Under the pieces are notes generated by a model, which did no database searches, was not told where the DNA came from, and saw only the letters and a list, made by a program, of their open reading frames with translations. Of a stretch of 64,000 nt of DNA, positions 1 through 64,000 are shown one piece after another. How positions within the stretch are numbered: position 1 is the stretch's first letter; the number at the start of each line of letters is the position of its first letter. This DNA comes from an uncultured Chloroflexia bacterium. Lineage in GTDB: Bacteria; Chloroflexota; Limnocylindria; Limnocylindrales; CSP1-4. The position numbers were made by a program, and so were the translations under genes. The stretch is taken from contig CAVWLQ010000003.1 in assembly GCA_963755995.1 (NCBI GenBank), positions 388,734 through 452,733 of the forward strand. The letters are read 5' to 3'.

Positions 1-377
1 CGCAGGCCGAACGCTGACCAGGTCTCGTCGACCGAGACCAGGGAGAGCCACATCAGGTCGCTGCCATCCAGCGGCTGCCAGCCCTTGTCGCGGGTGAGAT
101 CGGTCTGGATCTTCGAGCTGCCCTTCGGGTAGCAGATCCAGACCCGTCCATCCGCCTCGATGGCCGCGGTGACGGGCTTGACGATGTCGGCCAGCTCCGC
201 CGAGGTCCGGACGAAGACCTGGATCCAGTCGAACCGGCCGTCGAGTGTCGTGCCCAGGGCCAGCCCGTCGACCGTTGCGAGGCGTTCCACGTAGCCCGGC
301 GGCGCACCGACCACGGCGGCCCGCAAGCCCGGTCGCAGCTTGAGCTTCTTGGCCAATACCGCGGCGGCGGTCTCCAT
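1..377 (-). CDS. DUF3052-family protein (C-terminus runs off the left window edge)
   Basis: Absent from the ORF track because it has no in-window stop. Manual reverse translation from ATG at 377 gives METAAAVLAKKLKLRPGLRAAVVGAPPGYVERL...RVWICYPKGSSKIQTDLTRDKGWQPL...ETWSAFGL, which fits my recollection of DUF3052. Track ORF 53..388 is the wrong frame (Arg/Pro/Ser-rich). Confidence 0.6.
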   Translation of the reverse strand, partial: METAAAVLAKKLKLRPGLRAAVVGAPPGYVERLATVDGLALGTTLDGRFDWIQVFVRTSAELADIVKPVTAAIEADGRVWICYPKGSSKIQTDLTRDKGWQPLDGSDLMWLSLVSVDETWSAFGL

Positions 378-398
378 GACCGCATCATCCGTCGTCGG

Positions 399-1869
399 TC
401 AACGCCCGGCGAGCCCGCGCAGCAGGTCGTGCACCGGACCGGCGACGACGGCCAGGACGATGAAGGCCGCGATCGCCACGAGGTAGACGATCAGGATCAC
501 CGCCACGACCGCGAGCACGGCGATCAGGGCGATGAGCGGCGCGATGACCAGGACGCCGAGCCAGAGCGGGAACCGTCCCGCCCGTCGTCGTTCGGCGCCC
601 GACGCCGCCGAGTCCGGCCGCGTTGACGGCGCGCTCGACCCTCCCGTCGCGCCCATCGCCCGCAGACGGGCGAGGCGCTTGTCGACCGGAGGCGTGATCG
701 AGACCATCAGTCCCGAATCGGAGAGACGGGGCACGGCACCGGCGACCTTTCCACCGACGCTCCCGTCGTCCACCACGAGGAGGAGCTCCAGCCAGGCGGT
801 CCCACCAACGCCCCGTCCGCCCTCGCCGATCCTGGCCAGCGCCCGCGACAGGCCGTCCGGGTCGCGGGTCAGGTCCACCGCAGTCGCGTCGGCGAGGTAG
901 CCGCGCGGCCTCCACGCGAACGTCAAGAGTGGTCCGCTCAGGAACAGGTTGATGAAGGCGACACCCACGCCGATGATCCCGCCCATCGTCAGCAGAGACA
1001 GACAGCCGCCGGCGGCGTTGCTCGGGGTGTCGTCGTCCTCCGCCAGCAGGCCGAGCAGAGCAGCGATCCCGGTGGCGTCGGACCGCGGATCGCGGTGGCG
1101 TCCGACTAGTGGCCCCACCGCAGCCCGCCAGCGCGCCCGCGCCTTCCGGCTCACGATCGCGGCAAGGCTCGTCGTGACCAGGCCGAACGTGACGTAGACC
1201 GCCCCGATGTCGACCGCCAGACCGAGATCGCCGTCGACCGCCGAAGCGATGACCCTCGCGATGACGCCCTGCGTCTCCTCGCGATCGAGCTCGGCCAACA
1301 GGCGCGCGACTGACCACGACCGTGGCATGGTCGTGGTCACGACCGAAGACCAGGGCGTTGGGCGGACCATCGTCGTACAGGAGGACCAGCGGCGGCTCGA
1401 TGCCGGCCGCGACGGCCAGCTCGCCGACCACGTTCCCGAGCTGGACCTCCTCGGGGTCCGACGGATCCGCGGGTCGGGCCCCCATCCCGAGCGCGAGGCC
1501 GTCGCCCCCGATGTGTCGCAGTCGCCAGGCAACGACCACGTACAGGACCGCGAGGAGGACGACACCCGGGATGACCCAGAACGACAGGATCAGGACGATC
1601 GCAGCGATGGTGCCCGGGTCTCCGTCGATCAGCCGATCGAGCAGGGACCACACGGCCCCGCCGAGGTCGGCCGTGGGGACGATGAAGTTGACGAGGTCCG
1701 TGACGATGATCGCCGCGGCGACGAGGACCGGCGACAGGTAGACACCGACGGGAATGCCCATGGCGGCTGCCGCCATCACCGCCGGGATCGCCCGCAGGCG
1801 CGCGGCGCGTCGATGCCGTCGCTGGGCTCGGTCGAACTCCTCGCGATCGATGGTCGGGAACGACCCCAT
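399..1869 (-). pseudogene. M48 (HtpX-like) peptidase homologue, one apparent frameshift near 1301-1310, HExxH motif not conserved
   Basis: The N-terminal half ([12 protein letters not shown]..., four TM-like segments, ...[20 protein letters not shown]) lies in the frame of ORF 385..2133. The C-terminal half ([25 protein letters not shown]..., two more TM segments) lies in the frame of ORF 399..1565. The segment that aligns by eye with ..EGVLAHELSHI.. reads [11 protein letters not shown]. Confidence 0.55.
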
Positions 1870-1914
1870 CGGCACCCGGTCCCTCAGCGACGGTCCGGGC
1901 CGGACCGCGCTGGC

Positions 1915-1920
1915 TATGAT
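1915..1920 (+). promoter_or_regulatory. putative -10 hexamer (TATGAT) of a leaderless transcript
   Basis: A TANNNT hexamer sits 6 nt upstream of ATG 1927, with no SD between. The same geometry recurs at 11 other gene starts in this window. Confidence 0.45.
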
Positions 1921-1926
1921 GCGGCA

Positions 1927-2331
1927 ATGACCGACCGGCCGATCAAGGTCCTCATCGCAAAGCCCGGGCTCGACGGGCACGACCGTGGCGCCAAGGTCCT
2001 CGCCCGCGGCCTGCGCGATGAAGGCTTCGAGGTCGTGTACACGGGGCTTCGCCAGACGCCCGAGATGATCGCGACCGCGGCGCTCCAGGAGGACGTCGAC
2101 GTCGTCGGCCTGTCGATCCTGTCGGGTGCCCACATGACGCTCGTGCCACGGGTCACGAAGCTCCTGAACGAGCGCGGCATGGGCGACGTCCTGGTCACCG
2201 TCGGCGGGATCATCCCGGATGTCGACGTGGCCGCCTTGCGGGACGCCGGGGTGGCCGAGATCTTCGGCCCCGGCACGACGATCGCGCAGGTCGCGGACTA
2301 CCTGCGGGCGAACGCGCGACCGCGCGACTAG
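1927..2331 (+). CDS. B12-binding small subunit of an acyl-CoA mutase (methylmalonyl/isobutyryl-CoA mutase type)
   Basis: 134 aa: [40 protein letters not shown]...[11 protein letters not shown]. It has the DxHxxG cobalamin-binding signature and is the C-terminal in-frame part of ORF 1207..2331. Confidence 0.85.
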
Positions 2332-2333
2332 CG

Positions 2334-3326
2334 GTGGTCGCCGACGCCGAGGGCCGGGCGGCCGCGCTGTCCGACGCCGCGCTCGACGGGGACCGGCTGG
2401 CGCTGGCGCGTTTGCTGACCGCGGTCGAGAACGGCTCGTCGGTCGCGGAGGTCGCTCTGCGCCGCCTGTACCCTGTCGCCGGCCGGGCCCACCTGGTCGG
2501 GATCACGGGCCCGCCCGGGTCGGGCAAGTCGACCCTCGTCGCGGCGCTCATCGCGGAGGTCCGCTCGGCCGGCCGGACGGTGGCGGTCATCGCGGTCGAT
2601 CCATCGAGCCCGATCACCGGCGGGGCGCTGCTCGGCGACCGCGTCCGGATGCAGGCGTACGCCTCGGACGACGGCGTCTTCATCCGGTCGATGGCCTCGC
2701 GCGGTCACGCCGGTGGCCTCGCCCCGACCTCGACCGCGGCCGCGGCGGTGCTGGACGCGGCCGGCTTCGACCTGATCCTCGTCGAGACCGTCGGGACGGG
2801 CCAGAGCGAGGTCGAGGTGGCGGCCATGGCCGATACCACGGTCGTCCTCGAGGCGCCCGAGATGGGCGACGAGGTCCAGGCGATCAAGGCCGGGCTCCTC
2901 GAGGTGGCCGACCTGGTCGTCGTCAACAAGGGTGACAAGCCGGGGGCCCAGCGGACGGCGGCGCAGCTCCGGGCGATGCTCGTCGCATCGGCGCCGCGCG
3001 CCCACCCGGACGACGGCCACGTCCGGCCACGCCCGAAGCGGCCAGACGTCCTGATCACGACCGCGGCGACCGGCGCGGGCGTCCCGGAGCTGCTCGTCGC
3101 GCTCGATCGCCATCGTGCGGCCGGCCGGACCGAACCCTCGTCCGCCGCGCGGCTCGCCCGCGCCGAGAGCCAGGTCTTCGCCATCGTGGGACAGCGCGTC
3201 CGGGCACGGCTCGGCGGCACGTCGCACGCGGCAAGGACCGAGGCGCTCATCGCCGAGGTCGCCGCCCACCGCCTCGATCCGTACACCGCCGCGGACCGCC
3301 TCCTCGACGAGGCCGATCGCTCGTAG
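2334..3326 (+). CDS. meaB: MeaB/ArgK-type G-protein chaperone of B12 mutases
   Basis: P-loop GITGPPGSGKSTL. Also IAVDPSSPITGGALLGDRVRM, ILVETVGTGQSE and VVNKGD, which are the typical MeaB motifs. It starts 3 nt after the mutase subunit. Confidence 0.9.
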   Translation: MVADAEGRAAALSDAALDGDRLALARLLTAVENGSSVAEVALRRLYPVAGRAHLVGITGPPGSGKSTLVAALIAEVRSAGRTVAVIAVDPSSPITGGALLGDRVRMQAYASDDGVFIRSMASRGHAGGLAPTSTAAAAVLDAAGFDLILVETVGTGQSEVEVAAMADTTVVLEAPEMGDEVQAIKAGLLEVADLVVVNKGDKPGAQRTAAQLRAMLVASAPRAHPDDGHVRPRPKRPDVLITTAATGAGVPELLVALDRHRAAGRTEPSSAARLARAESQVFAIVGQRVRARLGGTSHAARTEALIAEVAAHRLDPYTAADRLLDEADRS

Positions 3327-3376
3327 GGGCATCCGGCGCTGACCGCCGGCGGTCGCCTCGACAGCGGCCGGCCGCG

Positions 3377-3382
3377 TACCAT
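3377..3382 (+). promoter_or_regulatory. putative -10 hexamer (TACCAT), leaderless start
   Basis: TANNNT 7 nt upstream of ATG 3390. Confidence 0.35.
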
Positions 3383-3389
3383 CGACGGC

Positions 3390-4286
3390 ATGGCGCATCC
3401 CATCGGACGGGTCTTCGTGGCGGGTGCCGGGTTGATGGGCCACGGCATCGCCCAGGTCCACGCGGCGATCGGCAAGTCGGTCGTCCTGTACGAGCCGGAG
3501 CTCGCCCGCGCACAGGCGGGTCGCGACCGGATCGCGGCCAACCTGGACCGCGCCGTCGCCAAGGGCCGCCTCTCAGCGACCGACCGCGACGCCACGCTCG
3601 CCCGCATCGAGCCGTCCGACAACGTCGTCCACGTCGCCGACGCCGACCTTGTCATCGAGGCCGTGTTCGAGGACGTCAAGGTCAAGTCGACGCTGTGGCA
3701 CGAGCTCGACGTGGTTGCGCCCACATCGGCCATCTTCGCGACGAACACCTCGTCGATCGCGATCCACCGCCTGGCCGAGGCCGTGACGCGCGAGCGTCGC
3801 GCGCAGTTCGTGGGCATGCACTTCTTCAGCCCGGTGCCGGTCATGCCGCTGATCGAGCTGATCCGCGGCCGTGACACCTCGGACGAGACCGTGACGGTCC
3901 TGAACGACCTGTCGGCTGAGCTCGGCAAGCAGGTCATCGTGTCCGCCGACCGTCCGGGTTTCATCGTGAACCGCATCCTGATGCCGTTCCTCGGCGAGGC
4001 GATGCGCGCCTACCAGGAGGGCCTGGGCACCGCCGACGACATCGACACCGGCGCCCGGATCGGGCTGAACCATCCGATGGGACCCCTGGAGCTGGCGGAC
4101 TTCATCGGGCTCGACGTCTGTCTCGGGATCATGCGGGTGCTCGACGACGGGCTCGGCGGCGACCACTTCCGCCCGCCCCAGGTCCTCGTCGACCTCGTCG
4201 CGGCGGGCAAGCTCGGGCAGAAGACGGGCGAGGGGTTCCACACCTACCCGAGGCCGGAACGGCCCGCCGGGCCGGCCGCGGGATGA
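3390..4286 (+). CDS. 3-hydroxybutyryl-CoA dehydrogenase
   Basis: Rossmann motif VFVAGAGLMGHGIA, plus FFSPVPVMPLIELIRG and PGFIVNRILMP, typical of the 3HCDH family. Confidence 0.9.
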   Translation: MAHPIGRVFVAGAGLMGHGIAQVHAAIGKSVVLYEPELARAQAGRDRIAANLDRAVAKGRLSATDRDATLARIEPSDNVVHVADADLVIEAVFEDVKVKSTLWHELDVVAPTSAIFATNTSSIAIHRLAEAVTRERRAQFVGMHFFSPVPVMPLIELIRGRDTSDETVTVLNDLSAELGKQVIVSADRPGFIVNRILMPFLGEAMRAYQEGLGTADDIDTGARIGLNHPMGPLELADFIGLDVCLGIMRVLDDGLGGDHFRPPQVLVDLVAAGKLGQKTGEGFHTYPRPERPAGPAAG

Positions 4287-5449
4287 GCGGCGGCCTGACC
4301 GAGGAGGAGCGGCTCCTGCAGGCGACGGCCCGCGAGTTCGCGACCCGCGAGCTGGCACCGACAGCCGTCGAGCGCGACGAGGCCGAGCGATACGACCGAT
4401 CCCTGTTCGCGAAGATGGGCGAGCTCGGGCTGACCGCCGCGCCGCTGCCGGAAGCGGCCGGTGGCGCCGGCTTCTCGTACCTCGGGTGGACGCTGGTCAT
4501 GGAAGAGCTCGGGGCGGCCGACATGGCGACCGCGGTGTCGCTGTCGGTCCACATCCTGTCGCAGTACCCGGTCGTCACCTGGGGGACGCCCGAGCAGCAC
4601 GCTCGCTGGCTGCCACCGATGCTGGCCGGCGAAGCGCTCGGCGCGTTCGCGCTGACCGAGCCCCACGCAGGGAGCGATGCCGCCGCGATCCGGACCCGGG
4701 CCGAGGCGGTCGGGCCGGCCGACGCGCCGACGGGATATCGCCTGAGCGGGACCAAGATCTGGATATCGAATGCGCCCGAGGCGGATCGCTACCTCGTCTT
4801 CGCGACGCTCGATCCGGCCGCCGGCGCCACGGCCATCACGGCATTCCTCGTCGAGAAGGGGACGCCCGGCTTTCGGTTCGGGGCGCACGAGAAGAAGATG
4901 GGGATCCGTGCGTGTCCGGCCGCGGAGCTCGTGTTCGACGGTGCCGAGGTGCCGGTCGCGAACCGGCTCGGCGGGGAAGGGGAGGGCTACAAGATCGCGC
5001 TGTCTGCGCTCGGCGAGGGTCGGATCTCGATCGCCGCGGCGTGCGTCGGCATCGCCCGGGCCGGGTTGGAGGCATCCGCGCGCTATCTCCAGCAGCGGCG
5101 GGCGTTCGGCGCGCCGTTGGCCGAGCAGCAGGGCATTCGGTTCATGCTCGCGGAGATGGCGCGGGACGTCGGCGCGGCTCGCGCGGTGGTCCGGGTGGCG
5201 GCGGCGGCCAAGGACCGGGGCGAGCCGCTGGCGGAGGTCTCGTCGATCGCCAAATGGACCGCCTCGGATGCCGCGATGCGTGTCGCGACGGACGCGGTCC
5301 AGCTGTTCGGGGCCAGTGGCTATTCGCGCGAGACCGGGGTGGAGCGGCTGATGCGCGACGCCAAGGGCGCCCAGATCTACGAGGGCACCAACCAGATCCA
5401 TCGCCTGATCGTCGCGGACGAGCTGCTCAAGACGCTCGGGCCCGGCTAG
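4283..5449 (+). CDS. acyl-CoA dehydrogenase (short/butyryl-CoA type)
   Basis: FALTEPHAGSDAAAIRT, KIWISNA and QIYEGTNQIHRLIVA. ATGA overlap with the upstream gene. Confidence 0.9.
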   Translation: MSGGLTEEERLLQATAREFATRELAPTAVERDEAERYDRSLFAKMGELGLTAAPLPEAAGGAGFSYLGWTLVMEELGAADMATAVSLSVHILSQYPVVTWGTPEQHARWLPPMLAGEALGAFALTEPHAGSDAAAIRTRAEAVGPADAPTGYRLSGTKIWISNAPEADRYLVFATLDPAAGATAITAFLVEKGTPGFRFGAHEKKMGIRACPAAELVFDGAEVPVANRLGGEGEGYKIALSALGEGRISIAAACVGIARAGLEASARYLQQRRAFGAPLAEQQGIRFMLAEMARDVGAARAVVRVAAAAKDRGEPLAEVSSIAKWTASDAAMRVATDAVQLFGASGYSRETGVERLMRDAKGAQIYEGTNQIHRLIVADELLKTLGPG

Positions 5450-5457
5450 GACGTCGT

Positions 5458-5748
5458 GTGACCGGCGAACGGACATATCCATGCCTGCCCTGTGCCGACG
5501 TTGACGCGTCGACCGCGTTCTACGAAACGCTCGGATTCGAGCGGACGTATCGGCAGGTCCGCCCGAACCCCTACGCGGTCGTGGCTCGTGGGGACATTCA
5601 CATCCACCTCTTCGGCATCGATGGATTCGATCCGGCCGACTCGTCCGGCGGATCGCTGGCTGCCGTGTCCGCGATCGTCCTCTCCGAGACCGATGCAGCC
5701 GAGATCGCGGATGAGCTCGCACACGTGACCGAGCAGGTCCTCGGCTAG
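5458..5748 (+). CDS. small VOC/glyoxalase-fold protein (about 96 aa, possibly truncated)
   Basis: In-frame GTG within ORF 4486..5748: VTGERTYPCLPCADVDASTAFYETLGFERTY...DIHIHLF. Single beta-alpha-beta-beta-beta module only. Confidence 0.4.
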   Translation: MTGERTYPCLPCADVDASTAFYETLGFERTYRQVRPNPYAVVARGDIHIHLFGIDGFDPADSSGGSLAAVSAIVLSETDAAEIADELAHVTEQVLG

Positions 5749-5751
5749 AAT
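5746..5751 (+). promoter_or_regulatory. putative -10 hexamer (TAGAAT), leaderless start
   Basis: TANNNT 6 nt upstream of ATG 5758. It overlaps the stop codon of the preceding ORF. Confidence 0.4.
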
Positions 5752-5757
5752 CCGGGC

Positions 5758-6996
5758 ATGGCCGCCCACCAGCAACCCAACGGACAGGTCTTCATCGTCA
5801 GCGCGGCGCGCACGCCGATCGGCAAGTTCGGTGGCGCCCTGAGCACGGTTCCGGCGACCGAGCTGGGTGGCGTGGCCATCCGGGCCGCCGTTGAGCGGGC
5901 CGGGCTGGATCCCGCGACCGCACGGATCGACGAGGTCCTGATGGGCCAGGTCCTGCAGGCGGGTGTGGGCCAGGCGCCTGCACGACAGGCGCTGCTCAAG
6001 GCCGGCCTCCCGAACGGCACCTCGGCGACGACGATCAATCGCGTCTGCGGGTCCGGGCTCAAGTCGATCATGCTCGCCGCCGCAGAGATCCGGGCGGGCG
6101 ATGCCGAGATCGTCGTGGCGGGGGGTATGGAATCGATGAACCAGGCGCCCTACCTCGTCCCCGGGGCGCGGTTCGGCCTGCGTCTGGGCAACGGCGAGCT
6201 GATCGATGCCACCGTCCACGATGGCCTGTGGTGCGCGATCGAGGATTGCCACATGGGCACCCATGCCGAGCGCGTCGCGATCAGCGACGACGTGAGCCGC
6301 GCCGACCAGGACGCCTTCGCGCTGACGTCGCACCAGCGGGCGATCGCGGCGATCGACGCGGGCCGGTTCGATGCCGAGATGGCGCCGGTGGCGGTGCGCG
6401 ACGCGAAGGGCCGCGAGACGATCGTGGAGGTGGACGAGGGACCGCGCCGCGACTCGACCATCGAGGCCCTGTCTCGACTCAAGCCCGCGTTCGCCCTGCC
6501 GGAGGGCGAGGATCGCGGCTCGGCCACGGTCGGGACGGTCACGGCCGGCAACGCCCCGGGCATCACGGACGGTGCCGCGGCAACGGTCGTCGCCAGCGAG
6601 CGCGAGGTCGAACGGCTCGGCTTGACGCCCCTGGCCCGGATCGTCGGGTACGCACAGGCCGAGGTCGAGCCCAAGTGGCTGTTCCTCGCCCCGATCGAGG
6701 GCGTTCGGCGGCTGCTCGACCGGATCGAGCTGCCGATCGAGGCGTTCGACCTGGTCGAGATCAACGAGGCGTTCGCCGCCCAGACCCTGGCCGACGGCCG
6801 GGCGCTCGGCTTCGACTGGGACAAGGTGAACGTCAATGGGGGCGCGATCGCGCTCGGCCACCCGATCGGGGCGAGCGGGGCCCGGATCGTGGCGACGCTC
6901 CTCCACGAGCTCCAGCGCCGGAACGGCCGTTACGGCCTCGCGACGCTGTGCCTGGGCGGCGGCGGCTCGGTCGCGGCCGCGTTCGAGCGCGTCTGA
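5758..6996 (+). CDS. acetyl-CoA acetyltransferase (thiolase II)
   Basis: NRVCGSGLKSI (active-site Cys), NVNGGAIALGHPIGASGAR and CLGGGGSVA. Confidence 0.92.
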   Translation: MAAHQQPNGQVFIVSAARTPIGKFGGALSTVPATELGGVAIRAAVERAGLDPATARIDEVLMGQVLQAGVGQAPARQALLKAGLPNGTSATTINRVCGSGLKSIMLAAAEIRAGDAEIVVAGGMESMNQAPYLVPGARFGLRLGNGELIDATVHDGLWCAIEDCHMGTHAERVAISDDVSRADQDAFALTSHQRAIAAIDAGRFDAEMAPVAVRDAKGRETIVEVDEGPRRDSTIEALSRLKPAFALPEGEDRGSATVGTVTAGNAPGITDGAAATVVASEREVERLGLTPLARIVGYAQAEVEPKWLFLAPIEGVRRLLDRIELPIEAFDLVEINEAFAAQTLADGRALGFDWDKVNVNGGAIALGHPIGASGARIVATLLHELQRRNGRYGLATLCLGGGGSVAAAFERV

Positions 6997-7012
6997 TCCA
7001 CCCTCACGGGTC

Positions 7013-7018
7013 TACGAT
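7013..7018 (+). promoter_or_regulatory. putative -10 hexamer (TACGAT), leaderless start
   Basis: TANNNT 6 nt upstream of ATG 7025. Confidence 0.4.
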
Positions 7019-7024
7019 GCGTCC

Positions 7025-8536
7025 ATGACCGAGACAGCCGTCGAGACGCCCACCTTCCGCCACTTCATCGCCGGGGAGTGGGTCGAATCGGCGTCCGGGG
7101 CGACCTTCGAGAGCCGTAACCCGGCCGACACCCGCGACGTCGTCGGGCGCTTCCAGCAGGGGACCGCGGCGGACGTGGCGATGGCCATCAAGGCGGCCGA
7201 GACCGCCTACCCGATGTGGCGCCGCACGCCGGCCCCGAAGCGCGGCGAGATCCTCTACGCGTTCGGAGCGCTGATGGCGCAGCACAAGGAACGGCTCGCC
7301 CGTGCGATGACCCGCGAGATGGGCAAGGTCATCGCGGAGGCGCGGGGCGATGTCCAGGAAGGCATCGACATCGCCTACCTGATGGCCGGCGAGGGGCGGC
7401 GGATGGTCGGTGACACGGTCCCGTCCGAGCTCCCCGACAAGTGGGCGATGAGCATCCGCCAGCCGCTCGGCGTGGCCGGGATCATCACGCCCTGGAACTT
7501 CCCGATGGCGATCCCGTGCTGGAAGATGATGCCCGCGCTGGTGACCGGCAACACGGTCGTGTTCAAGCCGTCGTCGCGACACGCCCCATTGCGCGACGCT
7601 GCTCGTGGAGCTGATGGCCGAGGCCGGGTTCCCGCCCGGGGTCGTCAACCTCGTGACCGGCTCCGGCGCGGAGGTCGGGGACGCGATCGTCGACAGCCCG
7701 GACGTGTCGGTCATCTCGTTCACCGGGTCATCCGTGACCGGCAAGCACATCGCCGTCCACGCCGGCCGCCGCCTCAAGCGCGTCTCGCTCGAGCTCGGCG
7801 GCAAGAACGGTGTCGTGGTCCTCGGCGACGCTGACCTCGACCTGGCCACGGACGGGATCCTGTGGTCGGCGTTCGGCACGACGGGCCAGCGCTGCACTGC
7901 GGCCTCGCGCGTGATCGTCGAGCGGTCCGTCGTCGAGCCGCTGCTCGAGCGCCTCGAGACGCGCACGCGCAAGCTTCGCCTCGGCTCCGGGCTCGATGCG
8001 GCGGTGGACGTCGGCCCGCTCATCAACGCCGGCGCCGCCGACAAGGTGGCGTCCTACGTCGACATCGGGCGCGGCGAGGGCGAGCTCGTCCTCGGTGGCG
8101 GCCGGGCGACGGGCGACGGGTCTGGCCGACGGCCACTTCTTCGAGCCGACGATCTTCGCCGGGGTCGGCGCCGATGGACCGGATCGGGCAGGAGGAGATC
8201 TTCGGACCGGTCCTGTCGGTCATCCCCGTCGACGACTACGGGGCGGCGATGCTGGCCCTGAACCAGACCCGCTACGGTCTCTCGTCGAGCATCTTCACCC
8301 GCGACGTGAATACGGCCTTCCGGGCGATGCGCGACTTCGAGACCGGCATCGTCTACATCAACGCGGGCACGACCGGCGCGGAGGTCCACCTCCCGTTCGG
8401 TGGCTGGAAGGAGACCGGCAACGGCCACCGCGAGGCGGGCCACGTCGCCCTCGACACGTACACCGAATGGAAGTCGATCTACGTCGACTTCTCGGGCCGC
8501 CTCCAGCGCGCCCAGATCGACAACCAGCCGGGCTGA
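7025..8536 (+). pseudogene. NAD(P)-dependent aldehyde dehydrogenase with three apparent +1 frameshifts (about 7576, 8125, 8170)
   Basis: The protein is recovered only by joining four frames: ...[31 protein letters not shown] / ...[20 protein letters not shown]...ELGGKN...GQRCTA / [15 protein letters not shown] / [19 protein letters not shown]...[11 protein letters not shown]. The segments come from ORFs 6836.., 7605.., 7996.. and 7862... Confidence 0.8.
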
Positions 8537-8552
8537 CCGGTCTGATCGGGCG

Positions 8553-8939
8553 ATGCCCACCTTCGACGACGTGCGCGCGATCGCGATGGCGCTGCCCGAG
8601 GCCGAGGAGGTCCTGACCTGGGAGACGGATATCACGTTCCGCGTCCGCAAGAAGATCTTCGCGATCGGCGGGGAGGGGAGCGAGTCGGTCTCGATCAAGG
8701 CGACCCCGGCCACGCAGTCCGACCTGATCGACCAGGCGCCCGAGACCTTCCATCCGTCCGCCTACGTCGGGCGCTTCGGCTGGGTCACGGCCGACCTCGG
8801 CCGGATCGACGATGGCCTCTTGCGGACGCTTCTGACCGATGCCTGGCGGCTGACCGCGCCGAAGCGCCTCGCGGCGACCTACGCGTCCGACGAGACGGCG
8901 GGGACGGCCGCCGGCTCGACCGCGGTCGAGGCGAGCTGA
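8553..8939 (+). CDS. MmcQ/YjbR-family protein
   Basis: MPTFDDVRAIAMALPEAEEVLTWETDITFRVRKKIFAI...GRFGWVTADL, a typical YjbR-like pattern. In-frame ATG inside ORF 8400..8939. Confidence 0.7.
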   Translation: MPTFDDVRAIAMALPEAEEVLTWETDITFRVRKKIFAIGGEGSESVSIKATPATQSDLIDQAPETFHPSAYVGRFGWVTADLGRIDDGLLRTLLTDAWRLTAPKRLAATYASDETAGTAAGSTAVEAS

Positions 8940-10617
8940 AGCAGATCCCCGAGGCCGGCACGGGTCGCGGCCACGACGACCTCCTCGCCCGCATCCATCA
9001 CCTCGTCCGAGCCGGGAACGTCCCAGCGAGCGGCCTCGGAACCCGGGTCCGCGACCGCCAGGACACGGAGCGCGCCGGTCGCCGCCGAGCGAGGACGCGA
9101 GCCGGCCCTCGAGCCGTGAGCCCGCCGGCACGCGCAGGCGCGCGAACAGGACCATCCGGCGGTCACCGACGGGGACGGTCGCGATGACCTCGGATCGGAC
9201 CGCGGCTGCGGCGAACGCAGGTGCCGCGAGGTGCGACACGCTGCGGGTGAACCGGATCCGGAAGCCTCGCTGGACGCGTGTCGCGAACTCCGGGTCGTAC
9301 AGGCGGACGACGACGCGGAGGTCCGGTCGTGCCTTTCGCGCGTTGAGCGCGACGGACAGGTTGACCAGGTCGTCGTTGGTCGCCGCGACGATCGCCCGGG
9401 CCGTCGCGAGATGGAGCTCGTCGAGCACCTCGCCGTGGCGGGCGTCGCCGATGAATACCGGGATGCCGGCGGCCCGCGTCGGCGAGACGAACCGTCCGTC
9501 GTCGCTGACCTCGACGGCGACCACCGGCACGCCGCGCGCGGCGATGCCGAGGGCCGTCCGGTAGCCGATCGAGCCCAGCCCGACGACGATGACGTGGTCG
9601 TGGATGTCGCCCGGGACCGTCCGTCGACCGAGCGTCTGGAGGAGCCGCGACCGGATGAGCGCGTCCGTGATGAACGCGTAGACGACCGCGACGATGGCCG
9701 CCCCGACGAGGCTCAGGAAGATCGCGTAGACGCGCAACGCGGTGTTGCCGGCGGCGTCCTGCGATGTCCGCCGGCAGCGAGGCCCCGGTCAGCAGCGTGA
9801 TCGCGTACGAGACCGCGTCCAGCGGCGTCAGTCCGGCGACGAGGTCGAAGAAGACCGCCGAGCCGACGGCGAGGATGACGAGGATCGCGCCGAAACGGAG
9901 CAGCCGCTGCTCGGGCGCGCGAAACCGGCTCCGGATCGACTCGACGGCGCCGCGCGCCGGATGGATGACCGGGGCGGCCGGTCGCGGCGGCACGCCGTCC
10001 CCCTCGGCACCGCCGTCGGCGGCCACCTCGCCGATGTCGACGAGGATGAGGTCGGATCGCTGCTTCGGGCGTCGGGCAGGAGCTCGACGATCCGGTCGGC
10101 ATGCAGGCGAGCGATCGGGATCGACGTCGGGGAGCGGGGCGGGTCCGCGGATTCGCGCGACTCGAGGACCCGGCCGGCGAGCCGGAAGCGGGTGCCGGTC
10201 TCGCCGTCGATCGCAGCGGACACGAAGCCGGGTGCCGCGAGCGCCGAGGACGACAGGGCGACGGCATCGGGGAAGAGCTCCGGGATGTGCGAGCCGAGCT
10301 CCTGGTCGAACATGCGGATGACGATCCGCAGGTCCGCGTTGAGCTCCACCGCGGCGAGCGCCGTGTTGAGGTTGGCCAGGTCGTCGTCGCCGGTCATGAC
10401 GATCGCGGACGGCGGTCTCGACGTCGGCCTGGCTCAGCACCCGGGCAAGGAGCGGGTCGCCGACGACGAGCCGGACCCCGGTCTCCGCCAGATGCTCGGC
10501 CGCGTCGTCGTTGGCGCCGATCCCGACGACCTCCTCGTCGCGCATCCGCAGCTCGTCGATGGTGCGCAGGCCGAGGTGGTCGAGCCCGCAGACGATCACA
10601 TGACCGGTCGACAGCAT
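8879..10617 (-). pseudogene. RCK(TrkA-N)-channel-RCK protein with about four apparent frameshifts (near 10400, 10075, 9745, 9075)
   Basis: Segments: HVIVCGLDHLGLRTIDEL (RCK 1), DLANLNTALAAVELNADLRIVIRM, a two-TM pore module (LLRFGAILVILAVGSAVFF...TPLDAVSYAITLLTGAS...LRVYAIFLSLVGAAIVAVVYAF), and HVIVVGLGSIGYRTA (RCK 2). They are spread over ORFs 9163..10617, 9828..10397, 8358..9737 and 8879..9166. Confidence 0.6.
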
Positions 10618-10678
10618 CGGTGCAGTCTACGGTCGGCCACGGGGTTGGGGCGGCCTCGTTCGCCCGCCCCTGGCGTCG

Positions 10679-11689
10679 TCAGTCGGCGAGGTCGCCAGCG
10701 AGGATCGCCGCCATCTCCCGTGCATTGGTCGTGCCGTAGTTGGCGTAGCAGTTGTTCATGAGGACGTGCGTGTCCTCGGCCGAGGACGCGGCGTCCCTGA
10801 TGCGCGGCGCCCATTCCTCGAGCTCGTCCCGCGAGTACAGGTAGCGGAAGCGCTCAGCCGGCGTGATGCCCTTGGCCTCCCACGTCTCGCGATTGCGGCC
10901 ATGGAAGCGGACGAGGGCGAGGTCCGACGTCACCGCCGTCACCGGCGGCACGCTGCTCTTGAAGCCCTGCGGCTCGTCCACCATCACGAACGCGATCTTG
11001 CGGTCCGTCAGGAAGCGGAGCGTCCGCTCGGCGTTCTTCTCGTTGAGCCACGAGGCGTTCCGGAACTCCACGGCCGGCGTCATCCCGTCAAGCCGCTCGA
11101 CCGCGTCCTCGATCGCCGCCCGGTTCTCCGAGGACGGGAAGAACCAGCGCGGGAACTGGAGCAGGATCGAGCCAAGCTGGCCGGCCTCGCGGAGCGGCTC
11201 CAGGCCATCGCGGAACGTGGCCCAGACCTCGTCCAGCGCATCGGGCGGCAGGTCCTTGGCGTAGACCCGGGTCTTGGCCGCGATCGGCGGCGGCAGGCTC
11301 TCGCGGATCGCCTTGGGCAGGCGTTTCGTCTCGGTCCCCTGGCCGGTCATCAGGGCGTGCGCCTTGATGTCGAACGTGAAGTCCGCCGGCGTGCGCTCGA
11401 CCCACAGCTCGGCGGTCCTGGCGGACGGCAACGCGTAGTACGTCGCATCGACCTCGACCAGCGGGAAGGTCGCGGCGTAGTGCTGGAGGCGTTCCTCCGC
11501 GGTCGTCGCAGACGCCGGGTAGAAGACACCGGCCGCGGTCATCGTCGGGTCCGTCCAGGACGCGGTCCCGATGCGGATCCGGCCGCCCGTAGGGGTCTCG
11601 ATCGGCACCATCGCCGCAGACTCGACGTCGTCGGCGCGCTCGTTCGCGATCGTGGGGCCGGGGTCGTTCGGGTCGGTCGCAGTCGTCAT
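10679..11689 (-). CDS. DUF72 (YecE-like) protein
   Basis: IRIGTASWTD...LQHYAATFPLVEVDATYYALP...FTFDIKAH...LGSILLQFPRWF...VEFRNASW. The start is taken at MTTATDP (ATG 11689) because the longer ORF would overlap the tRNA. Confidence 0.85.
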   Translation of the reverse strand: MTTATDPNDPGPTIANERADDVESAAMVPIETPTGGRIRIGTASWTDPTMTAAGVFYPASATTAEERLQHYAATFPLVEVDATYYALPSARTAELWVERTPADFTFDIKAHALMTGQGTETKRLPKAIRESLPPPIAAKTRVYAKDLPPDALDEVWATFRDGLEPLREAGQLGSILLQFPRWFFPSSENRAAIEDAVERLDGMTPAVEFRNASWLNEKNAERTLRFLTDRKIAFVMVDEPQGFKSSVPPVTAVTSDLALVRFHGRNRETWEAKGITPAERFRYLYSRDELEEWAPRIRDAASSAEDTHVLMNNCYANYGTTNAREMAAILAGDLAD

Positions 11690-11724
11690 GGCGAGGGGCG
11701 AGGCGGACCAGCGTGCGGGAACGT

Positions 11725-11799
11725 TGGTGAGCCCGGTGGGACTTGAACCCACGACCGAGAGATTAAGAGTCTCCTGCTCTGCCGCTGAGCTACGGGCCC
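11725..11799 (-). tRNA. tRNA-Lys (anticodon CUU), 75 nt with encoded CCA
   Basis: Hand-folded cloverleaf: acceptor GGGCCCG/CGGGCUC, D-arm GCUC-AGCGGCA-GAGC, anticodon arm GGAGA-CUCUUAA-UCUCU, variable loop CGGUC, T-arm GUGGG-UUCAAGU-CCCAC, then discriminator A and CCA. Confidence 0.85.
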
Positions 11800-11873
11800 G
11801 GACGCATGATACCCGAACCGTTCCAGCCGGCTGGCGGCACGCCCAGGCCGGGCGCGCCTCGGAGCGAACCGCC

Positions 11874-11879
11874 TAGACT
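11874..11879 (+). promoter_or_regulatory. putative -10 hexamer (TAGACT), leaderless start
   Basis: TANNNT 7 nt upstream of ATG 11887. Confidence 0.4.
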
Positions 11880-11886
11880 CGGGGGC

Positions 11887-12890
11887 ATGGCGACCAAGCT
11901 GATCCTCGACGTCGACACGGGCACGGACGACGCCGTCGCCCTGATGCTCGCGTGCCCTTCATCCGGACCTCGAGCTGATCGCGGCGACGACCGTCAACGG
12001 CAACGTGCCCGTCGAGTACTGCACGGAGAACTCGCTCCGCGTCTTCGACCACATCGGGCGATCCCGGTGCCGGTCTACGAGGGCGTCGGCCAAGCCGATC
12101 GCCCGCGACGACTTCCCGATCGCGCGGCCCGACATCAAGAGCACGGGCGCAGTCCACGGCGGCTACCTCGACATCCCGGCGTCCACTCAGCCGCAAGCAG
12201 GCGACCGGCGCCGTCGAGTTCCTGATCGAGACCTACCGCGCCGCGACCGAGCCGATCGTCCTCGTCCCGGTCGGGCCCGATGTCGAACATCGCGACCGCC
12301 TTGACCGCCGAGCCGCGCCTGCGCGACCTCGTCCCGGAGCTCGTGATCATGGGCGGCGCGAACCGCTACGGGAACGTCACGCCGCGCGCCGAGTTCAACG
12401 TCTGGGCGGACCCGGAGGCGGCCCGGATCGTCCTCGGCCAGCGGCGTCCGCAAGATCACGCTCGTGCCCGCTCGATGCGACCCACCAGGCGCTCGTCTCG
12501 CTCGACGACTGCGCGGCACTGCGGGCGCTCGGCACGCCCGCCGGCGACGCCGCGGCGCGCTTCACCGAACGCCGGATCGAGGGCTACGACCGGACCCAGC
12601 CGATGAAGCGGCCGAACGCGGCGCCGGTCCACGACGCCCTGGCCGTCGCGTCGATCGTCGATCCGGCCGTCATCACGACCACGTTCCTCCACGTGGACGT
12701 CGAGACGCACGGCGAGCTGACGGTCGGCGAGACCGTCGTCGACACGAACCACCGCGGCGACGGCGCCCCGAACGTCCACGTCGCGCTCGAGGCCGACGAA
12801 GCGCCGGTTCGTCGCGCTGCTGCTCGAGACGTTCGCCCGGACCGACGCGGTCCGAGACACTGGGCGGAGAACAGGACCATCGGTCGCTGA
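11887..12890 (+). pseudogene. nucleoside hydrolase (IunH/RihA-like) with at least seven apparent frameshifts; 3' end uncertain
   Basis: MATKLILDVDTGTDDAVALMLA (DxDxxxDD motif), HPDLELIAATTVNGNVPVEYCTENSLRVFDHIG, IPVPVYEGVGQ, PIARDDFP...[36 protein letters not shown]...[46 protein letters not shown]...APVHDALAVA. Each segment lies in a different frame. Confidence 0.75.
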
Positions 12891-12911
12891 CGACCCGCTC
12901 GACACGCGGCA

Positions 12912-12917
12912 TATCCT
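12912..12917 (+). promoter_or_regulatory. putative -10 hexamer (TATCCT), leaderless start
   Basis: TANNNT 6 nt upstream of GTG 12924. Confidence 0.3.
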
Positions 12918-12923
12918 GCGCCG

Positions 12924-13202
12924 GTGGGTATCGAGTTCGTCTCCGAGACGAGGATCATGATCGGACGCCTCGCCGCGCCGACGGACCCGAGCCGGGAATG
13001 GTGGTGGCAGTCGGCGACGACCGTCGAGGGCGTCGAGACGACGATCGGCGGCTTCGCCGCGACCGAGAACGACGCGATCCTCGAGGCCGCGCGGTCGACG
13101 ATCACCCTGCGCTCGCAGGACCGGCCCGCCCGACCGAAGCCGCCCGCGGATCCGCGCGCCCACGAGCCCGGCTGGTGGCCCGGCCTCGACAAGGAGACCT
13201 GA
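12924..13202 (+). CDS. small hypothetical protein (92 aa)
   Basis: The ORF has non-junk composition (MGIEFVSETRIMIGRLAAPTDPSREWWWQSATTVEGVETTIGGFAATENDAILEAARS...) and a leaderless-type -10 in front. I do not recognise a family. Confidence 0.35.
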   Translation: MGIEFVSETRIMIGRLAAPTDPSREWWWQSATTVEGVETTIGGFAATENDAILEAARSTITLRSQDRPARPKPPADPRAHEPGWWPGLDKET

Positions 13203-13343
13203 GCGCGAGCGGCCGTCCGGGATGCTACCCTGAGCGCGTCCTTTCATGGCCGGTCCTGTGAGGCTGGCGTACCGGTCCCGTGAGGCCGGCGAAGGAGGCA
13301 TCGATGTCTGCGCACGCGTCCGCCCACCGAGCCCGCGAGGCCG

Positions 13344-14538
13344 GTGGGTTCGTTGTATCCGGGGCCGCGTGATCGCCCGACCCGTCCCACCGGCACCGCG
13401 GAGCGAGCGCCGTCGTCGATCCCCGGATCGGCGACCTCGGGCCGGCAGTTGCTGGCGCTCGAGGACGGGACGGTCTTCCCGGGCGTCGCGTTCGGGGCGC
13501 CGGTCGCGGCCGGCGGCGACCTCGTCGTCAACACCAGCCAGACCGGCTACCAGGAGGTCTGCACCGACCCCTCGTACGCCGGCCAGGTCGTGGTGATGAC
13601 CTACCCGCTGATCGGCAACTACGGCCGGCTGGCCGACGACGACCAGTCGGTCCGGCCGTGGCTCCGGGCGCTGGTCGTGGCCAACGCGACGGCAGCCGTC
13701 CTCGACGATGCCCGCCAGCTCGCGGCGCTCCTGCGCGACGCGTCGATCCCGGCCATCGCCGGGGTCGACACCCGGGCGCTCGCCCGCCACCTGCGGGCCA
13801 ACGGCTGCCTGCGCGGGCATCGTCACCGCCCCGGGCGATGACTGATCCGCGACGCGGCGGTGGCCGCGGCGCGCGGCCGTCGTCCGCTGGGAGGACCAGG
13901 ACTTCGTCGGCCAGGTCTCGCCGTCGTCGATCATGGATGTCGGGCGAGCCGAGGACGGCGGTCCGCTGATCGGGATCGTCGACTTCGGGCTCAAATCGAA
14001 CATCGTCCGCGCGATGCGCCACGCGGCGCCCGGGTGCGCGTCCTGCCGCACACGATCTCGCCGCCGTCGCCCTCGCCCGCGACATCGACGGCCTGATCCT
14101 GTCGCCCGGGCCGGGGGATCCGGCCCGCCTCGACGGGCCCGTCGCGCTGGCGAAGGCGATCATCGACGACGGCCGGCCGCTGCTCGGGATCTGCCTGGGC
14201 CACCAGATCGTCGCCCGTGCCGCGGGCGCCGACACGACCCGACTCCGGTTCGGCCACCACGGCGCGAACCACCCGGTCCGCGACGTCGAGCTCGGGCTGG
14301 TCCAGGTGACCGCCCAGAACCACGAGGTCCAGGTCGTCGGCTCCGTCGGTGCCGGAGCGCGTCCGGCTTCCGGGTCAGCCAGGTCAATCTCAACGACGGC
14401 TCCGTCGAGGGCCTGCGCCACCGCGAGCAGCCGATCGAGACCGTCCAGTACCACCCCGAAGGCGCGCCGGGGCCGCTCGACGCGCTGGCCGTGTTCGATC
14501 GTTTCGTGGCCGCCGTATCCGGCGTCGCCGCTCGATGA
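13344..14538 (+). pseudogene. carA: carbamoyl-phosphate synthase small (glutaminase) subunit with about six apparent frameshifts; true start uncertain
   Basis: LLALEDGTVFPG...LVVNTSQTGYQEVCTDPSYAGQVVVMTYPLIGNYG, IVDFGLKSNIVRAM, GARVRVLPHT, DGLILSPGPGDP...PLLGICLGHQI...[25 protein letters not shown]...[11 protein letters not shown]. These are spread over frames of ORFs 13344.., 13933.., 13860.. and 14306... The stop overlaps the carB ATG (ATGA). Confidence 0.8.
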
Positions 14539-17500
14539 CCGACGCGTTCGTGAAGCCCGCCTCGGTCCTGATCCTCGGGTCCGGGCCGGTCGTCATCGGC
14601 CAGGCGGCCGAGTTCGACTACGCCGGGACCCAGGCCTGCCGCGCCCTGCGGGCCGAGGGCGTCCGGACGATCCTGGTCAACTCGAACCCGGCCACGATCA
14701 TGACCGACCCGTCGGTGGCCGACGTCATCTACCTCGAGCCGCTCACCGTCGAGGCGGTCGAGGCGGTCATCGCCCGGGAGCGGCCGGAGGGCCTGCTGGC
14801 CGGGCTCGGCGGCCAGACCGCGCTGAACCTGACCGCGGCCATGGCCGAGGCGGGCGTCTTCGAGCGCCACGCCGATCCGCCTGCTCGGGACGCCGCTCGA
14901 CGGCGATCCGGATGGCCGAGGACCGCGAGGCGTTCCGCGACCTGCTCGACCGGCTCGGCCAGCCGTACGCGCCGAGCTTCATCGTCGAGGGCGCGACGCA
15001 GCGACTGCGCGACGCGTCGGCCGACGAGGCGCTCGCGACGATCGGCCTGCCGGCGATCGTCCGGCCGGCCTTCACGCTGGGCGGCACCGGCGGCGGGATC
15101 GTCGAGACCGAGCCGGCCTACCGCGAGCGGATCCGGGCCGGCCTGCGCGCCAGCCCGATCGGCCAGGTGATGGTCGAGAAGTGCCTCGTCGGCTGGCAGG
15201 AGATCGAGTACGAGGTCATGCGCGACGCGGACGACACGTGCATCGCGGTGTGCTCGATGGAGAACGTCGACCCGCTCGGCGTCCACACCGGCGACTCGAT
15301 CGTCGTCGCGCCTGTCCAGACCCTGACCGACGCGGTCCACCAGCGCCTGCGCAGCGCCGCCCTCGCGATCATCCGGGCGCTCGGGGTCGAGGGCGGCTGC
15401 AACGTCCAGTTCGCGCTGTCGCCCGACTCGACCGAGTACGCCGTCATCGAGGTCAACCCGCGCGTCAGCCGCAGCGTCCGCGCTGGCCTCCAAGGCGACC
15501 GGCTACCCGATCGCCCGGGTCGCGGCCCAGATCGCGGTCGGTCGCCGGCTGGCCGAGATCCCGAACGTCGTGACCGGCACGACCGTCGCGGCGTTCGAGC
15601 CCGCGCTCGACTACGTCGTCGTCAAGCTGCCGCGCTTCCCGTTCGACAAGTTCCCGGGCGCGGACCGCAGCCTCGGCAGCCAGATGAAGGCGACCGGCGA
15701 GGTGATGGCCATCGACCGGACCTTCGGATCGGCCCTCAACAAGGCCCTCCGCGGTCTCGAGCAGGCCGGCGTCGGGCCGCTGGCCGAGGATCCCGGCTGG
15801 GCCGCGACATTCGGCTACCTCGCCGGGGTCTACGCCGGCGACCCGGACGACGACGGCCCGATCCAGTGGGTCGACGAGGCGGGCCAGGCGTGCGAATCGA
15901 CCCGGCACGCCCAGCGGACGGCCGCCCCGATCGTGCTGCGCCGGTTCCTCGCAACCATCCGACAGCCGGCTGTGGCGGATCCTCGGGCTGCTGCGTCGGG
16001 GCGTGCCCGAAGCGGTCATCGGCGGGACGACCGGGTATCGCCGCCTGGTTCCTGGCCGAGATGGGCCGCAACGTCGCGCTCGAGGCGGAGGTCGCCGCGA
16101 CCGGCGCGCGCCTGGCCGATCCCGAGGACGCCGCGGCCGCGGAGCTGCTCGCGACCGTCAAGCGGGCCGGCTTCGGCGACCGGGAGCTGGCCGACCTGGC
16201 GGCCACCACGCCGGCCGAGATCCGGGCGGCCCGGCTGGCCCTCGGCCTGCGCCCGGGGTACGCGATGGTCGACACGTGCGCCGCGGAGTTCGCCGCCGAG
16301 ACGCCGTACTTCTACTCGACCTACGCCGCGGCCGGATCCGTGCCCGAGGCGCCGCCGGTCGGCCGCCCGGCGGCGCTCGTCATCGGCTCGGGGCCGGTCC
16401 GGATCGGGCAGGGGATCGAGTTCGACTACTGCGCGGTCCAGGCCGCCGACACGCTCCGCCGGGCGGGCTGGAGCGCGGTCATGATCAACTCGAACCCGGA
16501 GACGGTCTCGACCGACTTCGACGCCTCCACGCGGCTGTACTTCGAGCCGCTGGACCCGGAGAGCGTGCGGAGCGTCATCGATGCGGAGACGCCCGACGGC
16601 GAGACGCTCCTGCCGGCCGTCGTCGCGTACGGCGGCCAGACGCCGCTCAACCTGGCGTCGCCGCTCGCCGACGGCGGCGTGCCGTTGCTCGGCTCGACCC
16701 TGGAGTCGATCGACCAGGCCGAGGAGCGGACGCGGTTCTCGGCGCTCCTCGACCGGCTCGGGATCCCGCAGCCCGAGGGCGGCATGGCCCACAGCGTCGA
16801 CGAGGCGCTGACCCTCGCCGAGCGGATCGGCTACCCGGTGATCGTGCGGCCGTCGTTCGTCATCGGTGGCCTGGCGATCGACTTCTGCTACTCACCCGAG
16901 GATCTTGCGCGCCAGCTGGCCGCCGCGACCGTGGTCGACCCGGACCGGCCCGTCCGGATCGATCGCTATCTCGAGGGCGTCGAGGTCGACGTCGACGCCG
17001 TGTCGGACGGCGAGCGGGTCCTGATCCCGGGCCTGCTCGAGCACGTCGAGCGGGCGGGCGTCCATTCCGGCGACTCGGTCGGGATGTTCCCGCCCCAGAC
17101 GGTGTCGGACGGCGATCAGGCCCTGATCGTCGCGACGATGGAACGGATCGTGCTGGCGCTCGGCGCCCGCGGCCTGGTCAACGCCCAGTTCATCGTCCGC
17201 GACGACGGCGTCTACCTGATCGAGGTCAACCCGCGCGCCTCGCGGACGGTCCCGTTCCTGTCCAAGGTGACCGGCGTGCCGATGGTCGAGCTGGCGGTGC
17301 GCATCTCGCTCGGGGCCACGTTGCCGGAGCTCGGCTGGGACGGCGGCCACCTCCCGCCGCCGGCCTTCGTGGCGGTCAAGGCGCCGGCCTTCTCGACCGC
17401 CAAGCTCCGCGGCGTGGATCCGTCGGTCGGGCCGGGGATGCAGTCGACCGGCGAGGTCATCGGGATCCACGACGATCCACGGGTGGCGCTGGCCAAGGCC

Positions 17501-17992
17501 CTGCTCGGGGCCGCGCTGGTCCCGCCGCGACCGGGCGGCGACGGCGCGCTCGCGCTCCTGTCGATCGCCGACCGCGACAAGGGGACGCTCCCGCGCCTGG
17601 CCGCCGCGCTGGCCGCTGCCGGCTACCGGATGGCCGCCACGCCCGGCACGCGCACGGCGCTCGCTGCGGCCGGCCACGAGGCCCGTCCCGTGGCCAAGCT
17701 CGGCGAGGAGGCGGACGACGCGGCCGGCGAGGTCCCGATCCTCGACCTCATCGCGTCCGGCGAGGTCCGGCTCGTGGTCAACACCCCGACGCCCCGCTCG
17801 GGTGCCGTCCGCGACGCCGCTGAGATCCGTCTGGCGGCGACCTCGGAAGGGATCCTGTGCCTGACCGCCATGGAGACCGCCGTGGCGGCGGCGGAGGCGC
17901 TCGACCCGGCGATCGCGAGCCGGCTCACCGACGTGCGGTCGCTCGACGAATGGGTGCCGGCGACTGGCCGCCTCGTGACGACCCCGGCCTGA
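14535..17992 (+). pseudogene. carB: carbamoyl-phosphate synthase large subunit with five apparent +1 frameshifts (about 14873, 14909, 15476, 15964, 16035)
   Basis: [42 protein letters not shown].., ..[10 protein letters not shown]...[14 protein letters not shown]...[26 protein letters not shown]..., ...AAWFLAEM..., the second ATP-grasp half ([19 protein letters not shown]...VNPRASRTVPF) and an MGS-like C-terminus. Assembled from ORFs 14349.., 14306.., 15570.. and 16003... Confidence 0.9.
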
Positions 17993-18007
17993 CTCAGGAC
18001 GCCGCGG

Positions 18008-19385
18008 TCAGGACGGCGGCGCGACCACGATCGCCTGGCCGAGGCTCCACAGGGTGAGCGTGGTCAGGCCGACCATCACGATCGCGAGCGGGATCTGGCG
18101 GCGCCGCAGGGCGCTCGCCGAGATCCCGGCCGGTGCGTCGGCCGCGGCCACGACGTGTCCACCCCAGGCCCCCAGCATGTGGCCGCCGACGACCGCCGCG
18201 AGCTGGACCGTCCAGACGAGGCCAGGTGGCAGCCACGCGCCACTCGGCGTGTGGAATGCGGTGCCGAACAGGTTCCAGCCCTTCTGGAACGGGTCGGAGA
18301 TGGCGATCAGGATGCGCTGGCCGTCGATCAGCAGATAGGTCAGGTAGTGGGCGATGAGATAGCCCAGGGCGATGGGCAGCAGGCCGGCGCCGATCGCGCC
18401 GAGGCCGACCGTGGTGGCGACCGCGAAGGCGAGCCCCACGACGATGCCCAGCCACGCGAAGAGGAGCAGCGTCTTGATGGCGATCCCGGGCGCCCCGAAC
18501 AGGTCGAAGAACGGCTGCGTCTGTGACAGGCCGTCGAAGATGATCGACGACACACCCAGCGCGACGAGCGTCACGTCCGCCCGGCTCCAGCCCGGCTCGA
18601 GGAGGCCGCTCCCGAAGGACCGGCGGGCGACCCGTCCGTCTTCGTCCACCAGCCGCCAGTAGGCGAGGCGACCAAGGGTCCGGAACCAGACCGTGAACGT
18701 CTCGCCGTGGGACCGCCATTCGTCGCGACCGAACTGGGCCATCATCGCCAGCGTGAGCGCGGTGTAGCCGACCAGCACGATGAACAGCGTGGACGGACCG
18801 GCCACGACGACCAGCTCCAGCCAGACGAAGAACGCGAAGCCCGCGGTCGCCGGCCAGCGCCCGATGCGCTCCGGATAGTCGGCGATGGCCCAGCCCTGGA
18901 CGTGCAGCGTGCGAAGGAGCCACGGCACCCATGTCGTGGAGCGTGGAGAACGGGTCGAGGAACTGCCAGGCCGGGCCGACGATCGCGCAGATGATGGCCA
19001 GCCCGACCCAGCCGTAGACCCACAGGAAGAGCGTCGCCACGTCGCCGTCGCTCGAGCCGCCCGCGATGCCCTGGGCGATGATCCACGCCCAGCCGAACAG
19101 GCCGATCGCACGCAGCGCGACGCGCAGCCAGGCAGGCGGCAGCGTCCCCTCGGCGGTCAGGTCCGGCGGTTGCGCCCGGACGTCGCGGACGATGACGAAG
19201 ATGAAGGAAAGCGCGACCGTCGCGGCGGCCCCGACAACGTAGACCGCCAGGGGCAACCGGCTCGTGTACGTCGCGTTGAGCGTGTGCGCCGCGACGGTCG
19301 CCGGCAGCAGGAACGCGAAGCCGAGGGCCGCCGCGACCAGCCCGCCCAGCCGCGCCGCGAGCGATCGCCGCCGCTCGCGGGTCAC
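18008..19385 (-). pseudogene. polytopic membrane protein translationally coupled to CopC, one apparent frameshift near 18925-18930
   Basis: The GTG at 19385 overlaps the copC stop (GTGA). The N-terminal part is in the frame of ORF 17994..19730 (...AAHTLNATYTSRLPLAVYVVGAAATVALSFIFV...DPFSTLHDMG). The remainder is in ORF 18008..19111 (WLLRTLHVQGWAIADYPERIG..., many TM segments). Family not recognised. Confidence 0.55.
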
Positions 19386-20044
19386 GTCTGGTCGGGTGGG
19401 CGTGTCGGGCTGGCTGGGCTGCTTGGGTCGCTCGGCCCGCTCGGACGGTTGCGTCGGGTCAGCAGGTACGCGGCACCGGCGGCCAGGACGAGCAGGGCCA
19501 CGATGATCGGCAGTGCGACATCCCCGCCGCTTCCCGTTGCGGTGCCGGCGCTCGAAGGTGATGGGGACGGGCTTGGAACGGTGGACGGGGCCGCGCTCGC
19601 GGGGGCGACGCTCGCGCTCGGTGCCAGGCTGGCGACGGGGCTGGCCGTGATGGCAACGGATGCCGGCGGCGCGACCGTGAATTTGACGATCCCTCGGAGA
19701 AGGTCGCCATCGTCGGCGACACTCACCCACTGGACCTGCCAGGCGCCCGGCGAGAGCGCCGAGGTCGGCGTGAACGTCATCGTCTTCGCGTTCGGGTCGA
19801 CGACGGCCTGAGCGATCGTCGCCCCCGACGGATCTGCGAGATCGGCCTTGGACCCGCTTGCCAGGTCTTCGGAGAACGTCAGGACGATGGGCCCGTCGTA
19901 GGGCGACACGACGGTCGCGCCCTCGGCCGGATCCGAGGTCACGAGCTCAGAATGCGCGGCGGCCACGGCCGGCAACAGGACCAGAACGAGCGGCACGGCC
20001 AACCAGATGGCAGCGAGACGACGGACGGGGCTGCGCATCGGCAT
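19382..20044 (-). CDS. copC: CopC-domain copper-binding protein with Pro/Ser/Ala linker and C-terminal TM anchor
   Basis: Signal peptide ending in AAAHSELVTSDPAEGATV (typical mature CopC N-terminus). It continues ...VQWVSVADDGDLLRGIVKFTV, then low complexity, then a TM segment (LPIIVALLVLAAGAAYLL). Confidence 0.8.
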   Translation of the reverse strand: MPMRSPVRRLAAIWLAVPLVLVLLPAVAAAHSELVTSDPAEGATVVSPYDGPIVLTFSEDLASGSKADLADPSGATIAQAVVDPNAKTMTFTPTSALSPGAWQVQWVSVADDGDLLRGIVKFTVAPPASVAITASPVASLAPSASVAPASAAPSTVPSPSPSPSSAGTATGSGGDVALPIIVALLVLAAGAAYLLTRRNRPSGPSDPSSPASPTRPPDQT

Positions 20045-20050
20045 CTTCGG

Positions 20051-20056
20051 AGTCTA
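20051..20056 (-). promoter_or_regulatory. putative -10 hexamer (TAGACT on minus strand), leaderless start of copC
   Basis: The minus-strand sequence reads ...TTTGTAGACTCCGAAGATG, so TANNNT sits 6 nt upstream of the ATG at 20044. Confidence 0.4.
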
Positions 20057-20148
20057 CAAACGTTCGCCCGACCGCGCCGCGGACAAGGCGGTACGATCGT
20101 CCCAACCGATCCGTCGCGGCCCTGCGCCGCCCAACCCCGAGGTCATGC

Positions 20149-21495
20149 GTGCCCACCACCGTCCCTGAGGTCGCGTTCAGCGACCAGCGCCTCGACAACG
20201 GCCTGCGGGTCATCGTGGCCGAGGATCATCTGGCCCCCGTCGTCGCCGTCAACCTCTGGTACGACGTCGGCTCGAAGCACGAGGTGACCGGCAAGACCGG
20301 CTTCGCCCACCTGTTCGAGCATGTCATGTTCCAGGGCTCCCGCCACGTGGCCAAGGCGGAGCACATCGCGCTGGTCCAGGCGGCCGGCGGCACGATGAAC
20401 GGCTCGACCTGGCTCGATCGCACGAACTACTACGAGACGCTGCCGGCGCACCAGCTCGACCTGGCGCTGTGGCTCGAGGCGGACCGGATGGCCACGCTGC
20501 TCGACGCGCTCAGCCAGGAGAACCTCGACAACCAGCGCGAGGTCGTCAAGAACGAGAAGCGCTGGTCGTACGACAACCGGCCGTACGGGTCGTTCCAGGA
20601 GAAGCTCCAGGGCCACCTGTTCCCGCCGGAGCACCCGTATCACCACTCGACCATCGGCTCGATGGACGACCTCGACGCGGCGACGATCGAGGACGTCAGC
20701 TCGTTCTTCCGGACCTACTACGCGCCGAACAACGCGGTGCTGTCCGTGGTCGGCGACGTGGAGACGGCCGACGTCGTCGCCTCGGCGCGGCGGTTCTTCG
20801 GGGCGATCCCGGCCAACCCGGACATCCCGCCGCTCGGCGACCTCACGCTGCCGCCGACCCTCGGCGGGGAGCGGCGCGAGACGGTCTTCGACCGGGTGCC
20901 GCTGCCGCGCGTCCACGTGGGGTTCCGAGCGCCGGCGTTCGGCGACCCGCGTCTCGATGCGCTCGACCTGGCCGGCCAGATCCTGTCGGGCGGCAAGGGC
21001 AGCCGGCTCAACCGGCGGCTCGTCCGTGACGAGCGGATCGCCCAGGACGTCGCGATCTTCACGCTCGGGTTCGTCGGCGGAGCGTCGGTCACGGCCGGCT
21101 GGGCCACCGTCCGGCCGGGCGTCTCCGTCTCACGCGTGGAGGCGGCCCTCATCGAGGAGCTGGAACGGCTGACCACCGAGCTCGTCAGCGACGACGAGCT
21201 GGCCCGCGCCAAGGCGCTGACCGAGGCCGATGAGCTCGGCGCCCTGCAGCGCGTCGAGGAACGGGCCGACCGGCTGTCGATGTACGCGACGCTGTTCGAC
21301 GACCCCGGTCTCATCAACCGGATGCTGCCGCGCTACCTGGCGGTCACGCCGGAGGCGATCCGCGAGGTCGCCGCGGCGGTCTTCAGGCCCGACAACCGAT
21401 TGGTCCTGACCTACCTGCCCGAGGGCACGTCGGCGGACGACGTGGCCGTCTCGGATGACGGGGCAACGACCGGGGACGACGAGGTGGCGGCATGA
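20149..21495 (+). CDS. M16 (pitrilysin-family) zinc peptidase, catalytic subunit
   Basis: HxxEH motif in GFAHLFEHVMFQGS. Also NGSTWLDRTNYYE. GTG start chosen in-frame in ORF 19858..21495. Confidence 0.88.
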   Translation: MPTTVPEVAFSDQRLDNGLRVIVAEDHLAPVVAVNLWYDVGSKHEVTGKTGFAHLFEHVMFQGSRHVAKAEHIALVQAAGGTMNGSTWLDRTNYYETLPAHQLDLALWLEADRMATLLDALSQENLDNQREVVKNEKRWSYDNRPYGSFQEKLQGHLFPPEHPYHHSTIGSMDDLDAATIEDVSSFFRTYYAPNNAVLSVVGDVETADVVASARRFFGAIPANPDIPPLGDLTLPPTLGGERRETVFDRVPLPRVHVGFRAPAFGDPRLDALDLAGQILSGGKGSRLNRRLVRDERIAQDVAIFTLGFVGGASVTAGWATVRPGVSVSRVEAALIEELERLTTELVSDDELARAKALTEADELGALQRVEERADRLSMYATLFDDPGLINRMLPRYLAVTPEAIREVAAAVFRPDNRLVLTYLPEGTSADDVAVSDDGATTGDDEVAA

Positions 21496-23069
21496 GCACC
21501 ACGACCGATCCGCGGCCGGACGGGCCCGTCCTGGCCGACCGGCCCCAGCCCGGGGCGCCCCGCGCGTACGAGTTCCCGGCGGTCACCGGCCGGACCCTGT
21601 CGAATGGCCTGTCGCTGGTCGTCGCGGACCTGCCCGGGCGCCCGCTCGTCTCGGCCTCGCTGATCCTGACCGGCGGCTCGGTCGAGGAGCCGGCCGAGCT
21701 CGGTGGAGCGATGGTCCTCGCCGCGCGTGCGTTGACCGAAGGCACCGCCCGGCACGACGCGATCGCGCTGACGGAGGCCGCCGAACGACTGGGCGCCTCG
21801 CTCCACGCCGAGGCCGGCTGGGACGCGCTGACGGTCGGCGTGGACGTTCCCGCCAGCCGGCTCGAGCCCGCGCTCGAGCTGGTCGCCGAAGTCCTCCTCG
21901 AGGCGACCTTCCCGGAGTCCGAGGTCGAGCGCCTCCGCGACGAGCGGCTGAACGACCTCCTGCAGGCCCAGGCGGACCCCCGACGACGTGTCGAGGAGGC
22001 GTTCGTCGGCACGATCTACGCCGCCGAGGCGCCGTATCACCGGCCGTCCGGCGGGACGCATGACACCGTGGAACGGCTCACCGCCGACGCCCTGCGCGCG
22101 ACCTACCAGCGAACGCTCCGGCCGGAGCGCGCGACGCTCGTCGTTGGGGGCGACCTCACCGGGCTCGACGTCGATGGGATGGCAGAGCGGCTCTTCGGGT
22201 CATGGGTCGGCTCGGGCGCAGGCGCGACCGCGGACGCCGGCGACGCCATCGACGACACCGGGACGGCCGTCGGACGGCTGGTCCGGGTGATCCACCGACC
22301 GGGCTCGGTCCAGACCGAGATCCGCGTCGGCCACCGCGGCCTCCCCCGACGGATCGCCGACTTCCATGCCGTGTCGGTGATGAGCGCGATCCTGGGCGGC
22401 CTGTTCAACTCGCGCCTCAACATGAAGCTGCGCGAGGAGAAGGGCTACACGTACGGTGCCGGGGCCGGGTTCGACATGCGCCGCGGCGCCGGTCCGTTCT
22501 CCGCTCGCGCCGCCGTGAACACCGAGGTCACCGTGCCGGCCATCGTCGACATGCTGGCGGAGCTGACCCGGATGCGTGACGTGCCGGTCGACGAGGCCGA
22601 GCTGGCCGCCGCCCGGGACTTCCTCATCGGCGTCTTCCCGTTGCGGTTCGAGACCGCCGGGGCCGTCGTCGGTGCGCTCGGCAGCCTGGCGGTGCACGGC
22701 CTGGGCGTCGAGGAGCTGGTCGGCTACCGGCTCAACATCGAAGCCGTCGATGTCGCGGCCGTCGCCGCCGCTGCGCGTTCCCATCTCCACGTCGACGACG
22801 CATCGATCGTGCTGGTCGGGGACGTCGACGCGTTCGGACCGGCCCTCGAGGCGGCCGGTCTCGGCAGGCTCGTCATCGAGCGTGATGAGGCCTCGGTCGT
22901 GACCGGCCCGGCCGACGAGGACGCCCAGCCCGGACCGATCGACGACGAGAGCGACACCGGACCGACGGCCGGCGCCGAGGAGCCCGCCTTGCCGGGTCTC
23001 GACGACACCGCCGCCGACGACGGCGAGGCCACACCGGGCGACCGGACGGCGGTCATCGACCCGGCCTGA
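21492..23069 (+). CDS. M16-family peptidase, non-catalytic partner subunit
   Basis: M16 fold pattern (LSNGLSLVVADLPGRPLVSASL...). The HxxEH position reads GGAMVLAARALTEG. ATGA overlap with the upstream M16 gene. Confidence 0.85.
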   Translation: MSTTTDPRPDGPVLADRPQPGAPRAYEFPAVTGRTLSNGLSLVVADLPGRPLVSASLILTGGSVEEPAELGGAMVLAARALTEGTARHDAIALTEAAERLGASLHAEAGWDALTVGVDVPASRLEPALELVAEVLLEATFPESEVERLRDERLNDLLQAQADPRRRVEEAFVGTIYAAEAPYHRPSGGTHDTVERLTADALRATYQRTLRPERATLVVGGDLTGLDVDGMAERLFGSWVGSGAGATADAGDAIDDTGTAVGRLVRVIHRPGSVQTEIRVGHRGLPRRIADFHAVSVMSAILGGLFNSRLNMKLREEKGYTYGAGAGFDMRRGAGPFSARAAVNTEVTVPAIVDMLAELTRMRDVPVDEAELAAARDFLIGVFPLRFETAGAVVGALGSLAVHGLGVEELVGYRLNIEAVDVAAVAAAARSHLHVDDASIVLVGDVDAFGPALEAAGLGRLVIERDEASVVTGPADEDAQPGPIDDESDTGPTAGAEEPALPGLDDTAADDGEATPGDRTAVIDPA

Positions 23070-23144
23070 AACCTTTTCGGTGCGAGCTGTCTCAGGGGAG
23101 TGAAAGCCGGTCGAGCGACCGGCGCCCTTGGGAGATGACCTGGC

Positions 23145-23660
23145 ATGCGCAACGACGTCAAGCTGGTTCGCGGTATCGCGGTCGCCGCGGTCACGGTGTT
23201 CATGATCGGTGGCGCCGCGTTCGCGGCGGACGGCCTCACGCAGCCGGACCGCGGCAGCGCCCCGGCCGTGCTGTCGCCGAACACGGAGACCGCCGAGCCA
23301 ACGGAGACCGCGGAGCCGACCGAGACCGCCGAGCCGACGGAAACGGCAGAGCCCACCGAGACGGCCGAGCCGACCGAGACCGCGCAGCCGACCGCAACGG
23401 CCGAGCCGACGGAGACCGCGGAACCGACCGGGACCGCCGAGCCGAACGACGACCACGGGCACGACGGCGCCACGCCACAGGCCACCGACGATCAGGGCGG
23501 ACCGGGCCGCGGAAACGGCGACGACGATGCGCCCGACGCCACCGATGACCACGGGGGCCACGGCGGCCATGAGGGCCCCGACGCGACCGACGACCACGGT
23601 GGTGAGAGCGGTCACGGCGGCCACAGCGGCCACGGGGGCGGGGGCGGCGACGACGACTGA
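23145..23660 (+). CDS. secreted low-complexity protein: signal peptide, (TAEPTE)n hexapeptide repeats, Asp/His/Gly-rich tail
   Basis: MRNDVKLVRGIAVAAVTVFMIGGAAFAADG (signal-like), then about 9 x TAEPTE, then ...DDHGHDG...ATDDHGGHGGHEGPDATDDHGGESGHGGHSGHGGGGGDDD. SD-like GGGAGA upstream. Confidence 0.65.
   Translation: MRNDVKLVRGIAVAAVTVFMIGGAAFAADGLTQPDRGSAPAVLSPNTETAEPTETAEPTETAEPTETAEPTETAEPTETAQPTATAEPTETAEPTGTAEPNDDHGHDGATPQATDDQGGPGRGNGDDDAPDATDDHGGHGGHEGPDATDDHGGESGHGGHSGHGGGGGDDD
23286..23447 (+). repeat. 18-bp in-frame tandem repeat x9 (consensus GAGACCGCCGAGCCGACC)
   Basis: Units were counted by hand from 23286. They encode the ETAEPT hexapeptide array of the 23145 gene. Confidence 0.85.
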
Positions 23661-23686
23661 CCCGACGCGGCAGCATCCCGCCCGAC

Positions 23687-24394
23687 GTGCACGGACGGAC
23701 CAGCCGACCATGGATCCGCTCGACCTCCGGCATCATGGGGGCGAGCGGATCCGACTCGCCCGGCCAGGTCCCTCCTCCCCGATCCCGGAGTCGACCGATC
23801 CCTTCCTCGCCAGCCACCGCCGCTTCGTCCGATGAACGGACCGAGCGTTCGATCGTCGAGGCCGTCCTTGACGGCGATCGAGATGCGTACCGTCACCTCG
23901 TGGAGCGCGAGTCGGCTGCGGTCGTCCGAGCCTGCCATCGGGTCCTGGGTGACCTGCACGAGGCCGAGGACGTCGCCCAGGAGGCATTCGTGACCGCGTA
24001 TCGCTCGCTGGCCAGCTGGCGTGCCGACGGACCGTTCGGTGCCTGGCTGACCCGCATCGCCGTCCGGCTCGCGTTGCGCCGCGTCGGACAGCGGCGCTCC
24101 GTGACGTGGCTGGACACCGCGGACGCGGGCGGCGTCGGCGCGTCCATCCCCGCCGACCCCGCGTTCGACCCGGCCACCCAGGCGATGCGGGCCGAGCGGG
24201 CGGCCGACCTGCGAACCGCCGTGTCCGGTCTGCCGGAGCCGTACCGCGAGGTCGTCGTCCTGCGTTTCTACGGCGAGCTCTCCCTGGACGAGATCGCGCG
24301 CCAGACGGATCGGCCGCTCGGCACGGTCAAGACCCACCTGCGCCGCGGCCTGCTCCGGCTGCGCGAGACGGTCGATTCGGGGCACGTTGCATGA
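23687..24394 (+). CDS. ECF (group 4) RNA polymerase sigma factor; start codon uncertain (23687 or 23735)
   Basis: Region 2: DVAQEAFVTAYRSLASWRADGPFGAWLTRIAVRLALRR. Region 4: LPEPYREVVVLRFYGELSLDEIARQTDRPLGTVKTHLRRGL. Confidence 0.85.
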   Translation: MHGRTSRPWIRSTSGIMGASGSDSPGQVPPPRSRSRPIPSSPATAASSDERTERSIVEAVLDGDRDAYRHLVERESAAVVRACHRVLGDLHEAEDVAQEAFVTAYRSLASWRADGPFGAWLTRIAVRLALRRVGQRRSVTWLDTADAGGVGASIPADPAFDPATQAMRAERAADLRTAVSGLPEPYREVVVLRFYGELSLDEIARQTDRPLGTVKTHLRRGLLRLRETVDSGHVA

Positions 24395-25155
24395 CCGGGC
24401 CCATCCGCCGGTTCGATCCCTCGGAGCTGGCCGGCAGCGGCGACCCGGAGCCGTCGACCGCCGAGCTGGCCGAGGCGCTCGCCGTCGCTCGCGACCTCGA
24501 GACGCTGACCGTCGAGCCGGGCATCCGACCCACCGCCGGGTTCGAGGACCGGGTCATGGCCGCGATCGCCACCGAGCCGGCGCCACGGGTCGTCATCCGG
24601 CCCGGGTCGGCGGTCCGCGGCGGCCGGGCCGGCGCACTGCTGCTTGCGATCCGGGATTCGTGGGGTGTCGCCACCAGCGGCGGCCGACCGATGGCGGTCC
24701 GGGCGCAGGCACTCGCATTTGTCCTCCTGGCGGTCGTGGCAGTCGGAGCCCTCACCGGGGTCGGGGCGATGACGGTGGGCTCGCTGCTCGGCCGGGGACC
24801 GGTGCCCAGCCCGACGATCGCTCCCGGCCCGACCGATGTGTCCAGTCCGATCCCGTCGGCGAGCGGCCCGGTGCCGTCGGCCAGTCCGGGCCCGAGCGAC
24901 TCCCCGGACTCCGGAGAGACCGCGAGTCCGACGGCGACGACGCGGCCGGGTGAGACGGCACGGCCCGGCGAGACGCCCAGGCCGACCGAGACGCCCAAGC
25001 CCGGCGAGACGCCGCGGCCCACGCGAACCCCGCGCCCGACCGAGACGCCCAAGCCCGGCGAGACGCCCAGGGGAACGGATGACCACGGCGGTGGCGGTGG
25101 GGGTGGCGGCGGCGGGGGTGGCGGCGGCGGGGGAGGCGGCCCAGGGCCGGGCTAG
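24391..25155 (+). CDS. putative anti-sigma factor: cytoplasmic N-domain, one TM, and an entirely low-complexity extracytoplasmic tail
   Basis: ATGA overlap with the sigma gene. TM segment AQALAFVLLAVVAVGALTGVGAMTV. The tail is Pro/Ser/Thr-rich, then 7 hexapeptide repeats (PGETPR/PTETPK), then GTDDH plus 18 Gly. Confidence 0.6.
   Translation: MTGPIRRFDPSELAGSGDPEPSTAELAEALAVARDLETLTVEPGIRPTAGFEDRVMAAIATEPAPRVVIRPGSAVRGGRAGALLLAIRDSWGVATSGGRPMAVRAQALAFVLLAVVAVGALTGVGAMTVGSLLGRGPVPSPTIAPGPTDVSSPIPSASGPVPSASPGPSDSPDSGETASPTATTRPGETARPGETPRPTETPKPGETPRPTRTPRPTETPKPGETPRGTDDHGGGGGGGGGGGGGGGGGGPGPG
24946..25071 (+). repeat. 18-bp in-frame tandem repeat x7 (e.g. CCGACCGAGACGCCCAAG)
   Basis: Hand-phased units encode PGETAR, PGETPR, PTETPK, PGETPR, PTRTPR, PTETPK and PGETPR. 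A unit matches the 23286 array at about 15/18 nt when offset (CCGACCGAGAC core). Confidence 0.8.
25087..25140 (+). repeat. run of 18 glycine codons (GGN)18
   Basis: GGCGGTGGCGGTGGGGGTGGCGGC..., in frame at the C-terminus of the anti-sigma candidate. Confidence 0.85.
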
Positions 25156-25184
25156 GAGCCCCCCGAGGTCGGTCCTGCGCGGGG

Positions 25185-25190
25185 TACGCT
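25185..25190 (+). promoter_or_regulatory. putative -10 hexamer (TACGCT), leaderless start
   Basis: TANNNT 6 nt upstream of GTG 25197. Confidence 0.35.
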
Positions 25191-25196
25191 CCGCGC

Positions 25197-25862
25197 GTGA
25201 TCGTCGTCATCGGCTCGCCCACGGCCCGGTCGATCGACGGCGCCCTGCAGGCCGCCGGCGCGGCGTCGCGGGTCGCCCTCGCCGCCGCGAGAGGCGGGCG
25301 TTCCGTCCAGCTGGTCGGCAAGACCGGCGACGACGCGACGGCCGACGCGATCGTCCTCGACCTGGCACGCGGCGGGGTCGGCCACGTCGCGCTCCTGCGG
25401 GAGGCAGCCCATCCGACGCCGGTCGACGACGGGCCGTCCGATGACGTCGACCCGGCCACCGATGACCTGGATGGTGCGTCGGAGACGCCGGCGGCCGATC
25501 CGGCCCTCCCCGGCATCCCGACCCTCGAGGCGGCCGACGTCGACCTCGGCCTGCGCTACCTCACGGACTATCGGGTGGTCGTCCTTGCCGATCCGTCCGC
25601 GGCCGACGTGGTCGCGGTCGCCGCGGACGCGGCTCGATGGGGCGAGGCACGGCTGATCGTGGTCGTCGCAGCGGGCCGGCCGGCGCCGGACGGCCTCCCC
25701 GGCGATGCCGTCGTCCTCGAGGCGCCCCAGACCGATCCGGACGGGGCGTTCGCGGACCTGGTCGGTGCGTTCGCGGCCGCGCTCGACGGAGGCGACGAGC
25801 CGGAGACGGCGTTCCGCGCATCGCTCGCGTCGGACGGCTGGAGCGGCGCCGAGTCGGGCTGA
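25197..25862 (+). CDS. PfkB/ribokinase-fold-like protein, probably degenerate
   Basis: The N-terminus (MIVVIGSPTARSIDG...AAGAASRVALAAARGGRSVQLVGKTGDD...LDLARGGVG) resembles PfkB kinases. An acidic insert follows. The C-terminal GAFADLVGAFAAALDGG resembles the (D)xGAGDxF region but is not conserved. Confidence 0.4.
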   Translation: MIVVIGSPTARSIDGALQAAGAASRVALAAARGGRSVQLVGKTGDDATADAIVLDLARGGVGHVALLREAAHPTPVDDGPSDDVDPATDDLDGASETPAADPALPGIPTLEAADVDLGLRYLTDYRVVVLADPSAADVVAVAADAARWGEARLIVVVAAGRPAPDGLPGDAVVLEAPQTDPDGAFADLVGAFAAALDGGDEPETAFRASLASDGWSGAESG

Positions 25863-25907
25863 TCTCGGACGGCGGGCCCGGCTTGCGCCAGCCTCCCGCC
25901 GCTCGCC

Positions 25908-26606
25908 TCAGAGCCCGACGGTCGGCTGGGCCGGCTCGGCCAGGGGCACGATGAGCTCGGGGCCGTCGCGCCGGACGTCGTTGACGAGCCGGACGACCGG
26001 ATAGACGTCGAGGTCCACCGACTCGTTCGGGACGAGCAGCCCGAGCAGCTCCCCCGGATCCGCCGGATGCGGATCGAGCCAGCGATCCCACGCGGTCTCG
26101 TCGATGACGACGGGCATCCGGTCGTGCAGGTCGCTCAGCGCGTCGTTCGGGGTCGTGGTCACGATCGTGAACGTCCGCCGCACGGTCTCCGTGGCCGGGT
26201 CGCGCCAGCCCGCCCAGAGCCCGGCCAGGGCGAGCGGCCGGCCGTCGCGCCGCACCACGCGGTAGGGCTGGCGGACCGTGCCCTCGCGCTTCCACTCGTA
26301 GAACGAATCGACCGGCACGAGACAGCGCTTGCGCGCGAACGCGTCGCGGAAGGCGGGGCTGCTGGTGATCGTCTCGGCCCGCGCGTTGAACATCCGCGAC
26401 CCGACCCTGGCCTCCTTGGCCCAGTGCGGGATCAAGCCCCAGTGGTACGCGGTCACCGCCCGTCGCTCCTCGCGCTGGACGACCACCACGGCCTCGTCCG
26501 TGGGCGCGACGTTGAACCGCCCCCCGGGATCGTCGACGAGCGGCTCGGCCCCGAAGATCTCGGCCAGCTCGGACGCGGGGCGCTCCTGGGTGAACCGACC
26601 GCACAT
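25908..26606 (-). CDS. SOS-response-associated peptidase (SRAP/YedK/HMCES family)
   Basis: MCGRF (Cys2 nucleophile), ...RFNVAPT...HWGLIPHWAKE...MFNARAET...SFYEW. Confidence 0.9.
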   Translation of the reverse strand: MCGRFTQERPASELAEIFGAEPLVDDPGGRFNVAPTDEAVVVVQREERRAVTAYHWGLIPHWAKEARVGSRMFNARAETITSSPAFRDAFARKRCLVPVDSFYEWKREGTVRQPYRVVRRDGRPLALAGLWAGWRDPATETVRRTFTIVTTTPNDALSDLHDRMPVVIDETAWDRWLDPHPADPGELLGLLVPNESVDLDVYPVVRLVNDVRRDGPELIVPLAEPAQPTVGL

Positions 26607-26612
26607 CGTTCG

Positions 26613-26618
26613 AGTCTA
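26613..26618 (-). promoter_or_regulatory. putative -10 hexamer (TAGACT on minus strand), leaderless start of SRAP gene
   Basis: The minus strand reads GCTAGACTCGAACGATG, so TANNNT sits 6 nt upstream of the ATG at 26606. Confidence 0.4.
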
Positions 26619-26681
26619 GCGAGCAGCTACGTAAGCCGGCCGGGGCGCCACCGCTCGCCCGCTCCGCTCGGGCCGCTCCTG

Positions 26682-26687
26682 TACAGT
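26682..26687 (+). promoter_or_regulatory. putative -10 hexamer (TACAGT), leaderless start
   Basis: TANNNT 7 nt upstream of ATG 26695. Confidence 0.4.
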
Positions 26688-26694
26688 CCGGGCG

Positions 26695-27942
<1,248 letters not shown>

Positions 27943-27949
27943 GGCCGCG

Positions 27950-29710
27950 TCAGACCGGCTCCGCCTCCGCCCCGGCGACCGCCGCCTGGGCTCCGGCCCC
28001 CTCGACCGCGGCCTCGACCGAGAGGTAGCAGTGGTCCTCGCCGACGGTCGTCATCAGGCCGGTCCGCCGCATCCGGTCCCGAACCGATCCACGCACCTGC
28101 GCCAGCCGGACGTCCACGCCCCGTCCGGCGAGCTCCGCCTGAAGGGCGGCGAGCATGTCCGTCGTCGCGACATCGAGGTCGGCGGTCGCGCCGATGTCGA
28201 GCACCAGCGCGCGCGGCGCGTCCGCGCGTTCGGCGATGAGGGCCATGATCTGGTCCTTGGCGACGTCGGCGTTGACGAAGGTCAGCGGGACGTTCGGGCG
28301 GAGAACGAGGAAGCCGTCGACCGGCACGGCCGTCGCGTGGCGCCCGGCGTCGGCGTAGACGGGCGGCCGCCCCGGGATCCGGCCGAGGACCGCGATGTAC
28401 GGGCGGCTCGCCTGGTACAGGATCGCCAGCAGTGACAGGGCCACCGCGATGGCCATCCCGGTCAGGGCCGTCGTGAAGACGACGCCGCCCAGGGCCGTCA
28501 TGGCCAGCAGGAAGTCGGTCCGGCGCCAGTCGAGGTAGCGCCGGAGCTCGCCGAGGTTGACGAGGCTCACGACCGAGACGATGACGATCGCGGCCAGGAC
28601 CGAGGTCGGCAGGTTGCGGAAGATCGGGGCGAGCACGATCGCCGTCGCGAGCACCAGGGCGGCCGTGATCAGCGAGGCGAGCTGGGTCCGGTTGCCCGAC
28701 GCCTCCCCGGTCGCGGACTGGCTGAAGCTCGCGTCGACCGGGAACCCCCCGAACAGCCCGCTGGCCACGTTCGAGGAGCCCAGCGCGATCAGCTCCTGGT
28801 CCGGGTCGATGTCGTAGCCATGGCGGGCGCCGAACGAGCGCGCCGCGCCGATCGACTCGGCCAGCGCCAGGAACACGATCCCGAACGCGCCGGTGACGAG
28901 GAAGACGACGTCGCCGATCGGGATCCGCGGGATGCTCGGAGTCGGGATGCCGGTCGCGACCTCGCCGACGACCGCGACACCCTCGGCCGCGAGGTCGAGG
29001 ACGGTCGAGAGCACGATCCCGACGACCAGGACGACGAGCGCTCCGGGGATCCGCGGGGCGACGCGCTTCAGGGTGAAGATGGCGATCATGGATCCGAGCC
29101 CCAGCGCAGCCGTGGCCGGCACGAGCTCGCCGATCTCCCCCGCGATCGCGACCAGTCGCTCGATGATCGTCCCGCTCACGGCCGGAAGACCGAGAAGCGC
29201 CGGGATCTGGCCGACGGTGATGGTGACGGCGAGGCCGATGACGAAGCCGGTCACCACCGACGCCGCCAGGAACTGCGACAGGAAGCCGAGTCGCGCGGCG
29301 CCCGCCACGACCAGGATCGCGCCCACGATGAGCGCCAGAGCCGCCGTCAGCGTGACGAAGGTGGCGGGATCCTGCGAGGCCCCGATCGCGGCGACCACCG
29401 ATGCCGACAGGATCGCGACCGACGAGCTGGCGGTCACCTTGAGGTGGCGCGACGTCCCGAAGATCGCGTACGCCGTCAGCGAGGCGAACGCGGTCACCAG
29501 GCCGAGCTCCGGCGGAACGCCCGCCAGGCCGGCGTAGGCCATCGCGACCGGGACCATGACGCCCCAGCTGACGAGCCCGGCGATCGCATCGAAGCGAAGG
29601 TCCGCCCGGTCGTAGGCGGGCAGCCAGCTGACGATCGGGACGTAATGCCGGATGACTGCGCTGATCGATGGCCGCTGGCGCGCCGGCGCCACGGGCGGCC
29701 GGTCCGTCAC
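27950..29710 (-). CDS. SulP-family anion (sulfate) permease with C-terminal STAS domain
   Basis: Multi-TM SulP core (...LAGVPPELGLV...FGTSRHL...QELIALGSSNVASGLFGGFPV) and a STAS tail (ALVLDIGATADLDVATTDMLAALQAELAGRGVDVRLAQV). Confidence 0.9.
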   Translation of the reverse strand: MTDRPPVAPARQRPSISAVIRHYVPIVSWLPAYDRADLRFDAIAGLVSWGVMVPVAMAYAGLAGVPPELGLVTAFASLTAYAIFGTSRHLKVTASSSVAILSASVVAAIGASQDPATFVTLTAALALIVGAILVVAGAARLGFLSQFLAASVVTGFVIGLAVTITVGQIPALLGLPAVSGTIIERLVAIAGEIGELVPATAALGLGSMIAIFTLKRVAPRIPGALVVLVVGIVLSTVLDLAAEGVAVVGEVATGIPTPSIPRIPIGDVVFLVTGAFGIVFLALAESIGAARSFGARHGYDIDPDQELIALGSSNVASGLFGGFPVDASFSQSATGEASGNRTQLASLITAALVLATAIVLAPIFRNLPTSVLAAIVIVSVVSLVNLGELRRYLDWRRTDFLLAMTALGGVVFTTALTGMAIAVALSLLAILYQASRPYIAVLGRIPGRPPVYADAGRHATAVPVDGFLVLRPNVPLTFVNADVAKDQIMALIAERADAPRALVLDIGATADLDVATTDMLAALQAELAGRGVDVRLAQVRGSVRDRMRRTGLMTTVGEDHCYLSVEAAVEGAGAQAAVAGAEAEPV

Positions 29711-29888
29711 GCGCCGCGCGCCAGGGCGGAACCGGCCCTGGCGGCGGTGTGCGCCCGGCTGTCGTGCCCTCCGGTCCCGTCCTCCATCGACGCCATCGTA
29801 ACAACCGTGTCCGGCCCTCTCAGGCCCGAATCCCGTATGTCACACTGGCGCCGGCCGCATTGGCCTCCAGGTTCAGGAGGGTGTCTGC

Positions 29889-30278
29889 ATGCTTCGACCG
29901 CCCGTGGGGGTCGCCCTGCTCGGGTTCGTCGCCCTGATGGCAGGATTCGCCTACAGCGTCATGGGTCTGCGCTACGCCGGGTACGTCGTCTTCGGGCGGG
30001 GAGACATCGGCCAGGGCCTGCTGTTGTGGGGCTTGCTGACGCTTCTTGTCGGCATCCTGTTCTTCGCCGCCGCGTTCGCGCTCTGGGCCACCCAGCCATG
30101 GGGCTGGCTGTTCACCCACTACCTCGCGATCTTCGGCCTGCTCGAGGCGTTCTTCGTCATGATCGCCAACAACAGCCTGACCGACGGCATCGCGGTGGCG
30201 ATCTTCCCCTTGGTCGTCATCTGGTACCTCAACGACCGTGACGTGAAGGCGGCGTTCGGGATGGACCGGCCGGCCTAG
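29889..30278 (+). CDS. small four-TM membrane protein, unknown function
   Basis: Hydrophobic segments (VGVALLGFVALMAGFAY, LLLWGLLTLLVGILFFAAAFALW, LFTHYLAIFGLLEAFFV, IAVAIFPLVVIWYL). SD CAGGAGGG upstream. Confidence 0.5.
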   Translation: MLRPPVGVALLGFVALMAGFAYSVMGLRYAGYVVFGRGDIGQGLLLWGLLTLLVGILFFAAAFALWATQPWGWLFTHYLAIFGLLEAFFVMIANNSLTDGIAVAIFPLVVIWYLNDRDVKAAFGMDRPA

Positions 30279-30312
30279 GTCCCGGCCGGCGGCCACAGCG
30301 CCGCCGAGCACG

Positions 30313-31218
30313 ATGTTCGCCACGCTCCTGGGCGCGCTGCCCCGCCCGCCGATCGCTGCCGATGCGTCGATCGATGAGCTCGTCGAGGCAGCCGTCCGCG
30401 CCCAGGAGGCGGCCGGACTCGAGCCCGTCACCGACGGCGGCCTGCGCCCCGCCGACGATCCCGTCGCGGCGTGGCGAGCGACGGGCCGCCTGACCGACCG
30501 GGCGGTCAAGCAGGCGCTCACCGGGCCGTACAGCGCGGGACACCTCGTCGGGGCGCCGGCCGCTCTCCGATCGGCGGACACGCTGGCGCGCGCGACCGAG
30601 CTCAATGCCGTCCTGCGGGCCCTTGCGGCGGCCGGCTGTCCGCTCATCGAGATCCACGAACCGGCCGCGGTGACGATCGGGACGGATGCGGCCGAACGAG
30701 CGCTCTTCCGCGACGCTCACGACCGGCTGTTGGACGGCGTCGCCGGGTCGCACCTCTCGCTCGCCGTGACCGGCGGCAGTGCCGACGGCGCCGGCGTGGA
30801 GACGCTGCTCGCGGCGCCCTACGCCAGCCTGGCCGTCGACCTGATCGACGGTCCGGACAACTGGCGGCTCGTGACGACGATGCCAGGCGACCGCGGGATC
30901 GTATGTGGCGCGGTGTCGGTCGCCGCGGATTCCTACGATGGGCCGGAGCCGCTGCTGTGGGCCGCCGGCTACGCCGCGTCGACGCGGGGGCGTGGGCCTT
31001 CCCGGGTCGGGCTCGCCACGGCCGGGTCGCTGGCCGCGGTCCCGTGGGCGGTCGCGGCGGCGAAGATGTTCCGGCTCGGCGAGGCAGCCCGGCTCTCGGA
31101 CGCGCCGGTCGACGAGCGCCTCGCCGCCATGGATCCACGGGCCGTCAGCAGCCGGACCGCCGCCCTCGGTCGCACGCCGCGCGCCGTCCCGACGGACGAC
31201 GACCCGCCTGATGCCTAG
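30313..31218 (+). CDS. MetE-C-terminal-like (cobalamin-independent methionine synthase family) protein, probably lacking the zinc site
   Basis: [12 protein letters not shown] resembles the ..GS(L/F)PR.. N-terminal motif. PLIEIHEPA resembles the I(Q/H)(I/L)DEPA motif. The region corresponding to ..PDCGL.. reads LATAGSL. Assignment is tentative. Confidence 0.45.
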
Positions 31219-31314
31219 ACATGGGCGCGAATCATGCCGATGCCATCACCCACGAACCTCACTATCATGGGCGCGAACCGGTTCGGTCACTCCCCACGCG
31301 GGCGCAGGAGGGTC

Positions 31315-31809
31315 ATGTCCGTGAGCGAACACATCACGTTCGTCGTCAATGGGACGCCCCGCGAGCTGGACGTGGAGCCGAGACGCCTTCTGGTCCAGGC
31401 GCTGCGCGAGGACCTCGACTTGACCGGGACCCACGTCGGCTGCGACACCAGCCAATGCGGTGCTTGCACCGTCCACGTCGACGGCCGGGCGATCAAGTCC
31501 TGCACGATGCTGGCGGTCCAGGCCGATGGCGCCGAGGTCCTGACCATCGAGGGCCTCGCCGACGGCGACACGCTGCACCCCATGCAGGCCGCGTTCTGGG
31601 AGAAGCACGGCCTCCAGTGCGGGTTCTGCACGCCCGGCATGATCATGACCGCGGTCGACCTGCTGGAGCACAACCCGGATCCCACCGACGACGAGATCCG
31701 GCACGCCATCGAGGGTAACTTCTGCCGCTGCACCGGCTACCAGAACATCGTCGTGGCGATCCGCCACGCGGCCGAGACCATCCGGTCCGGCGCGCCCGTC
31801 ACCGCGTAG
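31315..31809 (+). CDS. coxS: [2Fe-2S] small subunit of a CoxSLM/xanthine-dehydrogenase-family molybdoenzyme
   Basis: [12 protein letters not shown] and [10 protein letters not shown]...[12 protein letters not shown] cysteine motifs. SD GCAGGAGGG upstream of ATG 31315. Confidence 0.9.
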
Positions 31810-31825
31810 GGCAGGGGAGGCCGAG

Positions 31826-34240
31826 ATGACCACCGAAGCCGTCCCCGACGTCCTCGGGGCGAGCATCAAGCGGGTCGAGGACCCGCGCTTCATCACCGGC
31901 GCCGGCAACTACGTCGACGACATCAAGCTCGCGTCGATGGCCCACATGGCGATCCTGCGCAGCCCGTACGCGCACGCCAACATCCGCTCGATCGACACCG
32001 CCGCGGCCCGGGCGATGCCCGGCGTCGTCGCCGTGTTCGTCGGCGCGGACATCCCGTACAACCCGATGCCGATGGCCTGGCCCGCCGGTGGCAGCGCGGG
32101 CATCCAGAACAACGTCAGCACGCCCCGGACGCTCGCCACGGACAGCGTCAAATGGACCGGCGAGGGCGTCGCGGCGGTCGTCGCCGAGACGGAGGCGCAG
32201 GCGTTCGACGCACTCGAGGCGATCGTCGTCGACTACGAGCCGCTGCCCGCGGTCGTCGACGCCGACAAGGCCATCCTGCCCGGCGCGCCGCAGCTCCACG
32301 AGAACGCGCCCAACAACGTCGTCTTCGAGTGGAGCGTCGGCGACAAGGCCGGGACCGACGCGGCCGTCGACGGCGCCGAGGTCGTCGTCCGCCAGCGGAT
32401 CGTCAACCAGCGCCTGATCCCGAACCCGATGGAGGTCCGCGGGGACATCGGCTGGTACAACCCGGGCACGGACGAGTACACGATCTGGATGTCGAGCCAG
32501 ACGCCGCACATCCAGCGGCTGCTCCTGGCCGCGTTCGTGATGGGCGTCCCGGAGCACAAGATCCGGTGCATCAGCCCGGACGTCGGCGGCGCCTTCGGGA
32601 CGAAGATCTTCTGCTACCCGGACTATGCCCTGGTGCTCTTCGCGAGCAAGGCGCTCGCCGGCCGGCCGGTCAAGTGGATCGAGACCCGTCGCGAGAACTA
32701 CCAGAGCACGATCCACGGCCGCGACCACATCACCCACCTGGAGATCGCCGGCACGCGCGAGGGCGAGATCACCGGCCTGCGGGTGAAGACGCTGGCCAAC
32801 CTCGGCGGCCGCCTGTCGACGATCGGACCGGGCATCCCGACGACGTTGTACGCCCGCGTCCTGAGCGGCTGCTACAAGATCCCGAACGTCTACGCCGAGG
32901 TCACGGGCGTCTATACCAACACGACCTTCGTGGACGCCTACCGCGGCGCGGGCCGTCCGGAGGCGACCTACGTCATCGAGCGGGCGATGGACCTCTTCGC
33001 CGCCGAGATCGGGATGGACCGGGCGGAGATCCGCCGACGCAACTTCATCCAGCCCGACCAGTTCCCGTACGAGAACCCGTCCGGCCTCGGGACGGCATCG
33101 GGCGGGGCCAAGATCTACATCGACTCCGGCAACTACGAGCCGGCCCTCGACAAGGCCCTCGAGATGGCCGGCTACGGCTCGCTGGCGGCGACCAAGGCCG
33201 AAGCCAAGACGCGCGGCAAGCTCCTGGGTGCGGGTCTCTCGACCTACATCGAGGTCTGCGGCGTCGCCCCGTCCAAGTGGATCGGAGCGGTCGGCGAAGG
33301 CTGGGGCGCGGCGATGTGGGAATCGGCCAACATCAAGATGCACCTGACAGGCAAGACGGTCGTCACGATGGGCACCCAGCCGCAGGGCCAGGGCCACGAG
33401 ACGACCTACTCGCAGGTCGTGTCGCACGAGCTGGGCATCCCGATGGAGGACATCGTCATCCAGCACAGCGACACCCAGGGCACGCCCTTCGGCTACGGGT
33501 CGTACGGCTCCCGGACCTCGTCGGTCGGCATGACCGCGGCGATCAAGGCGTCGACGAAGATCCGCGAGAAGGCCCGCAAGTTCGCCGCGCACATGCTCGA
33601 GGCATCGGTCGACGACATCGAGATCGACGGACCGAACTACTTCGTCAAGGGCAGCCCGGACCGGGTCAAGACCATCCAGGAGATCGCCTTCGCGATCGAC
33701 CTCGCGTTCGACCCGCCCGAGGGCATGGAGCCGTACCTCGACGAGACGGCCTACTACGACACGCCCAACTGCACCTGGCCGTTCGGCACGCACATCGCGA
33801 TCGTCGAGATCGACGAGGACACCGGCCACGTCGACCTGGTGCGCTACGTCGCGGTCGATGACGTCGGCAAGAAGATCAACCCGATGATCGTGGACGGCCA
33901 GCTCCACGGCGGGATCGCCCAGGGCGTCGGCCAGGCCCTCTGGGAGGGTGCCGTGTACGACGACCAGGGCCAGCTGCTGACCGGCTCGATGCTGGACTAC
34001 ACGATGCCGCGGGCGTCGTTCTTCCCGAACCTCGAGCTGGACGAGACCGTCACCCCGTCGCCGGTCAACCCGATCGGGGTCAAGGGCGTCGGCGAGGCCG
34101 GTGCGATCGCGAGCACGGCCGCCGTGGCCAACGCGGTCGTCGACGCGCTCAGCCCGCTGGGCATCCGCCATCTCGACATGCCGTACACGCCGCAGACGGT
34201 GTGGCGGGCGATGCAGTCCGCGAAGGGAGGCCAGGCGTGA
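31826..34240 (+). CDS. coxL: molybdopterin large subunit, form-II CoxL type (AYRGAGR active-site loop)
   Basis: 804 aa. It carries ...VDAYRGAGRPEATY... (nt 32936-32956) rather than the form-I AYxCSFR loop. Also GSYGSR and GVGEAG motifs. Confidence 0.9.
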   Translation: MTTEAVPDVLGASIKRVEDPRFITGAGNYVDDIKLASMAHMAILRSPYAHANIRSIDTAAARAMPGVVAVFVGADIPYNPMPMAWPAGGSAGIQNNVSTPRTLATDSVKWTGEGVAAVVAETEAQAFDALEAIVVDYEPLPAVVDADKAILPGAPQLHENAPNNVVFEWSVGDKAGTDAAVDGAEVVVRQRIVNQRLIPNPMEVRGDIGWYNPGTDEYTIWMSSQTPHIQRLLLAAFVMGVPEHKIRCISPDVGGAFGTKIFCYPDYALVLFASKALAGRPVKWIETRRENYQSTIHGRDHITHLEIAGTREGEITGLRVKTLANLGGRLSTIGPGIPTTLYARVLSGCYKIPNVYAEVTGVYTNTTFVDAYRGAGRPEATYVIERAMDLFAAEIGMDRAEIRRRNFIQPDQFPYENPSGLGTASGGAKIYIDSGNYEPALDKALEMAGYGSLAATKAEAKTRGKLLGAGLSTYIEVCGVAPSKWIGAVGEGWGAAMWESANIKMHLTGKTVVTMGTQPQGQGHETTYSQVVSHELGIPMEDIVIQHSDTQGTPFGYGSYGSRTSSVGMTAAIKASTKIREKARKFAAHMLEASVDDIEIDGPNYFVKGSPDRVKTIQEIAFAIDLAFDPPEGMEPYLDETAYYDTPNCTWPFGTHIAIVEIDEDTGHVDLVRYVAVDDVGKKINPMIVDGQLHGGIAQGVGQALWEGAVYDDQGQLLTGSMLDYTMPRASFFPNLELDETVTPSPVNPIGVKGVGEAGAIASTAAVANAVVDALSPLGIRHLDMPYTPQTVWRAMQSAKGGQA

Positions 34241-35097
34241 TCCCGGCAGCATTCGAGTACCAGCGCCCGGCCTCCATCGAGGAGGCGCTCGCGATCATCG
34301 CGGCCGATCCGGGTGCCAAGGTGCTGGCCGGCGGCCAGAGCCTGCTCCCCCTGCTCAAGCTCCGGCTTGCCGGAGCCGACACGCTGGTCGACATCGGCCG
34401 CCTGCCCGGGCTGCGCGGCGTGCGCCGGCTCGAGGACGGCCGCCTCGCCATCGGGGCGCTCACGACCTACGCCGAGCTGCTCGACTCACCCGCCCGCAAC
34501 TACGGCCTGCTGGGCGACGCGCTGCCCAACATCGGGGACGTCCAGGTCCGCAATCGCGGGACCATCGGCGGGGCCATCGCCCACGCCGACCCGGCCTCGG
34601 ACCTGCCGGCCTGCCTGCTCGCGCTCGAGGCCGAGCTGGTCATCCGGTCGGCGGCGGGCGAGCGGACCGCCGCGTACGACGGGTTCGCCGACGGCCCGTT
34701 CTCTACGAACCTCGACCCGGGCGAGCTGATCACCGAGATTCGATTGCCCGGCCCGCGCGACGACGCCGGGTCCGCCTATGCGTCCCTCGAGCAGCCGGCA
34801 TCCGGCTACGCGATGGTCGGCGTGGCGGCCGTCGTGTTCGTCGGCGACGGCGGCAAGCTGGTCGGCGCGAACGTCGCGGTGACCGGAGTCGGCGACCATG
34901 CCTATCGGGCACGGGCCGTCGAGACGGCCCTCGCCGCCTCCGACGGTTCGGCGGACGCCATCGCGGCTGCCGCCGGCCACGCCACCGATGGGGTGACCGT
35001 CGGCAACGACATCCACGCCGACCGCGCCTACCGGACGGCGATGGCCGCCGTCTACACCCGCCGAGCGATCGAGGCCGCCCTCGCCCGGCTGGGCTGA
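34237..35097 (+). CDS. coxM: FAD-binding medium subunit (CoxM type)
   Basis: The GTG overlaps the coxL stop (GTGA). VIPAAFEYQRPASIEEAL...AGGQSLLPLLKLRLA...GTIGGAIAHADPASD. Confidence 0.88.
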   Translation: MIPAAFEYQRPASIEEALAIIAADPGAKVLAGGQSLLPLLKLRLAGADTLVDIGRLPGLRGVRRLEDGRLAIGALTTYAELLDSPARNYGLLGDALPNIGDVQVRNRGTIGGAIAHADPASDLPACLLALEAELVIRSAAGERTAAYDGFADGPFSTNLDPGELITEIRLPGPRDDAGSAYASLEQPASGYAMVGVAAVVFVGDGGKLVGANVAVTGVGDHAYRARAVETALAASDGSADAIAAAAGHATDGVTVGNDIHADRAYRTAMAAVYTRRAIEAALARLG

Positions 35098-35115
35098 ACC
35101 GCCCGGCGGCGGACG

Positions 35116-36159
35116 GTGCAGGTCCAGCGCGTCACGCCGGGTCGCCGCGCGCCCGCACGCCTCGTCGGGGCCGTCCTTGCCCGGGACGTGATCGTCGCCG
35201 GCACCCGCTGGTCGAAGGGCCGGCGGCTCACCTCGGAGGATCTCGTCGCGCTCGCTGCGGCAGACCGCGGCGACCCGGTCAGCGTGCTCGTGCCCGAAGC
35301 CGGTGAGCTCCACGAGGATGAGGCCGCCATCCGGCTGGCGGCGGCCGTGGCGGGTCCCGGCCTGATCACGCGCGGTCCGAACCAGAGCCGGGTCGACCTG
35401 ATCGCCGAGGCCGACGGGGTCCTGAACGTCCGGATCGCCGACCTCGAGCGCGTCAACCGGATCGATCCGCTCGAGGTCTTCACCGCGTTCGACGGCCAGG
35501 TCGTGGCCCGCGGCGACCTGGTGGCAAGCGTCAAGGTCGCGCCGCATCTGGTCGATGCCGCCACGGTCGATGCCGGGGCGCGGCTGGCCGGCTTCGGCAG
35601 CCATCCGCTGGTGTGGGTCGCGCCGTTCATCCCGAGCCGCGTCGGCGTGCTCGTCAAGGAATCGGTCCGGTCCACCGCGCGGGCGCGCTTCGAGACCAGC
35701 GTGCGGGCGAAGATCGAGGGCCTTGGCTCGACGATCGAGGCCATCGAGTACGTCGACGACGATCCCGACGCCGTCGAGAGTGCGATGGCCGGCTTCGTGC
35801 GGCGCCCGGACCCGGTCGACCTGATCCTGACCGCCGGGGCGGCCAGCACGGATCCGCTCGACCCGTGCTTCCTGGCCATCACCGCGCTGGGCGGCCGGCT
35901 CGTGCGGCGGGGCGTCCCGGCCCATCCCGGGTCGATGCTCTGGCTGGCCCGCATCGGAAGCACCGCGATCCTCGGCCTGCCGACGTGCGGCGCCTACTCG
36001 AAGGCGACCGCCGCCGACCTGCTCCTGCCGCGCCTGCTGTCAGGGGAGGGGGCCACGGAGCGCACCGTCGCGAAGCTCGGCCACGGCGGCATCCTGACCC
36101 GCAGCCAGCGCTTCCGGTTCCCGGCCTACGCGCGCGAGCTCGACGCCCCGGACGGCTGA
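35116..36159 (+). CDS. molybdopterin-binding (MoCF-biosynthesis/MoeA-like domain) protein associated with the Cox-type cluster
   Basis: C-terminal LILTAGAASTDPLDP...VPAHPGSMLWLARIGSTAILGLPTCG resembles MoeA/CinA-type MoCF domains. It starts 19 nt after coxM. Confidence 0.55.
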   Translation: MQVQRVTPGRRAPARLVGAVLARDVIVAGTRWSKGRRLTSEDLVALAAADRGDPVSVLVPEAGELHEDEAAIRLAAAVAGPGLITRGPNQSRVDLIAEADGVLNVRIADLERVNRIDPLEVFTAFDGQVVARGDLVASVKVAPHLVDAATVDAGARLAGFGSHPLVWVAPFIPSRVGVLVKESVRSTARARFETSVRAKIEGLGSTIEAIEYVDDDPDAVESAMAGFVRRPDPVDLILTAGAASTDPLDPCFLAITALGGRLVRRGVPAHPGSMLWLARIGSTAILGLPTCGAYSKATAADLLLPRLLSGEGATERTVAKLGHGGILTRSQRFRFPAYARELDAPDG

Positions 36160-36231
36160 GGACGGCTCGGGCGAGCGCCCCGCGAGGTCGGCGACGGCCC
36201 GGGCGAGGGGTCAGCAAGCCCCGGCGAGGGG

Positions 36232-37779
36232 TCAGCGGGCGCCCGCGCGGCGGCGCTGACCGGCCGGTGCCTGGCGGGTCACCCGGAACAGGTGACCGCC
36301 GTACGCGGGCAGGTCGACGTACAGGCCGCGGCTGAGGACGTCGTCGCCCGGCCGGTCGTACACGACGTCGTCGAGCTGGTCCTCGAGCCGGACGGTCTTG
36401 CCGGCGAACTCGGGGAGTGCCAGCGGGATGTACGCCTGGGCCGGCTCGGCGCTCATGTTGGCGACGGCGAGCCGGAGCTGGCGATGCTGGCCGACCCACA
36501 GGCGGGCGAGGATGCCTTCATGCGTGCTGTTGCCCGGCCACGCGGAGATCGGCTCGAGCCGGACAGCCTGGCCGAGCCGGAACGCCTCGTCGTCGGTGGC
36601 CCGCAGGAGGCGGCAGTAGTACTCGTGCAGGGCGGGGTCGGTCGCCTCCTCGGGCTCGCGCCGGAACTGGACGGGCGCCTGCTCGCGGGCGCCGTGGATC
36701 TGGCCATCCCGCACCAGGAGCATGCCCGGCACGACCGCCTCGACGAGGGCCGCAGCGCGCTCCTGCGCCGGGGTCATCAGGGCCGCGATGCGCGGGCTGT
36801 TGCGATCCTCGAGGAGCCGGACGGACCTGCGCTGATAGCCGTCGTCCGCCCGGAGGTGCCCGGCGACCCCGGCCGGATCACCGCTCAGCATCCGGTCCAG
36901 CAGCGTCGAGTCGTAGGTGAAGTCGAAGCCCAGCTGCTGGAGCCGCCACTCGAGGCCCCAGTACGCCTCGCCGATGAGCAGGAAGCGCGGGTAGACGTCG
37001 CGGACGGCGCTGCTGGCATGCCACCAGAACTCGCCGAACGGGGAGGCCTCCTCCGCGGCGACCGGTGCCACGGACCGACCGCCCCAGGTCGACCGGAAGA
37101 CGTCGTCGAGCACGAGCATCGCCATCGAGCACACGACGCCGTCGCAGCGGGTGGCGACCTCGCGCAGGGTCTGGGTCATCGCCCGGGGGACGTCCGGGTG
37201 GCGATAGTCGAGCTGGGCCGTATCCAGCCACGGCCCGAAGTTCGGGTCGCGACCGTGGGCGATCCAGTGGCGCCCTTCCGAGCGCACCTCGAACCATTCG
37301 TCGGGCAGCTCCGATCGGTCGGCGGCGTCCGCGTGGACGAACCAGTCCGGATGCCGGCGGACCCACGGATGCTCCGGCGCGGTGTGGTTCGGAACGAAAT
37401 CGAGGATCAGCGCAAGACCGGCCTCGGCCAGGCGGGCGCGCAGCTTGGCCAGCCCGTCCTCGCCACCGAGGTTCTCGGCCGGCTCGTAGGCGCTGATGGC
37501 ATAGGGCGAACCGACGATGTCGTCGTCCGAGCCGTGGGGCAGGAGCTCCGCGCGGCGGTGTCGCAAGGAAGGCTGGGACCGCCACAGGCGCCGGCTGCCG
37601 GATCCGATCGTCCACGCCGCCGTGAGCCAGACCATGTCGAAGCCGAGCTCGGCGATCGGGTCGATGTCGCGCGCGCGTACGTCGCCAAAGCCGACCCGCC
37701 GGCCGTCACGCGCCGACAATCGCGCCAGCCAGGCCCTCGCATCGATCTCGATGAGCCGTGGGTGACGCGTCGACGTCAT
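36232..37779 (-). CDS. GH13 (alpha-amylase family)-like protein with non-canonical regions II and IV
   Basis: Region I LILDFVPNH and region III LLIGEAYW are present. The candidate region II reads DGVVCSMAM and region IV reads LLEDRNSPR. The start is taken at MTSTRHPRL (ATG 37779). Confidence 0.7.
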   Translation of the reverse strand: MTSTRHPRLIEIDARAWLARLSARDGRRVGFGDVRARDIDPIAELGFDMVWLTAAWTIGSGSRRLWRSQPSLRHRRAELLPHGSDDDIVGSPYAISAYEPAENLGGEDGLAKLRARLAEAGLALILDFVPNHTAPEHPWVRRHPDWFVHADAADRSELPDEWFEVRSEGRHWIAHGRDPNFGPWLDTAQLDYRHPDVPRAMTQTLREVATRCDGVVCSMAMLVLDDVFRSTWGGRSVAPVAAEEASPFGEFWWHASSAVRDVYPRFLLIGEAYWGLEWRLQQLGFDFTYDSTLLDRMLSGDPAGVAGHLRADDGYQRRSVRLLEDRNSPRIAALMTPAQERAAALVEAVVPGMLLVRDGQIHGAREQAPVQFRREPEEATDPALHEYYCRLLRATDDEAFRLGQAVRLEPISAWPGNSTHEGILARLWVGQHRQLRLAVANMSAEPAQAYIPLALPEFAGKTVRLEDQLDDVVYDRPGDDVLSRGLYVDLPAYGGHLFRVTRQAPAGQRRRAGAR

Positions 37780-37888
37780 CCGAAGAGGAGCCCTCACCCC
37801 GCGCCTCCCCCGCGTCGGAGCACATGCCGCGTGCCAGCGGTACGCGGCTCGACAGGGAACAGGATACCCGGACGGCGGCTTGCCGCCA

Positions 37889-38395
37889 CTACGCCTCCGG
37901 GCTTGACCCCGCCGACTGCGGCTCGGTGAAGAGAGCCCAGGCAAAGACGATCCCGAGGCCAACGAGCAGGGTCATCACAGCGCCCTCGACCTGGAGCGGC
38001 ATGAGGCCGGTCGCGGTCTTGACGATGTCCGGGTCGATCGCGACGAGCGTGATGATGAGGTAGAGCGGCAGGGCCAACCATTCATACCGTCCGAGCGCGG
38101 CGATGACGCCGGTCGGCTCCTTGACGCCGCGCGACCCGGTCACCACCGCGAGCATGCCGACGATCCCGGCCGTGGCGAACGTCAGCCGCCAGATCAGCGG
38201 CGCGTCGGCCGTCAGAAGGGCACCCAGCGACATCAGGCCGGGCAGGATGAAGTGGAGGGACACGACGAAGGCCAGCCGGCGCCGGCCCGGGTCCTGGGTC
38301 ATCTCGTTGTGACGGAACTGGACGACCACCCACCAGAACCCGAGCAACGTGAACGACACCGCCGATGTCGTCGCGTAGAACGTGCCGGTGTCCAT
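37889..38395 (-). CDS. five-TM membrane protein, unknown function (last gene of the Hsp70-dynamin operon?)
   Basis: MDTGTFYATTSAVSFTLLGFWWVVVQF... SD GAGGGGAGG upstream. Located 56 nt downstream of the dynamin gene on the same strand. Confidence 0.5.
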   Translation of the reverse strand: MDTGTFYATTSAVSFTLLGFWWVVVQFRHNEMTQDPGRRRLAFVVSLHFILPGLMSLGALLTADAPLIWRLTFATAGIVGMLAVVTGSRGVKEPTGVIAALGRYEWLALPLYLIITLVAIDPDIVKTATGLMPLQVEGAVMTLLVGLGIVFAWALFTEPQSAGSSPEA

Positions 38396-38451
38396 ACGAC
38401 CTCCCCTCGTCGTGCGCAGTGTGCCAGACCGGACACGGGCGCCGACCGCCG

Positions 38452-39936
38452 TCAGACGGTGGCGGCGTAGATGCCCTCGTATGCGCGGCTCACGATCTCG
38501 GCCGCCTCGATCGTGCGGCGGTCGCTCAACGGACTGGCGGCACGCGATCGCCACCGCTCGATGGCGTCCAGCGCCGTCCGGCGGACCTCGTCGGCGCCGG
38601 CGTCAGGCATCCCGACGCGCTCCGCGCCCGGCGCCGAGGCGCACAGGCGGTCCACCTCCGCGCGCTCGGCCGGGCTGAGCTCGACGACGCCCGTGAGCAC
38701 GAGGTGCAGGAGCCGCAGAAGCGCCAGGTCCTGCGACGACGCCTCGAGCCGATCGACCGACACGACGACGTCCGAGGCGCCCGCGATCCCGCGCCGGTCG
38801 AGCTCCTGTCCGATCACCCGCAGGGCCGCCAGCGCCGATCGTGCCTTGAGGACCTGCGCGCGCCGGCCGTAGCGCTCGTTCAGCATGCGCTGGAGCTGGC
38901 GGATCCCGGATCGCTCGAGGAGCGCGGCCGAGAGCTCCGTGGACGTCCCGGCCGTGCCGTCCGCGAGGAGCTGCACGGCCAGCCGCAGGCCGAACATGCC
39001 CAGCCGCGCCAGGAGCTCCTCACGGATCTCCTCGCCGAGCGGGTTCCCGTCCGGATCGCGGAACCGGTCCGCCGACAGCAGCAGGTCGTCGCGACGGGCC
39101 TCGGGCAGCACCGCCAGCGTCCGCAACCAGCGGAAATGCTCCTCGCGGAGCGTGGCGCCGGTCTCCGCGATCAGCCCGGCCACCGGCACGACCCCGGAGG
39201 CGAGCTCACGAACCCGGCCGTCGGCGCCGTAGCGCGCCGCGACCGCACGGGCGGAGTCGAGCGCGTCGAGCCGAGCCGCTCCGATCTCGTCCGCGCGCGA
39301 CAGCACGACGATCGCGTTGATCGGGGAGGCGTGCGCCACGGAGCGATCGACGAACGCCTCGAGGAACTGCACGTCCGACCGATGGAGGTGGCGCATCAGG
39401 TACAGGACGGCATCCGCGTCGCCGGGCCCCTCGCCGTCGTCGTCGAGCAGCGCCTCCTCCGTCCGCTCCGACGTCCCCTCGGTGGCCGAGGCGAGACCCG
39501 GGGTGTCGATGAGCGTGAGGTCGACCAGCTTCGCCGACGGCCAGCCCACCTCGAGCCGGTCGACAGCGGCGATGTCGAGGTCGCCCAGGTCGATCTCGAG
39601 GGCCCCGTCCCGGCGGCGGAAGGTGAGGTCGCGCTGCCCGCTCGGGCGGAGCTCGGCCACCACCCGGTAACCCAGGGCGTTGCGGTACCAGGTCACGATC
39701 CGGGTGCACTCACCGGCGTCGGTCGCAGCCAGGCGCTCGCCGACCAGCGCGTTGAGCAGGGTCGACTTGCCGGCCTTGACCCGGCCGGCGATCGCGACGC
39801 GGAGGGGTTCGTCGAGCCGCCGCTGGGCGACCCGGACCGAGTCCTCCTGGTCGGTCCCGCGGGCGACCTCCAGCGCCTCGGCTGCGATGCGCCGGACGTC
39901 CGTGGCCAGATCGCCCGGGCCGGAGGTCACGTCCAC
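38452..39936 (-). CDS. bacterial dynamin-like GTPase (about 494 aa, IniC-like size)
   Basis: G1 GRVKAGKSTLLNAL, G3 LIDTPGL, G4-like LSRADE, then a long helical stalk. Starts 8 nt after the Hsp70 gene. Confidence 0.75.
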   Translation of the reverse strand: MDVTSGPGDLATDVRRIAAEALEVARGTDQEDSVRVAQRRLDEPLRVAIAGRVKAGKSTLLNALVGERLAATDAGECTRIVTWYRNALGYRVVAELRPSGQRDLTFRRRDGALEIDLGDLDIAAVDRLEVGWPSAKLVDLTLIDTPGLASATEGTSERTEEALLDDDGEGPGDADAVLYLMRHLHRSDVQFLEAFVDRSVAHASPINAIVVLSRADEIGAARLDALDSARAVAARYGADGRVRELASGVVPVAGLIAETGATLREEHFRWLRTLAVLPEARRDDLLLSADRFRDPDGNPLGEEIREELLARLGMFGLRLAVQLLADGTAGTSTELSAALLERSGIRQLQRMLNERYGRRAQVLKARSALAALRVIGQELDRRGIAGASDVVVSVDRLEASSQDLALLRLLHLVLTGVVELSPAERAEVDRLCASAPGAERVGMPDAGADEVRRTALDAIERWRSRAASPLSDRRTIEAAEIVSRAYEGIYAATV

Positions 39937-39943
39937 GTTGCGG

Positions 39944-41899
39944 TTACGGCAGGTCCACGCAGTTGCCGGTGTCCTGGTTCACCGAGTGGTTGGCGTTGGC
40001 GACGAGGATGCACATCTGGGTCGCGCCAGCCGGCTTGTCACTGACCTTGTAGCCCTTGAACGGGTTCGGTCCGGCGTAGACGAACCAGGGGCCTGCGCCG
40101 GGGATCCCGGCATCCACCGGCTTGACCGTGTCGAAGAAGAAGTGGACGTGCCGGCCGGGCAGCGCCGGCTTGTAGCCGAACGCCTGCCACTGGACGACGT
40201 ACGTGCTCCCACTCAGCGTGATCCCGTTGATCCGGGCCTGGCGACCGGCCGGTGTCGGGCTGGGCGTCGGGGCCGGGGTGGCCGTCGGTTCGACGGTCGG
40301 TGCGACGCTCGGCGCGACCGACGGGGCCACGGACGGAGCGACGCTCGGCGCGACTGACGGCGCGGTCGAGACCACCGCCACCGACGCGGCCGGGCTCTGC
40401 GATGCCCCGCCACCCGAGAGCATCCCGGACGCCCCGACGGCCACGACGGCGACGAGGATGACGGCCAGCACGGCGGCGATCGCGATCATCGCCCGGTTGT
40501 TCGACCCGGACCCGCCCGGCGATGCGCCCGCACCGCCCGGCGGCGGGGGAGTGGTCCCGGACGAGCCCCCGGCCGCACCGGCGGGCGTCGTCGTCGCCGG
40601 ACCGCCGGTGGGGGGGACGCCACCCGCTGCGGACGCTGCGCCCGCTGCGAGCGCGGCACCGGCGATCGGGGGCCCGCCCGCGGCACCGCCGCCCGCCGCG
40701 ACGGCGGCTCCGGCGGCAGGTTCGGTGGCACCGGGCTCCGTGCCGGAGGCGACCCCGGCCGCCGCGGCAAGACCGGTCGCAGCGGCGATCGCACCGGCAC
40801 CGGCCGCGGCGGCGGCCGCCTCATCGCCGGCCGCGCCACGACGGGCTTCGGCCACGACCGCCGCCCCGAGGGCCATGGAATGCTTGGGATGGGCGTCGAC
40901 GGCGATCGGCCGGCCGGTCGCCTCGCGGACCATCTCCGCGACGAGCGGGATCCGCGAGCTGCCGCCGACCAGGAGGATGCGGTCCACGCCGTCGAACTCG
41001 AGGCCCGCGCTCTTGACCGCCCGGCCGAGCGCGCCGATCGTCTCGGTGATCCGCGGGCGGATCATCTCCTCGAATTCCTCGCGGGTCAGCCGCATCTCGG
41101 TCTGCAGGCCGGGCAGGACGACCGAGATCGTCGTGTCCGTGTCCGACGACAGGGCCTCCTTGGCCCGCCGGCATTCCTCTCGCAGCCGGGCGATGGCGGC
41201 CAGAGTCGCGGGGTCGTCGGGGTTCACGACGGCGCCGGACGCGCGGACCATGGCCATGACCTTGGTGAAAAGCGCCTCGTCGAAGTCGATGCCGCCGAGC
41301 CGCTCCATCCCCTCCGGGCGGCCGAGCTGCTCGAACCCGGTCTCGGTCTTGCGGAGCATCGTCGCGTCGAAGGTGCCGCCGCCGAAGTCGTAGACCGCGA
41401 TGACCGCGCCGGCCGGGACCCGCTCCTGCTGGGCGTAGAAGACGGCGGCTGCCTCGGGCTCGGTCAGCAAGGTCACGTTGGCGAGGTCGGCCTGTCGGAT
41501 GGCCTGCTCGAGCAGGTCGATCTTGTACGCCCCGTAGCTCGCCGGATGGGTCACGACGATCGCGTCCGGGGCGGCCCCGGACTGGGTCGTCACCCGGGCG
41601 ACGATGGCGCGCAGGAGGTGGGCGAGCAGCGCCTCCGCGCCGTAGGGCGTGCCGCCGAGGATGATCGGGGTCGGGTCGCCGAGACGCCGCTTGAACTCGC
41701 GCGCGGTCCGCGTCGGCTCGGCCAGAGAGCGCCGTTCGGCCGCGTCGCCGGTCAGGACCTCGCCGTCGGCCCGGAGGACCACGATGGACGGGATCGTCGC
41801 CGCGCGCTCGCCCAGCTGGAAGATCTCGACCCGGTCGTCGTGCGCCGTCGCCGCGGCCGAGTAGGTCGTCCCCAGATCGATCCCGAGCGAGTACGCCAT
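39944..41899 (-). CDS. Hsp70/actin-fold ATPase fused to an Ala/Gly-rich linker, one TM and a small extracytoplasmic Cys-containing domain
   Basis: NBD motifs GIDLGTTYS, VYDFGGGTFD and LVGGSSRIP. No canonical substrate-binding domain follows. Instead there are about 110 aa of A/G/P-rich sequence, a TM (AMIAIAAVLAVILVAVVAVGA), (SVAP)n, and then ...INGITLSGSTYVVQWQAFGY...MCILVANANHSVNQDTGNCVDLP. SD GAGGGGAGA upstream of ATG 41899. Confidence 0.85.
   Translation of the reverse strand: MAYSLGIDLGTTYSAAATAHDDRVEIFQLGERAATIPSIVVLRADGEVLTGDAAERRSLAEPTRTAREFKRRLGDPTPIILGGTPYGAEALLAHLLRAIVARVTTQSGAAPDAIVVTHPASYGAYKIDLLEQAIRQADLANVTLLTEPEAAAVFYAQQERVPAGAVIAVYDFGGGTFDATMLRKTETGFEQLGRPEGMERLGGIDFDEALFTKVMAMVRASGAVVNPDDPATLAAIARLREECRRAKEALSSDTDTTISVVLPGLQTEMRLTREEFEEMIRPRITETIGALGRAVKSAGLEFDGVDRILLVGGSSRIPLVAEMVREATGRPIAVDAHPKHSMALGAAVVAEARRGAAGDEAAAAAAGAGAIAAATGLAAAAGVASGTEPGATEPAAGAAVAAGGGAAGGPPIAGAALAAGAASAAGGVPPTGGPATTTPAGAAGGSSGTTPPPPGGAGASPGGSGSNNRAMIAIAAVLAVILVAVVAVGASGMLSGGGASQSPAASVAVVSTAPSVAPSVAPSVAPSVAPSVAPTVEPTATPAPTPSPTPAGRQARINGITLSGSTYVVQWQAFGYKPALPGRHVHFFFDTVKPVDAGIPGAGPWFVYAGPNPFKGYKVSDKPAGATQMCILVANANHSVNQDTGNCVDLP
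40286..40369 (-). repeat. 12-bp in-frame tandem repeat x7 encoding (S/T)(V/T)(A/E)P
   Basis: Hand-phased on the minus strand: STAP, SVAP x5, TVEP. Confidence 0.7.
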
Positions 41900-41969
41900 C
41901 GATTCTCCCCTCGATCGCCGGCCGGCTGGCGACGAGTCTAGCGTGCCACCCGGCGCGATACCCGGAGGG

Positions 41970-41975
41970 TACACT
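41970..41975 (+). promoter_or_regulatory. putative -10 hexamer (TACACT), leaderless start of divergent dynamin gene
   Basis: TANNNT 7 nt upstream of ATG 41983, inside the 83-nt divergent intergenic region shared with the Hsp70 gene. Confidence 0.35.
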
Positions 41976-41982
41976 CGGCCGG

Positions 41983-43837
41983 ATGACGAACGGGGCCGTG
42001 CTGCCGCGAGCCGACGCGACCGCTCCGGCCGGCCCGTCGCCCGACCCGACGGCGGTCGCCGACATCGTCACCGCCGCGATCGAGCTGGCCCGCAGCCGCG
42101 GGCGCGAGGATCTCGTGAGGCGCCTGTCGGCGGTGGCCGAACGGGTCGCCCGGACCGACACGGTGGTCTGCGTCGTGGGCGAGTTCAAGAAGGGCAAGAG
42201 CGCGCTCATCAACGCGCTGCTCGGTGCGCCGGTGTGCCCGGTCGACGACGACCTCGCGACGATGGCCGTGACCGTCGTGCGCTACGCCCCGGAGCCCGGT
42301 GCGATCGTCCGGCGCCGTGAGGGCGGGGAGCTCATCGTCGAGGCCATCCCGGCCGACGAGGCGAGCCGCTGGGTCGCCGAGCGCGACGGGGACGACCGGC
42401 GCTACGGCGTGGAGGTCGTCGAGGTCGGCCTGCCCGACCCGTTCCTCGAGCGGGGGATCGCGCTCGTCGACACGCCCGGCGTCGGGGGGCTGAACGCCGC
42501 CCACGCGGCCGCGACCCTGGCCTTCCTGCCTTCGGCCGATGCGCTCGTGTTCGTGACCGATGCCTCGGCCGAGCTGTCCGCTCCCGAGCTGGCCTTCCTC
42601 GCCAGTGCCATGCGCGCGGGCCCGCCGATCCTGATCGCGGTGACCAAGGTGGACATCTACCCCGAATGGCGGCGCATCGTCGCGATCGACGAGGGCCGCC
42701 TGACCGCCATGGGCCTGGCCGACCCGCCGTTCCCGCTCAGCTCGGTCCTGCGGACGCACGCGCTGGCCACGGGCGACCCGAGCTTCGAGGCGGAGAGCGG
42801 CTATCCGCGCTTCGCCGCGGCGCTGGCCGAGGACGTCGTGGGCCGGGCGCGCGCGGCGTCCCTCGCGAGCGCCCTGGCCCAGGTCCTGCCCGCCCTCGAC
42901 CAGCTGCGCGAGTCGCCGGCGGCCGAGCAGGCGGTGCTCGACGATCCGGCCGCCGCCGCGCGCCTGACGACCGACCTGCGCGAGGTCCGCGGCCGCCTCG
43001 CGACCCTGGCCGCGGCCGATGCCTCCTGGTCGGTCCGCCTGGAGGACGAGTTCGCGTCCCTGCGCACCCGGACCGGGTTCGCGTTCCAGGCCCGGATGCG
43101 CGCGCTCCAGCGCGAGCTCCAGGACGAGATCGAGCGGATCGACCCGGCCCGGGCATGGCCCGAGGTCAGCCAGCGGATCCAGGCCGACACGGCGGCCGCG
43201 GTCCGGGCCGCGTTCCTCGAGGCGACCGACGGCGCGGCCGCGATCCAGGGGACCATCGCCGGGCTCCTCGCGGACGAGACCCCCGGGCTCGACGGGGTGG
43301 GCGCGCCGGTCTCGTTCGACGTGGCCACGTTGTGGCAGGGCGGCCCGACCTTCGATGGACGCGCCAGGTCCGGCCTGGCGGCCAGCCTCGGCCTGTTCGG
43401 CGGGGCCAGCGTCGGGGTCGAGATGCTGGGCATGCTCGGCACCCTGCTCGGGGCGGCGGTGGTCGGCCCGGCGGCGCTTGGGCGTGGCGGCGGTCTTCGG
43501 CGGCAAGGAGGTCCTGAGCGAGCGGCGTCGCCAGCTGGCCGACCGGCGCCAGCAGGCGCGGGCCTTCCTCGGGACGTTCCTCGAGGAGGTCCGGTTCGAG
43601 GCCGACGGCCGGCTCGCCTCGCTCCTCGACGACGTCCAGCGCCAGATGCGCGCCCGCTTCGCCGACCGGATCCACGAGCTCCGGCGGACCTTCGCCGAGA
43701 CCGCCGAGGCCCTCGAACGGGCCGCTGCCCAGGCAGACGAGGCGGCGGGGGCCAGGCGGCCGGAGCTGGCCGCGGAGCTGGCCGAGATCGATGCCCTGCG
43801 AGCCCGCGCGGTGGACCCGCCGATGCTGGCCGGCTGA
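41983..43837 (+). pseudogene. bacterial dynamin-like GTPase (about 618 aa, IniA-like size) with hydrophobic paddle; one apparent +1 frameshift near 43480
   Basis: G1 GEFKKGKSALINAL, G3 VDTPGVGG, G4 TKVD. Paddle: GLAASLGLFGGASVGVEMLGMLGTLLGAAVVGPAALG. The C-terminal 118 aa (VAAVFGGKEVLSERRRQLADRRQQ...) continue in the frame of ORF 43019..43837. Confidence 0.75.
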
Positions 43838-44159
43838 GGCCAATCGGATGGCGGGGGAAGGACGATTCGGGGTGGAATCGTGGTCATGCCGTCTGCTACA
43901 GTCACGGCCTTGGCATCGTCTCAGGCGAGGGTGAGTCCAGGGACGGTCACCGGGAGAGTGGGGACCCGGCACGCGGCACGGATCGACGGGGGGAAGACCG
44001 ACGACGATCCGGACCAGAGGGTCGGGACAACGGGGCCGATCACGTTTCCACCCACCCTTCGACGGCGACCGCCCGGGACCACCCATCGGCGAGGCCGCAC
44101 CGTGTCGCGCCGCGGGCGAATGAGGGATCCGTCCCCCGTATGGACGTCAAACGGCTGGA

Positions 44160-44993
44160 GTGGTGGACTTGAAGCGAATCCTGATCATCCTCTCTGAGTT
44201 CGGCTACTGGGGCGAGGAGCTCGTCGGCCCCCTCGAGACCTTCGACGAAGCCGGCTACCAGATCGATTTCGCGACGCCCAAGGGCGGGCGACCGACTCCC
44301 TTGCCGCCGAGCATGGACCCGCAGTACATCGACCCGCCGCTCGGCAAGTCCGTGACGTCACAGGAGGTCGCGGACAAGGTCAAGGCGCTCGACGCCTCGC
44401 ATCGCTACGACAAGCCGATCGACATCTCCAGCTGGATCCCGGAGCGTCCGTACTACAGCTCGCCGACGCTGCTGCGCGACATGGAGGCGTACTACGCACG
44501 CCTTGACGAGGTCCAGAAGGAGATCGAGGAGAAGTACGACGCGATCCTGCTCGTCGGCGGCAGCGGCCCGATCGTCGACATCGCCAACAACGACCGGATC
44601 CACGCCCTGATCCTGCTCTTCCAGAAGCTCAACAAGCCGATCGGCGCCGAGTGCTACGGCGTGGCCGCGCTGGCCTTCGCCCGCGACCTCGACAACCGCG
44701 AGAGCATCATCACCGGCAAGCGCGTCACCGGCCACTGCAAGGAGTACGACTACAAGGACGGGACCGGCTTCATCGGGGTCATGTTCAACATGGGCCCGCC
44801 GCCGTATCCGCTCGAGTACATCCTCCGCGACGCGACCGCGCCCGAAGGCGAGTACATCGGGAACGTCGGCCATGCGACCTCGGTCATCGTCGACTACCCG
44901 TTCATCACCGGTCGCTCCACACCGGACTCGTACCTCACGGGCGAGAAGATGGTCGAGGTGCTCGAAGAGGGCCTGACCCGGTATGGCTGGTAG
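44160..44993 (+). CDS. DJ-1/PfpI-superfamily (class I glutamine amidotransferase-like, Hsp31-like) protein
   Basis: ILIILSEFGYWGEEL...AILLVGGSGP...KPIGAECYGVAAL (nucleophile-elbow Cys). GTG start; alternative starts at 44163 or 44169. Confidence 0.7.
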   Translation: MVDLKRILIILSEFGYWGEELVGPLETFDEAGYQIDFATPKGGRPTPLPPSMDPQYIDPPLGKSVTSQEVADKVKALDASHRYDKPIDISSWIPERPYYSSPTLLRDMEAYYARLDEVQKEIEEKYDAILLVGGSGPIVDIANNDRIHALILLFQKLNKPIGAECYGVAALAFARDLDNRESIITGKRVTGHCKEYDYKDGTGFIGVMFNMGPPPYPLEYILRDATAPEGEYIGNVGHATSVIVDYPFITGRSTPDSYLTGEKMVEVLEEGLTRYGW

Positions 44994-46743
44994 CTCCGTC
45001 AGTCCGGCGCTGGACGACGGGGTGGCCACGACGAGGACGGGGCGCTACGCGATCCTCGAGCAACTGCTGGCCGACGAGGTCGGCTACATCTTCGGCAACC
45101 CGGGGACCGTCGAGCAGGGCTTTTTGGACGCCCTCGGGAGCTATCCGGACCTGCCCTACATCCTGACCCTCCAGGAGACGATCGCCGTCGCCATCGGCGA
45201 CGGCTACGCCCGGGCGCGGCATCATCCGGCCGTCGTCCAGCTCCACAGCGGGGTCGGCCTCGGCAACGGCATCGGGATGCTCTACCAGGCCAAGCGCGGC
45301 GGGACGCCGCTCGTGGTCATCGCCGGCGAATCGGGCATCAAGTACGACGCGATGGACGCCCAGATGGCGGCCGACCTCGTGTCGATGGCGCGGCCGGTGA
45401 CCAAGTGGGCGACCCGCGTCGTCGACCCGGGCTCCGTCCTGCGGGTCCTCCGGCGAGCGATCAAGATCGCCGGCACGGCGCCGACCGGACCGGTCTTCGT
45501 GTGCCTGCCGGCGGACGTCCTCGACGCGCCCAACACCGAGGCCGTCATCAAGACCGCGATGCCGGCCACCCGGGTCGTCCCGGAGCCCGGCCTCGTCGCG
45601 GAGGCGGCGACGCTCCTGGCCGGCGCGGAGCATCCGCTGATCATCATGGGCGACGGCATCTCGATGTCCGGGGCCCAGGCCGAGCTCACCCGCGTCGCCG
45701 AGCTCCTCGGCGCCGAGGTCTGGGGGGCCAACTCGTCCGAGGTCAACATCGACGAGACGCACCCGCTGTTCCGGGGCAACCTCGGCCACATGTTCGGCCA
45801 CCACAGCGGGCCGCTCGTCGGCCCGGCCGACGCGGTGCTGATCGTCGGCACGTACGTCTTCCCGGAGGTCTTCCCGGCCCTGGCGGACGTCTTCTCGCCC
45901 GGGACCCGGGTCGTCCACGTCGATCTCGACGCCTACGAGATCGCCAAGAACTTCCCGGTCGACCTGGGCATCGTCGCCGACCCGAAGCTGACCCTGGCGG
46001 CGCTCGCGGTCGTCCTGGATCAGCAGCTGGCGCCGGCCGCCCGCGAGGCCGCCGGCCGGCGGATCGACGGCCGGCGGGCCGCTCGCGAACAGGCGGCCGC
46101 GGCGATGCGCGACGCGGACCTCGAGGCACGCCGGTCGGTCCCGCTCCACGCATCGGAGTTCATGGAGGCCCTGGCAGCCCGGCTGCCGGCCGACGCGATC
46201 GTCTTCGACGAGGCCCTGACGTTCTCGCCGGAGGTCACCCAGTACCTGCCGCCGCGCGTGCCCGGCTCGTTCTTCCAGACCCGGGGCGGGTCGCTCGGGG
46301 TCGGCATCCCGGGCGCGATCGGCGCCAAGCTGGCCCACCCCGACCGGACGGTCGTCGGGTTCACCGGCGACGGCGGCAGCATGTACACGATCCAGGCGCT
46401 GTGGACCGCGGCCCACCACCGGATCGGGGCCAAGTTCGTGATCCTCGACAACGGGGCGTACCAGCTCCTCCGGCTGAACATCCAGCAGTACTGGAAGGAC
46501 CTCGGTCTCCCGGAGAACCCGTTCCCCGCGTCGTTCGACCTGGGCGATCCGGACATCCGGTTCGACGTGCTGGCCGAGGCGATGGGCGTCGACGCCCTGC
46601 GCGTCGCGACGCGCGAGGAGATCGGCCCGGCGCTCGACGCCGCGCTCGCCGACGACCGCCCATTCCTGATCGATCTCGTCGTCAACAACGACGTCCGCAA
46701 CGACGTCGCCCAGGGCAAGCATCTCAAGGCCGGCCAGTCGTGA
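44983..46743 (+). CDS. thiamine-diphosphate enzyme, benzoylformate-decarboxylase/acetolactate-synthase-like
   Basis: YIFGNPGTVEQGFLDAL..., ...GVGLGNGIGMLYQAKRGGTPLVVIAGE, and the ThDP motif GDGGSMYTIQALWTAA...FVILDNGAY. The start could alternatively be GTG 45022. Confidence 0.85.
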   Translation: MAGSSVSPALDDGVATTRTGRYAILEQLLADEVGYIFGNPGTVEQGFLDALGSYPDLPYILTLQETIAVAIGDGYARARHHPAVVQLHSGVGLGNGIGMLYQAKRGGTPLVVIAGESGIKYDAMDAQMAADLVSMARPVTKWATRVVDPGSVLRVLRRAIKIAGTAPTGPVFVCLPADVLDAPNTEAVIKTAMPATRVVPEPGLVAEAATLLAGAEHPLIIMGDGISMSGAQAELTRVAELLGAEVWGANSSEVNIDETHPLFRGNLGHMFGHHSGPLVGPADAVLIVGTYVFPEVFPALADVFSPGTRVVHVDLDAYEIAKNFPVDLGIVADPKLTLAALAVVLDQQLAPAAREAAGRRIDGRRAAREQAAAAMRDADLEARRSVPLHASEFMEALAARLPADAIVFDEALTFSPEVTQYLPPRVPGSFFQTRGGSLGVGIPGAIGAKLAHPDRTVVGFTGDGGSMYTIQALWTAAHHRIGAKFVILDNGAYQLLRLNIQQYWKDLGLPENPFPASFDLGDPDIRFDVLAEAMGVDALRVATREEIGPALDAALADDRPFLIDLVVNNDVRNDVAQGKHLKAGQS

Positions 46744-46765
46744 GCCGGAGCAGGGGAGGATCGCG

Positions 46766-47200
46766 ATGACGGATCTCGACGAGTCGGAGGTCAAGGCGTT
46801 GGTCGACGCCTGGTACAAGGCGCTCGACGTGCACGCGCCGGTCGACCAGGTCGTGGCGATGGTCGCGGCGGACGGCCTCGAGTGCTACTGGCCGGAGGGT
46901 CCGACCTTCGGAGTGGACGAGTTCAAGGGCTGGTACGACCGGGTCACCCACACCTTCTTCGACGAAGTCCACACGATGAAGGAGCTGGAGATCACGCCCC
47001 GAGGCGACCAGGCTGACGTGAAGCTCGTCGTCAACTGGCAGGCCAAGGTCTGGAACCCGCCGGACGCGACCAGCAAGTGGCTCGGCATGGACGCCCGCCA
47101 GACGTGGGTCGTGGCGCGCGCCGCGGACGGCGGCCGGCCCGTCATCCAGAAGTACGTCGTCGACGGCATGGACCTGATGCCCGGCTCGTCGACGCTCTGA
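46766..47200 (+). CDS. NTF2-fold protein (ketosteroid-isomerase/SnoaL_2-like)
   Basis: 144 aa with an alpha+beta cone pattern (VKALVDAWYKALD...VVNWQAKVW...TWVVARAADGGRPVIQKYVVD). SD GGGGAGGA upstream. Confidence 0.55.
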   Translation: MTDLDESEVKALVDAWYKALDVHAPVDQVVAMVAADGLECYWPEGPTFGVDEFKGWYDRVTHTFFDEVHTMKELEITPRGDQADVKLVVNWQAKVWNPPDATSKWLGMDARQTWVVARAADGGRPVIQKYVVDGMDLMPGSSTL

Positions 47201-47202
47201 GC

Positions 47203-47241
47203 GGATCCGCGGCCGCACCCGCCACCACGGCGGCCGCATCC
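47203..47241 (+). other. intergenic hairpin built on two NotI-type GCGGCCGC palindromes
   Basis: GGATCCGCGGCCGC-(13 nt)-GGCGGCCGCATCC: an 8-9 bp GC stem plus a 4-bp extension after a 2-nt bulge, with no U-tract. It lies in the only long (131-nt) gap inside the operon. Confidence 0.3.
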
Positions 47242-47331
47242 GCCGCCTACGAAAGGGGGCTCGCCTGACTCGAGGACGCGCTATCACTCGGACCGCATCG
47301 GATCAGCTCAACGACGAACGGAGGGAATCCC

Positions 47332-47832
47332 GTGGCAACTGACGCAGCCGTCCACCCCGCGATGGCGGTCGTGGGCAAGATGTACGAGTGTTTCGGCAAG
47401 GGCGACATGGCGACCCTGAAGACCGACGTCTTCGCCCCGGACATCACCTGGGCCCTGCCGGGCCACCACCCGCTGTCGGGCGTCAAGAACGGCCCGGATG
47501 AGGTCATCGCGTTCTTCGCCGCCTTGATGCAGACCGGCATCAAGGTGGACAACGTCACCTTCGGCACGATGGGCGACGACCAGGTCGTCGAGAAGCACAC
47601 CGGGCACGGCATCCTGACCAACGGCGAAGAGATCATCTTCCCGACCTGCAGCCACTACACGATCAAGGACGGCAAGATCGCCAAGGTCCAGGTCTACACG
47701 GCGGACCAGCACGGCGTGGATCGCTATTTCTGGGCGATGTACGACCTCAAGCCGATCCCCGGCCGGCTCGACAACCACGACACGTCGAACCTGGACGATC
47801 CCAACGTCCCGCTCCGCACCGACAAGGCGTAG
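47332..47832 (+). CDS. NTF2-fold protein (SnoaL_2-like)
   Basis: VVGKMYECFGKGDMATLKTDVFAPDITWALPGHHPLSG...HYTIKDGKIAKVQVY. SD ACGGAGGGA upstream of the GTG. Confidence 0.6.
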   Translation: MATDAAVHPAMAVVGKMYECFGKGDMATLKTDVFAPDITWALPGHHPLSGVKNGPDEVIAFFAALMQTGIKVDNVTFGTMGDDQVVEKHTGHGILTNGEEIIFPTCSHYTIKDGKIAKVQVYTADQHGVDRYFWAMYDLKPIPGRLDNHDTSNLDDPNVPLRTDKA

Positions 47833-47835
47833 GCG

Positions 47836-48264
47836 ATGGCTGACATCACCGCCGATCGGGTCAAGAGCGCCTACAAGGCCCTCGCCACCGGCGATCGCAA
47901 CCTCATCGCGGAGTTCTGGGCGGAGGAGATGGTCTGGCAGGTCCCGGGCCACAACCACCTGTCCGGCTGGTACCACGGCCTCGACGAGTTCCTCGGGTTC
48001 ATGGGCCAGGTCGGCGCCCTGTCCGCCGGCAGCTTCAACATGGAGACGATCAGCGTCATCGTCGAAGCGGACTGGTCGGCGGACATCACCCGCAACCAGG
48101 GCAAGCGGGCGGACAGCGAGAAGAAGCTCGACATCGAGGTCGTCCACGTGCTCCGCTGGACCGACGGCAAGGTCGTCGCCGGCAAGGGCGCGATCTTCGG
48201 CGACGGGACGACCGAGTACGACCAGTTCTGGTCGCGTGCGCCGGTCGTCGGCGACACCCAGTAG
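47836..48264 (+). CDS. NTF2-fold protein (SnoaL_2-like), paralogue of the preceding gene
   Basis: VKSAYKALATGDRNLIAEFWAEEMVWQVPGHNHLSG...LRWTDGKVVAGKG. It has the same W-x-(L/V)PGH-x-x-LSG signature as 47332. Gap of 3 nt. Confidence 0.6.
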   Translation: MADITADRVKSAYKALATGDRNLIAEFWAEEMVWQVPGHNHLSGWYHGLDEFLGFMGQVGALSAGSFNMETISVIVEADWSADITRNQGKRADSEKKLDIEVVHVLRWTDGKVVAGKGAIFGDGTTEYDQFWSRAPVVGDTQ

Positions 48265-48302
48265 CTCGCCGGTCAGCGGCACAGCCCGACAGGAGCGCAA
48301 CG

Positions 48303-48665
48303 ATGCCGATCATCACGATCCAGTTCATCAAGGACGTCGTGGCCAACGACGAGCAGAAGCAGGAGCTGCTCGTGAAGATGACCGACACCTTCATCTCGGT
48401 GGTGGGTGAGGTCGCCCGGCCGTTCGTCTACTGCATCATCCAGGAGACCCCGCAGATGGAATGGTCCATCGGCGGCAAGGCCATGCCGGATCTCGCATTC
48501 CTGATCGGGCCGGAGTACACCGCCCAGAAGGACAAGTCGAACGAGATCATGAGCGCGTTCGTCGAGTCGTCCAAGGCAGACCACGACGCGGCCGGCGGCG
48601 ACCCGAACAAGGACCACCTCGCCGAGAAGATGTGGGCGGCGCCGCCGGCCCCGAAGACCGAATAG
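48303..48665 (+). CDS. 4-oxalocrotonate-tautomerase-family protein with about 55-aa C-terminal extension
   Basis: MPIITIQFIKD... (Pro1 after Met removal, beta-alpha-beta unit). SD AGGAGC upstream. Confidence 0.55.
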   Translation: MPIITIQFIKDVVANDEQKQELLVKMTDTFISVVGEVARPFVYCIIQETPQMEWSIGGKAMPDLAFLIGPEYTAQKDKSNEIMSAFVESSKADHDAAGGDPNKDHLAEKMWAAPPAPKTE

Positions 48666-48681
48666 GGGCCGGGAGGACCAG

Positions 48682-49158
48682 ATGCCAGACGCCGAGCACA
48701 CGTACACCGCCCAGGAGGAGGCCGCGATGGCCGTCATCCGCCGGTGGTGCGATGAGGGTTGGACGAAGGGCCATGTCGAGGTGGCGGACGAGATCATCCA
48801 CCCGAACTTCAAGGTCCACGGCGCGGGCGGCCAGGTCATCGAGCCCGGCATCGAGGGCCTGAAGCAGCTCGTCACCGCCTGGCGGACGGGGTTCCCGGAC
48901 GCCGTCCAGCGGGTCGACAAGATCATGGCCCTGGGCGACACCGTCGTCGTCCGGCTGACCTGGGAGGGCACCCACCTGGGCGAGTTCATGGGCACGCCGC
49001 CGACCGGCAAGAAGGTCAGCGTCGAGACCATCGGGATCGACCGCGTCGTCGACGGCAAGGTCGTCGAAGGCTGGGGCCAGCTCGACATGCTGGGTCTGCT
49101 GACGACGATCGGCGCCATGGTGCCGGCCGCTCCGGCGGCCGAGCCCGCCAAGAGTTGA
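48682..49158 (+). CDS. SnoaL-like ester cyclase family protein (single NTF2 domain)
   Basis: VIRRWCDEGWTKGHVEVADEII...EGTHLGEFMGTPPTGKKVSVETIGIDRVVDGKVVEGWGQLDMLGLLTTIG. Confidence 0.7.
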   Translation: MPDAEHTYTAQEEAAMAVIRRWCDEGWTKGHVEVADEIIHPNFKVHGAGGQVIEPGIEGLKQLVTAWRTGFPDAVQRVDKIMALGDTVVVRLTWEGTHLGEFMGTPPTGKKVSVETIGIDRVVDGKVVEGWGQLDMLGLLTTIGAMVPAAPAAEPAKS

Positions 49159-49222
49159 TCCCGGGCTAGGTACGGCTCCGGCCGGGTGCCCCGAGGGTCG
49201 CGCATTGGAAGGAAGGACGCTC

Positions 49223-50173
49223 ATGGCCTCGGAGATCTCTTCGCCCGGGGAGAAGAACAAGGCGACCTACCGTCGTTTCGTCGAGGAGGTCATCAACAAG
49301 GGAAACGTCGAGGTCATCCCGGAGTTGTACCAGGCTGACTACGTCGATCACAGCCGTCCGCCGGGGGCGCCCGAAGGTCTCGACGGGGTCCGCATGATCC
49401 CCAAGATGTTCCGTGGTGCCTTCCCCGACCTGCATTTCACGATCGAGCTGATGGTGGCCGAGGGCGACCTTGTCGCCACGTACGTCACCGGCCGAGGCAC
49501 CAATGACGGCCCATTCATGGGTCACCCGGCGACCGGCAGGAAGGCCCAATGGGCGTCGATGGGCTTCTTCCGCGTCGCGGACGGGAAGATCGCGGAGCAC
49601 TGGGGGTCCCCGGACCTCCTGACGCTGCTCACGCAGCTCGGCGCGATCCCGTCGCCCGGTGGCGCGGCGCCTCCGCCCCAGGCGGCGACACCGCCGCGGA
49701 AGGCGGAGGGCCGGATCGACCCCGAGGAGGGCAAGCGGATCCTCCGACAGTACGTGGAGGATGAGTTCAACCGGCACGACCTGAGCGGACTCGACGACAT
49801 CCTCGCCGACGGCTACGTCTATCGGGCGATGGGCATGGAGATCAAGGGCCTCGATGGCTACAAGGCCACCGTCGAGCCGCTGTTCGTGGCCTTCCCGGAC
49901 GTGAAGAACACGACCGAGGAGATCATCGCCGAGGACGACCTCGTCGCGACGCGATGGAGCGCCAAGGGCACGCATCTCGGCCCGTTCATGGGCATTCCCG
50001 CCACCGGCAAGGCGGTCCAGCTCACGGGGATGACGATCGAGCGAATCGCGGGCGGCAAGCGGCTCGAAGGCTGGGGCGTCCCCGACATGCTCGGTCTGAT
50101 GGGCCAGCTGGGTGCCGGACCTGGGGCAGCGGGTGGAGCCCCGCCCGGAGGCTCGCCGGACGCGCCGCATTGA
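49223..50173 (+). CDS. tandem double ester-cyclase (two NTF2 domains) protein
   Basis: Domain 1: ...YRRFVEEVINKGNVEV...GPFMGHPATGRKAQWASMGFFRVADGKIAEHWGSPDLLTLLTQLG. Domain 2: ...GPFMGIPATGKAVQLTGMTIERIAGGKRLEGWGVPDMLGLMGQLG. The ATG at 49223 has SD GGAAGGAAGGA; the track start at 49205 is less likely. Confidence 0.7.
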   Translation: MASEISSPGEKNKATYRRFVEEVINKGNVEVIPELYQADYVDHSRPPGAPEGLDGVRMIPKMFRGAFPDLHFTIELMVAEGDLVATYVTGRGTNDGPFMGHPATGRKAQWASMGFFRVADGKIAEHWGSPDLLTLLTQLGAIPSPGGAAPPPQAATPPRKAEGRIDPEEGKRILRQYVEDEFNRHDLSGLDDILADGYVYRAMGMEIKGLDGYKATVEPLFVAFPDVKNTTEEIIAEDDLVATRWSAKGTHLGPFMGIPATGKAVQLTGMTIERIAGGKRLEGWGVPDMLGLMGQLGAGPGAAGGAPPGGSPDAPH

Positions 50174-50219
50174 CGAACGCACCGCATCCGACCATGGCTG
50201 AGACCCAGAAGGAGTCCTG

Positions 50220-51107
50220 ATGTCGCTCGCAGAGGAACAGCAGAACAAGGAGATCGTCACGGCGTTCGTCAAGGCGACGAACAAGCTCGAGCTCGACAAG
50301 CTCGACGACATGGTCGTCGAGGACTACGTCGAGCACCAGCCGATCCCCGGTCAGCCGCCCGGCCGCGAAGGCCTGAAGTGGGCGTACAAGGTGTTCAACG
50401 AGCCGTTCCCCGACCTCGAGTTCGATTTCGCCGATGTCATCGCGGAGGGCGACCTCATCGTGGGGCGGGGGATCGGCGAAGCGGTCAACAAGGGCAGCTT
50501 CATGGGCATCCCGCCGACCAACAAGCCGGTCAAGTGGAGCGGCACGCGCCTGTTCCGGATGAAGGACGGCCGCCTCGTCGAGGGCTGGATCAACATCGAC
50601 ATGCTCGGGATGATGCAGCAGCTCGGCGTGGTGCCCGCGTCACCGCCCGGTCCACCGGCGCCGGCGACCCGGCACATCACCGGGGCGCCCTCGACGCGCG
50701 AGGCGAACCACGCGCTCATGGAGCGGTTCATCGACGAGGTCTGGAACAAGGGCAACCTCGCGGTCGCCGACGAGCTGTTCCATCCCGAGGCATCCAGCCC
50801 CAGCGCGCCGACCCTCCCGCTGGGCGCCGAGGGCGTCAAGTTCATCGTGAACATGATGCGCAACGCGTTCTCCGACTACTGGATGGAGATCACCCACATC
50901 GTGGCTGAGGACGACCGGGTCGCCGCCCGGTTCCGCCAGGGTGGCACGCACGACGGCGACCTGATGGGCATCGCTCCGACCGGCAAGAAGGTCGAGTGGA
51001 CCGAGATCGGCATCCTCCGGATCGCCGACGGCAAGGTCGTGGAGAGCTGGTACGACGTCGACATGCTCGGGCTGATGGGTCAGCTCGGCGTCGGTGGCCA
51101 GAGCTAG
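50220..51107 (+). CDS. tandem double ester-cyclase (two NTF2 domains) protein
   Basis: Domain 1: ...GSFMGIPPTNKPVKWSGTRLFRMKDGRLVEGWINIDMLGMMQQLG. Domain 2: ...GDLMGIAPTGKKVEWTEIGILRIADGKVVESWYDVDMLGLMGQLG. SD GAAGGAG upstream. Confidence 0.7.
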   Translation: MSLAEEQQNKEIVTAFVKATNKLELDKLDDMVVEDYVEHQPIPGQPPGREGLKWAYKVFNEPFPDLEFDFADVIAEGDLIVGRGIGEAVNKGSFMGIPPTNKPVKWSGTRLFRMKDGRLVEGWINIDMLGMMQQLGVVPASPPGPPAPATRHITGAPSTREANHALMERFIDEVWNKGNLAVADELFHPEASSPSAPTLPLGAEGVKFIVNMMRNAFSDYWMEITHIVAEDDRVAARFRQGGTHDGDLMGIAPTGKKVEWTEIGILRIADGKVVESWYDVDMLGLMGQLGVGGQS

Positions 51108-51120
51108 CGGCGGGCACGCG

Positions 51121-51501
51121 ATGTCCACCGCCGAGGTCATCGATCGCTACTACGAGACGGCCAATGCCGGCGACTGGGATGCCTGGTGCGACCTGTTCAC
51201 CGACGACCAGGTCATGGACGAGCAGCTGGCCGGCCATATCGAGAGCCTGGCCACGCTGCGGCCGATGATGGCCGGCATGGGCCGCGCCTATTCGAAGTTC
51301 CAGAATGTCCCGAAGCACATCGTCATCAACGGCGATGAGGCGGCGGTCGTGTCGCACATCTCCGCGGCCAACGCGGCGGGCGACCCGATCGAGGCGAACG
51401 TCATGAACTACTTCAAGCTCCGGGACGGCAAGATCGCCTACATGGCGAACTTCCACGACAGCGTGCCGTTCCGGCCCTTCCTCGACCAGAAGCTCGACTG
51501 A
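51121..51501 (+). CDS. NTF2-fold protein (SnoaL_2-like)
   Basis: MSTAEVIDRYYETANAGDWDAWCDLFTDDQVM...YFKLRDGKIAYMANFHD. The ATG at 51121 was chosen so the gene does not overlap the previous one. Confidence 0.6.
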   Translation: MSTAEVIDRYYETANAGDWDAWCDLFTDDQVMDEQLAGHIESLATLRPMMAGMGRAYSKFQNVPKHIVINGDEAAVVSHISAANAAGDPIEANVMNYFKLRDGKIAYMANFHDSVPFRPFLDQKLD

Positions 51502-51510
51502 GGGACGCAG

Positions 51511-53073
51511 GTGGCCGAGTTCGACTACATCGTCGTCGGGGCCGGCGCCGCCGGCTCGGTCGTCGCCAATCGCCTGACCGAGGACCCGGCCACGCGCGTC
51601 CTCCTGCTGGAGGCCGGCGGGCCGGAGGTGCCGCCCAACGTCCACGACGCGTCGATCTGGTACACGCTGCTGGGCTCCGACGTCGACTGGAAGTACTTCA
51701 GCGAGCCACAGGCCGGGCTCGATGGGCGCAAGACCTTCGAGCCACGGGGCAAGCTGCCCGGCGGGTCGAGCGACTTCTACATCATGATGCACATCCGCGG
51801 CCACACCTCGGACTACGACGGCTGGGCCGCCGACGGCGCGACCGGCTGGTCGTACCAGGACGTGCTGCCGTACTTCCAGAAGCTGGAGAACCAGGAGGAC
51901 ACCACCTCCCCGTGGGCCGGCCACGGCGGTCCGCTCCCGCTGACGAACGCCGGCAAGCACGACCCCAACCCGACGTCGCAGGCATTCATCGACGCCTGCC
52001 TCGAGCTGGGCTACCCCGCAACGGACGACTTCAACGGTCCGACCATGGAAGGCGCCGGCTGGCACCACATCAACGTGGTCGACGGCAAGCGCTTCGCCGC
52101 GTACCGGGCGTACCTCGAACCTGCCCTGCGCCGCCCGAACCTGACCTTCGAGACGGACGCGCTCGCCTCACGGCTGCTCATCGAGGACGGCCGGTGCACC
52201 GGCGTGGAGTACCTGAAAGGCAGCCGCCACCACCGCGCGCACGTGACCGACACGGGTCAGGTCATCGTCTCGGCCGGCGCCATCGAGTCGCCCAAGCTCC
52301 TGCTGCTGTCCGGCATCGGCGACCCCGACGAGCTGAAGGCCGTCGGCGTCGAGCCGCTGGTCGACCTGCCCGGCGTCGGCCGCAACTTCCACAACCACGT
52401 GCTGACAGGCGTCATCCACGAGTCGCCGCAGCCCGTGCCCGCCGGCCACCAGAACCTGTCGGAGAGCGCGCTCTTCCTGCGCTCCGATCCGGCCGAGACC
52501 GGGCCGGACCTGCAGATCGCGTTCGTCCACGTGCCGTTCAACATCATCGTCGGGCAGGGCCACCCGAACTCGATCAGCATCCTGCCGGGCCTCGTCCGGC
52601 CGAAGTCGCGCGGCACGGTCAAGCTGGCCAGCGACGACCCGACGGCCCATCCGCTGGTCGATCCCAACTACCTCGGCGAGGCGAGCGACATGGACAAGAT
52701 GGTCGAGGCGGTCAAGATCGCGCGCCGGATCTTCGCCACCAAGGCGTTCGCGCCCTGGACCGGAGCTGAGCTGATGCCGGCGGACGACCCCAAGACCGAT
52801 GACGAGCTGCGGACGTTCCTCCGCGCGACCGCCGACTCGTACCACCACCAGGCGGGCTCGTGCCGGATGGGGACCGACGACCTCGCGGTGGTCGATCCCA
52901 CGCTCCACGTGCGGGGCGTCGCCGGGCTGCGCGTCGCGGACGCGAGCGTCATGCCCGCGGTCCCCTCGGGCAACTGCCACGCTGGGATCCTGATGATCGC
53001 CGAGCGCCTCTCGGACTGGCTCAAGGCCGAAGCCGCCAGCGGCGCCGCCACGACCGCCGGATCGCAGGCATGA
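51511..53073 (+). CDS. GMC-family FAD oxidoreductase (choline/alcohol dehydrogenase-like)
   Basis: FDYIVVGAGAAGSVVANRLTEDP..VLLLEAGG. Also GGSSDFYIMMHIRG, and C-terminal ...YHHQAGSCRMG...LRVADASVMP. Confidence 0.9.
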   Translation: MAEFDYIVVGAGAAGSVVANRLTEDPATRVLLLEAGGPEVPPNVHDASIWYTLLGSDVDWKYFSEPQAGLDGRKTFEPRGKLPGGSSDFYIMMHIRGHTSDYDGWAADGATGWSYQDVLPYFQKLENQEDTTSPWAGHGGPLPLTNAGKHDPNPTSQAFIDACLELGYPATDDFNGPTMEGAGWHHINVVDGKRFAAYRAYLEPALRRPNLTFETDALASRLLIEDGRCTGVEYLKGSRHHRAHVTDTGQVIVSAGAIESPKLLLLSGIGDPDELKAVGVEPLVDLPGVGRNFHNHVLTGVIHESPQPVPAGHQNLSESALFLRSDPAETGPDLQIAFVHVPFNIIVGQGHPNSISILPGLVRPKSRGTVKLASDDPTAHPLVDPNYLGEASDMDKMVEAVKIARRIFATKAFAPWTGAELMPADDPKTDDELRTFLRATADSYHHQAGSCRMGTDDLAVVDPTLHVRGVAGLRVADASVMPAVPSGNCHAGILMIAERLSDWLKAEAASGAATTAGSQA

Positions 53074-53672
53074 GCCCCGCCGCCAAGAAGGTCGGGATCC
53101 TCATGGAGAGCGACTTCTACGAGGACGAGATCTTCTACTACAAGCACCGGTTCCCGGAGGAGGGGATCGAGATCCACTGGCTGACGCGGCTGTGGGGCCA
53201 GGAGCGGATCACCTTCCACGGCCACGAGTACCGGGCGCCGTTCGAGGTCAGTGAGTCGTTCGAGGGGATGTCCGACGCCGAGCTCCGGTCGTACGCGGCG
53301 ATCATCGTCCCGTCGGCCATCGTGTCGGATCGGCTGCGCTACACCGACGACGTCACGAAGCTCCCACCGGCGACGGAGTTCCTCGCCCGGGCCTTCGCCG
53401 AGACGAACATCGTCAAGGGCATCATCTGCCACGGCATGTGGCTGGTGGCACCGATGCCGGAGCTCATCCGCGGCCGGCCCGTCGTGGCCCACAACAATCT
53501 CCATGGTGACGTGGTCAACATGGGTGCCATCTACACGGATCAGGACGTCGTGATCGACGGGGACCTGATCACGGGACGGACAGGCGGGCACTGTCACCTG
53601 TTCGCGCGGGCGATCATCGACGCGATCGCCGCCAAGGACGGTCCCGCGACGTCGGGGTCGGCGCGCGGCTGA
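53070..53672 (+). CDS. DJ-1/PfpI-family protein
   Basis: ATGA overlap with the GMC gene. KKVGILMESDFYEDE...AIIVPS...KGIICHGMWLV (Cys-His elbow)...DGDLITGR. Confidence 0.75.
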   Translation: MSPAAKKVGILMESDFYEDEIFYYKHRFPEEGIEIHWLTRLWGQERITFHGHEYRAPFEVSESFEGMSDAELRSYAAIIVPSAIVSDRLRYTDDVTKLPPATEFLARAFAETNIVKGIICHGMWLVAPMPELIRGRPVVAHNNLHGDVVNMGAIYTDQDVVIDGDLITGRTGGHCHLFARAIIDAIAAKDGPATSGSARG

Positions 53673-53706
53673 CCGGTCCCGCAACCAGAGAGAGGAGACG
53701 CGTTCG

Positions 53707-54138
53707 TTGGCGACCCTGGAGTTCCATCACATGGGCCTGGTCTGTGCGGACATGGCCGCCACGGAGCGCTTCTACAGCCGCTGGTTCGGGTTCGAGCGGA
53801 CGCGCGTCGTCCCGCTCGGCGAGGGCGACCAGATCATCTTCCTGAGGTCCGGGCCGCTCTACCTCGAGCTGTTCAACGCCAAGCTCCCGAGCCCGCTCGC
53901 TGCCCCGACCGGCACCGGCCCGGACCATCCGGGCTGGCGCCACATCGCGTTCAAGGTCGACGACGTCGACGCCAAGCTGGCCGAGATGGGCGCCGATGCC
54001 CACATCACGGCCGGACCGATGGACTTCGACGCGTTCATCCCCGGCTGGCGCTCGGCCTGGGTGGCCGACCCGGACGGCAACATCGTGGAGATCAGCCAGG
54101 GCTACGTCGACGAGACGGACCCGCCGCCGGCACCCTGA
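53707..54138 (+). CDS. VOC (glyoxalase I/extradiol dioxygenase-fold) protein
   Basis: FHHMGLVCADMAATERFYSRWFGF...GWRHIAFKVDDVDA...WVADPDGNIVEI. TTG start with SD GAGAGGAGA. Confidence 0.75.
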   Translation: MATLEFHHMGLVCADMAATERFYSRWFGFERTRVVPLGEGDQIIFLRSGPLYLELFNAKLPSPLAAPTGTGPDHPGWRHIAFKVDDVDAKLAEMGADAHITAGPMDFDAFIPGWRSAWVADPDGNIVEISQGYVDETDPPPAP

Positions 54139-54160
54139 CGACCGGACGCGATCGAATCGA

Positions 54161-54186
54161 AAGGCCCGCCGGGACCGGCGGGCCTT
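54161..54186. terminator. intrinsic-terminator-like hairpin between convergent operons
   Basis: AAGGCCCGCCG-GGAC-CGGCGGGCCTT forms an 11-bp perfect stem followed by TCTCGTT. It lies 23 nt after the stop at 54138. Confidence 0.6.
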
Positions 54187-54200
54187 TCTCGTTGCACGGT

Positions 54201-54224
54201 CGTCCGGGCGGCGTCGCCCGGACG
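54201..54224. terminator. second perfect hairpin, adjacent to the stop of the minus-strand AGE-STAS gene
   Basis: CGTCCGGGCG-GCGT-CGCCCGGACG forms a 10-bp perfect stem. It lies 5 nt from the stop at 54229 and has no clear U-tract. Confidence 0.5.
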
Positions 54225-54228
54225 CCGG

Positions 54229-56454
54229 TCAGTCCGGCTTCTTGCCCAGACCGTCCGGATCGCGGAACGGGTCGTAGCTCTCGACGACGTTGATGTCCTC
54301 CTGGTCCGGATCGGCCTTCCGGAGCGCCTCGGCCACGGCCTTGTTCGGGCCGACCGCGTAGATGTCGGCCCGGTCGGAGATGTCCATCCGCTGACGGGCG
54401 AACAGCAGCACCCGGATCCCGACGTTGGCGATCGAGTCGAGGTCCTTCAGGTAGAGCACGAGCCGGGCGGGCTTCTTGGCCAGGACGTTCTCGACCTCGG
54501 TCTGGAAGATGCCGAAGGTGCTCGTGTCGAGCTTGCCGGTGAGCGTCATCTCGGCGACGTCGCCGACGATCTTGGTCGTGACATCGAACGGGTCGACGGT
54601 CGGCACGACCTGGACCCGGATCTTGTGCCGCTTCTTGTCGTCGGGGACGTGGACGGTCAGGCCGTCGGCGTCGAAGTCGGCGTACGGCTCGCCGTCCACC
54701 GCGACCTCGCCGATCCGGATGCTGCCCGGCGGCAGGATGTCCGGCGAGACCCGCAGGATGTTGTCCTTGAGGTTGCCCGGGATCGGGCTGAACCACAGGT
54801 CCATCGGTTCCTTGGTGATGAGCAGGTTGGTGTAGACGGTGGCCAGGTAGGCCAGCTCGAACGAGTGGTAGCCGGCCATCGAGTGGCTGCCCTTCTGCCG
54901 CTCCGTGCCGAGCAGGTACGGGATGCCGTTGGACAGGACGTTGAAGTAGACCGAGCCCTCGTCGTAGTCGAAGAACCAGGCGTTGTAGAAGGCAGCCGCC
55001 TCGCGCCCGAGCCGGAGCGCCTCGTCGTTGCCGGTCGAGCCGGCCATGATCTGGTAGGCGAGGATGGCCTGCTCCTGCTGCCACCAGGCCTTGCGGTCGT
55101 GCCAGGTGAAGCGGGTCGCCTCCTGGCCGGGCTCGCGGACGCGCTCGACCACGTCGTACCAGCCGCCCCGCTGCTCGTCGCTGCCGACCGCGGGCATCGT
55201 CTCGTTGATCTTGTTGGCCAGCGCGAGATAGCGGTTGGCCGGGCGCATGTGGTGGATGCGCATCAGGTTCCAGGCGATCTTCAGGTTGTGCCCGACGACT
55301 GCGCGGTTCTGCTGCCAGCCCCAGGTCACGTCGTGGCTCCAGTCCTCGTGGAACCGCTCCTGGACGAACGGGCTGTTCTCGTCGTCGGGGAAGCGCTGCT
55401 CGATCGTGTCCGCGATCGACACGAGCATGTCCGCGTACTTGTCCTCGCCGGTGGCCAGCCACGTGTTGATCAGGTAGGCCGGGATGTGGTCGCCGACGGA
55501 GTTCCAGTTCTTGCGGGCGCGGTTGCGACCCAGCTCGTCGCTCTTGCCGTCGAACGAGATCGGGTCGAGGTGCGACCAGTAGCCGCCGTAGGTCGGGTCG
55601 TAGAAGAACCGCTCGAACAGCGAGATCGTCTGGTCGATGTCCTCGCGGATGCGCTTGTCGCCGGTGATCCGGTAGACCTGGCCGGGCCCGACCAGGGCGT
55701 AGATCTGCTCGTAGGCCGGGATCGCCTGGTAGTCGTCACCGAACTCCGAGGCGAGGATCTTCTTCTCGTTCGGCTCGCTGATCTCGATGGCGTGATACCA
55801 GTAGGTCACGCCCTCGCCGCTGTCGACATTGCGCAGGTGCTCGCGGAGGTACTCGACGCCACCCTCGGCCGCCTCGAGGAAGCGGTCCTCGCCGGTCATG
55901 TGGTACGCCGTGGACAGGCCGTAGATGAGCCGGGAGATGGTGTCCGTCTCCTGGCGGTCGCCGACCTTGTTGCCGGTCATGTCGATGCCGACCCGGTACT
56001 CGCGCCAGTTCGGCACGCCCTCGGGGAACTGGGCACGCATGTAGAAGTCGGCCATCTGCCAGATCTGCTTGACCCACCAGTCCGGCTTCTCGAACACGTA
56101 GTCCTGCGCCCGCGCGCCGGGGAAGGTGAGGGCCTTGGCCTCGTAGACGTGCGTGCCGCCTTCGGGGTAGAAGACGCCGTACACGAACATGTAGCGACCG
56201 GGCACGAGCATGTCGCGCATCTGGCCGGTCGCGTCGGCATACGGCTCGCCGAGGTTGCGGACGAGCTGGGCGTTGGTCGTGTCGGTCAGCTTGACCGTGA
56301 ACTCGCGGCCGTCGCTGGTCGTGATCGTGAAGGTGTCCGCGTTCCGGTCGTAGCGCTTGACGTAGCCCGCGATCGTGTCGGAGAACGAGAACGCCATCGC
56401 GTCCTTCGCCGCAGCCTTCGAGCCGGCCTTCGCCGGTGCTGATTTCACCGCCAT
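54229..56454 (-). CDS. N-terminal beta domain + AGE-like (alpha/alpha)6-barrel + C-terminal STAS domain fusion protein (741 aa)
   Basis: True start is MAVKSAPAK at 56454, with a GGAGG 7 nt upstream. Barrel signatures: YDPTYGGYWSHLD, VVGHNLKIAWNLMR, RGGWYDVV, KAWWQQEQAILAYQI. STAS-like tail: MTLTGKLDTSTFGIFQTEVENVLAKKPARLVLYLKDLDSIANVGIRVLLFARQ. The track ORF 54229..58272 is an out-of-frame read-through over glgX. Confidence 0.65.
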   Translation of the reverse strand: MAVKSAPAKAGSKAAAKDAMAFSFSDTIAGYVKRYDRNADTFTITTSDGREFTVKLTDTTNAQLVRNLGEPYADATGQMRDMLVPGRYMFVYGVFYPEGGTHVYEAKALTFPGARAQDYVFEKPDWWVKQIWQMADFYMRAQFPEGVPNWREYRVGIDMTGNKVGDRQETDTISRLIYGLSTAYHMTGEDRFLEAAEGGVEYLREHLRNVDSGEGVTYWYHAIEISEPNEKKILASEFGDDYQAIPAYEQIYALVGPGQVYRITGDKRIREDIDQTISLFERFFYDPTYGGYWSHLDPISFDGKSDELGRNRARKNWNSVGDHIPAYLINTWLATGEDKYADMLVSIADTIEQRFPDDENSPFVQERFHEDWSHDVTWGWQQNRAVVGHNLKIAWNLMRIHHMRPANRYLALANKINETMPAVGSDEQRGGWYDVVERVREPGQEATRFTWHDRKAWWQQEQAILAYQIMAGSTGNDEALRLGREAAAFYNAWFFDYDEGSVYFNVLSNGIPYLLGTERQKGSHSMAGYHSFELAYLATVYTNLLITKEPMDLWFSPIPGNLKDNILRVSPDILPPGSIRIGEVAVDGEPYADFDADGLTVHVPDDKKRHKIRVQVVPTVDPFDVTTKIVGDVAEMTLTGKLDTSTFGIFQTEVENVLAKKPARLVLYLKDLDSIANVGIRVLLFARQRMDISDRADIYAVGPNKAVAEALRKADPDQEDINVVESYDPFRDPDGLGKKPD

Positions 56455-56498
56455 TGCTATCCTCCTCGACAGTCCCTGCTGGACGCGGTCCCCCGCGG

Positions 56499-58639
<2,141 letters not shown>

Positions 58640-58643
<4 letters not shown>

Positions 58644-59549
58644 GCCCGGTCGCCCGAGGCGATCGGCGGGTCCAGCAGCACCAGGTTCTCCTTGGCCTTC
58701 TTCGTGTCGAGCGCCACCATGGCGCGGCCGTTGCGGGTGAGCGCCAAGCCTTCGGGCTTGCCGTCGAGCAACGGCAGCTCCCAGACCTCGTCGGCGCGGG
58801 CCACCGGATCGCCGACGACGAGCTCGCCGAGCCGGGCGATCGACTGTGACTTGTCGCTCAGCAGGTAGAGGTGGCGGTCCGGTCCGACCTCCAGGTCGCT
58901 GAAGTCCTCGCAGACGGCCGCCAGCTTGACCGACGGGTTCCAGACCGCGAGCGGCACGAAGACGTGATCGCCGTCGTCGGATCGGCCACCGCGCACCGCC
59001 CTGGAGTGCGGAGGTCGGCCCGAAGCCGGACGGCTCGTCGCCCGCCGGTCCGAACTCGACGAAGGCCGCGGGGTCCTTCTCCTTCGCGATCAGGAGGTGC
59101 CCGTTCTGCATGAAAGCCGCACCTTCACCCTGCGAGCTCTCCGCGTCGACCCATGAGTCGTGGAGCGGGTGCCCCTCGGGGATCTCGAGCGCGATCCGGG
59201 TGGCCACGGTGCGCGCCGCCCAGTCGAGCAGCTCGACCCGCGGCGGTGACTCCTGGAGGATGAGGATCCGGCCGGCACCATCGGCGCACACGGCCTCCAC
59301 CTGCGGATCGTCCCGCGGGATCAGCGACCCCTGCACGTCGGCCAGGTCGACGGTCTGCCAGACGTAGGCGCCGGCATCGTCATCCGGCAGCTCCACCCAG
59401 GCCGCGATCGAGGTCCGATCGCCAAACGCCACCATCGCCATGTCGCCGCCGGCCTCGCGCCGAAGGCAGACCCCGGACACTTCCTGGAGCGGCACATCTT
59501 CCGTTCGAAGGACCGAGAGTGTCGTCTCCTGGTCGCGTCCCTTGGCCAA
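58640..59549 (-). pseudogene. hypothetical beta-propeller-like protein (SdiA-regulated/YjiK-like?, tentative), one apparent frameshift near 58985-59000
   Basis: TTG start at 59549 preceded by GGGGGAGGGGGA. The N-part (...VSGVCLRREAGGDMAMVAFGDRT...EAVCADGAGRILILQESPP...) is in the frame of ORF 56499..59750. The C-part (DDGDHVFVPLAVWNP...LYLLSDKSQSIARL...KPEGLALTRNGRAMVALD) is in ORF 58640..58996. Confidence 0.4.
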
Positions 59550-59688
59550 TCCGTCCCCCTCCCCCAGATGCCATCCGTGTCCGGCATAGCCTACCCCGCG
59601 CGACCCCCCTGTCGCGCACGGATTCGGGCTATGGACACCAGCCATTCGGCTGCCGAGGGCGTGGAATCCGGCCGGCTCGCGGGGCGTG

Positions 59689-59694
59689 TAGATT
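59689..59694 (+). promoter_or_regulatory. putative -10 hexamer (TAGATT), leaderless start
   Basis: TANNNT 6 nt upstream of ATG 59701. Confidence 0.4.
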
Positions 59695-59700
59695 CCGCCC

Positions 59701-60618
59701 ATGACCGACCGTGCCAGCCGCCCCGAGGGGACCCGCTCCATCGAGGCCATCCAGGACGACTTCCGGACCCGGGACTACATCGCCGACCGATCGCTCGCGA
59801 CGGCCGTCTTCCTCGCGCTGGAGCTGGGCCGTCCGCTGCTGCTCGAGGGCGAGGCGGGGGTCGGCAAGACCGAGCTCGCCAAGGTGCTCGCCGCCTCACT
59901 CGGCACGAAGCTGATCCGGCTCCAGTGCTACGAGGGGCTGGACGTCAACACGGCCGTCTACGAGTGGAACTACCCGCGCCAGATGCTCGAGATCCGGCTG
60001 CTGGAGGCGCGCGGCGAGGCCGAGCACGCGACCGCGCACGACATCTTCGGGGCCGATTTCCTCATCCGCCGGCCGCTCCTCCAGGCGCTCGAGTCGACCG
60101 ACGGGGTCGCGCCGGTCCTGCTCATCGACGAGATCGACCGGGCCGACGAGGAGTTCGAGGCGTACCTGCTCGAGATCCTGTCCGACTTCCAGGTCACGGT
60201 CCCGGAGATCGGCACGATCAAGGCGGACACGCCGCCCCGGGTGATCCTGACCTCGAACCGCACGCGCGAGGTCCACGACGCGCTGAAGCGCCGCTGCCTG
60301 TACCACTGGATCGACTACCCGACGGCCCAGAAGGAGTACGAGATCGTCCTCGCGCGCGTGCCGGAGGCGCCGGAGCAGCTCGCCCGCGAGGTGGTCGCCT
60401 TCGTCCATCGTCTGCGCGAGGCCGACCTGACCAAGGTGCCGGGGATCGCGGAGACGCTCGACTGGGCGGCGGCGCTCCTGTCGCTGGGTGCCCGCGAGCT
60501 GGCGCCCGAGCTCGTCGACGAGACGCTCGGCGTCGTCCTCAAGTACGAGGAGGACATCCGGCAGGTCCGGGGCGACGGCACGCGCCGCTATCTCGCCGAG
60601 GCCGGCGCCGCCGGCTGA
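59701..60618 (+). CDS. coxD: MoxR-type AAA+ ATPase, CoxD-like
   Basis: Walker A LLEGEAGVGKTELAK, Walker B VLLIDEIDRADEE, ...VILTSNRTRE...ALKRRC. Confidence 0.88.
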   Translation: MTDRASRPEGTRSIEAIQDDFRTRDYIADRSLATAVFLALELGRPLLLEGEAGVGKTELAKVLAASLGTKLIRLQCYEGLDVNTAVYEWNYPRQMLEIRLLEARGEAEHATAHDIFGADFLIRRPLLQALESTDGVAPVLLIDEIDRADEEFEAYLLEILSDFQVTVPEIGTIKADTPPRVILTSNRTREVHDALKRRCLYHWIDYPTAQKEYEIVLARVPEAPEQLAREVVAFVHRLREADLTKVPGIAETLDWAAALLSLGARELAPELVDETLGVVLKYEEDIRQVRGDGTRRYLAEAGAAG

Positions 60619-60636
60619 CCGGCACAGGACACGCAC

Positions 60637-62025
60637 GTGACCGACCCCGCCATCGTCCGCGCCCCGTTCGGCCCGGAGGTCGACGGTCGGCGGCTGCTCC
60701 AGGAGGCGGTCGGGTTCGGGCGGTCGCTGCGGGCGGCCCGTCTGTCGATCGACCTCGGCGCCGCGGTCGACTTCGCGCGCGCCCTGACCCTCGTCGACAT
60801 CGCCGACCGCGAGCAGGTCCGGGCCGCCGGAGCGGCCGTCTTCGTCCGGCGGCGCGACGATCGGGTCGTCTACGACGCCGCGTTCGACCGCTGGTGGCGG
60901 CAGCGCGGCTCGCGCTTCTCGGACGAGTTCCAGCCCTCGACCCTCCGCTCGCCGGACGACGCCATGGTCGAGGAGGAGGCGCCCGGCACGACACCGCCGG
61001 AGCCCGGCGCGGACCGCGGCGAGATGGGCCAGGACGAGCGAGGGACCCCGATCCCGTCCGAGGGGGACGCTGACGGCGACGACGAGGCGCCGATCGAGGG
61101 CGTGGTCATCTCGCCGGACGCGTACTCGCAGGGCGAGGTCCTGCGCCACCGTGAGTTCGACCGGATGACCCCGGCCGAGCTGCGCGAGGCGGAGCGATTG
61201 GTCGACCTGCTCGTCCCGCGGCTGGAACGCCGCCGGACGCGTCGGTACGAGCTGCACTCGCACGGCCGCCGGCTCGCGCCCCGCGCCATGTTCCGCCGCA
61301 ACCTGGGCACGGGCGGCCAGCTCGTGTCCTGGGTCTGGCGGCGGCAGATCCGCGAGCCGCGGTCGCTCGTCGTCCTGTGCGACATCTCGGGATCCATGGA
61401 ACGGCATTCGCGGCTGCTCCTCCGGTTCGTCCAGGCGCTCTCGGCCGCGTCCGAGGTGCGCACGGAGTCGTTCGTGTTCGGGACGCGGCTGACCCGGGTG
61501 ACCCGCCTGCTGCGCGACCGGGATCGCGACCGAGCCCTCGCGCGCGTGGCCGACTCGGTCAACGACTGGGCCGGCGGGACCCGCATCGGCGAGTCGTTCC
61601 GGACCTTCAACCAGCACTGGGCGCGGCGGTCGCTGCGGACATCCGGCGTGGTCATCGTCGTCTCCGACGGCTGGGACCGGGGCGACCCGGCGCTCGTCGC
61701 GAGCGAGACCGCGCGCCTTCGTCGCAACTGCCACCGCCTGGTCTGGCTCAACCCGCTGGCCGGCACGCCCGGCTACCAGCCGCTTGCCGGCGGGATGCGG
61801 GCGGCCTACCCGTACATCGACGACTTCCTGCCGGCCGGCACGGTCGCGTCGCTCGAACGGCTCGGCGAGATCCTGGGCGGCGTCCGGGCGGGCGACACGC
61901 GGCGCGGCAGCGAGGCCGCCGCACACGCCGCGCTGCCCGGCGCGGTGGGTCCGGCCGTCGCCGCACCACCCTCCGTCGTCGGTGGTGAGACCATCGACCC
62001 GACCGCTCCGAGGCCACTGCGATGA
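60637..62025 (+). CDS. coxE: VWA-domain protein, CoxE-like
   Basis: MIDAS-type VVLCDISGSMERHS...FGTRLT...WAGGTRIG...VVIVVSDGWD. CoxE-like C-terminus: LVWLNPLAG...YPYIDDFLP. Confidence 0.85.
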   Translation: MTDPAIVRAPFGPEVDGRRLLQEAVGFGRSLRAARLSIDLGAAVDFARALTLVDIADREQVRAAGAAVFVRRRDDRVVYDAAFDRWWRQRGSRFSDEFQPSTLRSPDDAMVEEEAPGTTPPEPGADRGEMGQDERGTPIPSEGDADGDDEAPIEGVVISPDAYSQGEVLRHREFDRMTPAELREAERLVDLLVPRLERRRTRRYELHSHGRRLAPRAMFRRNLGTGGQLVSWVWRRQIREPRSLVVLCDISGSMERHSRLLLRFVQALSAASEVRTESFVFGTRLTRVTRLLRDRDRDRALARVADSVNDWAGGTRIGESFRTFNQHWARRSLRTSGVVIVVSDGWDRGDPALVASETARLRRNCHRLVWLNPLAGTPGYQPLAGGMRAAYPYIDDFLPAGTVASLERLGEILGGVRAGDTRRGSEAAAHAALPGAVGPAVAAPPSVVGGETIDPTAPRPLR

Positions 62026-63147
62026 AAGAGCTCCTCGACACACTCGCGACCTGGCAGGCCGACGGCACCAGCCGGTGCCGACATCGGCCGCGCGGTCGTC
62101 GTCCGCACGTTCGGCTCCGCGCCGCGTCCCGAGGGTGCCGTGCTGCTGTACGCGACCGACGGCCGTATCGCCGGATCGGTCAGCGGTGGGTGCGTCGAGG
62201 GCGCTGCGGCCGAGGAGATCGAGCACGCCCGGGCCACCGGTCGTGCCCGCGTCATCCGCTACGGGATCAGCGACGAGCAGGCCTGGGACGTCGGCCTCGC
62301 CTGCGGCGGGACGATCGACGTGCTGGTCGAGCCCGTCGCACCGGCCGTGGTCATCGAGGCAGCCAGAGGGTCGGTCGGATCGGGCGGGCACGGCTCGGCC
62401 GTCGTCACGCCGCTGCCCGCGGACTCGCCACCGGGCGAGTTCGGTCCGCATCAGCCCGGCGAGGGGGCGCCGCCGGCCGGCGAGCTGATCCTCGGTGACG
62501 ATGGGCGGCTGATCGGGAGCCTCGGCTCGGCGGAGCTGGACGCCGCCCTGGTCGCCGAGGCCGGCGCCGCGTTGCGCCGGGGCCTGTCGCGGACCGTCGA
62601 GCTCGGCGGCCGGTCGCTGTTCATCGAGGTCTTCCCGGTCCGGCCGCGGCTGGTCGTCGTCGGTGGCGTGGAGGTCGCCCGGTCGCTCGTCCGACTCGCA
62701 CGCGAGCTGGGCTTCGAGACGGTCGTGGTCGACGGCCGGACCGCGTTCGCGACACGGGAACGCTTCCCCGACGTCGACCGGCTCGTCATCGGCTGGCCGG
62801 ACGAGGTCGCCGACGAGATCGGCCTCGGCCCGAACGACGCGGTCGCCGTGCTGTCGCACGACGTCAAGTTCGACGAGCCGGCCATCGTCGAGGCCCTCCG
62901 TCGTGGCTGCCGCTACGTCGGCGCGGTCGGCTCGCGCAAGACCCAGGCGGATCGGCGGGCGCGCCTTCTGGAGGCCGGCCTGAGCGAGGCGGAGGTCGAT
63001 CGGCTGCACGGACCGGTCGGGCTGGACCTCGGTGGCCGCGCCCCGGCCGAGACCGCCCTCGCGATCCTGGCCGAGATCGTGGCCGAGCGGTACGGCGGTT
63101 CGGGCGCGCCGATGCGCCAGCGCGCCGCCGCCGCGGTACCGGCCTAG
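62022..63147 (+). pseudogene. XdhC/CoxI-family molybdenum-cofactor insertion chaperone, one apparent +1 frameshift near 62062-62080
   Basis: MKELLDTLATWQADG (frame of ORF 62022..) continues as ...IGRAVVVRTFGSAPRPEGAVLLYATDGRIAGSVSGGCVEG... (ORF 62140..63147). Rossmann-like LVVVGGVEVARSL. ATGA overlap with coxE. Confidence 0.8.
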
Positions 63148-63215
63148 GGCGTGCCCCCCACGACGGACCTGCCAGGGCGCGTCGGCGACGCTCGCGCCCG
63201 GATCGAGACAGGGCG

Positions 63216-64000
63216 ATGACCGAGCACGCGGTCGTCATCGCCGGGGGCGGCCCGACCGGGCTGATGCTGGCGGGCGAGCTCGCGTTGGCCGGGATCGACG
63301 TCGCCATCGTCGAGCGGCGCGCGAGCCAGGACCTGATCGGCTCCCGCTCGGGCGGCCTGCATGCGCGCACCATCGAGCTCTTCGACCAGCGCGGGATCGC
63401 CGACCGGTTCATCTCGGAGGGCCAGAAGGCGCAGGTCGCGGGGTTCGCCGGGACGCGCCTGGACATCAGCGACTTTCCGACCCGGCACAACTACGGGCTC
63501 GCCCTCTGGCAGCGCCACATCGAGCGCATCCTCGCCGGCTGGGTCGCTGAGCTGGCGGTGCCGATCCTGCGCGGACGCGAGGTCACCGGCTTCGTCCAGG
63601 ACGACGCCGGCGTCGACGTCCAGCTGTCCGACGGCACGTCGCTGCGGGCGGCGTACCTCGTCGGGTGCGATGGCGGTCGCAGCGTGGTCCGGAAGGCGGC
63701 CGGCATCGAGTTTCCCGGATCGGATCCGACGACCAGCAACCTCATCGCCGAGGTCGAGGTGACCGGAGAGCCGGAGTGGGGGATCCGCCGCGACGCCCGG
63801 GGCATCCATGCGCTCAGCAGGCTGGACGATGGGCTGCGGATCGGCGTCATGGTGACCGAAGCGGGGGTCGGTGCCACCACCGAACCCACCCTCCGCGACC
63901 TCAGCGCGGCACTCGTCGACGCATACGGGACCGACTACGGGATCCACAGTCCCGTCTTCATCTCGCGGTTCACCGACGCCACGCGCCAGGCCGCGGCGTA
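63216..64000 (+). CDS. FAD-dependent aromatic-ring monooxygenase (PheA/TfdB-like), 3' end beyond the window
   Basis: Not in the ORF track (no in-window stop). Manual translation from ATG 63216: MTEHAVVIAGGGPTGLMLAGELALAGIDVAIVERR...LVGCDGGRSVVRKAAGIEFPG. Confidence 0.85.
   Translation, partial: MTEHAVVIAGGGPTGLMLAGELALAGIDVAIVERRASQDLIGSRSGGLHARTIELFDQRGIADRFISEGQKAQVAGFAGTRLDISDFPTRHNYGLALWQRHIERILAGWVAELAVPILRGREVTGFVQDDAGVDVQLSDGTSLRAAYLVGCDGGRSVVRKAAGIEFPGSDPTTSNLIAEVEVTGEPEWGIRRDARGIHALSRLDDGLRIGVMVTEAGVGATTEPTLRDLSAALVDAYGTDYGIHSPVFISRFTDATRQAAA

Follow-up and report, generated by a model that had tools for sequence, protein, structure and literature searches.

The window, a 64,000-nucleotide stretch of DNA, holds two genes for dynamin-like GTPases on either side of a gene for an Hsp70-like membrane protein. 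The initial annotation had drawn three minus-strand open reading frames (ORFs) and an 83-nt divergent intergenic region here, and our ORF map placed all of them where it had. The gap between the Hsp70-like gene and the GTPase gene that follows it had been given as 8 nt and is in fact 7 nt, with the IniC-type start lying 7 nt past the Hsp70-like stop codon. The host had been taken for a member of the Actinomycetota; this was wrong, as the nearest syntenic relatives are Chloroflexota 'Candidatus Limnocylindrales' MAGs. The features of the locus are as follows:

37889-38395, minus strand: small membrane protein ORF, 168 aa
38452-39936, minus strand: IniC-type GTPase ORF, 494 aa
39944-41899, minus strand: Hsp70-like ORF, 651 aa
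40835-41899, minus strand: Hsp70-type nucleotide-binding domain (NBD), aa 1-355
40499-40834, minus strand: Ala/Gly/Pro-rich variable linker, predicted disordered, aa 356-467
40424-40498, minus strand: predicted single transmembrane (TM) helix, aa 468-492
40235-40423, minus strand: Pro/Ser/Thr/Ala linker with (APSV)5, aa 493-555
39947-40234, minus strand: conserved extracytoplasmic beta-sandwich as modelled, ~95 aa, aa 556-651
41900-41982, no strand: intergenic stretch of 83 nt, divergent promoter region
41933-41940, minus strand: box TAGACTCG, conserved in the equivalent Limnocylindria intergenic regions
41970-41977, plus strand: box TACACTCG, conserved in the equivalent Limnocylindria intergenic regions
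41983-43837, plus strand: IniA-type GTPase gene, 617 aa after repair of a +1 frameshift
43372-43527, plus strand: hydrophobic, glycine-rich membrane paddle, aa 464-515 of the repaired IniA-type protein
43478-43479, plus strand: insertion of a single T, giving a TT run (CTTGGG versus CT-GGG in relatives)

Both GTPases proved to be dynamin-like, one of IniA type and one of IniC type on search, with a Pfam Dynamin_N domain above the curated cut-off in each (E=1.6e-21 and E=4.2e-11, respectively) and with G1, G3, and G4 motifs in both, as first reported (GEFKKGKS/DTPG/TKVD and GRVKAGKS/DTPG/SRAD). In the IniA-type protein, these motifs are at aa 66, 163, and 221, respectively. The dynamin-like character of this longer GTPase stood, but its annotated length of 618 aa and its reading frame did not, as the first reading had run through a +1 frameshift. 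Positions 41983-43837 span 1855 nt, which is no multiple of 3, so the reading frame is broken: frame 1 stays open as far as 44172, ending in a nonsense tail rich in Arg, Pro, and Gly, and the true C terminus lies in the next frame. The extra T was located by DNA alignment with two relatives, L002 (95% nucleotide identity) and L003, and the split is the sole one in the 19 syntenic genes compared with L003. The insertion is an error of assembly or else has inactivated the gene very recently. After repair, the protein matches an intact homologue in length (617 aa) with 98% identity and aligns without a break across the repair site to Mycobacterium smegmatis IniA (PDB 6J72; E=2e-71, residues 27-590 versus 6-572); judged by these alignments, it is a full-length IniA homologue. 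The hydrophobic paddle that had been noticed in the longer GTPase was confirmed, spanning aa 464-515 after repair, and aligns with the M. smegmatis IniA region that terminates in the lipid-interacting loop (residues 480-492) defined in PMC6715688, the frame break falling just ahead of this loop.

The IniC-type protein shared 43% identity over 470 aa (E=9e-84) with the protein encoded in the iniC position of the iniB-iniA-iniC operon of Nocardia farcinica, and its family comprises 753 representative clusters at E<=1e-30. Its AF2 model (pLDDT 90.6) gave BDLP, mitofusins, IniA, SynDLP, and Cj-DLP as top fold matches, and the 494-aa GTPase as modelled has a dynamin fold. A hydropathy scan found no hydrophobic segment in this protein and one in the IniA-type protein. 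The same kind of scan upheld the 168-aa product as a membrane protein but revised its count of five TM segments to four clear ones and a weaker N-terminal one. This protein had no Pfam, NCBIfam, or PADLOC match, and homologues occurred in only 4 of the 42 Limnocylindria loci scanned, with locus L090 carrying a 168-aa gene without a Pfam match at the same position. The polytopic protein is probably a lineage-specific neighbor and not part of the core of the module.

A GGAG ribosome-binding site precedes the ATG of the Hsp70-like gene. Within the divergent region 41900-41982, a simple sigma-70 scan gave no match. The TAGACTCG and TACACTCG boxes, each oriented alike relative to its own gene, are probably -10 elements; the 8-mer occurs four times in the whole window, and as we read the ORF map, every copy lies inside or borders a noncoding stretch.

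The Pfam HSP70 match of the 651-aa protein (E=6.5e-55) covers only profile positions 105-378 of 599, and neither Pfam coverage nor alignment revealed a substrate-binding domain. The closest solved structures to the NBD were those of DnaK NBDs (E=4e-41, 30-35% identity), and the phosphate-binding and adenosine motifs and the catalytic Lys of DnaK and HscA are all kept (DLGTT, K of EFKRRLG, TEPEAAA, DFGGGTFD, and VGGSSRIP). Unlike DnaK and HscA, however, the window protein lacks the hydrophobic interdomain linker, substrate-binding beta-sandwich, and helical lid, and its NBD continues instead into a disordered linker, a TM helix, and an ectodomain. With one hydrophobic segment (KD 3.2), it is predicted to be a bitopic, single-pass membrane protein. 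The Ala/Gly/Pro linker is hypervariable in both sequence and length, as expected for a disordered tether. The AF2 model of the C-terminal domain (pLDDT 91.7) had no significant match among PDB folds, and we recognized no ligand site or known fold family in the ectodomain; the ~95-aa extracytoplasmic beta-sandwich thus modelled appears to be novel, and alignment of homologues showed H-x-H-F-F, a further H, and two Cys to be invariant.

With chaperone NBDs as its nearest characterized relatives, the Hsp70-like protein might be a factor dedicated to folding or assembly, or merely a co-regulated envelope-stress protein handling, for instance, membrane or secreted clients in the same stress response, and would then form no machine with the dynamin-like proteins (DLPs). 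The ini genes adjoin dnaK-grpE-dnaJ in Mycobacteriales, IniR-like regulators found beside several loci fit a shared regulon, and purified IniC has been reported to be unstable (PMC6715688). We consider such a role unlikely, given the missing substrate-binding domain and interdomain linker, the lack of any DnaJ or GrpE domain among the genes scanned around the Hsp70-like gene (27950-49158), and the overlapping or 7-nt-spaced genes of several lineages, which suggest a stoichiometric partnership over mere co-regulation.

The NBD also gave weak MreB and FtsA profile matches. As FtsA and MreB are among the actin-fold ATPases that serve as anchors for cytoskeletal assemblies, and paired DLPs stabilize FtsZ rings in Streptomyces according to work cited in PMC6104087, the trio could be conceived as a division or septum-stabilizing system like Streptomyces DynA/DynB, with the Hsp70-like protein, itself of actin fold, as an FtsA-like membrane anchor. 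This is improbable: the MreB and FtsA matches fall far below those to Hsp70, the neighborhood contains no division genes, and the DLPs are orthologous to IniA and IniC, which are stress-induced and dispensable for mycobacterial growth.

Recurrent linkage of Hsp70-like genes to dynamin pairs had been set beforehand as a test of the locus, and the linkage was seen across the loci examined. In Limnocylindria, the module occurs once per locus (42 loci), with the Hsp70-like gene divergent from iniA in 42/42 and iniC following the Hsp70-like gene in 40/40 loci with enough flank; in Acidimicrobiia, an Hsp70-NBD paralogue lies near iniA-iniC in all 15 loci with full ±8-kb flanks. The two peptide patterns with which genomes were scanned are specific to the window's IniA clade, so these large counts stem from related lineages. 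The Acidimicrobiia paralogues, up to three per locus and 40 to 66% identical, are near but not adjacent to the pair (1.4 to 6.7 kb). All Hsp70-anchored samples (L001, L090, and L091) had flanking DLPs, and each of the four distant IniC-anchored samples (L092 to L095) had an adjacent HSP70 gene, in four arrangements. Plasmids of Rhodococcus and Gordonia carry the order dynamin, GTPase, Hsp70 family protein (PGAP annotation), and Nonomuraea the order IniC-like, IniA-like, Hsp70 NBD. Altogether, the linkage held in every adequately flanked locus examined, in Chloroflexota, Actinomycetota, and a cyanobacterial plasmid, with at least five gene orders. Linkage that survives rearrangement across three phyla is a classic mark of functional coupling, and chance adjacency of a functionally unrelated Hsp70 paralogue and DLP pair is effectively refuted.

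Across lineages, the NBD and one TM segment are constant and the ectodomain varies. In the window it is a beta-sandwich and in locus L054 an NHL propeller; Nocardia has a Gly-rich tail in its place, Nonomuraea a CD225/IFITM-type membrane domain, and Rhodococcus and Gordonia still other domains. The phosphate-binding motifs of the Nocardia copy are degenerate, indicating that ATP hydrolysis is not kept in every copy. The strong ectodomain variation and the multiple Acidimicrobiia paralogues would also suit an anti-phage or conflict system, in which receptors anchored in the membrane and bearing diversifying ectodomains would sense an attack on the envelope and trigger membrane sealing by DLPs or abortive infection. 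Similar proposals exist for Bacillus subtilis DynA and for Leo/Eleos, dynamin superfamily proteins that likewise occur as pairs or a fused pair with a proposed membrane action; plasmid copies in Rhodococcus, Gordonia, and Anabaena, a caspase-domain protein and STAND-type ATPases in the Nonomuraea locus, and weak PADLOC matches to LeoA/LeoBC point the same way. These matches, however, are local and extend over no more than the P-loop part of the GTPase (residues ~35-90), no PADLOC defence model matched the Hsp70-like protein, and the STAND-LuxR neighbors resemble IniR, a stress regulator. Moreover, Limnocylindria have a single module per locus, and no defence island surrounds it in the window or its nearest relatives, where it sits amid metabolic genes. 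We therefore view a defence role as rather doubtful. We know of no Hsp70-like component in the LeoABC/Eleos or B. subtilis DynA systems.

The locus resembles mycobacterial iniBAC in its paired GTPases, the longer being an IniA homologue that includes the hydrophobic region ending in the lipid-interacting loop and the shorter matching the iniC-position gene of the Nocardia operon. It differs in its Chloroflexota host, in its frame-shifted iniA, which is divergent from and not upstream of iniC, in the predicted co-transcription of iniC with the Hsp70-like gene, and in having no IniR-like gene among the genes scanned around it. It also lacks IniB: tblastn with Nocardia IniB found no match in the window. 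The proposal that an Hsp70 occupies the IniB position was not borne out, since Nocardia and two metagenomic actinobacterial loci (L092 and L093) have both, with the Hsp70-like gene upstream of, and divergent from, a genuine iniB-iniA-iniC operon; this coexistence indicates that Hsp70 is no replacement for IniB. Nor did the hypervariable Ala/Gly-rich linker hold up as an IniB equivalent, with none of the fusion protein's 120 close homologues bearing a precomputed assignment to the IniB Pfam family PF27122.

The view that this combination was undescribed was nearly right, as two studies mention it in passing and neither analyzes it. Boot et al. (2017) note in one sentence a dnaK-like gene adjoining iniR in M. 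smegmatis, as an insertion (PMC5760070); this is likewise an Hsp70-family gene within an ini locus, and the order in Nocardia, L092, and L093 fits its position, a likeness by position alone. Jilly et al. (2018) describe DnaK-domain genes downstream of one group of cyanobacterial DLPs, the 'chaperone group' BDLPs (PMC5827413). DLPs are thus linked to an Hsp70-family gene there also, and an Anabaena plasmid encodes an Hsp70 family protein within a few genes of two paired DLPs, the second of which shares 32% identity with the IniC-type protein of the window. The cyanobacterial DLPs are, however, more distant (24-32% identity), and PMC5827413 is a descriptive classification, silent on the substrate-binding domain and membrane anchoring.

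We propose, with a probability of about 0.5, that the locus represents the IniA/IniC module in a Chloroflexota form, with a conserved third gene whose Hsp70-like product, an actin-fold ATPase domain on the cytoplasmic side joined to a small ectodomain outside, would serve as an ATP-gated, envelope-facing anchor or regulator. In eukaryotic endocytosis, Hsc70-auxilin and dynamin bring an Hsp70-type ATPase and a dynamin to the same membrane-remodelling event; there, Hsc70 is a full chaperone that a J-protein recruits to work on the clathrin coat. The window ATPase is instead membrane-anchored, with no substrate-binding domain or J-protein, so the comparison is offered as an analogy. In our proposal, IniA, binding the membrane through its paddle, and soluble IniC would form a heteromer through their GTPase domains that acts on the cytoplasmic membrane by deforming, severing, or vesiculating it, by orthology with mycobacteria, where IniA mediates GTP-dependent fission (PMC6715688) and vesicle release needs an IniA-IniC complex (PMC10240201). 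The NBD, tethered at the inner leaflet by its flexible linker of ~110 residues, would recruit or release the DLPs, and the ectodomain would report the envelope state. IniC is the most plausible DLP partner because it has no element for membrane binding and its translation is coupled to that of the Hsp70-like gene. From gene linkage, we infer a three-component machine in which the Hsp70-like protein would interact physically with its partners, depend on ATP, and have a sensing role. In the published locus comparison, the dnaK-like gene is mentioned for M. smegmatis alone and not for M. tuberculosis or M. marinum (PMC5760070). Mycobacterial IniA and IniC thus work without IniB and, in some species, apparently without the dnaK-like gene, making the Hsp70-like protein accessory at most. 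Its recurrence at the loci examined points to a third partner of bacterial dynamins that has hardly been studied.

Three minus-strand genes and one divergent plus-strand gene, in a window of 72% G+C, make up the locus:

37889-38395, minus strand: small membrane protein gene (168 aa), after a 56-nt gap
38452-39936, minus strand: IniC-type GTPase gene (494 aa), 7 nt downstream of the Hsp70-like gene
39944-41899, minus strand: Hsp70-like gene (651 aa; from ORF map and translation)
41900-41982: divergent intergenic region, 83 nt between the minus-strand genes and the plus-strand IniA-type gene
From 41983, plus strand: IniA-type GTPase gene

No family was found for the 168-aa membrane protein in Pfam, NCBIfam, or PADLOC, and no specific NCBIfam model was found for any of the four locus proteins, which gave only generic GTPase or DnaK matches below cut-off. 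The closest relatives of the IniA-type and IniC-type dynamin-like proteins (DLPs) and of the Hsp70-like protein were encoded in Chloroflexota MAGs labeled Candidatus Limnocylindrales, Limnocylindria, or "uncultured Chloroflexia," and assembly GCA_038248915.1 shared synteny with the window across ~20 kb. For these two reasons, the Actinomycetota framing of the initial annotation is wrong for the window, even though the trio reaches Actinomycetota too. Directly 3' of the IniA-type gene lies an unusual array (44160-53700) of a ThiJ/DJ-1-like gene, a gene for an enzyme that depends on TPP and resembles benzoylformate decarboxylase, and roughly eight SnoaL-like genes, some of which encode the domain twice in tandem, followed by a GMC oxidoreductase gene and a second DJ-1/PfpI gene; the array is syntenic in GCA_038248915.1. 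Immediately 3' of IniA in 21 Limnocylindria loci (within L008-L045), we observed a MoxR-type AAA+ ATPase gene (e.g., L008, 10114-12433), followed in 16 of these loci by a gene for a protein of ~485 aa, a pair that is not at that position in the window.

Both GTPases contained Dynamin_N (77.5 and 43.6 bits in Pfam versus a curated cut-off of 27), and their GTPase motifs, comprising the G1, G2 Thr, G3, and G4 motifs of the dynamin superfamily, were invariant in family alignments. Mycobacterial IniA performs GTP-dependent fission, and its loop binds acidic lipids (PMC6715688). After removal of one extra T, the repaired IniA-type protein aligned end to end with the solved structure of Mycobacterium smegmatis IniA (PDB 6J72; residues 27-590 versus 6-572, E = 2e-71), unbroken across the repair site and thus including the helical neck and trunk. 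Its hydrophobic segment lined up with the lipid-interacting loop of IniA and the residues leading into it; of the basic pair R488/K489, Gly replaces R488 here and the Lys is kept. Judged by full-length similarity that includes the membrane-interacting trunk tip, the long GTPase is an IniA orthologue, with membrane remodeling itself as a predicted activity.

The initial annotation had assigned this gene to 41983-43837 and given its product about 618 aa. That span of 1855 nt is not a multiple of three and crosses a frameshift. The repaired protein has 617 aa, the exact length of an intact homologue at 98% identity. In frame 1 the translation is sound as far as ...GPAAL, after which it becomes Arg/Pro/Gly-rich nonsense until 44172; the true C terminus is encoded in the next frame. 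Aligning the DNA to contig L002 (95% identity) and to L003, a syntenic MAG, located a single extra T at 43478/9, immediately ahead of the part matching the IniA lipid-interacting loop, and the window holds no intact ORF for the IniA orthologue. The IniA-type gene was the sole frame split among 19 genes syntenic between the window and L003, which argues that the window assembly is not generally indel-ridden. We also observed homologues of all three genes split across frames in MAG loci L029, L031, L035, L037, and L041-L045, indicating that breaks of this kind are common artefacts in MAG data. The extra T is either an assembly error or a genuine recent inactivation, and if real it would disable the IniA-type protein.

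The 494-aa GTPase matched solved structures weakly in sequence, with M. smegmatis IniA matched over the GTPase domain only (27.6 bits, E = 1.3e-05). The IniC-type family comprised 753 clusters (50% identity) at E ≤ 1e-30, and 10 distant cluster representatives were named "dynamin family protein" or hypothetical. Since these names were uninformative, we set IniC orthology through the iniB-iniA-iniC operon of Nocardia farcinica. This operon is bona fide: the IniA it encodes shares 47% identity with the M. smegmatis protein, and its IniB has the typical N terminus and Gly/Ala repeats. The window protein was 43% identical to the product of the iniC-position gene over 470 aa (E = 9e-84) and is, as a DLP of ~490 aa whose gene lies next to that of IniA, nearer to that reference than to IniA. 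An AlphaFold (AF2) model from an alignment of 44 representatives (pLDDT 90.6) had BDLP, mitofusin/Fzo1, IniA, SynDLP, and Cj-DLP as its top 35 Foldseek matches, pointing to a helical neck and trunk in a protein that lacks a membrane-binding segment. Based on the IniA alignment, the Nocardia operon match, and the IniC-type fold matches, we file the pair as IniA-type and IniC-type DLPs, a known kind of system. The same matches, together with Dynamin_N scores above cut-off, bear out the earlier placement of both GTPases in dynamin-like families.

The Hsp70-like protein matched Pfam HSP70 (E = 6.5e-55) over profile positions 105-378 of 599 only, and NCBIfam DnaK and HscA models scored 170-189 bits versus cut-offs of 620-1019. 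No entry of the assembly index matched the window protein exactly. A 19-sequence alignment revealed a well-conserved NBD (aa 1-355) with the phosphate-1, phosphate-2, and adenosine motifs and the catalytic Lys of Hsp70-type NBDs (motifs DLGTT, TEPEAAA, DFGGGTFD, and VGGSSRIP), and its best solved relatives were DnaK NBDs at 30-35% identity. A hypervariable Ala/Gly/Pro linker after residue ~355 leads to a single strongly hydrophobic transmembrane helix (aa 468-492), an extracytoplasmic Pro/Ser/Thr/Ala linker with a perfect (Ala-Pro-Ser-Val)5 repeat (window 40300-40360; aa ~515-535), and a conserved C-terminal ectodomain of ~95 aa. In this ectodomain H-x-H-F-F, another His, and two Cys are invariant, a pattern suggestive of a metal or redox site. 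Because the extracytoplasmic linker is Pro/Ser/Thr-rich across all homologues, it may serve as a stalk that is glycosylated or spans the cell wall. The ectodomain was modeled as a six-strand beta-sandwich (pLDDT 91.7); its best fold matches in the PDB, FN3/Ig-like sandwiches, fell short of significance (best E = 0.045, TM ≤ 0.56), and a profile homologue search returned short same-family fragments and no other architecture. Neither Pfam, NCBIfam, nor the alignment detected an interdomain linker, substrate-binding domain, or lid, and the genes scanned over 27950-49158 encoded no DnaJ or GrpE domain. The Hsp70-like protein is thus no canonical chaperone but a bitopic membrane protein with a predicted cytoplasmic Hsp70-type ATPase domain on a long tether.

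The initial annotation had also placed the Hsp70-like gene in the position of IniB, an idea we abandoned because both genes are present together in Nocardia and in the distant IniC-anchored loci L092 and L093. The Hsp70 fusion does not have the PF27122 N-terminal domain plus Gly/Ala-rich repeats of IniB. In precomputed annotation, PF27122 was recorded for genes of L092 and L093 and for 0 of 120 homologues of the fusion; our local Pfam scan was apparently without this family, as Nocardia IniB itself scored nothing. tblastn with Nocardia IniB found no match in the window or loci L001-L084, and M. smegmatis is itself without IniB (PMC10240201). The N. farcinica locus (L085; NZ_LN868939.1, 4646-17355) has a minus-strand Hsp70-like gene, then iniB (1042 aa), iniA, and iniC, and directly thereafter dnaK-grpE-dnaJ, a canonical chaperone operon whose dnaK is distinct from the Hsp70-like gene. 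The Hsp70-like protein of this locus has degenerate phosphate-binding motifs (GITVGAS and LGATGAT) that may mark it as a pseudo-ATPase, and its extracytoplasmic tail is Gly-rich, with a composition like that of IniB. The gene immediately 5' of IniA in the Acidimicrobiia loci L046-L081 (e.g., L046, 3247-4725) encodes an acidic Gly/Asp/Val/Ser-rich low-complexity protein of 365-690 aa beginning MGWFDD...; it occupies the position of IniB in Mycobacteriales, with no detectable similarity to IniB.

Linkage of Hsp70-like genes to dynamin pairs, whose absence from other genomes would have refuted the initial annotation, recurred in both Chloroflexota and Actinomycetota. An IniA-anchored scan (one genome per species, two clade-specific peptide patterns) yielded 80 loci. 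The Hsp70-like gene was divergent from IniA in all 42 Chloroflexota loci, IniC followed the Hsp70-like gene in 40 of the 40 with sufficient flank, and the same ectodomain was kept in 38. The 38 Actinomycetota loci (mostly Acidimicrobiia) had co-directional IniA and IniC as in mycobacteria, with IniC directly after IniA wherever there was enough downstream flank (34/34). All 15 Actinomycetota loci with full ±8-kb flanks contained one to three Hsp70-NBD paralogues, 1.4-6.7 kb away and 40-66% identical to the window NBD versus ~30% for canonical DnaK; one of the paralogues had an NHL propeller replacing the beta-sandwich. We used identity over the NBD instead of the very low E-values of the fusion-protein homologue search, which were inflated by the low-complexity linker.

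Independent samples outside the scan were few and contained the same association. DLPs flanked all three Hsp70-anchored loci (L001, L090, and L091), and an HSP70 gene was adjacent in 4/4 distant IniC-anchored representatives (38-42% identity), in the orders Hsp70(-)/IniB→DLP→DLP (twice), Hsp70→DLP→DLP, and DLP→DLP→Hsp70. Plasmids of Rhodococcus (dynamin→GTPase→Hsp70→Hsp70) and Gordonia (dynamin→GTPase→Hsp70) encoded Hsp70s each with an NBD, one transmembrane segment, and a differing ectodomain; Nonomuraea had IniC-like→IniA-like→an Hsp70-NBD fused to a CD225-type membrane domain, and an Anabaena plasmid had an Hsp70 family protein a few genes away from a DLP pair. That the genes adjoin by chance is the explanation we ranked last of four rivals. 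Conserved-neighbour clustering did not separate DLPs from Hsp70s, placing both families in a single component, and was used only to spot other neighbours. In Nonomuraea gerenzanensis (L086, 5188-18974), a caspase-domain protein follows the NBD-CD225/IFITM-type fusion, and two AAA_16-TPR-LuxR (IniR-like STAND) regulators flank the locus. A C39 family peptidase gene lies a few kb 5' of the DLP pair in Anabaena pANA01 (L087, 5303-6124) and the Rhodococcus BH4 plasmid (L088, 637-1569).

The divergent intergenic region contains the 8-mer TA[G/C]ACTCG at 41933-41940 (minus) and 41970-41977 (plus), one before each gene and in the same orientation relative to it. The 8-mer was kept in the equivalent intergenic regions of ~40 Limnocylindria loci; four of these have the two copies joined as a perfect 16-bp palindrome, CCGAGTGTACACTCGG. 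Since the other window copies, at 11874-11881 (plus) and 26611-26618 (minus), also fall within or border non-coding stretches by our ORF-map reading, the 8-mer is probably a -10-type promoter element of the Limnocylindria lineage. We rejected these boxes as the mark of a specific regulon in favor of a generic -10, the same 8-mer being present at those two unrelated sites. The IniA-side copy ends 5 nt 5' of the ATG, which would mean a leaderless mRNA. Scans for sigma-70 promoters and intrinsic terminators over 37600-44300 found none.

PADLOC matched LeoA locally (residues ~35-90; 28-45 bits for LeoA/LeoBC) and LeoBC over part of the N-terminal GTPase domain (~100 of 601 profile positions), and gave nothing for the Hsp70-like or transmembrane protein. 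As these matches were at P-loop level only, we rejected membership of a known defence system; the full-length match and defence context of Leo/Eleos were both lacking. The broader explanation that the trio is a defence system, ranked second among the rivals, is weakened by the same restriction of defence-model matches, by its presence once per locus in 42 Limnocylindria loci, and by its location among metabolic genes in the window and nearest relatives.

We found no paper analysing the connection of Hsp70 with IniA/IniC; two passing remarks concern a dnaK-like gene beside iniR in M. smegmatis (PMC5760070) and a DnaK-domain gene downstream of a cyanobacterial "chaperone group" of BDLPs (PMC5827413). 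The membrane-anchored, clamp-less Hsp70 partner of the DLP pair is conserved and essentially an unstudied variant, overlooked probably because M. tuberculosis apparently does not have it.

The IniA-IniC complex is required for vesicle release (PMC10240201). We suggest that an IniA-IniC heteromer would remodel the cytoplasmic membrane, with the tethered Hsp70-type ATPase anchoring or gating it and the variable ectodomain acting as a putative sensor. Because the IniC-type protein is without a membrane-binding segment and its gene is translationally coupled to the Hsp70-like gene, IniC would be the likeliest partner. More tentatively, at a probability of roughly 0.3, bitopic Hsp70-NBD proteins may be a third subunit that has been missing from the picture of IniA/IniC-type machines and is widely conserved. 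They would be receptors spanning the membrane, with variable ectodomains that detect damage to the envelope or attack on it; at that spot, the clamp-less ATPase domain would directly control whether the dynamin heteromer is recruited, assembled, or taken apart. What the analysis itself demonstrated is orthology, architecture, predicted topology, and conserved linkage. The rival we ranked first is that the Hsp70-like protein is a co-regulated stress or assembly factor, and a role in division ranked third.

A partner gene linked to the DLP pair over Chloroflexota, Actinomycetota, and one cyanobacterial plasmid is a concrete candidate for a regulator or anchor and bears on how bacterial DLPs are targeted and activated. 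IniA and IniC are relevant to mycobacterial drug tolerance and vesicle release, and M. smegmatis, with its dnaK-like gene beside iniR, or Rhodococcus would allow a direct test. The partner would exemplify an Hsp70 ATPase domain that operates, with no substrate-binding domain, inside a transmembrane protein. If the third-subunit reading is true, the trio would parallel Hsc70-dynamin cooperation in a prokaryotic, receptor-coupled form, with the Hsp70 engine in non-chaperone use.

Follow-up and report, generated by a model that had tools for sequence, protein, structure and literature searches.

Enzymes of the benzoylformate decarboxylase (BFD) family, GMC oxidoreductases, 4-oxalocrotonate tautomerases (4-OT) and molybdenum hydroxylases are all typical of the catabolism of aromatic and heteroaromatic compounds. 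Is a locus rich in such families then to be read in the same way? The window analysed here, a stretch of 64,000 nucleotides from an uncultured Chloroflexia bacterium, carries thirteen genes (g1 to g13) of carbonyl/enol-type families for which, as the original prediction had it, no matching characterised pathway, cluster or paper was found. No enzyme of the cluster has a characterised orthologue, and every specific NCBIfam equivalog cutoff failed, that for the neighbouring GlgX excepted. All thirteen genes occur in identical order, at 72–94% identity, in three other Chloroflexota genomes, and the view of the block as a conserved, co-directional and uncharacterised operon is upheld. A tentative reading is that the window has the fully expanded form of a mobile three-module cluster that would handle carbonyls from the cell's own alpha-glucan/sugar pool.

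The thirteen ORFs, all on the + strand and all intact, extend from 44160, or 44169, to 54138, and the gaps between them (-11, 22, 131, 3, 38, 16, 64, 46, 13, 9, -4 and 34 nt, the first being an 11-nt overlap of g1 and g2) span the predicted -11 to +131 nt. They are taken as coding because their GC3 is 0.87–0.97. SD-like motifs precede 10 of the 13 starts, which bears out their attribution to most of the genes. The g1 start is most likely TTG 44169 (MKRI...), as orthologue alignments begin there, and g8 and g10 probably start at ATG 49223 and ATG 51121, respectively. No ORF in the non-coding leader 5′ of g1 (43838–44168, +) shows the GC3 of a coding sequence; the anticipated leader length of 322 nt (43838–44159) is confirmed and becomes 331 nt with the TTG start. 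An Rfam search of the leader gave no match, no sigma-70-like promoter match was found in it, and it is not conserved in the relatives L001–L003. At the other end, two GC-rich hairpins (54161–54186 and 54201–54224, read directly from the sequence) close the block in a 90-nt gap separating two convergent genes. They are real and strong. Folding of the gap yields -62.2 kcal/mol (z = -5.2), the first hairpin stands between an A-run and a T-run, and the pair is probably a bidirectional terminator. Gene layout, spacing, SD-like motifs and the hairpin gap are the basis for predicting that the thirteen genes form a single operon.

Every fold call, including the nine NTF2 domains, was borne out by Pfam, or for g3 by AF2 and Foldseek. 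The proposed core (module A) consists of g1 to g3 and g10 to g13. The first, g1 (44169–44993, +; Pfam ThiJ_like, 67.8 bits), is a ThiJ/Hsp31-like protein of the DJ-1 superfamily (PF17124) whose nucleophile elbow keeps the Cys, as Cys-Tyr (AECYG versus AICHG in 4p5p in the PDB alignment), and whose orthologues, at 57–72% identity, extend across eight phyla. Its neighbour g2 (44983–46743, +; three Pfam TPP domains) is a ThDP-dependent enzyme of the BFD family. With 33% identity to P. putida BFD, it keeps Glu28, Glu47, His70 and the GDG..DN motif of that enzyme, but has Thr for Ser26, Val for His281 and Phe for Gln282; it is not a canonical BFD, and it scores 327 bits against the NCBIfam BFD model, whose cutoff is 493. 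The Pfam match of g3 (46766–47200, +) to SnoaL_4, at 26 bits, is marginal, and its identity as a dehydratase-like NTF2-fold protein comes from an AF2 model of pLDDT 93.9 with a Foldseek TM of 0.78 to NTF2-like structures; its family is small, 358 members, and specific to this cluster. The SnoaL_2 NTF2 protein g10 (51121–51501, +; 65.6 bits) has orthologues of 56–67% identity in Ktedonobacteraceae, Deinococcus, L011, L014 and L103, and belongs to the core in many cluster versions. Choline, alcohol and chloramphenicol oxidases and pyridoxine 4-oxidase are the top PDB matches of g11 (51511–53073, +; GMC_oxred_N and GMC_oxred_C), a choline/alcohol-oxidase-like GMC flavin oxidoreductase that reaches no NCBIfam equivalog cutoff. 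The most conserved member is g12 (53070–53672, +; DJ-1/PfpI, 55.5 bits), a PfpI-type DJ-1 protein with a Cys-His elbow; column identity averages 83% across classes, ICHG is present in 85 of 87 orthologues, and metagenomic relatives number at least 505. Finally, g13 (53707–54138, +; Glyoxalase, 51.8 bits) is a VOC/glyoxalase-I-like metalloprotein whose His/Glu/His/Glu metal-ligand positions align with those of 3l7t.

Between the two parts of the core lie g4 to g9 (module B). The SnoaL_2 NTF2 proteins g4 (47332–47832, +; 53.9 bits) and g5 (47836–48264, +; 49.7 bits) are followed by g6 (48303–48665, +; Tautomerase, 24.3 bits), a 4-OT family protein with a C-terminal extension, all of whose NCBIfam matches are under their cutoffs; Pro1 is kept, with an MPI start in 5/5 orthologues. 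A single PF07366 ('ester cyclase') NTF2 domain makes up g7 (48682–49158, +; SnoaL, 116.8 bits), with 8ysb, a 'predicted ester cyclase', as top PDB match and with T/G/G/G at the SnoaL catalytic positions as read by offset from the PDB alignment used for it. Tandem PF07366 fusions, each with two SnoaL stretches, are g8 (49223–50173, +; 241 bits) and g9 (50220–51107, +; 218 bits), and the paralogues share 32–44% identity. Other loci lack the module, or have it split off or in fused form. Orthologues of g4 are found only in expanded versions (L001–3, L011, L015, L060, L069 and L103), and in the last of these loci a single protein holds five PF07366 domains, the third of which is 63% identical to g8a and the fourth and fifth 52% and 56% identical to g9a and g9b, respectively, and a 263-aa Tautomerase–SnoaL_2 fusion matches g6 and g5 at 56% identity each. 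With these Rosetta-stone fusions, the five old paralogous PF07366 domains, two SnoaL_2 proteins and the tautomerase probably form a physical assembly. Comparison of loci shows that the tautomerase and most of the NTF2 genes are a largely lineage-variable, optional module, g4, g5 and g6 being present in just 4 of 23 informative loci.

The thirteen-gene boundaries of the original prediction proved too narrow. Convergent to the block, here and in L001–3, are two genes (54,229–58,616) proposed as module C. One (54229–56454, -; GlcNAc_2-epim, 67 bits; STAS, 28.6 bits) encodes a sugar 2-epimerase/isomerase-like protein of the AGE superfamily that has a beta domain at its N terminus and STAS at its C terminus, and for which an AF2 model (pLDDT 79.9) gives cellobiose and glucose 2-epimerases and mannose isomerase as top Foldseek matches (TMt 0.73–0.79); it shares the block's signature of low GC1/GC2 and high GC3. 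The other (56499–58616, -) is the glycogen debranching enzyme GlgX, which has CBM_48 and Alpha-amylase domains and passes the NCBIfam TIGR02100 cutoff of 640.9 with 727.7 bits. The order is AGE-STAS–GlgX on one strand in L011, Deinococcus, Runella and Streptomyces, and GlgX–AGE in L012, L014, L103 and Gemmobacter; the linkage survives such changes of order and strand, and both genes belong to the conserved set. In the window, a GH13 gene is a further alpha-glucan gene beside the cluster. The STAS domain makes the earlier statement that there is no regulator incomplete: no partner-switching kinase or phosphatase was found in this window, and several other loci have partner-switching genes near the cluster, including a set of STAS, RsbW-like kinase and SpoIIE phosphatase. 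A CoxSLM-type molybdenum hydroxylase operon with a MoCF-like gene (31234–36159, +; Fer2/Fer2_2, Ald_Xan_dh_C/MoCoBD and FAD_binding_5) is a possible displaced member, its subunits being 46–61% identical to those embedded in the cluster at 12 or more other loci.

Co-occurrence was counted in the 23 informative loci, those where the g12 orthologue has sufficiently long flanks. The ThDP enzyme is present in 22, g3 in 20, VOC and AGE in 19 each, GlgX and the ThiJ-like protein in 18 each, GMC in 15, PF07366 in 12, and g4, g5 and the tautomerase in 4. The widely conserved core is thus ThiJ-like protein, ThDP enzyme, g3, PfpI-type DJ-1 and VOC, with GMC usual, but for each of GMC, VOC, GlgX and AGE a few versions exist that lack it. 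As g3, g10 and g13 have no match in Streptomyces or Gemmobacter, the minimal set shrinks to ThiJ-like, ThDP, DJ-1, AGE, STAS and GlgX. The cluster is found in at least eight bacterial phyla, at 40–75% protein identity, and is plasmid-borne in cultured Deinococcus, Runella, Streptomyces, Gemmobacter and Nostoc. Further alpha-glucan or sugar genes lie beside it in Runella (glycogen synthase), Streptomyces (a GlgE-like gene and GlgB) and Nostoc C052 (MalQ, a glucosidase and glucose 1-dehydrogenase). In Nostocales, orthologous GlgX (63%) and AGE-STAS (60%) stand beside non-orthologous SnoaL, tandem SnoaL, DJ-1, AKR and ADH genes, i.e., the same fold set recurs independently beside that pair.

On this phyletic evidence, eight phyla and plasmids, the cluster has spread horizontally. 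That part of the suspected horizontal acquisition is supported; its compositional part is not, codon usage being indistinguishable from that of the flanks (synonymous-codon distance 0.036 block to flanks, 0.037 flank to flank). There is indeed a GC dip, though a shallower one than the hand count implied, with coding GC at 0.680 for the block versus 0.724 for 17 flanking genes. It reaches ~59 kb, spanning the two convergent genes, and since GC3 (0.939 versus 0.906) and the choice of synonymous codons agree with those of the host, it stems from amino-acid composition, with no foreign codon signature. The claimed contrast between an intact block and frameshifted flanks is borne out in part: the dynamin-like gene upstream has one confirmed +1 frameshift, at ~43,480, and a gene at 58.6–59.5 kb looks broken; G/C homopolymer runs of at least 5 are rarer in the block (0.60 versus 1.03 per kb). 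The closest relative, L001, has frameshifts within its own copy (g2, g9 and GlgX), so intactness is not a lineage property.

What might it all do? With no more than moderate confidence, gene content points to regulated cytoplasmic processing of reactive carbonyls from an endogenous alpha-glucan/sugar pool as the most likely function, probably in the setting of regulated, stress-triggered glycogen mobilisation. Candidate substrates would be 2-oxoaldehydes, alpha-dicarbonyls and 2-oxoacids, e.g., glucosone, 3-deoxyglucosone and methylglyoxal. GlgX would release oligosaccharides, AGE would isomerise the reducing-end sugar via an ene-diol, and the GMC enzyme would oxidise it, a role in which Mo-hydroxylase, glucose 1-dehydrogenase, AKR or ADH may substitute in other versions; the NTF2 proteins and tautomerase may then enolise, isomerise or dehydrate, the ThDP enzyme decarboxylate 2-oxoacids or cleave or ligate alpha-hydroxyketones, and both DJ-1-type proteins and VOC convert 2-oxoaldehydes to 2-hydroxyacids. 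Active-site features are kept in g12 (Cys-His), g6 (Pro1), g2 (Glu47 and His70) and g13 (metal ligands). The GlgX linkage could instead reflect co-regulation with no common pathway. The exogenous aromatic or poly-carbonyl substrate first proposed has in its favour the enzyme families with which this account opened, but is less likely, as alpha-glucan enzymes are linked to the cluster (GlgX in 18/23 loci, AGE in 19/23) and the loci compared have no conserved transporter or ring-cleavage gene in common; both points favour the endogenous sugar-derived substrate. Whichever substrate is involved, among the versions of this mobile, multi-phylum and uncharacterised gene cluster the one in this window is the most elaborate.

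The 13 open reading frames that the original prediction had placed on the forward strand, from 44160/44169 to 54138, are present, and their coding frames are backed by a third-position GC content (GC3) of 0.87-0.97, a range that, where overall GC is 72%, distinguishes genuine coding frames. In order they encode a ThiJ-like protein (g1), a ThDP enzyme (g2), three NTF2 proteins (g3-g5), a tautomerase (g6), four further NTF2 proteins (g7-g10, of which g8 and g9 are tandem), a GMC protein (g11), a DJ-1 protein of the PfpI type (g12) and a VOC protein (g13). The fold calls made by eye are all borne out by Pfam, and the count of nine NTF2 domains was correct, with all nine above the Pfam gathering score. 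Spacing is as tight as had been claimed, the intergenic gaps being -11 to +131 nt across the block, and reading frames overlap at g1/g2 and at g11/g12. That most genes have their own Shine-Dalgarno sequence stands in so far as an SD-like motif lies ahead of 10 of the 13 starts; orthologue alignment shifted starts slightly, for g1 to a TTG at 44169, for g8 to an ATG at 49223 and for g10 to an ATG at 51121. The 322-nt leader upstream of the block exists. Its sequence is unconserved even among close relatives, and an Rfam search of 43.5-60 kb, leader included, gave no match, which together rule out a riboswitch or leader RNA. A scan for sigma-70 promoters found none and is uninformative for this phylum. 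The closing hairpins (54161-54224) are likewise confirmed. With a folding energy of -62.2 kcal/mol (z = -5.2) their stability is out of the ordinary, and the pair occupies the 90-nt gap that separates two convergent genes. Anti-phage defence is ruled out, 10 of the proteins having been searched with PADLOC with no match, and an exact-sequence lookup with g9 also found no match.

Are the 13 genes the natural unit? The operon is real, but the unit is larger, as two convergent genes recur with the core: one for an AGE-family protein with a STAS domain (AGE-STAS, 54229..56454, reverse strand) and one for GlgX (56499..58616, reverse strand). Uncultured Chloroflexota MAGs (Chloroflexia, Limnocylindrales) come closest among genomes, so that an actinomycete origin, at first assumed on account of the 72% GC, is rejected. 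Three of these MAGs carry the whole set of 13 genes in unchanged order, at 72-94% identity, with AGE-STAS and GlgX counterparts also downstream. Further afield, neighbourhoods were gathered via ThDP homologues, together with 80 metagenomic loci from an alignment of g12 orthologues, and the partners around those orthologues recur in changing order and orientation. Among the 23 loci with enough flank around the g12 orthologue, it is accompanied by the ThDP enzyme in 22, g3 in 20, VOC and AGE in 19 each, GlgX and the ThiJ-like protein in 18 each, GMC in 15 and any PF07366 domain in 12, while g4, g5 and the tautomerase are there in only four. By this pattern the window holds the maximal version of a cluster that can be divided into a core (module A: g1, g2, g3, g10, g11, g12 and g13), an optional part (module B: g4-g9) and the GlgX plus AGE-STAS pair (module C).

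Module B acts as a separate unit, being a divergent operon in one related locus, L103. There, at 1650-5278 on the reverse strand and divergent from the core, are genes for a 765-aa protein of five fused PF07366 domains and a 263-aa tautomerase-SnoaL_2 fusion. Four of the five fused domains are one-to-one orthologues of g7, g8a, g9a and g9b (52-63%), and the other fusion joins a tautomerase 56% identical to g6 to a g5 orthologue 56% identical to g5. Such fusions argue that the PF07366 domains work as a physical assembly. A second, partial g4/g5/g6 set lies at 2-800 of the same locus. The five PF07366 domains of the window are 32-44% identical among themselves and are old, individually maintained paralogues, not recent duplicates; among g3, g4, g5 and g10 no two are related. 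In the closest relative, L001, the g12 and g13 orthologues stand about 1 kb further apart, and the added stretch (14463-15483) holds a further PF07366-like segment, so copy number varies even among near relatives.

Searches of a plasmid collection with the proteins brought orthologous clusters in cultured strains to light. In Deinococcus sp. KNUC1210 the order is ThiJ-like, ThDP, g3, NTF2, GMC, DJ-1 and VOC, followed by AGE, STAS, GlgX, STAS, SpoIIE and ParA. Runella rosea has glycogen synthase, ThiJ-like, ThDP, GMC, many ester cyclases, DJ-1 and VOC, after which come AGE, STAS, GlgX, an anti-sigma antagonist and a kinase. Streptomyces sp. NBC_01014 has ThiJ-like, ThDP, DJ-1, AGE, STAS, GlgX and STAS, and then an anti-sigma factor, SpoIIE, ParA, a GlgE-like protein and GlgB; six further Streptomyces plasmids have g12 and g1 matches, the gene order having been read in NBC_01014 only. 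Gemmobacter aquarius has ThiJ-like, ThDP, GlgX, AGE and DJ-1, and Nostoc sp. C052 has MalQ, DJ-1, ThiJ-like, ThDP, g3, NTF2s and VOC, then MIP, glucose 1-dehydrogenase, a glucosidase, GlgX and AGE. Records for these clusters are NZ_CP092194 (Deinococcus), NZ_CP030852 (Runella), NZ_CP108686 (the Streptomyces plasmid) and NZ_CP040274 (Nostoc). The proteins of these cultured strains are 40-70% identical to those of the window, and host GC ranges from 0.41 to 0.69. With Ktedonobacteraceae, a 'Bipolaricaulia' MAG and a contig labelled Dormibacterota, orthologous clusters are found in eight phyla in total. Horizontal transfer, which the original prediction had raised, is thus well supported by distribution, though not by composition. 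On Nostocales chromosomes orthologous GlgX and AGE-STAS genes stand beside SnoaL, tandem SnoaL, DJ-1, AKR and ADH genes that are not orthologous to those of the cluster, from which it follows that the same set of folds was recruited to the GlgX/AGE-STAS pair independently. A tie to the Anabaena lti2/OrrA osmotic regulon was dropped, lti2 being all0875, for which no connection to the cluster could be demonstrated.

The dip in GC that had been noticed from a few hand-counted lines is real (coding GC 0.680 in the block against 0.724 in the flanks), but codon usage is like that of the flanks. The entire dip is held by codon positions 1 and 2, with Ala and Arg lower and Lys, Asn, Ile, Phe, Tyr and Met higher in the block proteins, whereas GC3 is higher in the block (0.939) than in the flanks (0.906), and the synonymous-codon distance between block and flanks (0.036) equals that between the two flank halves (0.037). 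Since the block agrees with its host in GC3 and in its choice of synonymous codons, composition is no evidence of recent foreign origin, and recent foreign DNA as judged by codon usage is ruled out. The dip runs on to about 58.6 kb over AGE-STAS and GlgX, both of which have the same signature, so composition defines a unit of some 14.5 kb. The idea of an intact block amid frameshifted flanks is confirmed only in part: there is a frameshift at about 43,480 and a broken gene at 58.6-59.5 kb, but the nearest relative's own copy of the block is frameshifted. Runs of G or C are rarer in the block. Upstream, at 38452-43837, an Hsp70/MreB-like gene lies between two dynamin-like GTPase genes, with synteny in the closest relative only; the +1 frameshift near 43,480, as judged relative to L001, is in the downstream dynamin-like gene (41983-43837). 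At the other end the gene upstream of GlgX on the same strand (58640-59460, reverse) seems to have been broken in two by a frameshift, with no Pfam match for either piece.

What are the two convergent genes? GlgX is bona fide (TIGR02100, 727.7 bits against an equivalog cutoff of 640.9). AGE-STAS is a 741-aa protein that joins an AGE-family (alpha/alpha)6 barrel (Pfam, 67 bits), in which many His and Arg residues are invariant, to a STAS domain at the C-terminus (28.6 bits, cutoff 22.6). Its AF2 model points to a sugar epimerase or isomerase, the best matches being cellobiose and glucose 2-epimerases, mannose isomerase and YihS (Foldseek, 3wkf, 8h1l, 3gt5 and 5x32; E = 1e-12 to 1e-14, TMt 0.73-0.79). 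A glycoside hydrolase of the GH76/GH127 kind was considered for the AGE-like domain and set aside, those structural matches being far weaker. The STAS domain brings to mind partner switching of the RsbV/RsbW/RsbU type. In common with such modules, STAS is fused to, or encoded beside, the AGE protein, and many versions of the cluster adjoin the trio of standalone STAS, HATPase_c_2 kinase and RR-SpoIIE phosphatase, which Pfam finds frequently in the related loci. Unlike them, no sigma factor is linked, the 64-kb window has no partner-switching kinase or phosphatase, and the partner of STAS is a sugar-isomerase-like enzyme, a pairing of which we know of no description. In the fused domain (gene region 54229-54600) manual alignment with RsbV and SpoIIAA puts Asn at the place of the usual phosphorylated Ser (..DSIANVG..), so that this domain may not be phosphorylatable; the standalone STAS proteins of other loci keep the Ser (..MSSAG..). 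The partner-switching trio is not the only type of regulatory neighbour, since GlgX and AGE-STAS can also be followed by a response-regulator/thioredoxin-reductase-like fusion. This fusion is found in two Nostocales loci (L095, 12503-15585; L097, 12406-15470), where a cNMP-binding HATPase protein also follows, and in the Chloroflexota-type locus L014 (15569-16896).

The ThDP enzyme, g2 (44983-46743), has the three-domain fold (Pfam TPP_enzyme_N, M and C) of the benzoylformate decarboxylase (BFD) family, and PDB and NCBIfam alike give BFD, to which it is 33% identical, as the top match. Aligned to BFD, the reference sequence of which was checked against 1bfd, it keeps the cofactor-activating Glu47, Glu28 and His70 and the ThDP/Mg motif (GDG..DN), and in these and in its three domains it is like MdlC of the mandelate pathway. 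However, Ser26 is replaced by Thr, His281 by Val and Gln282 by Phe, and its score against the BFD equivalog (NF005485) is 327.2 bits where the cutoff is 493; on both grounds canonical BFD identity is ruled out. Its context also differs from that of MdlC, as it is always paired with the ThiJ-like protein and has no mandelate racemase, mandelate dehydrogenase or benzaldehyde dehydrogenase among its neighbours. The Val-Phe pair corresponds to H281V and Q282F, which we take to be among the substitutions of the engineered BFD variant 'glycolaldehyde synthase'. That variant condenses formaldehyde, and by analogy the pair may hint at small-aldehyde carboligation.

The DJ-1 and VOC proteins invite comparison with glyoxalase systems, be they the glyoxalase III of DJ-1/Hsp31, the PfpI/YhbO deglycases or glyoxalase I. 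The Cys-His nucleophile elbow of the PfpI type is present in g12, as ICHG in 85 of 87 orthologues. Like Hsp31/ThiJ, g1 retains the Cys, but as Cys-Tyr instead of Cys-His. In g13 (Pfam Glyoxalase, 51.8 bits) His7, Glu, His and Glu align with the metal ligands of 3l7t, which predicts a metal site like that of glyoxalase I, and MBL-fold proteins, their fold being that of glyoxalase II, are found by Pfam in several related loci. Yet every specific equivalog cutoff was failed: g12 has 46.3 bits against 330 for PfpI deglycase, g1 has 26.8 against 365 for HchA glyoxalase III, and g13 is below the YaeR-type cutoff. We know of no glyoxalase system whose operon also includes GlgX and AGE-STAS, a ThDP enzyme and NTF2 proteins. 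Both GMC domains of g11 are clear (N-terminal 162.9 and C-terminal 135.5 bits in Pfam), and its translation has the dinucleotide and active-site His motifs VVGAGAAG, YHHQAGSCRMG and GNCHAG; it too falls below the cutoffs of characterised subfamilies (BetA, MftG, cholesterol oxidase).

With the NTF2 proteins the obvious comparison is with the SnoaL/AknH/DnrD polyketide methyl-ester cyclases and with tandem NTF2 enzymes such as Lsd19 and MonB. They share the alpha+beta-cone fold, with PF07366 matches of 117-241 bits, and the tandem fusion of domains is like that of Lsd19. Nevertheless the acid/base residues are missing from g7: Thr, Gly, Gly and Gly stand (at an offset of 11 from the 1sjw match) at SnoaL Gln105, His107, His119 and Asp121, in the numbering of Sultana et al. 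2004. Scores of g7, g8 and g9 against SnoaL_meth_ester (NF033407) are 48.6-59.5 bits where the cutoff is 200, an aromatic polyketide synthase is found neither in the window flanks nor in any related locus, and a different motif, E-x-W / PxTGK, is conserved over the five PF07366 domains. A canonical SnoaL cyclase is ruled out by the catalytic residues absent from g7 and by scores so far below the curated cutoff. The weakest of the NTF2 calls, g3, gives a confident AF2 model (pLDDT 93.9) that resembles NTF2-type dehydratases and isomerases (Foldseek TM ~0.78), and belongs to a small family essentially confined to this gene context. The tautomerase, g6, starts MPIITIQ, has Pro1 in all orthologues and has a 60-residue C-terminal extension; it passes the Pfam Tautomerase cutoff (24.3 bits against 22) and falls below the DmpI/4-OT equivalogs (31-38 bits against 57-86).

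Other enzymes come and go. At least 12 loci have a CoxSLM-type Mo-hydroxylase (Pfam) embedded in the cluster, in some with the small subunit fused to an NTF2 domain, and AKR, ADH or NmrA-type reductases are present in some. Variant subunits were seen at L036 3476-6433, L088 3330-4142 and L010 11780-12118, with the [2Fe-2S] small subunit SnoaL_2-fused or following a free SnoaL_2, and one large subunit bearing an N-terminal FHA domain. In the window a CoxSLM-type operon is at 31234-36159 (forward), 10 kb upstream of the block, and the maturation genes, MoxR/MadB-like AAA, VWA_CoxE and XdhC, are just past GlgX at 59692-63147 (forward), so that the 44-59 kb block lies between the operon and its maturation genes. 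The subunits are 46-61% identical to the cluster-embedded ones of other genomes and share the low GC1 and GC2, and the large subunit comes nearest to CoxL of form II and to glyceraldehyde dehydrogenase. A divergent GH13 alpha-amylase-family gene (36232-37962, reverse; Pfam 37 bits, no close named family) provides another alpha-glucan-type enzyme near the cluster. The start of a gene for an FAD-dependent aromatic-type monooxygenase (MTEHAVVIAGGGPTG...) is at 63216-64000 (forward) and runs off the end of the window.

What emerges is a conserved, mobile, cytoplasmic set of enzymes, but what is it for? Enzymes of its families work on enolisable ketones, on 2-oxoacids and 2-oxoaldehydes, and on alcohols or aldehydes, and across phyla it is linked to alpha-glucan debranching, to a STAS-bearing 2-epimerase/isomerase-like protein, to partner-switching regulators and often to more glycogen enzymes, with no transporter, ring-cleavage enzyme or scaffold synthase conserved across its versions. 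From this we infer, tentatively, that it may process, under regulation, carbonyl compounds that arise from sugar stored by the cell itself. Either dicarbonyls such as glucosone, 3-deoxyglucosone or those of the methylglyoxal type might be detoxified or salvaged, or released sugar might be converted oxidatively: GlgX would act first and AGE second, by ene-diol chemistry; oxidation by GMC, Mo-hydroxylase or a dehydrogenase would follow, then isomerisation or dehydration by the NTF2 proteins and tautomerase, then decarboxylation or C-C cleavage by the ThDP enzyme, and lastly DJ-1 and VOC would turn 2-oxoaldehydes into hydroxy-acids.

Could the enzymes instead share nothing but their regulation, being independent general-stress enzymes expressed with glycogen mobilisation under partner switching? 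Gene content does differ between versions, STAS, RsbW-like and SpoIIE genes are adjacent and a MinD/ParA gene is nearby in two phyla; moreover, DJ-1/PfpI and VOC proteins are classic general-stress proteins of sigma-B regulons. Against so loose an association are the overlapping frames at g1/g2 and g11/g12, the strict conservation over phyla of the sub-orders ThiJ-like-ThDP-g3 and DJ-1-VOC, the domain fusions in module B and the confinement of g3 to this context, all of which argue for functional coupling beyond co-expression and make a bare stress regulon unlikely. Equally improbable is a dedicated route, close to the view of the original prediction, by which an aromatic, heteroaromatic or poly-carbonyl molecule from outside the cell would be degraded or detoxified, the glycogen genes being mere neighbours. 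It would account for BFD as the nearest relative of g2, for the resemblance of g11 to aryl-alcohol, HMF, chloramphenicol and pyridoxine oxidases, for a 4-OT-like protein, typical of meta-cleavage pathways, and for Mo-hydroxylases, typical of attack on N-heteroaromatics, in at least 12 versions; an MFS transporter adjoins the cluster in L014 and L103, and plasmid carriage fits catabolic islands. However, about 35 long loci have no ring-hydroxylating or ring-cleaving dioxygenase, no CoA ligase and no conserved transporter or substrate-responsive regulator, g2 is without BFD His281 and below the equivalog cutoff, the Mo-hydroxylase is nearest to CoxL form II and glyceraldehyde dehydrogenase, and the linkage to GlgX and AGE-STAS survives rearrangement over eight phyla. 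Less probable again is that the cluster builds or tailors some sugar-derived small molecule, for instance an antibiotic, a pigment, a stress protectant or a modified sugar, with the ThDP enzyme as carboligase, in keeping with the ability of ALS/BFD-family enzymes to ligate carbon units (YerE, ScyA), and the NTF2 proteins as cyclases or isomerases. In its favour, NTF2 proteins of the PF07366, SnoaL, IdmH, TsrD and AclR type cyclise and hydroxylate natural products, the Streptomyces and Gemmobacter versions have NDP-sugar synthase or nucleotidyltransferase genes beside them, and the presence of five NTF2 paralogues, each conserved and distinct, hints at steps taken in a set order. Against it, no locus has a PKS, NRPS, terpene or other scaffold synthase or an exporter, the NTF2-rich module is absent from most versions, and there remain the lost catalytic residues of g7 and the low SnoaL_meth_ester scores.

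Returning to carbonyl processing from the cell's own sugar stores, a bolder version of it, and one we think rather unlikely, is an undescribed mobile route under partner-switching control that would lead from stored alpha-glucan, by way of the sugar released and isomerised by GlgX and AGE, to 2-oxoaldehydes or keto-sugars and on through enolisation, dehydration and C-C cleavage. Its later steps would fall to the ThiJ-like/ThDP pair, the two DJ-1-type enzymes and VOC, joined in expanded versions by a five-domain NTF2 'assembly line' and the tautomerase, and it could serve either to shorten the chain by a new non-phosphorylative pathway or to make a small molecule that protects against stress. 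Fungi and algae turn glucose or glycogen into keto-sugars and pyrones by pyranose 2-oxidase and aldos-2-ulose dehydratase (AUDH), and by the anhydrofructose (AF) pathway with ascopyrone tautomerase. The likeness would be in logic only, from alpha-glucan or glucose through flavin oxidation by a GMC enzyme to a dehydratase or isomerase and a tautomerase, as the cluster has no homologue of GH31 glucan lyase, AUDH or AF dehydratase.

That no characterised pathway has this make-up, as had been supposed, agrees with full-text literature searches, which returned no description of the cluster or of the AGE-STAS protein. All of the families are known; what appears to be undescribed is that they are combined in a conserved way and linked to glycogen enzymes, that a sugar isomerase is fused to STAS and that several NTF2 domains are fused into one protein. 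The cluster is real, widespread and testable in cultured strains; its function we infer. As its carriers include cultured, genetically tractable bacteria (Streptomyces, Deinococcus, Nostoc and Runella), the question can be put to them directly. The cluster ranges over eight phyla and over plasmids in soil, freshwater and symbiotic bacteria, and should the functional link be real it would be a widespread metabolic and stress module, the g12 family alone having hundreds of metagenomic relatives. It would tie the mobilisation of glycogen to the way in which reactive carbonyls are dealt with, a link so far undescribed in bacteria, would add to what has been described the unusual arrangement of a sugar isomerase fused to a STAS domain, and would give a first physiological context to several very large 'orphan' families, the PF07366 ester cyclases, the ThiJ_like proteins and the BFD-like ThDP enzymes.
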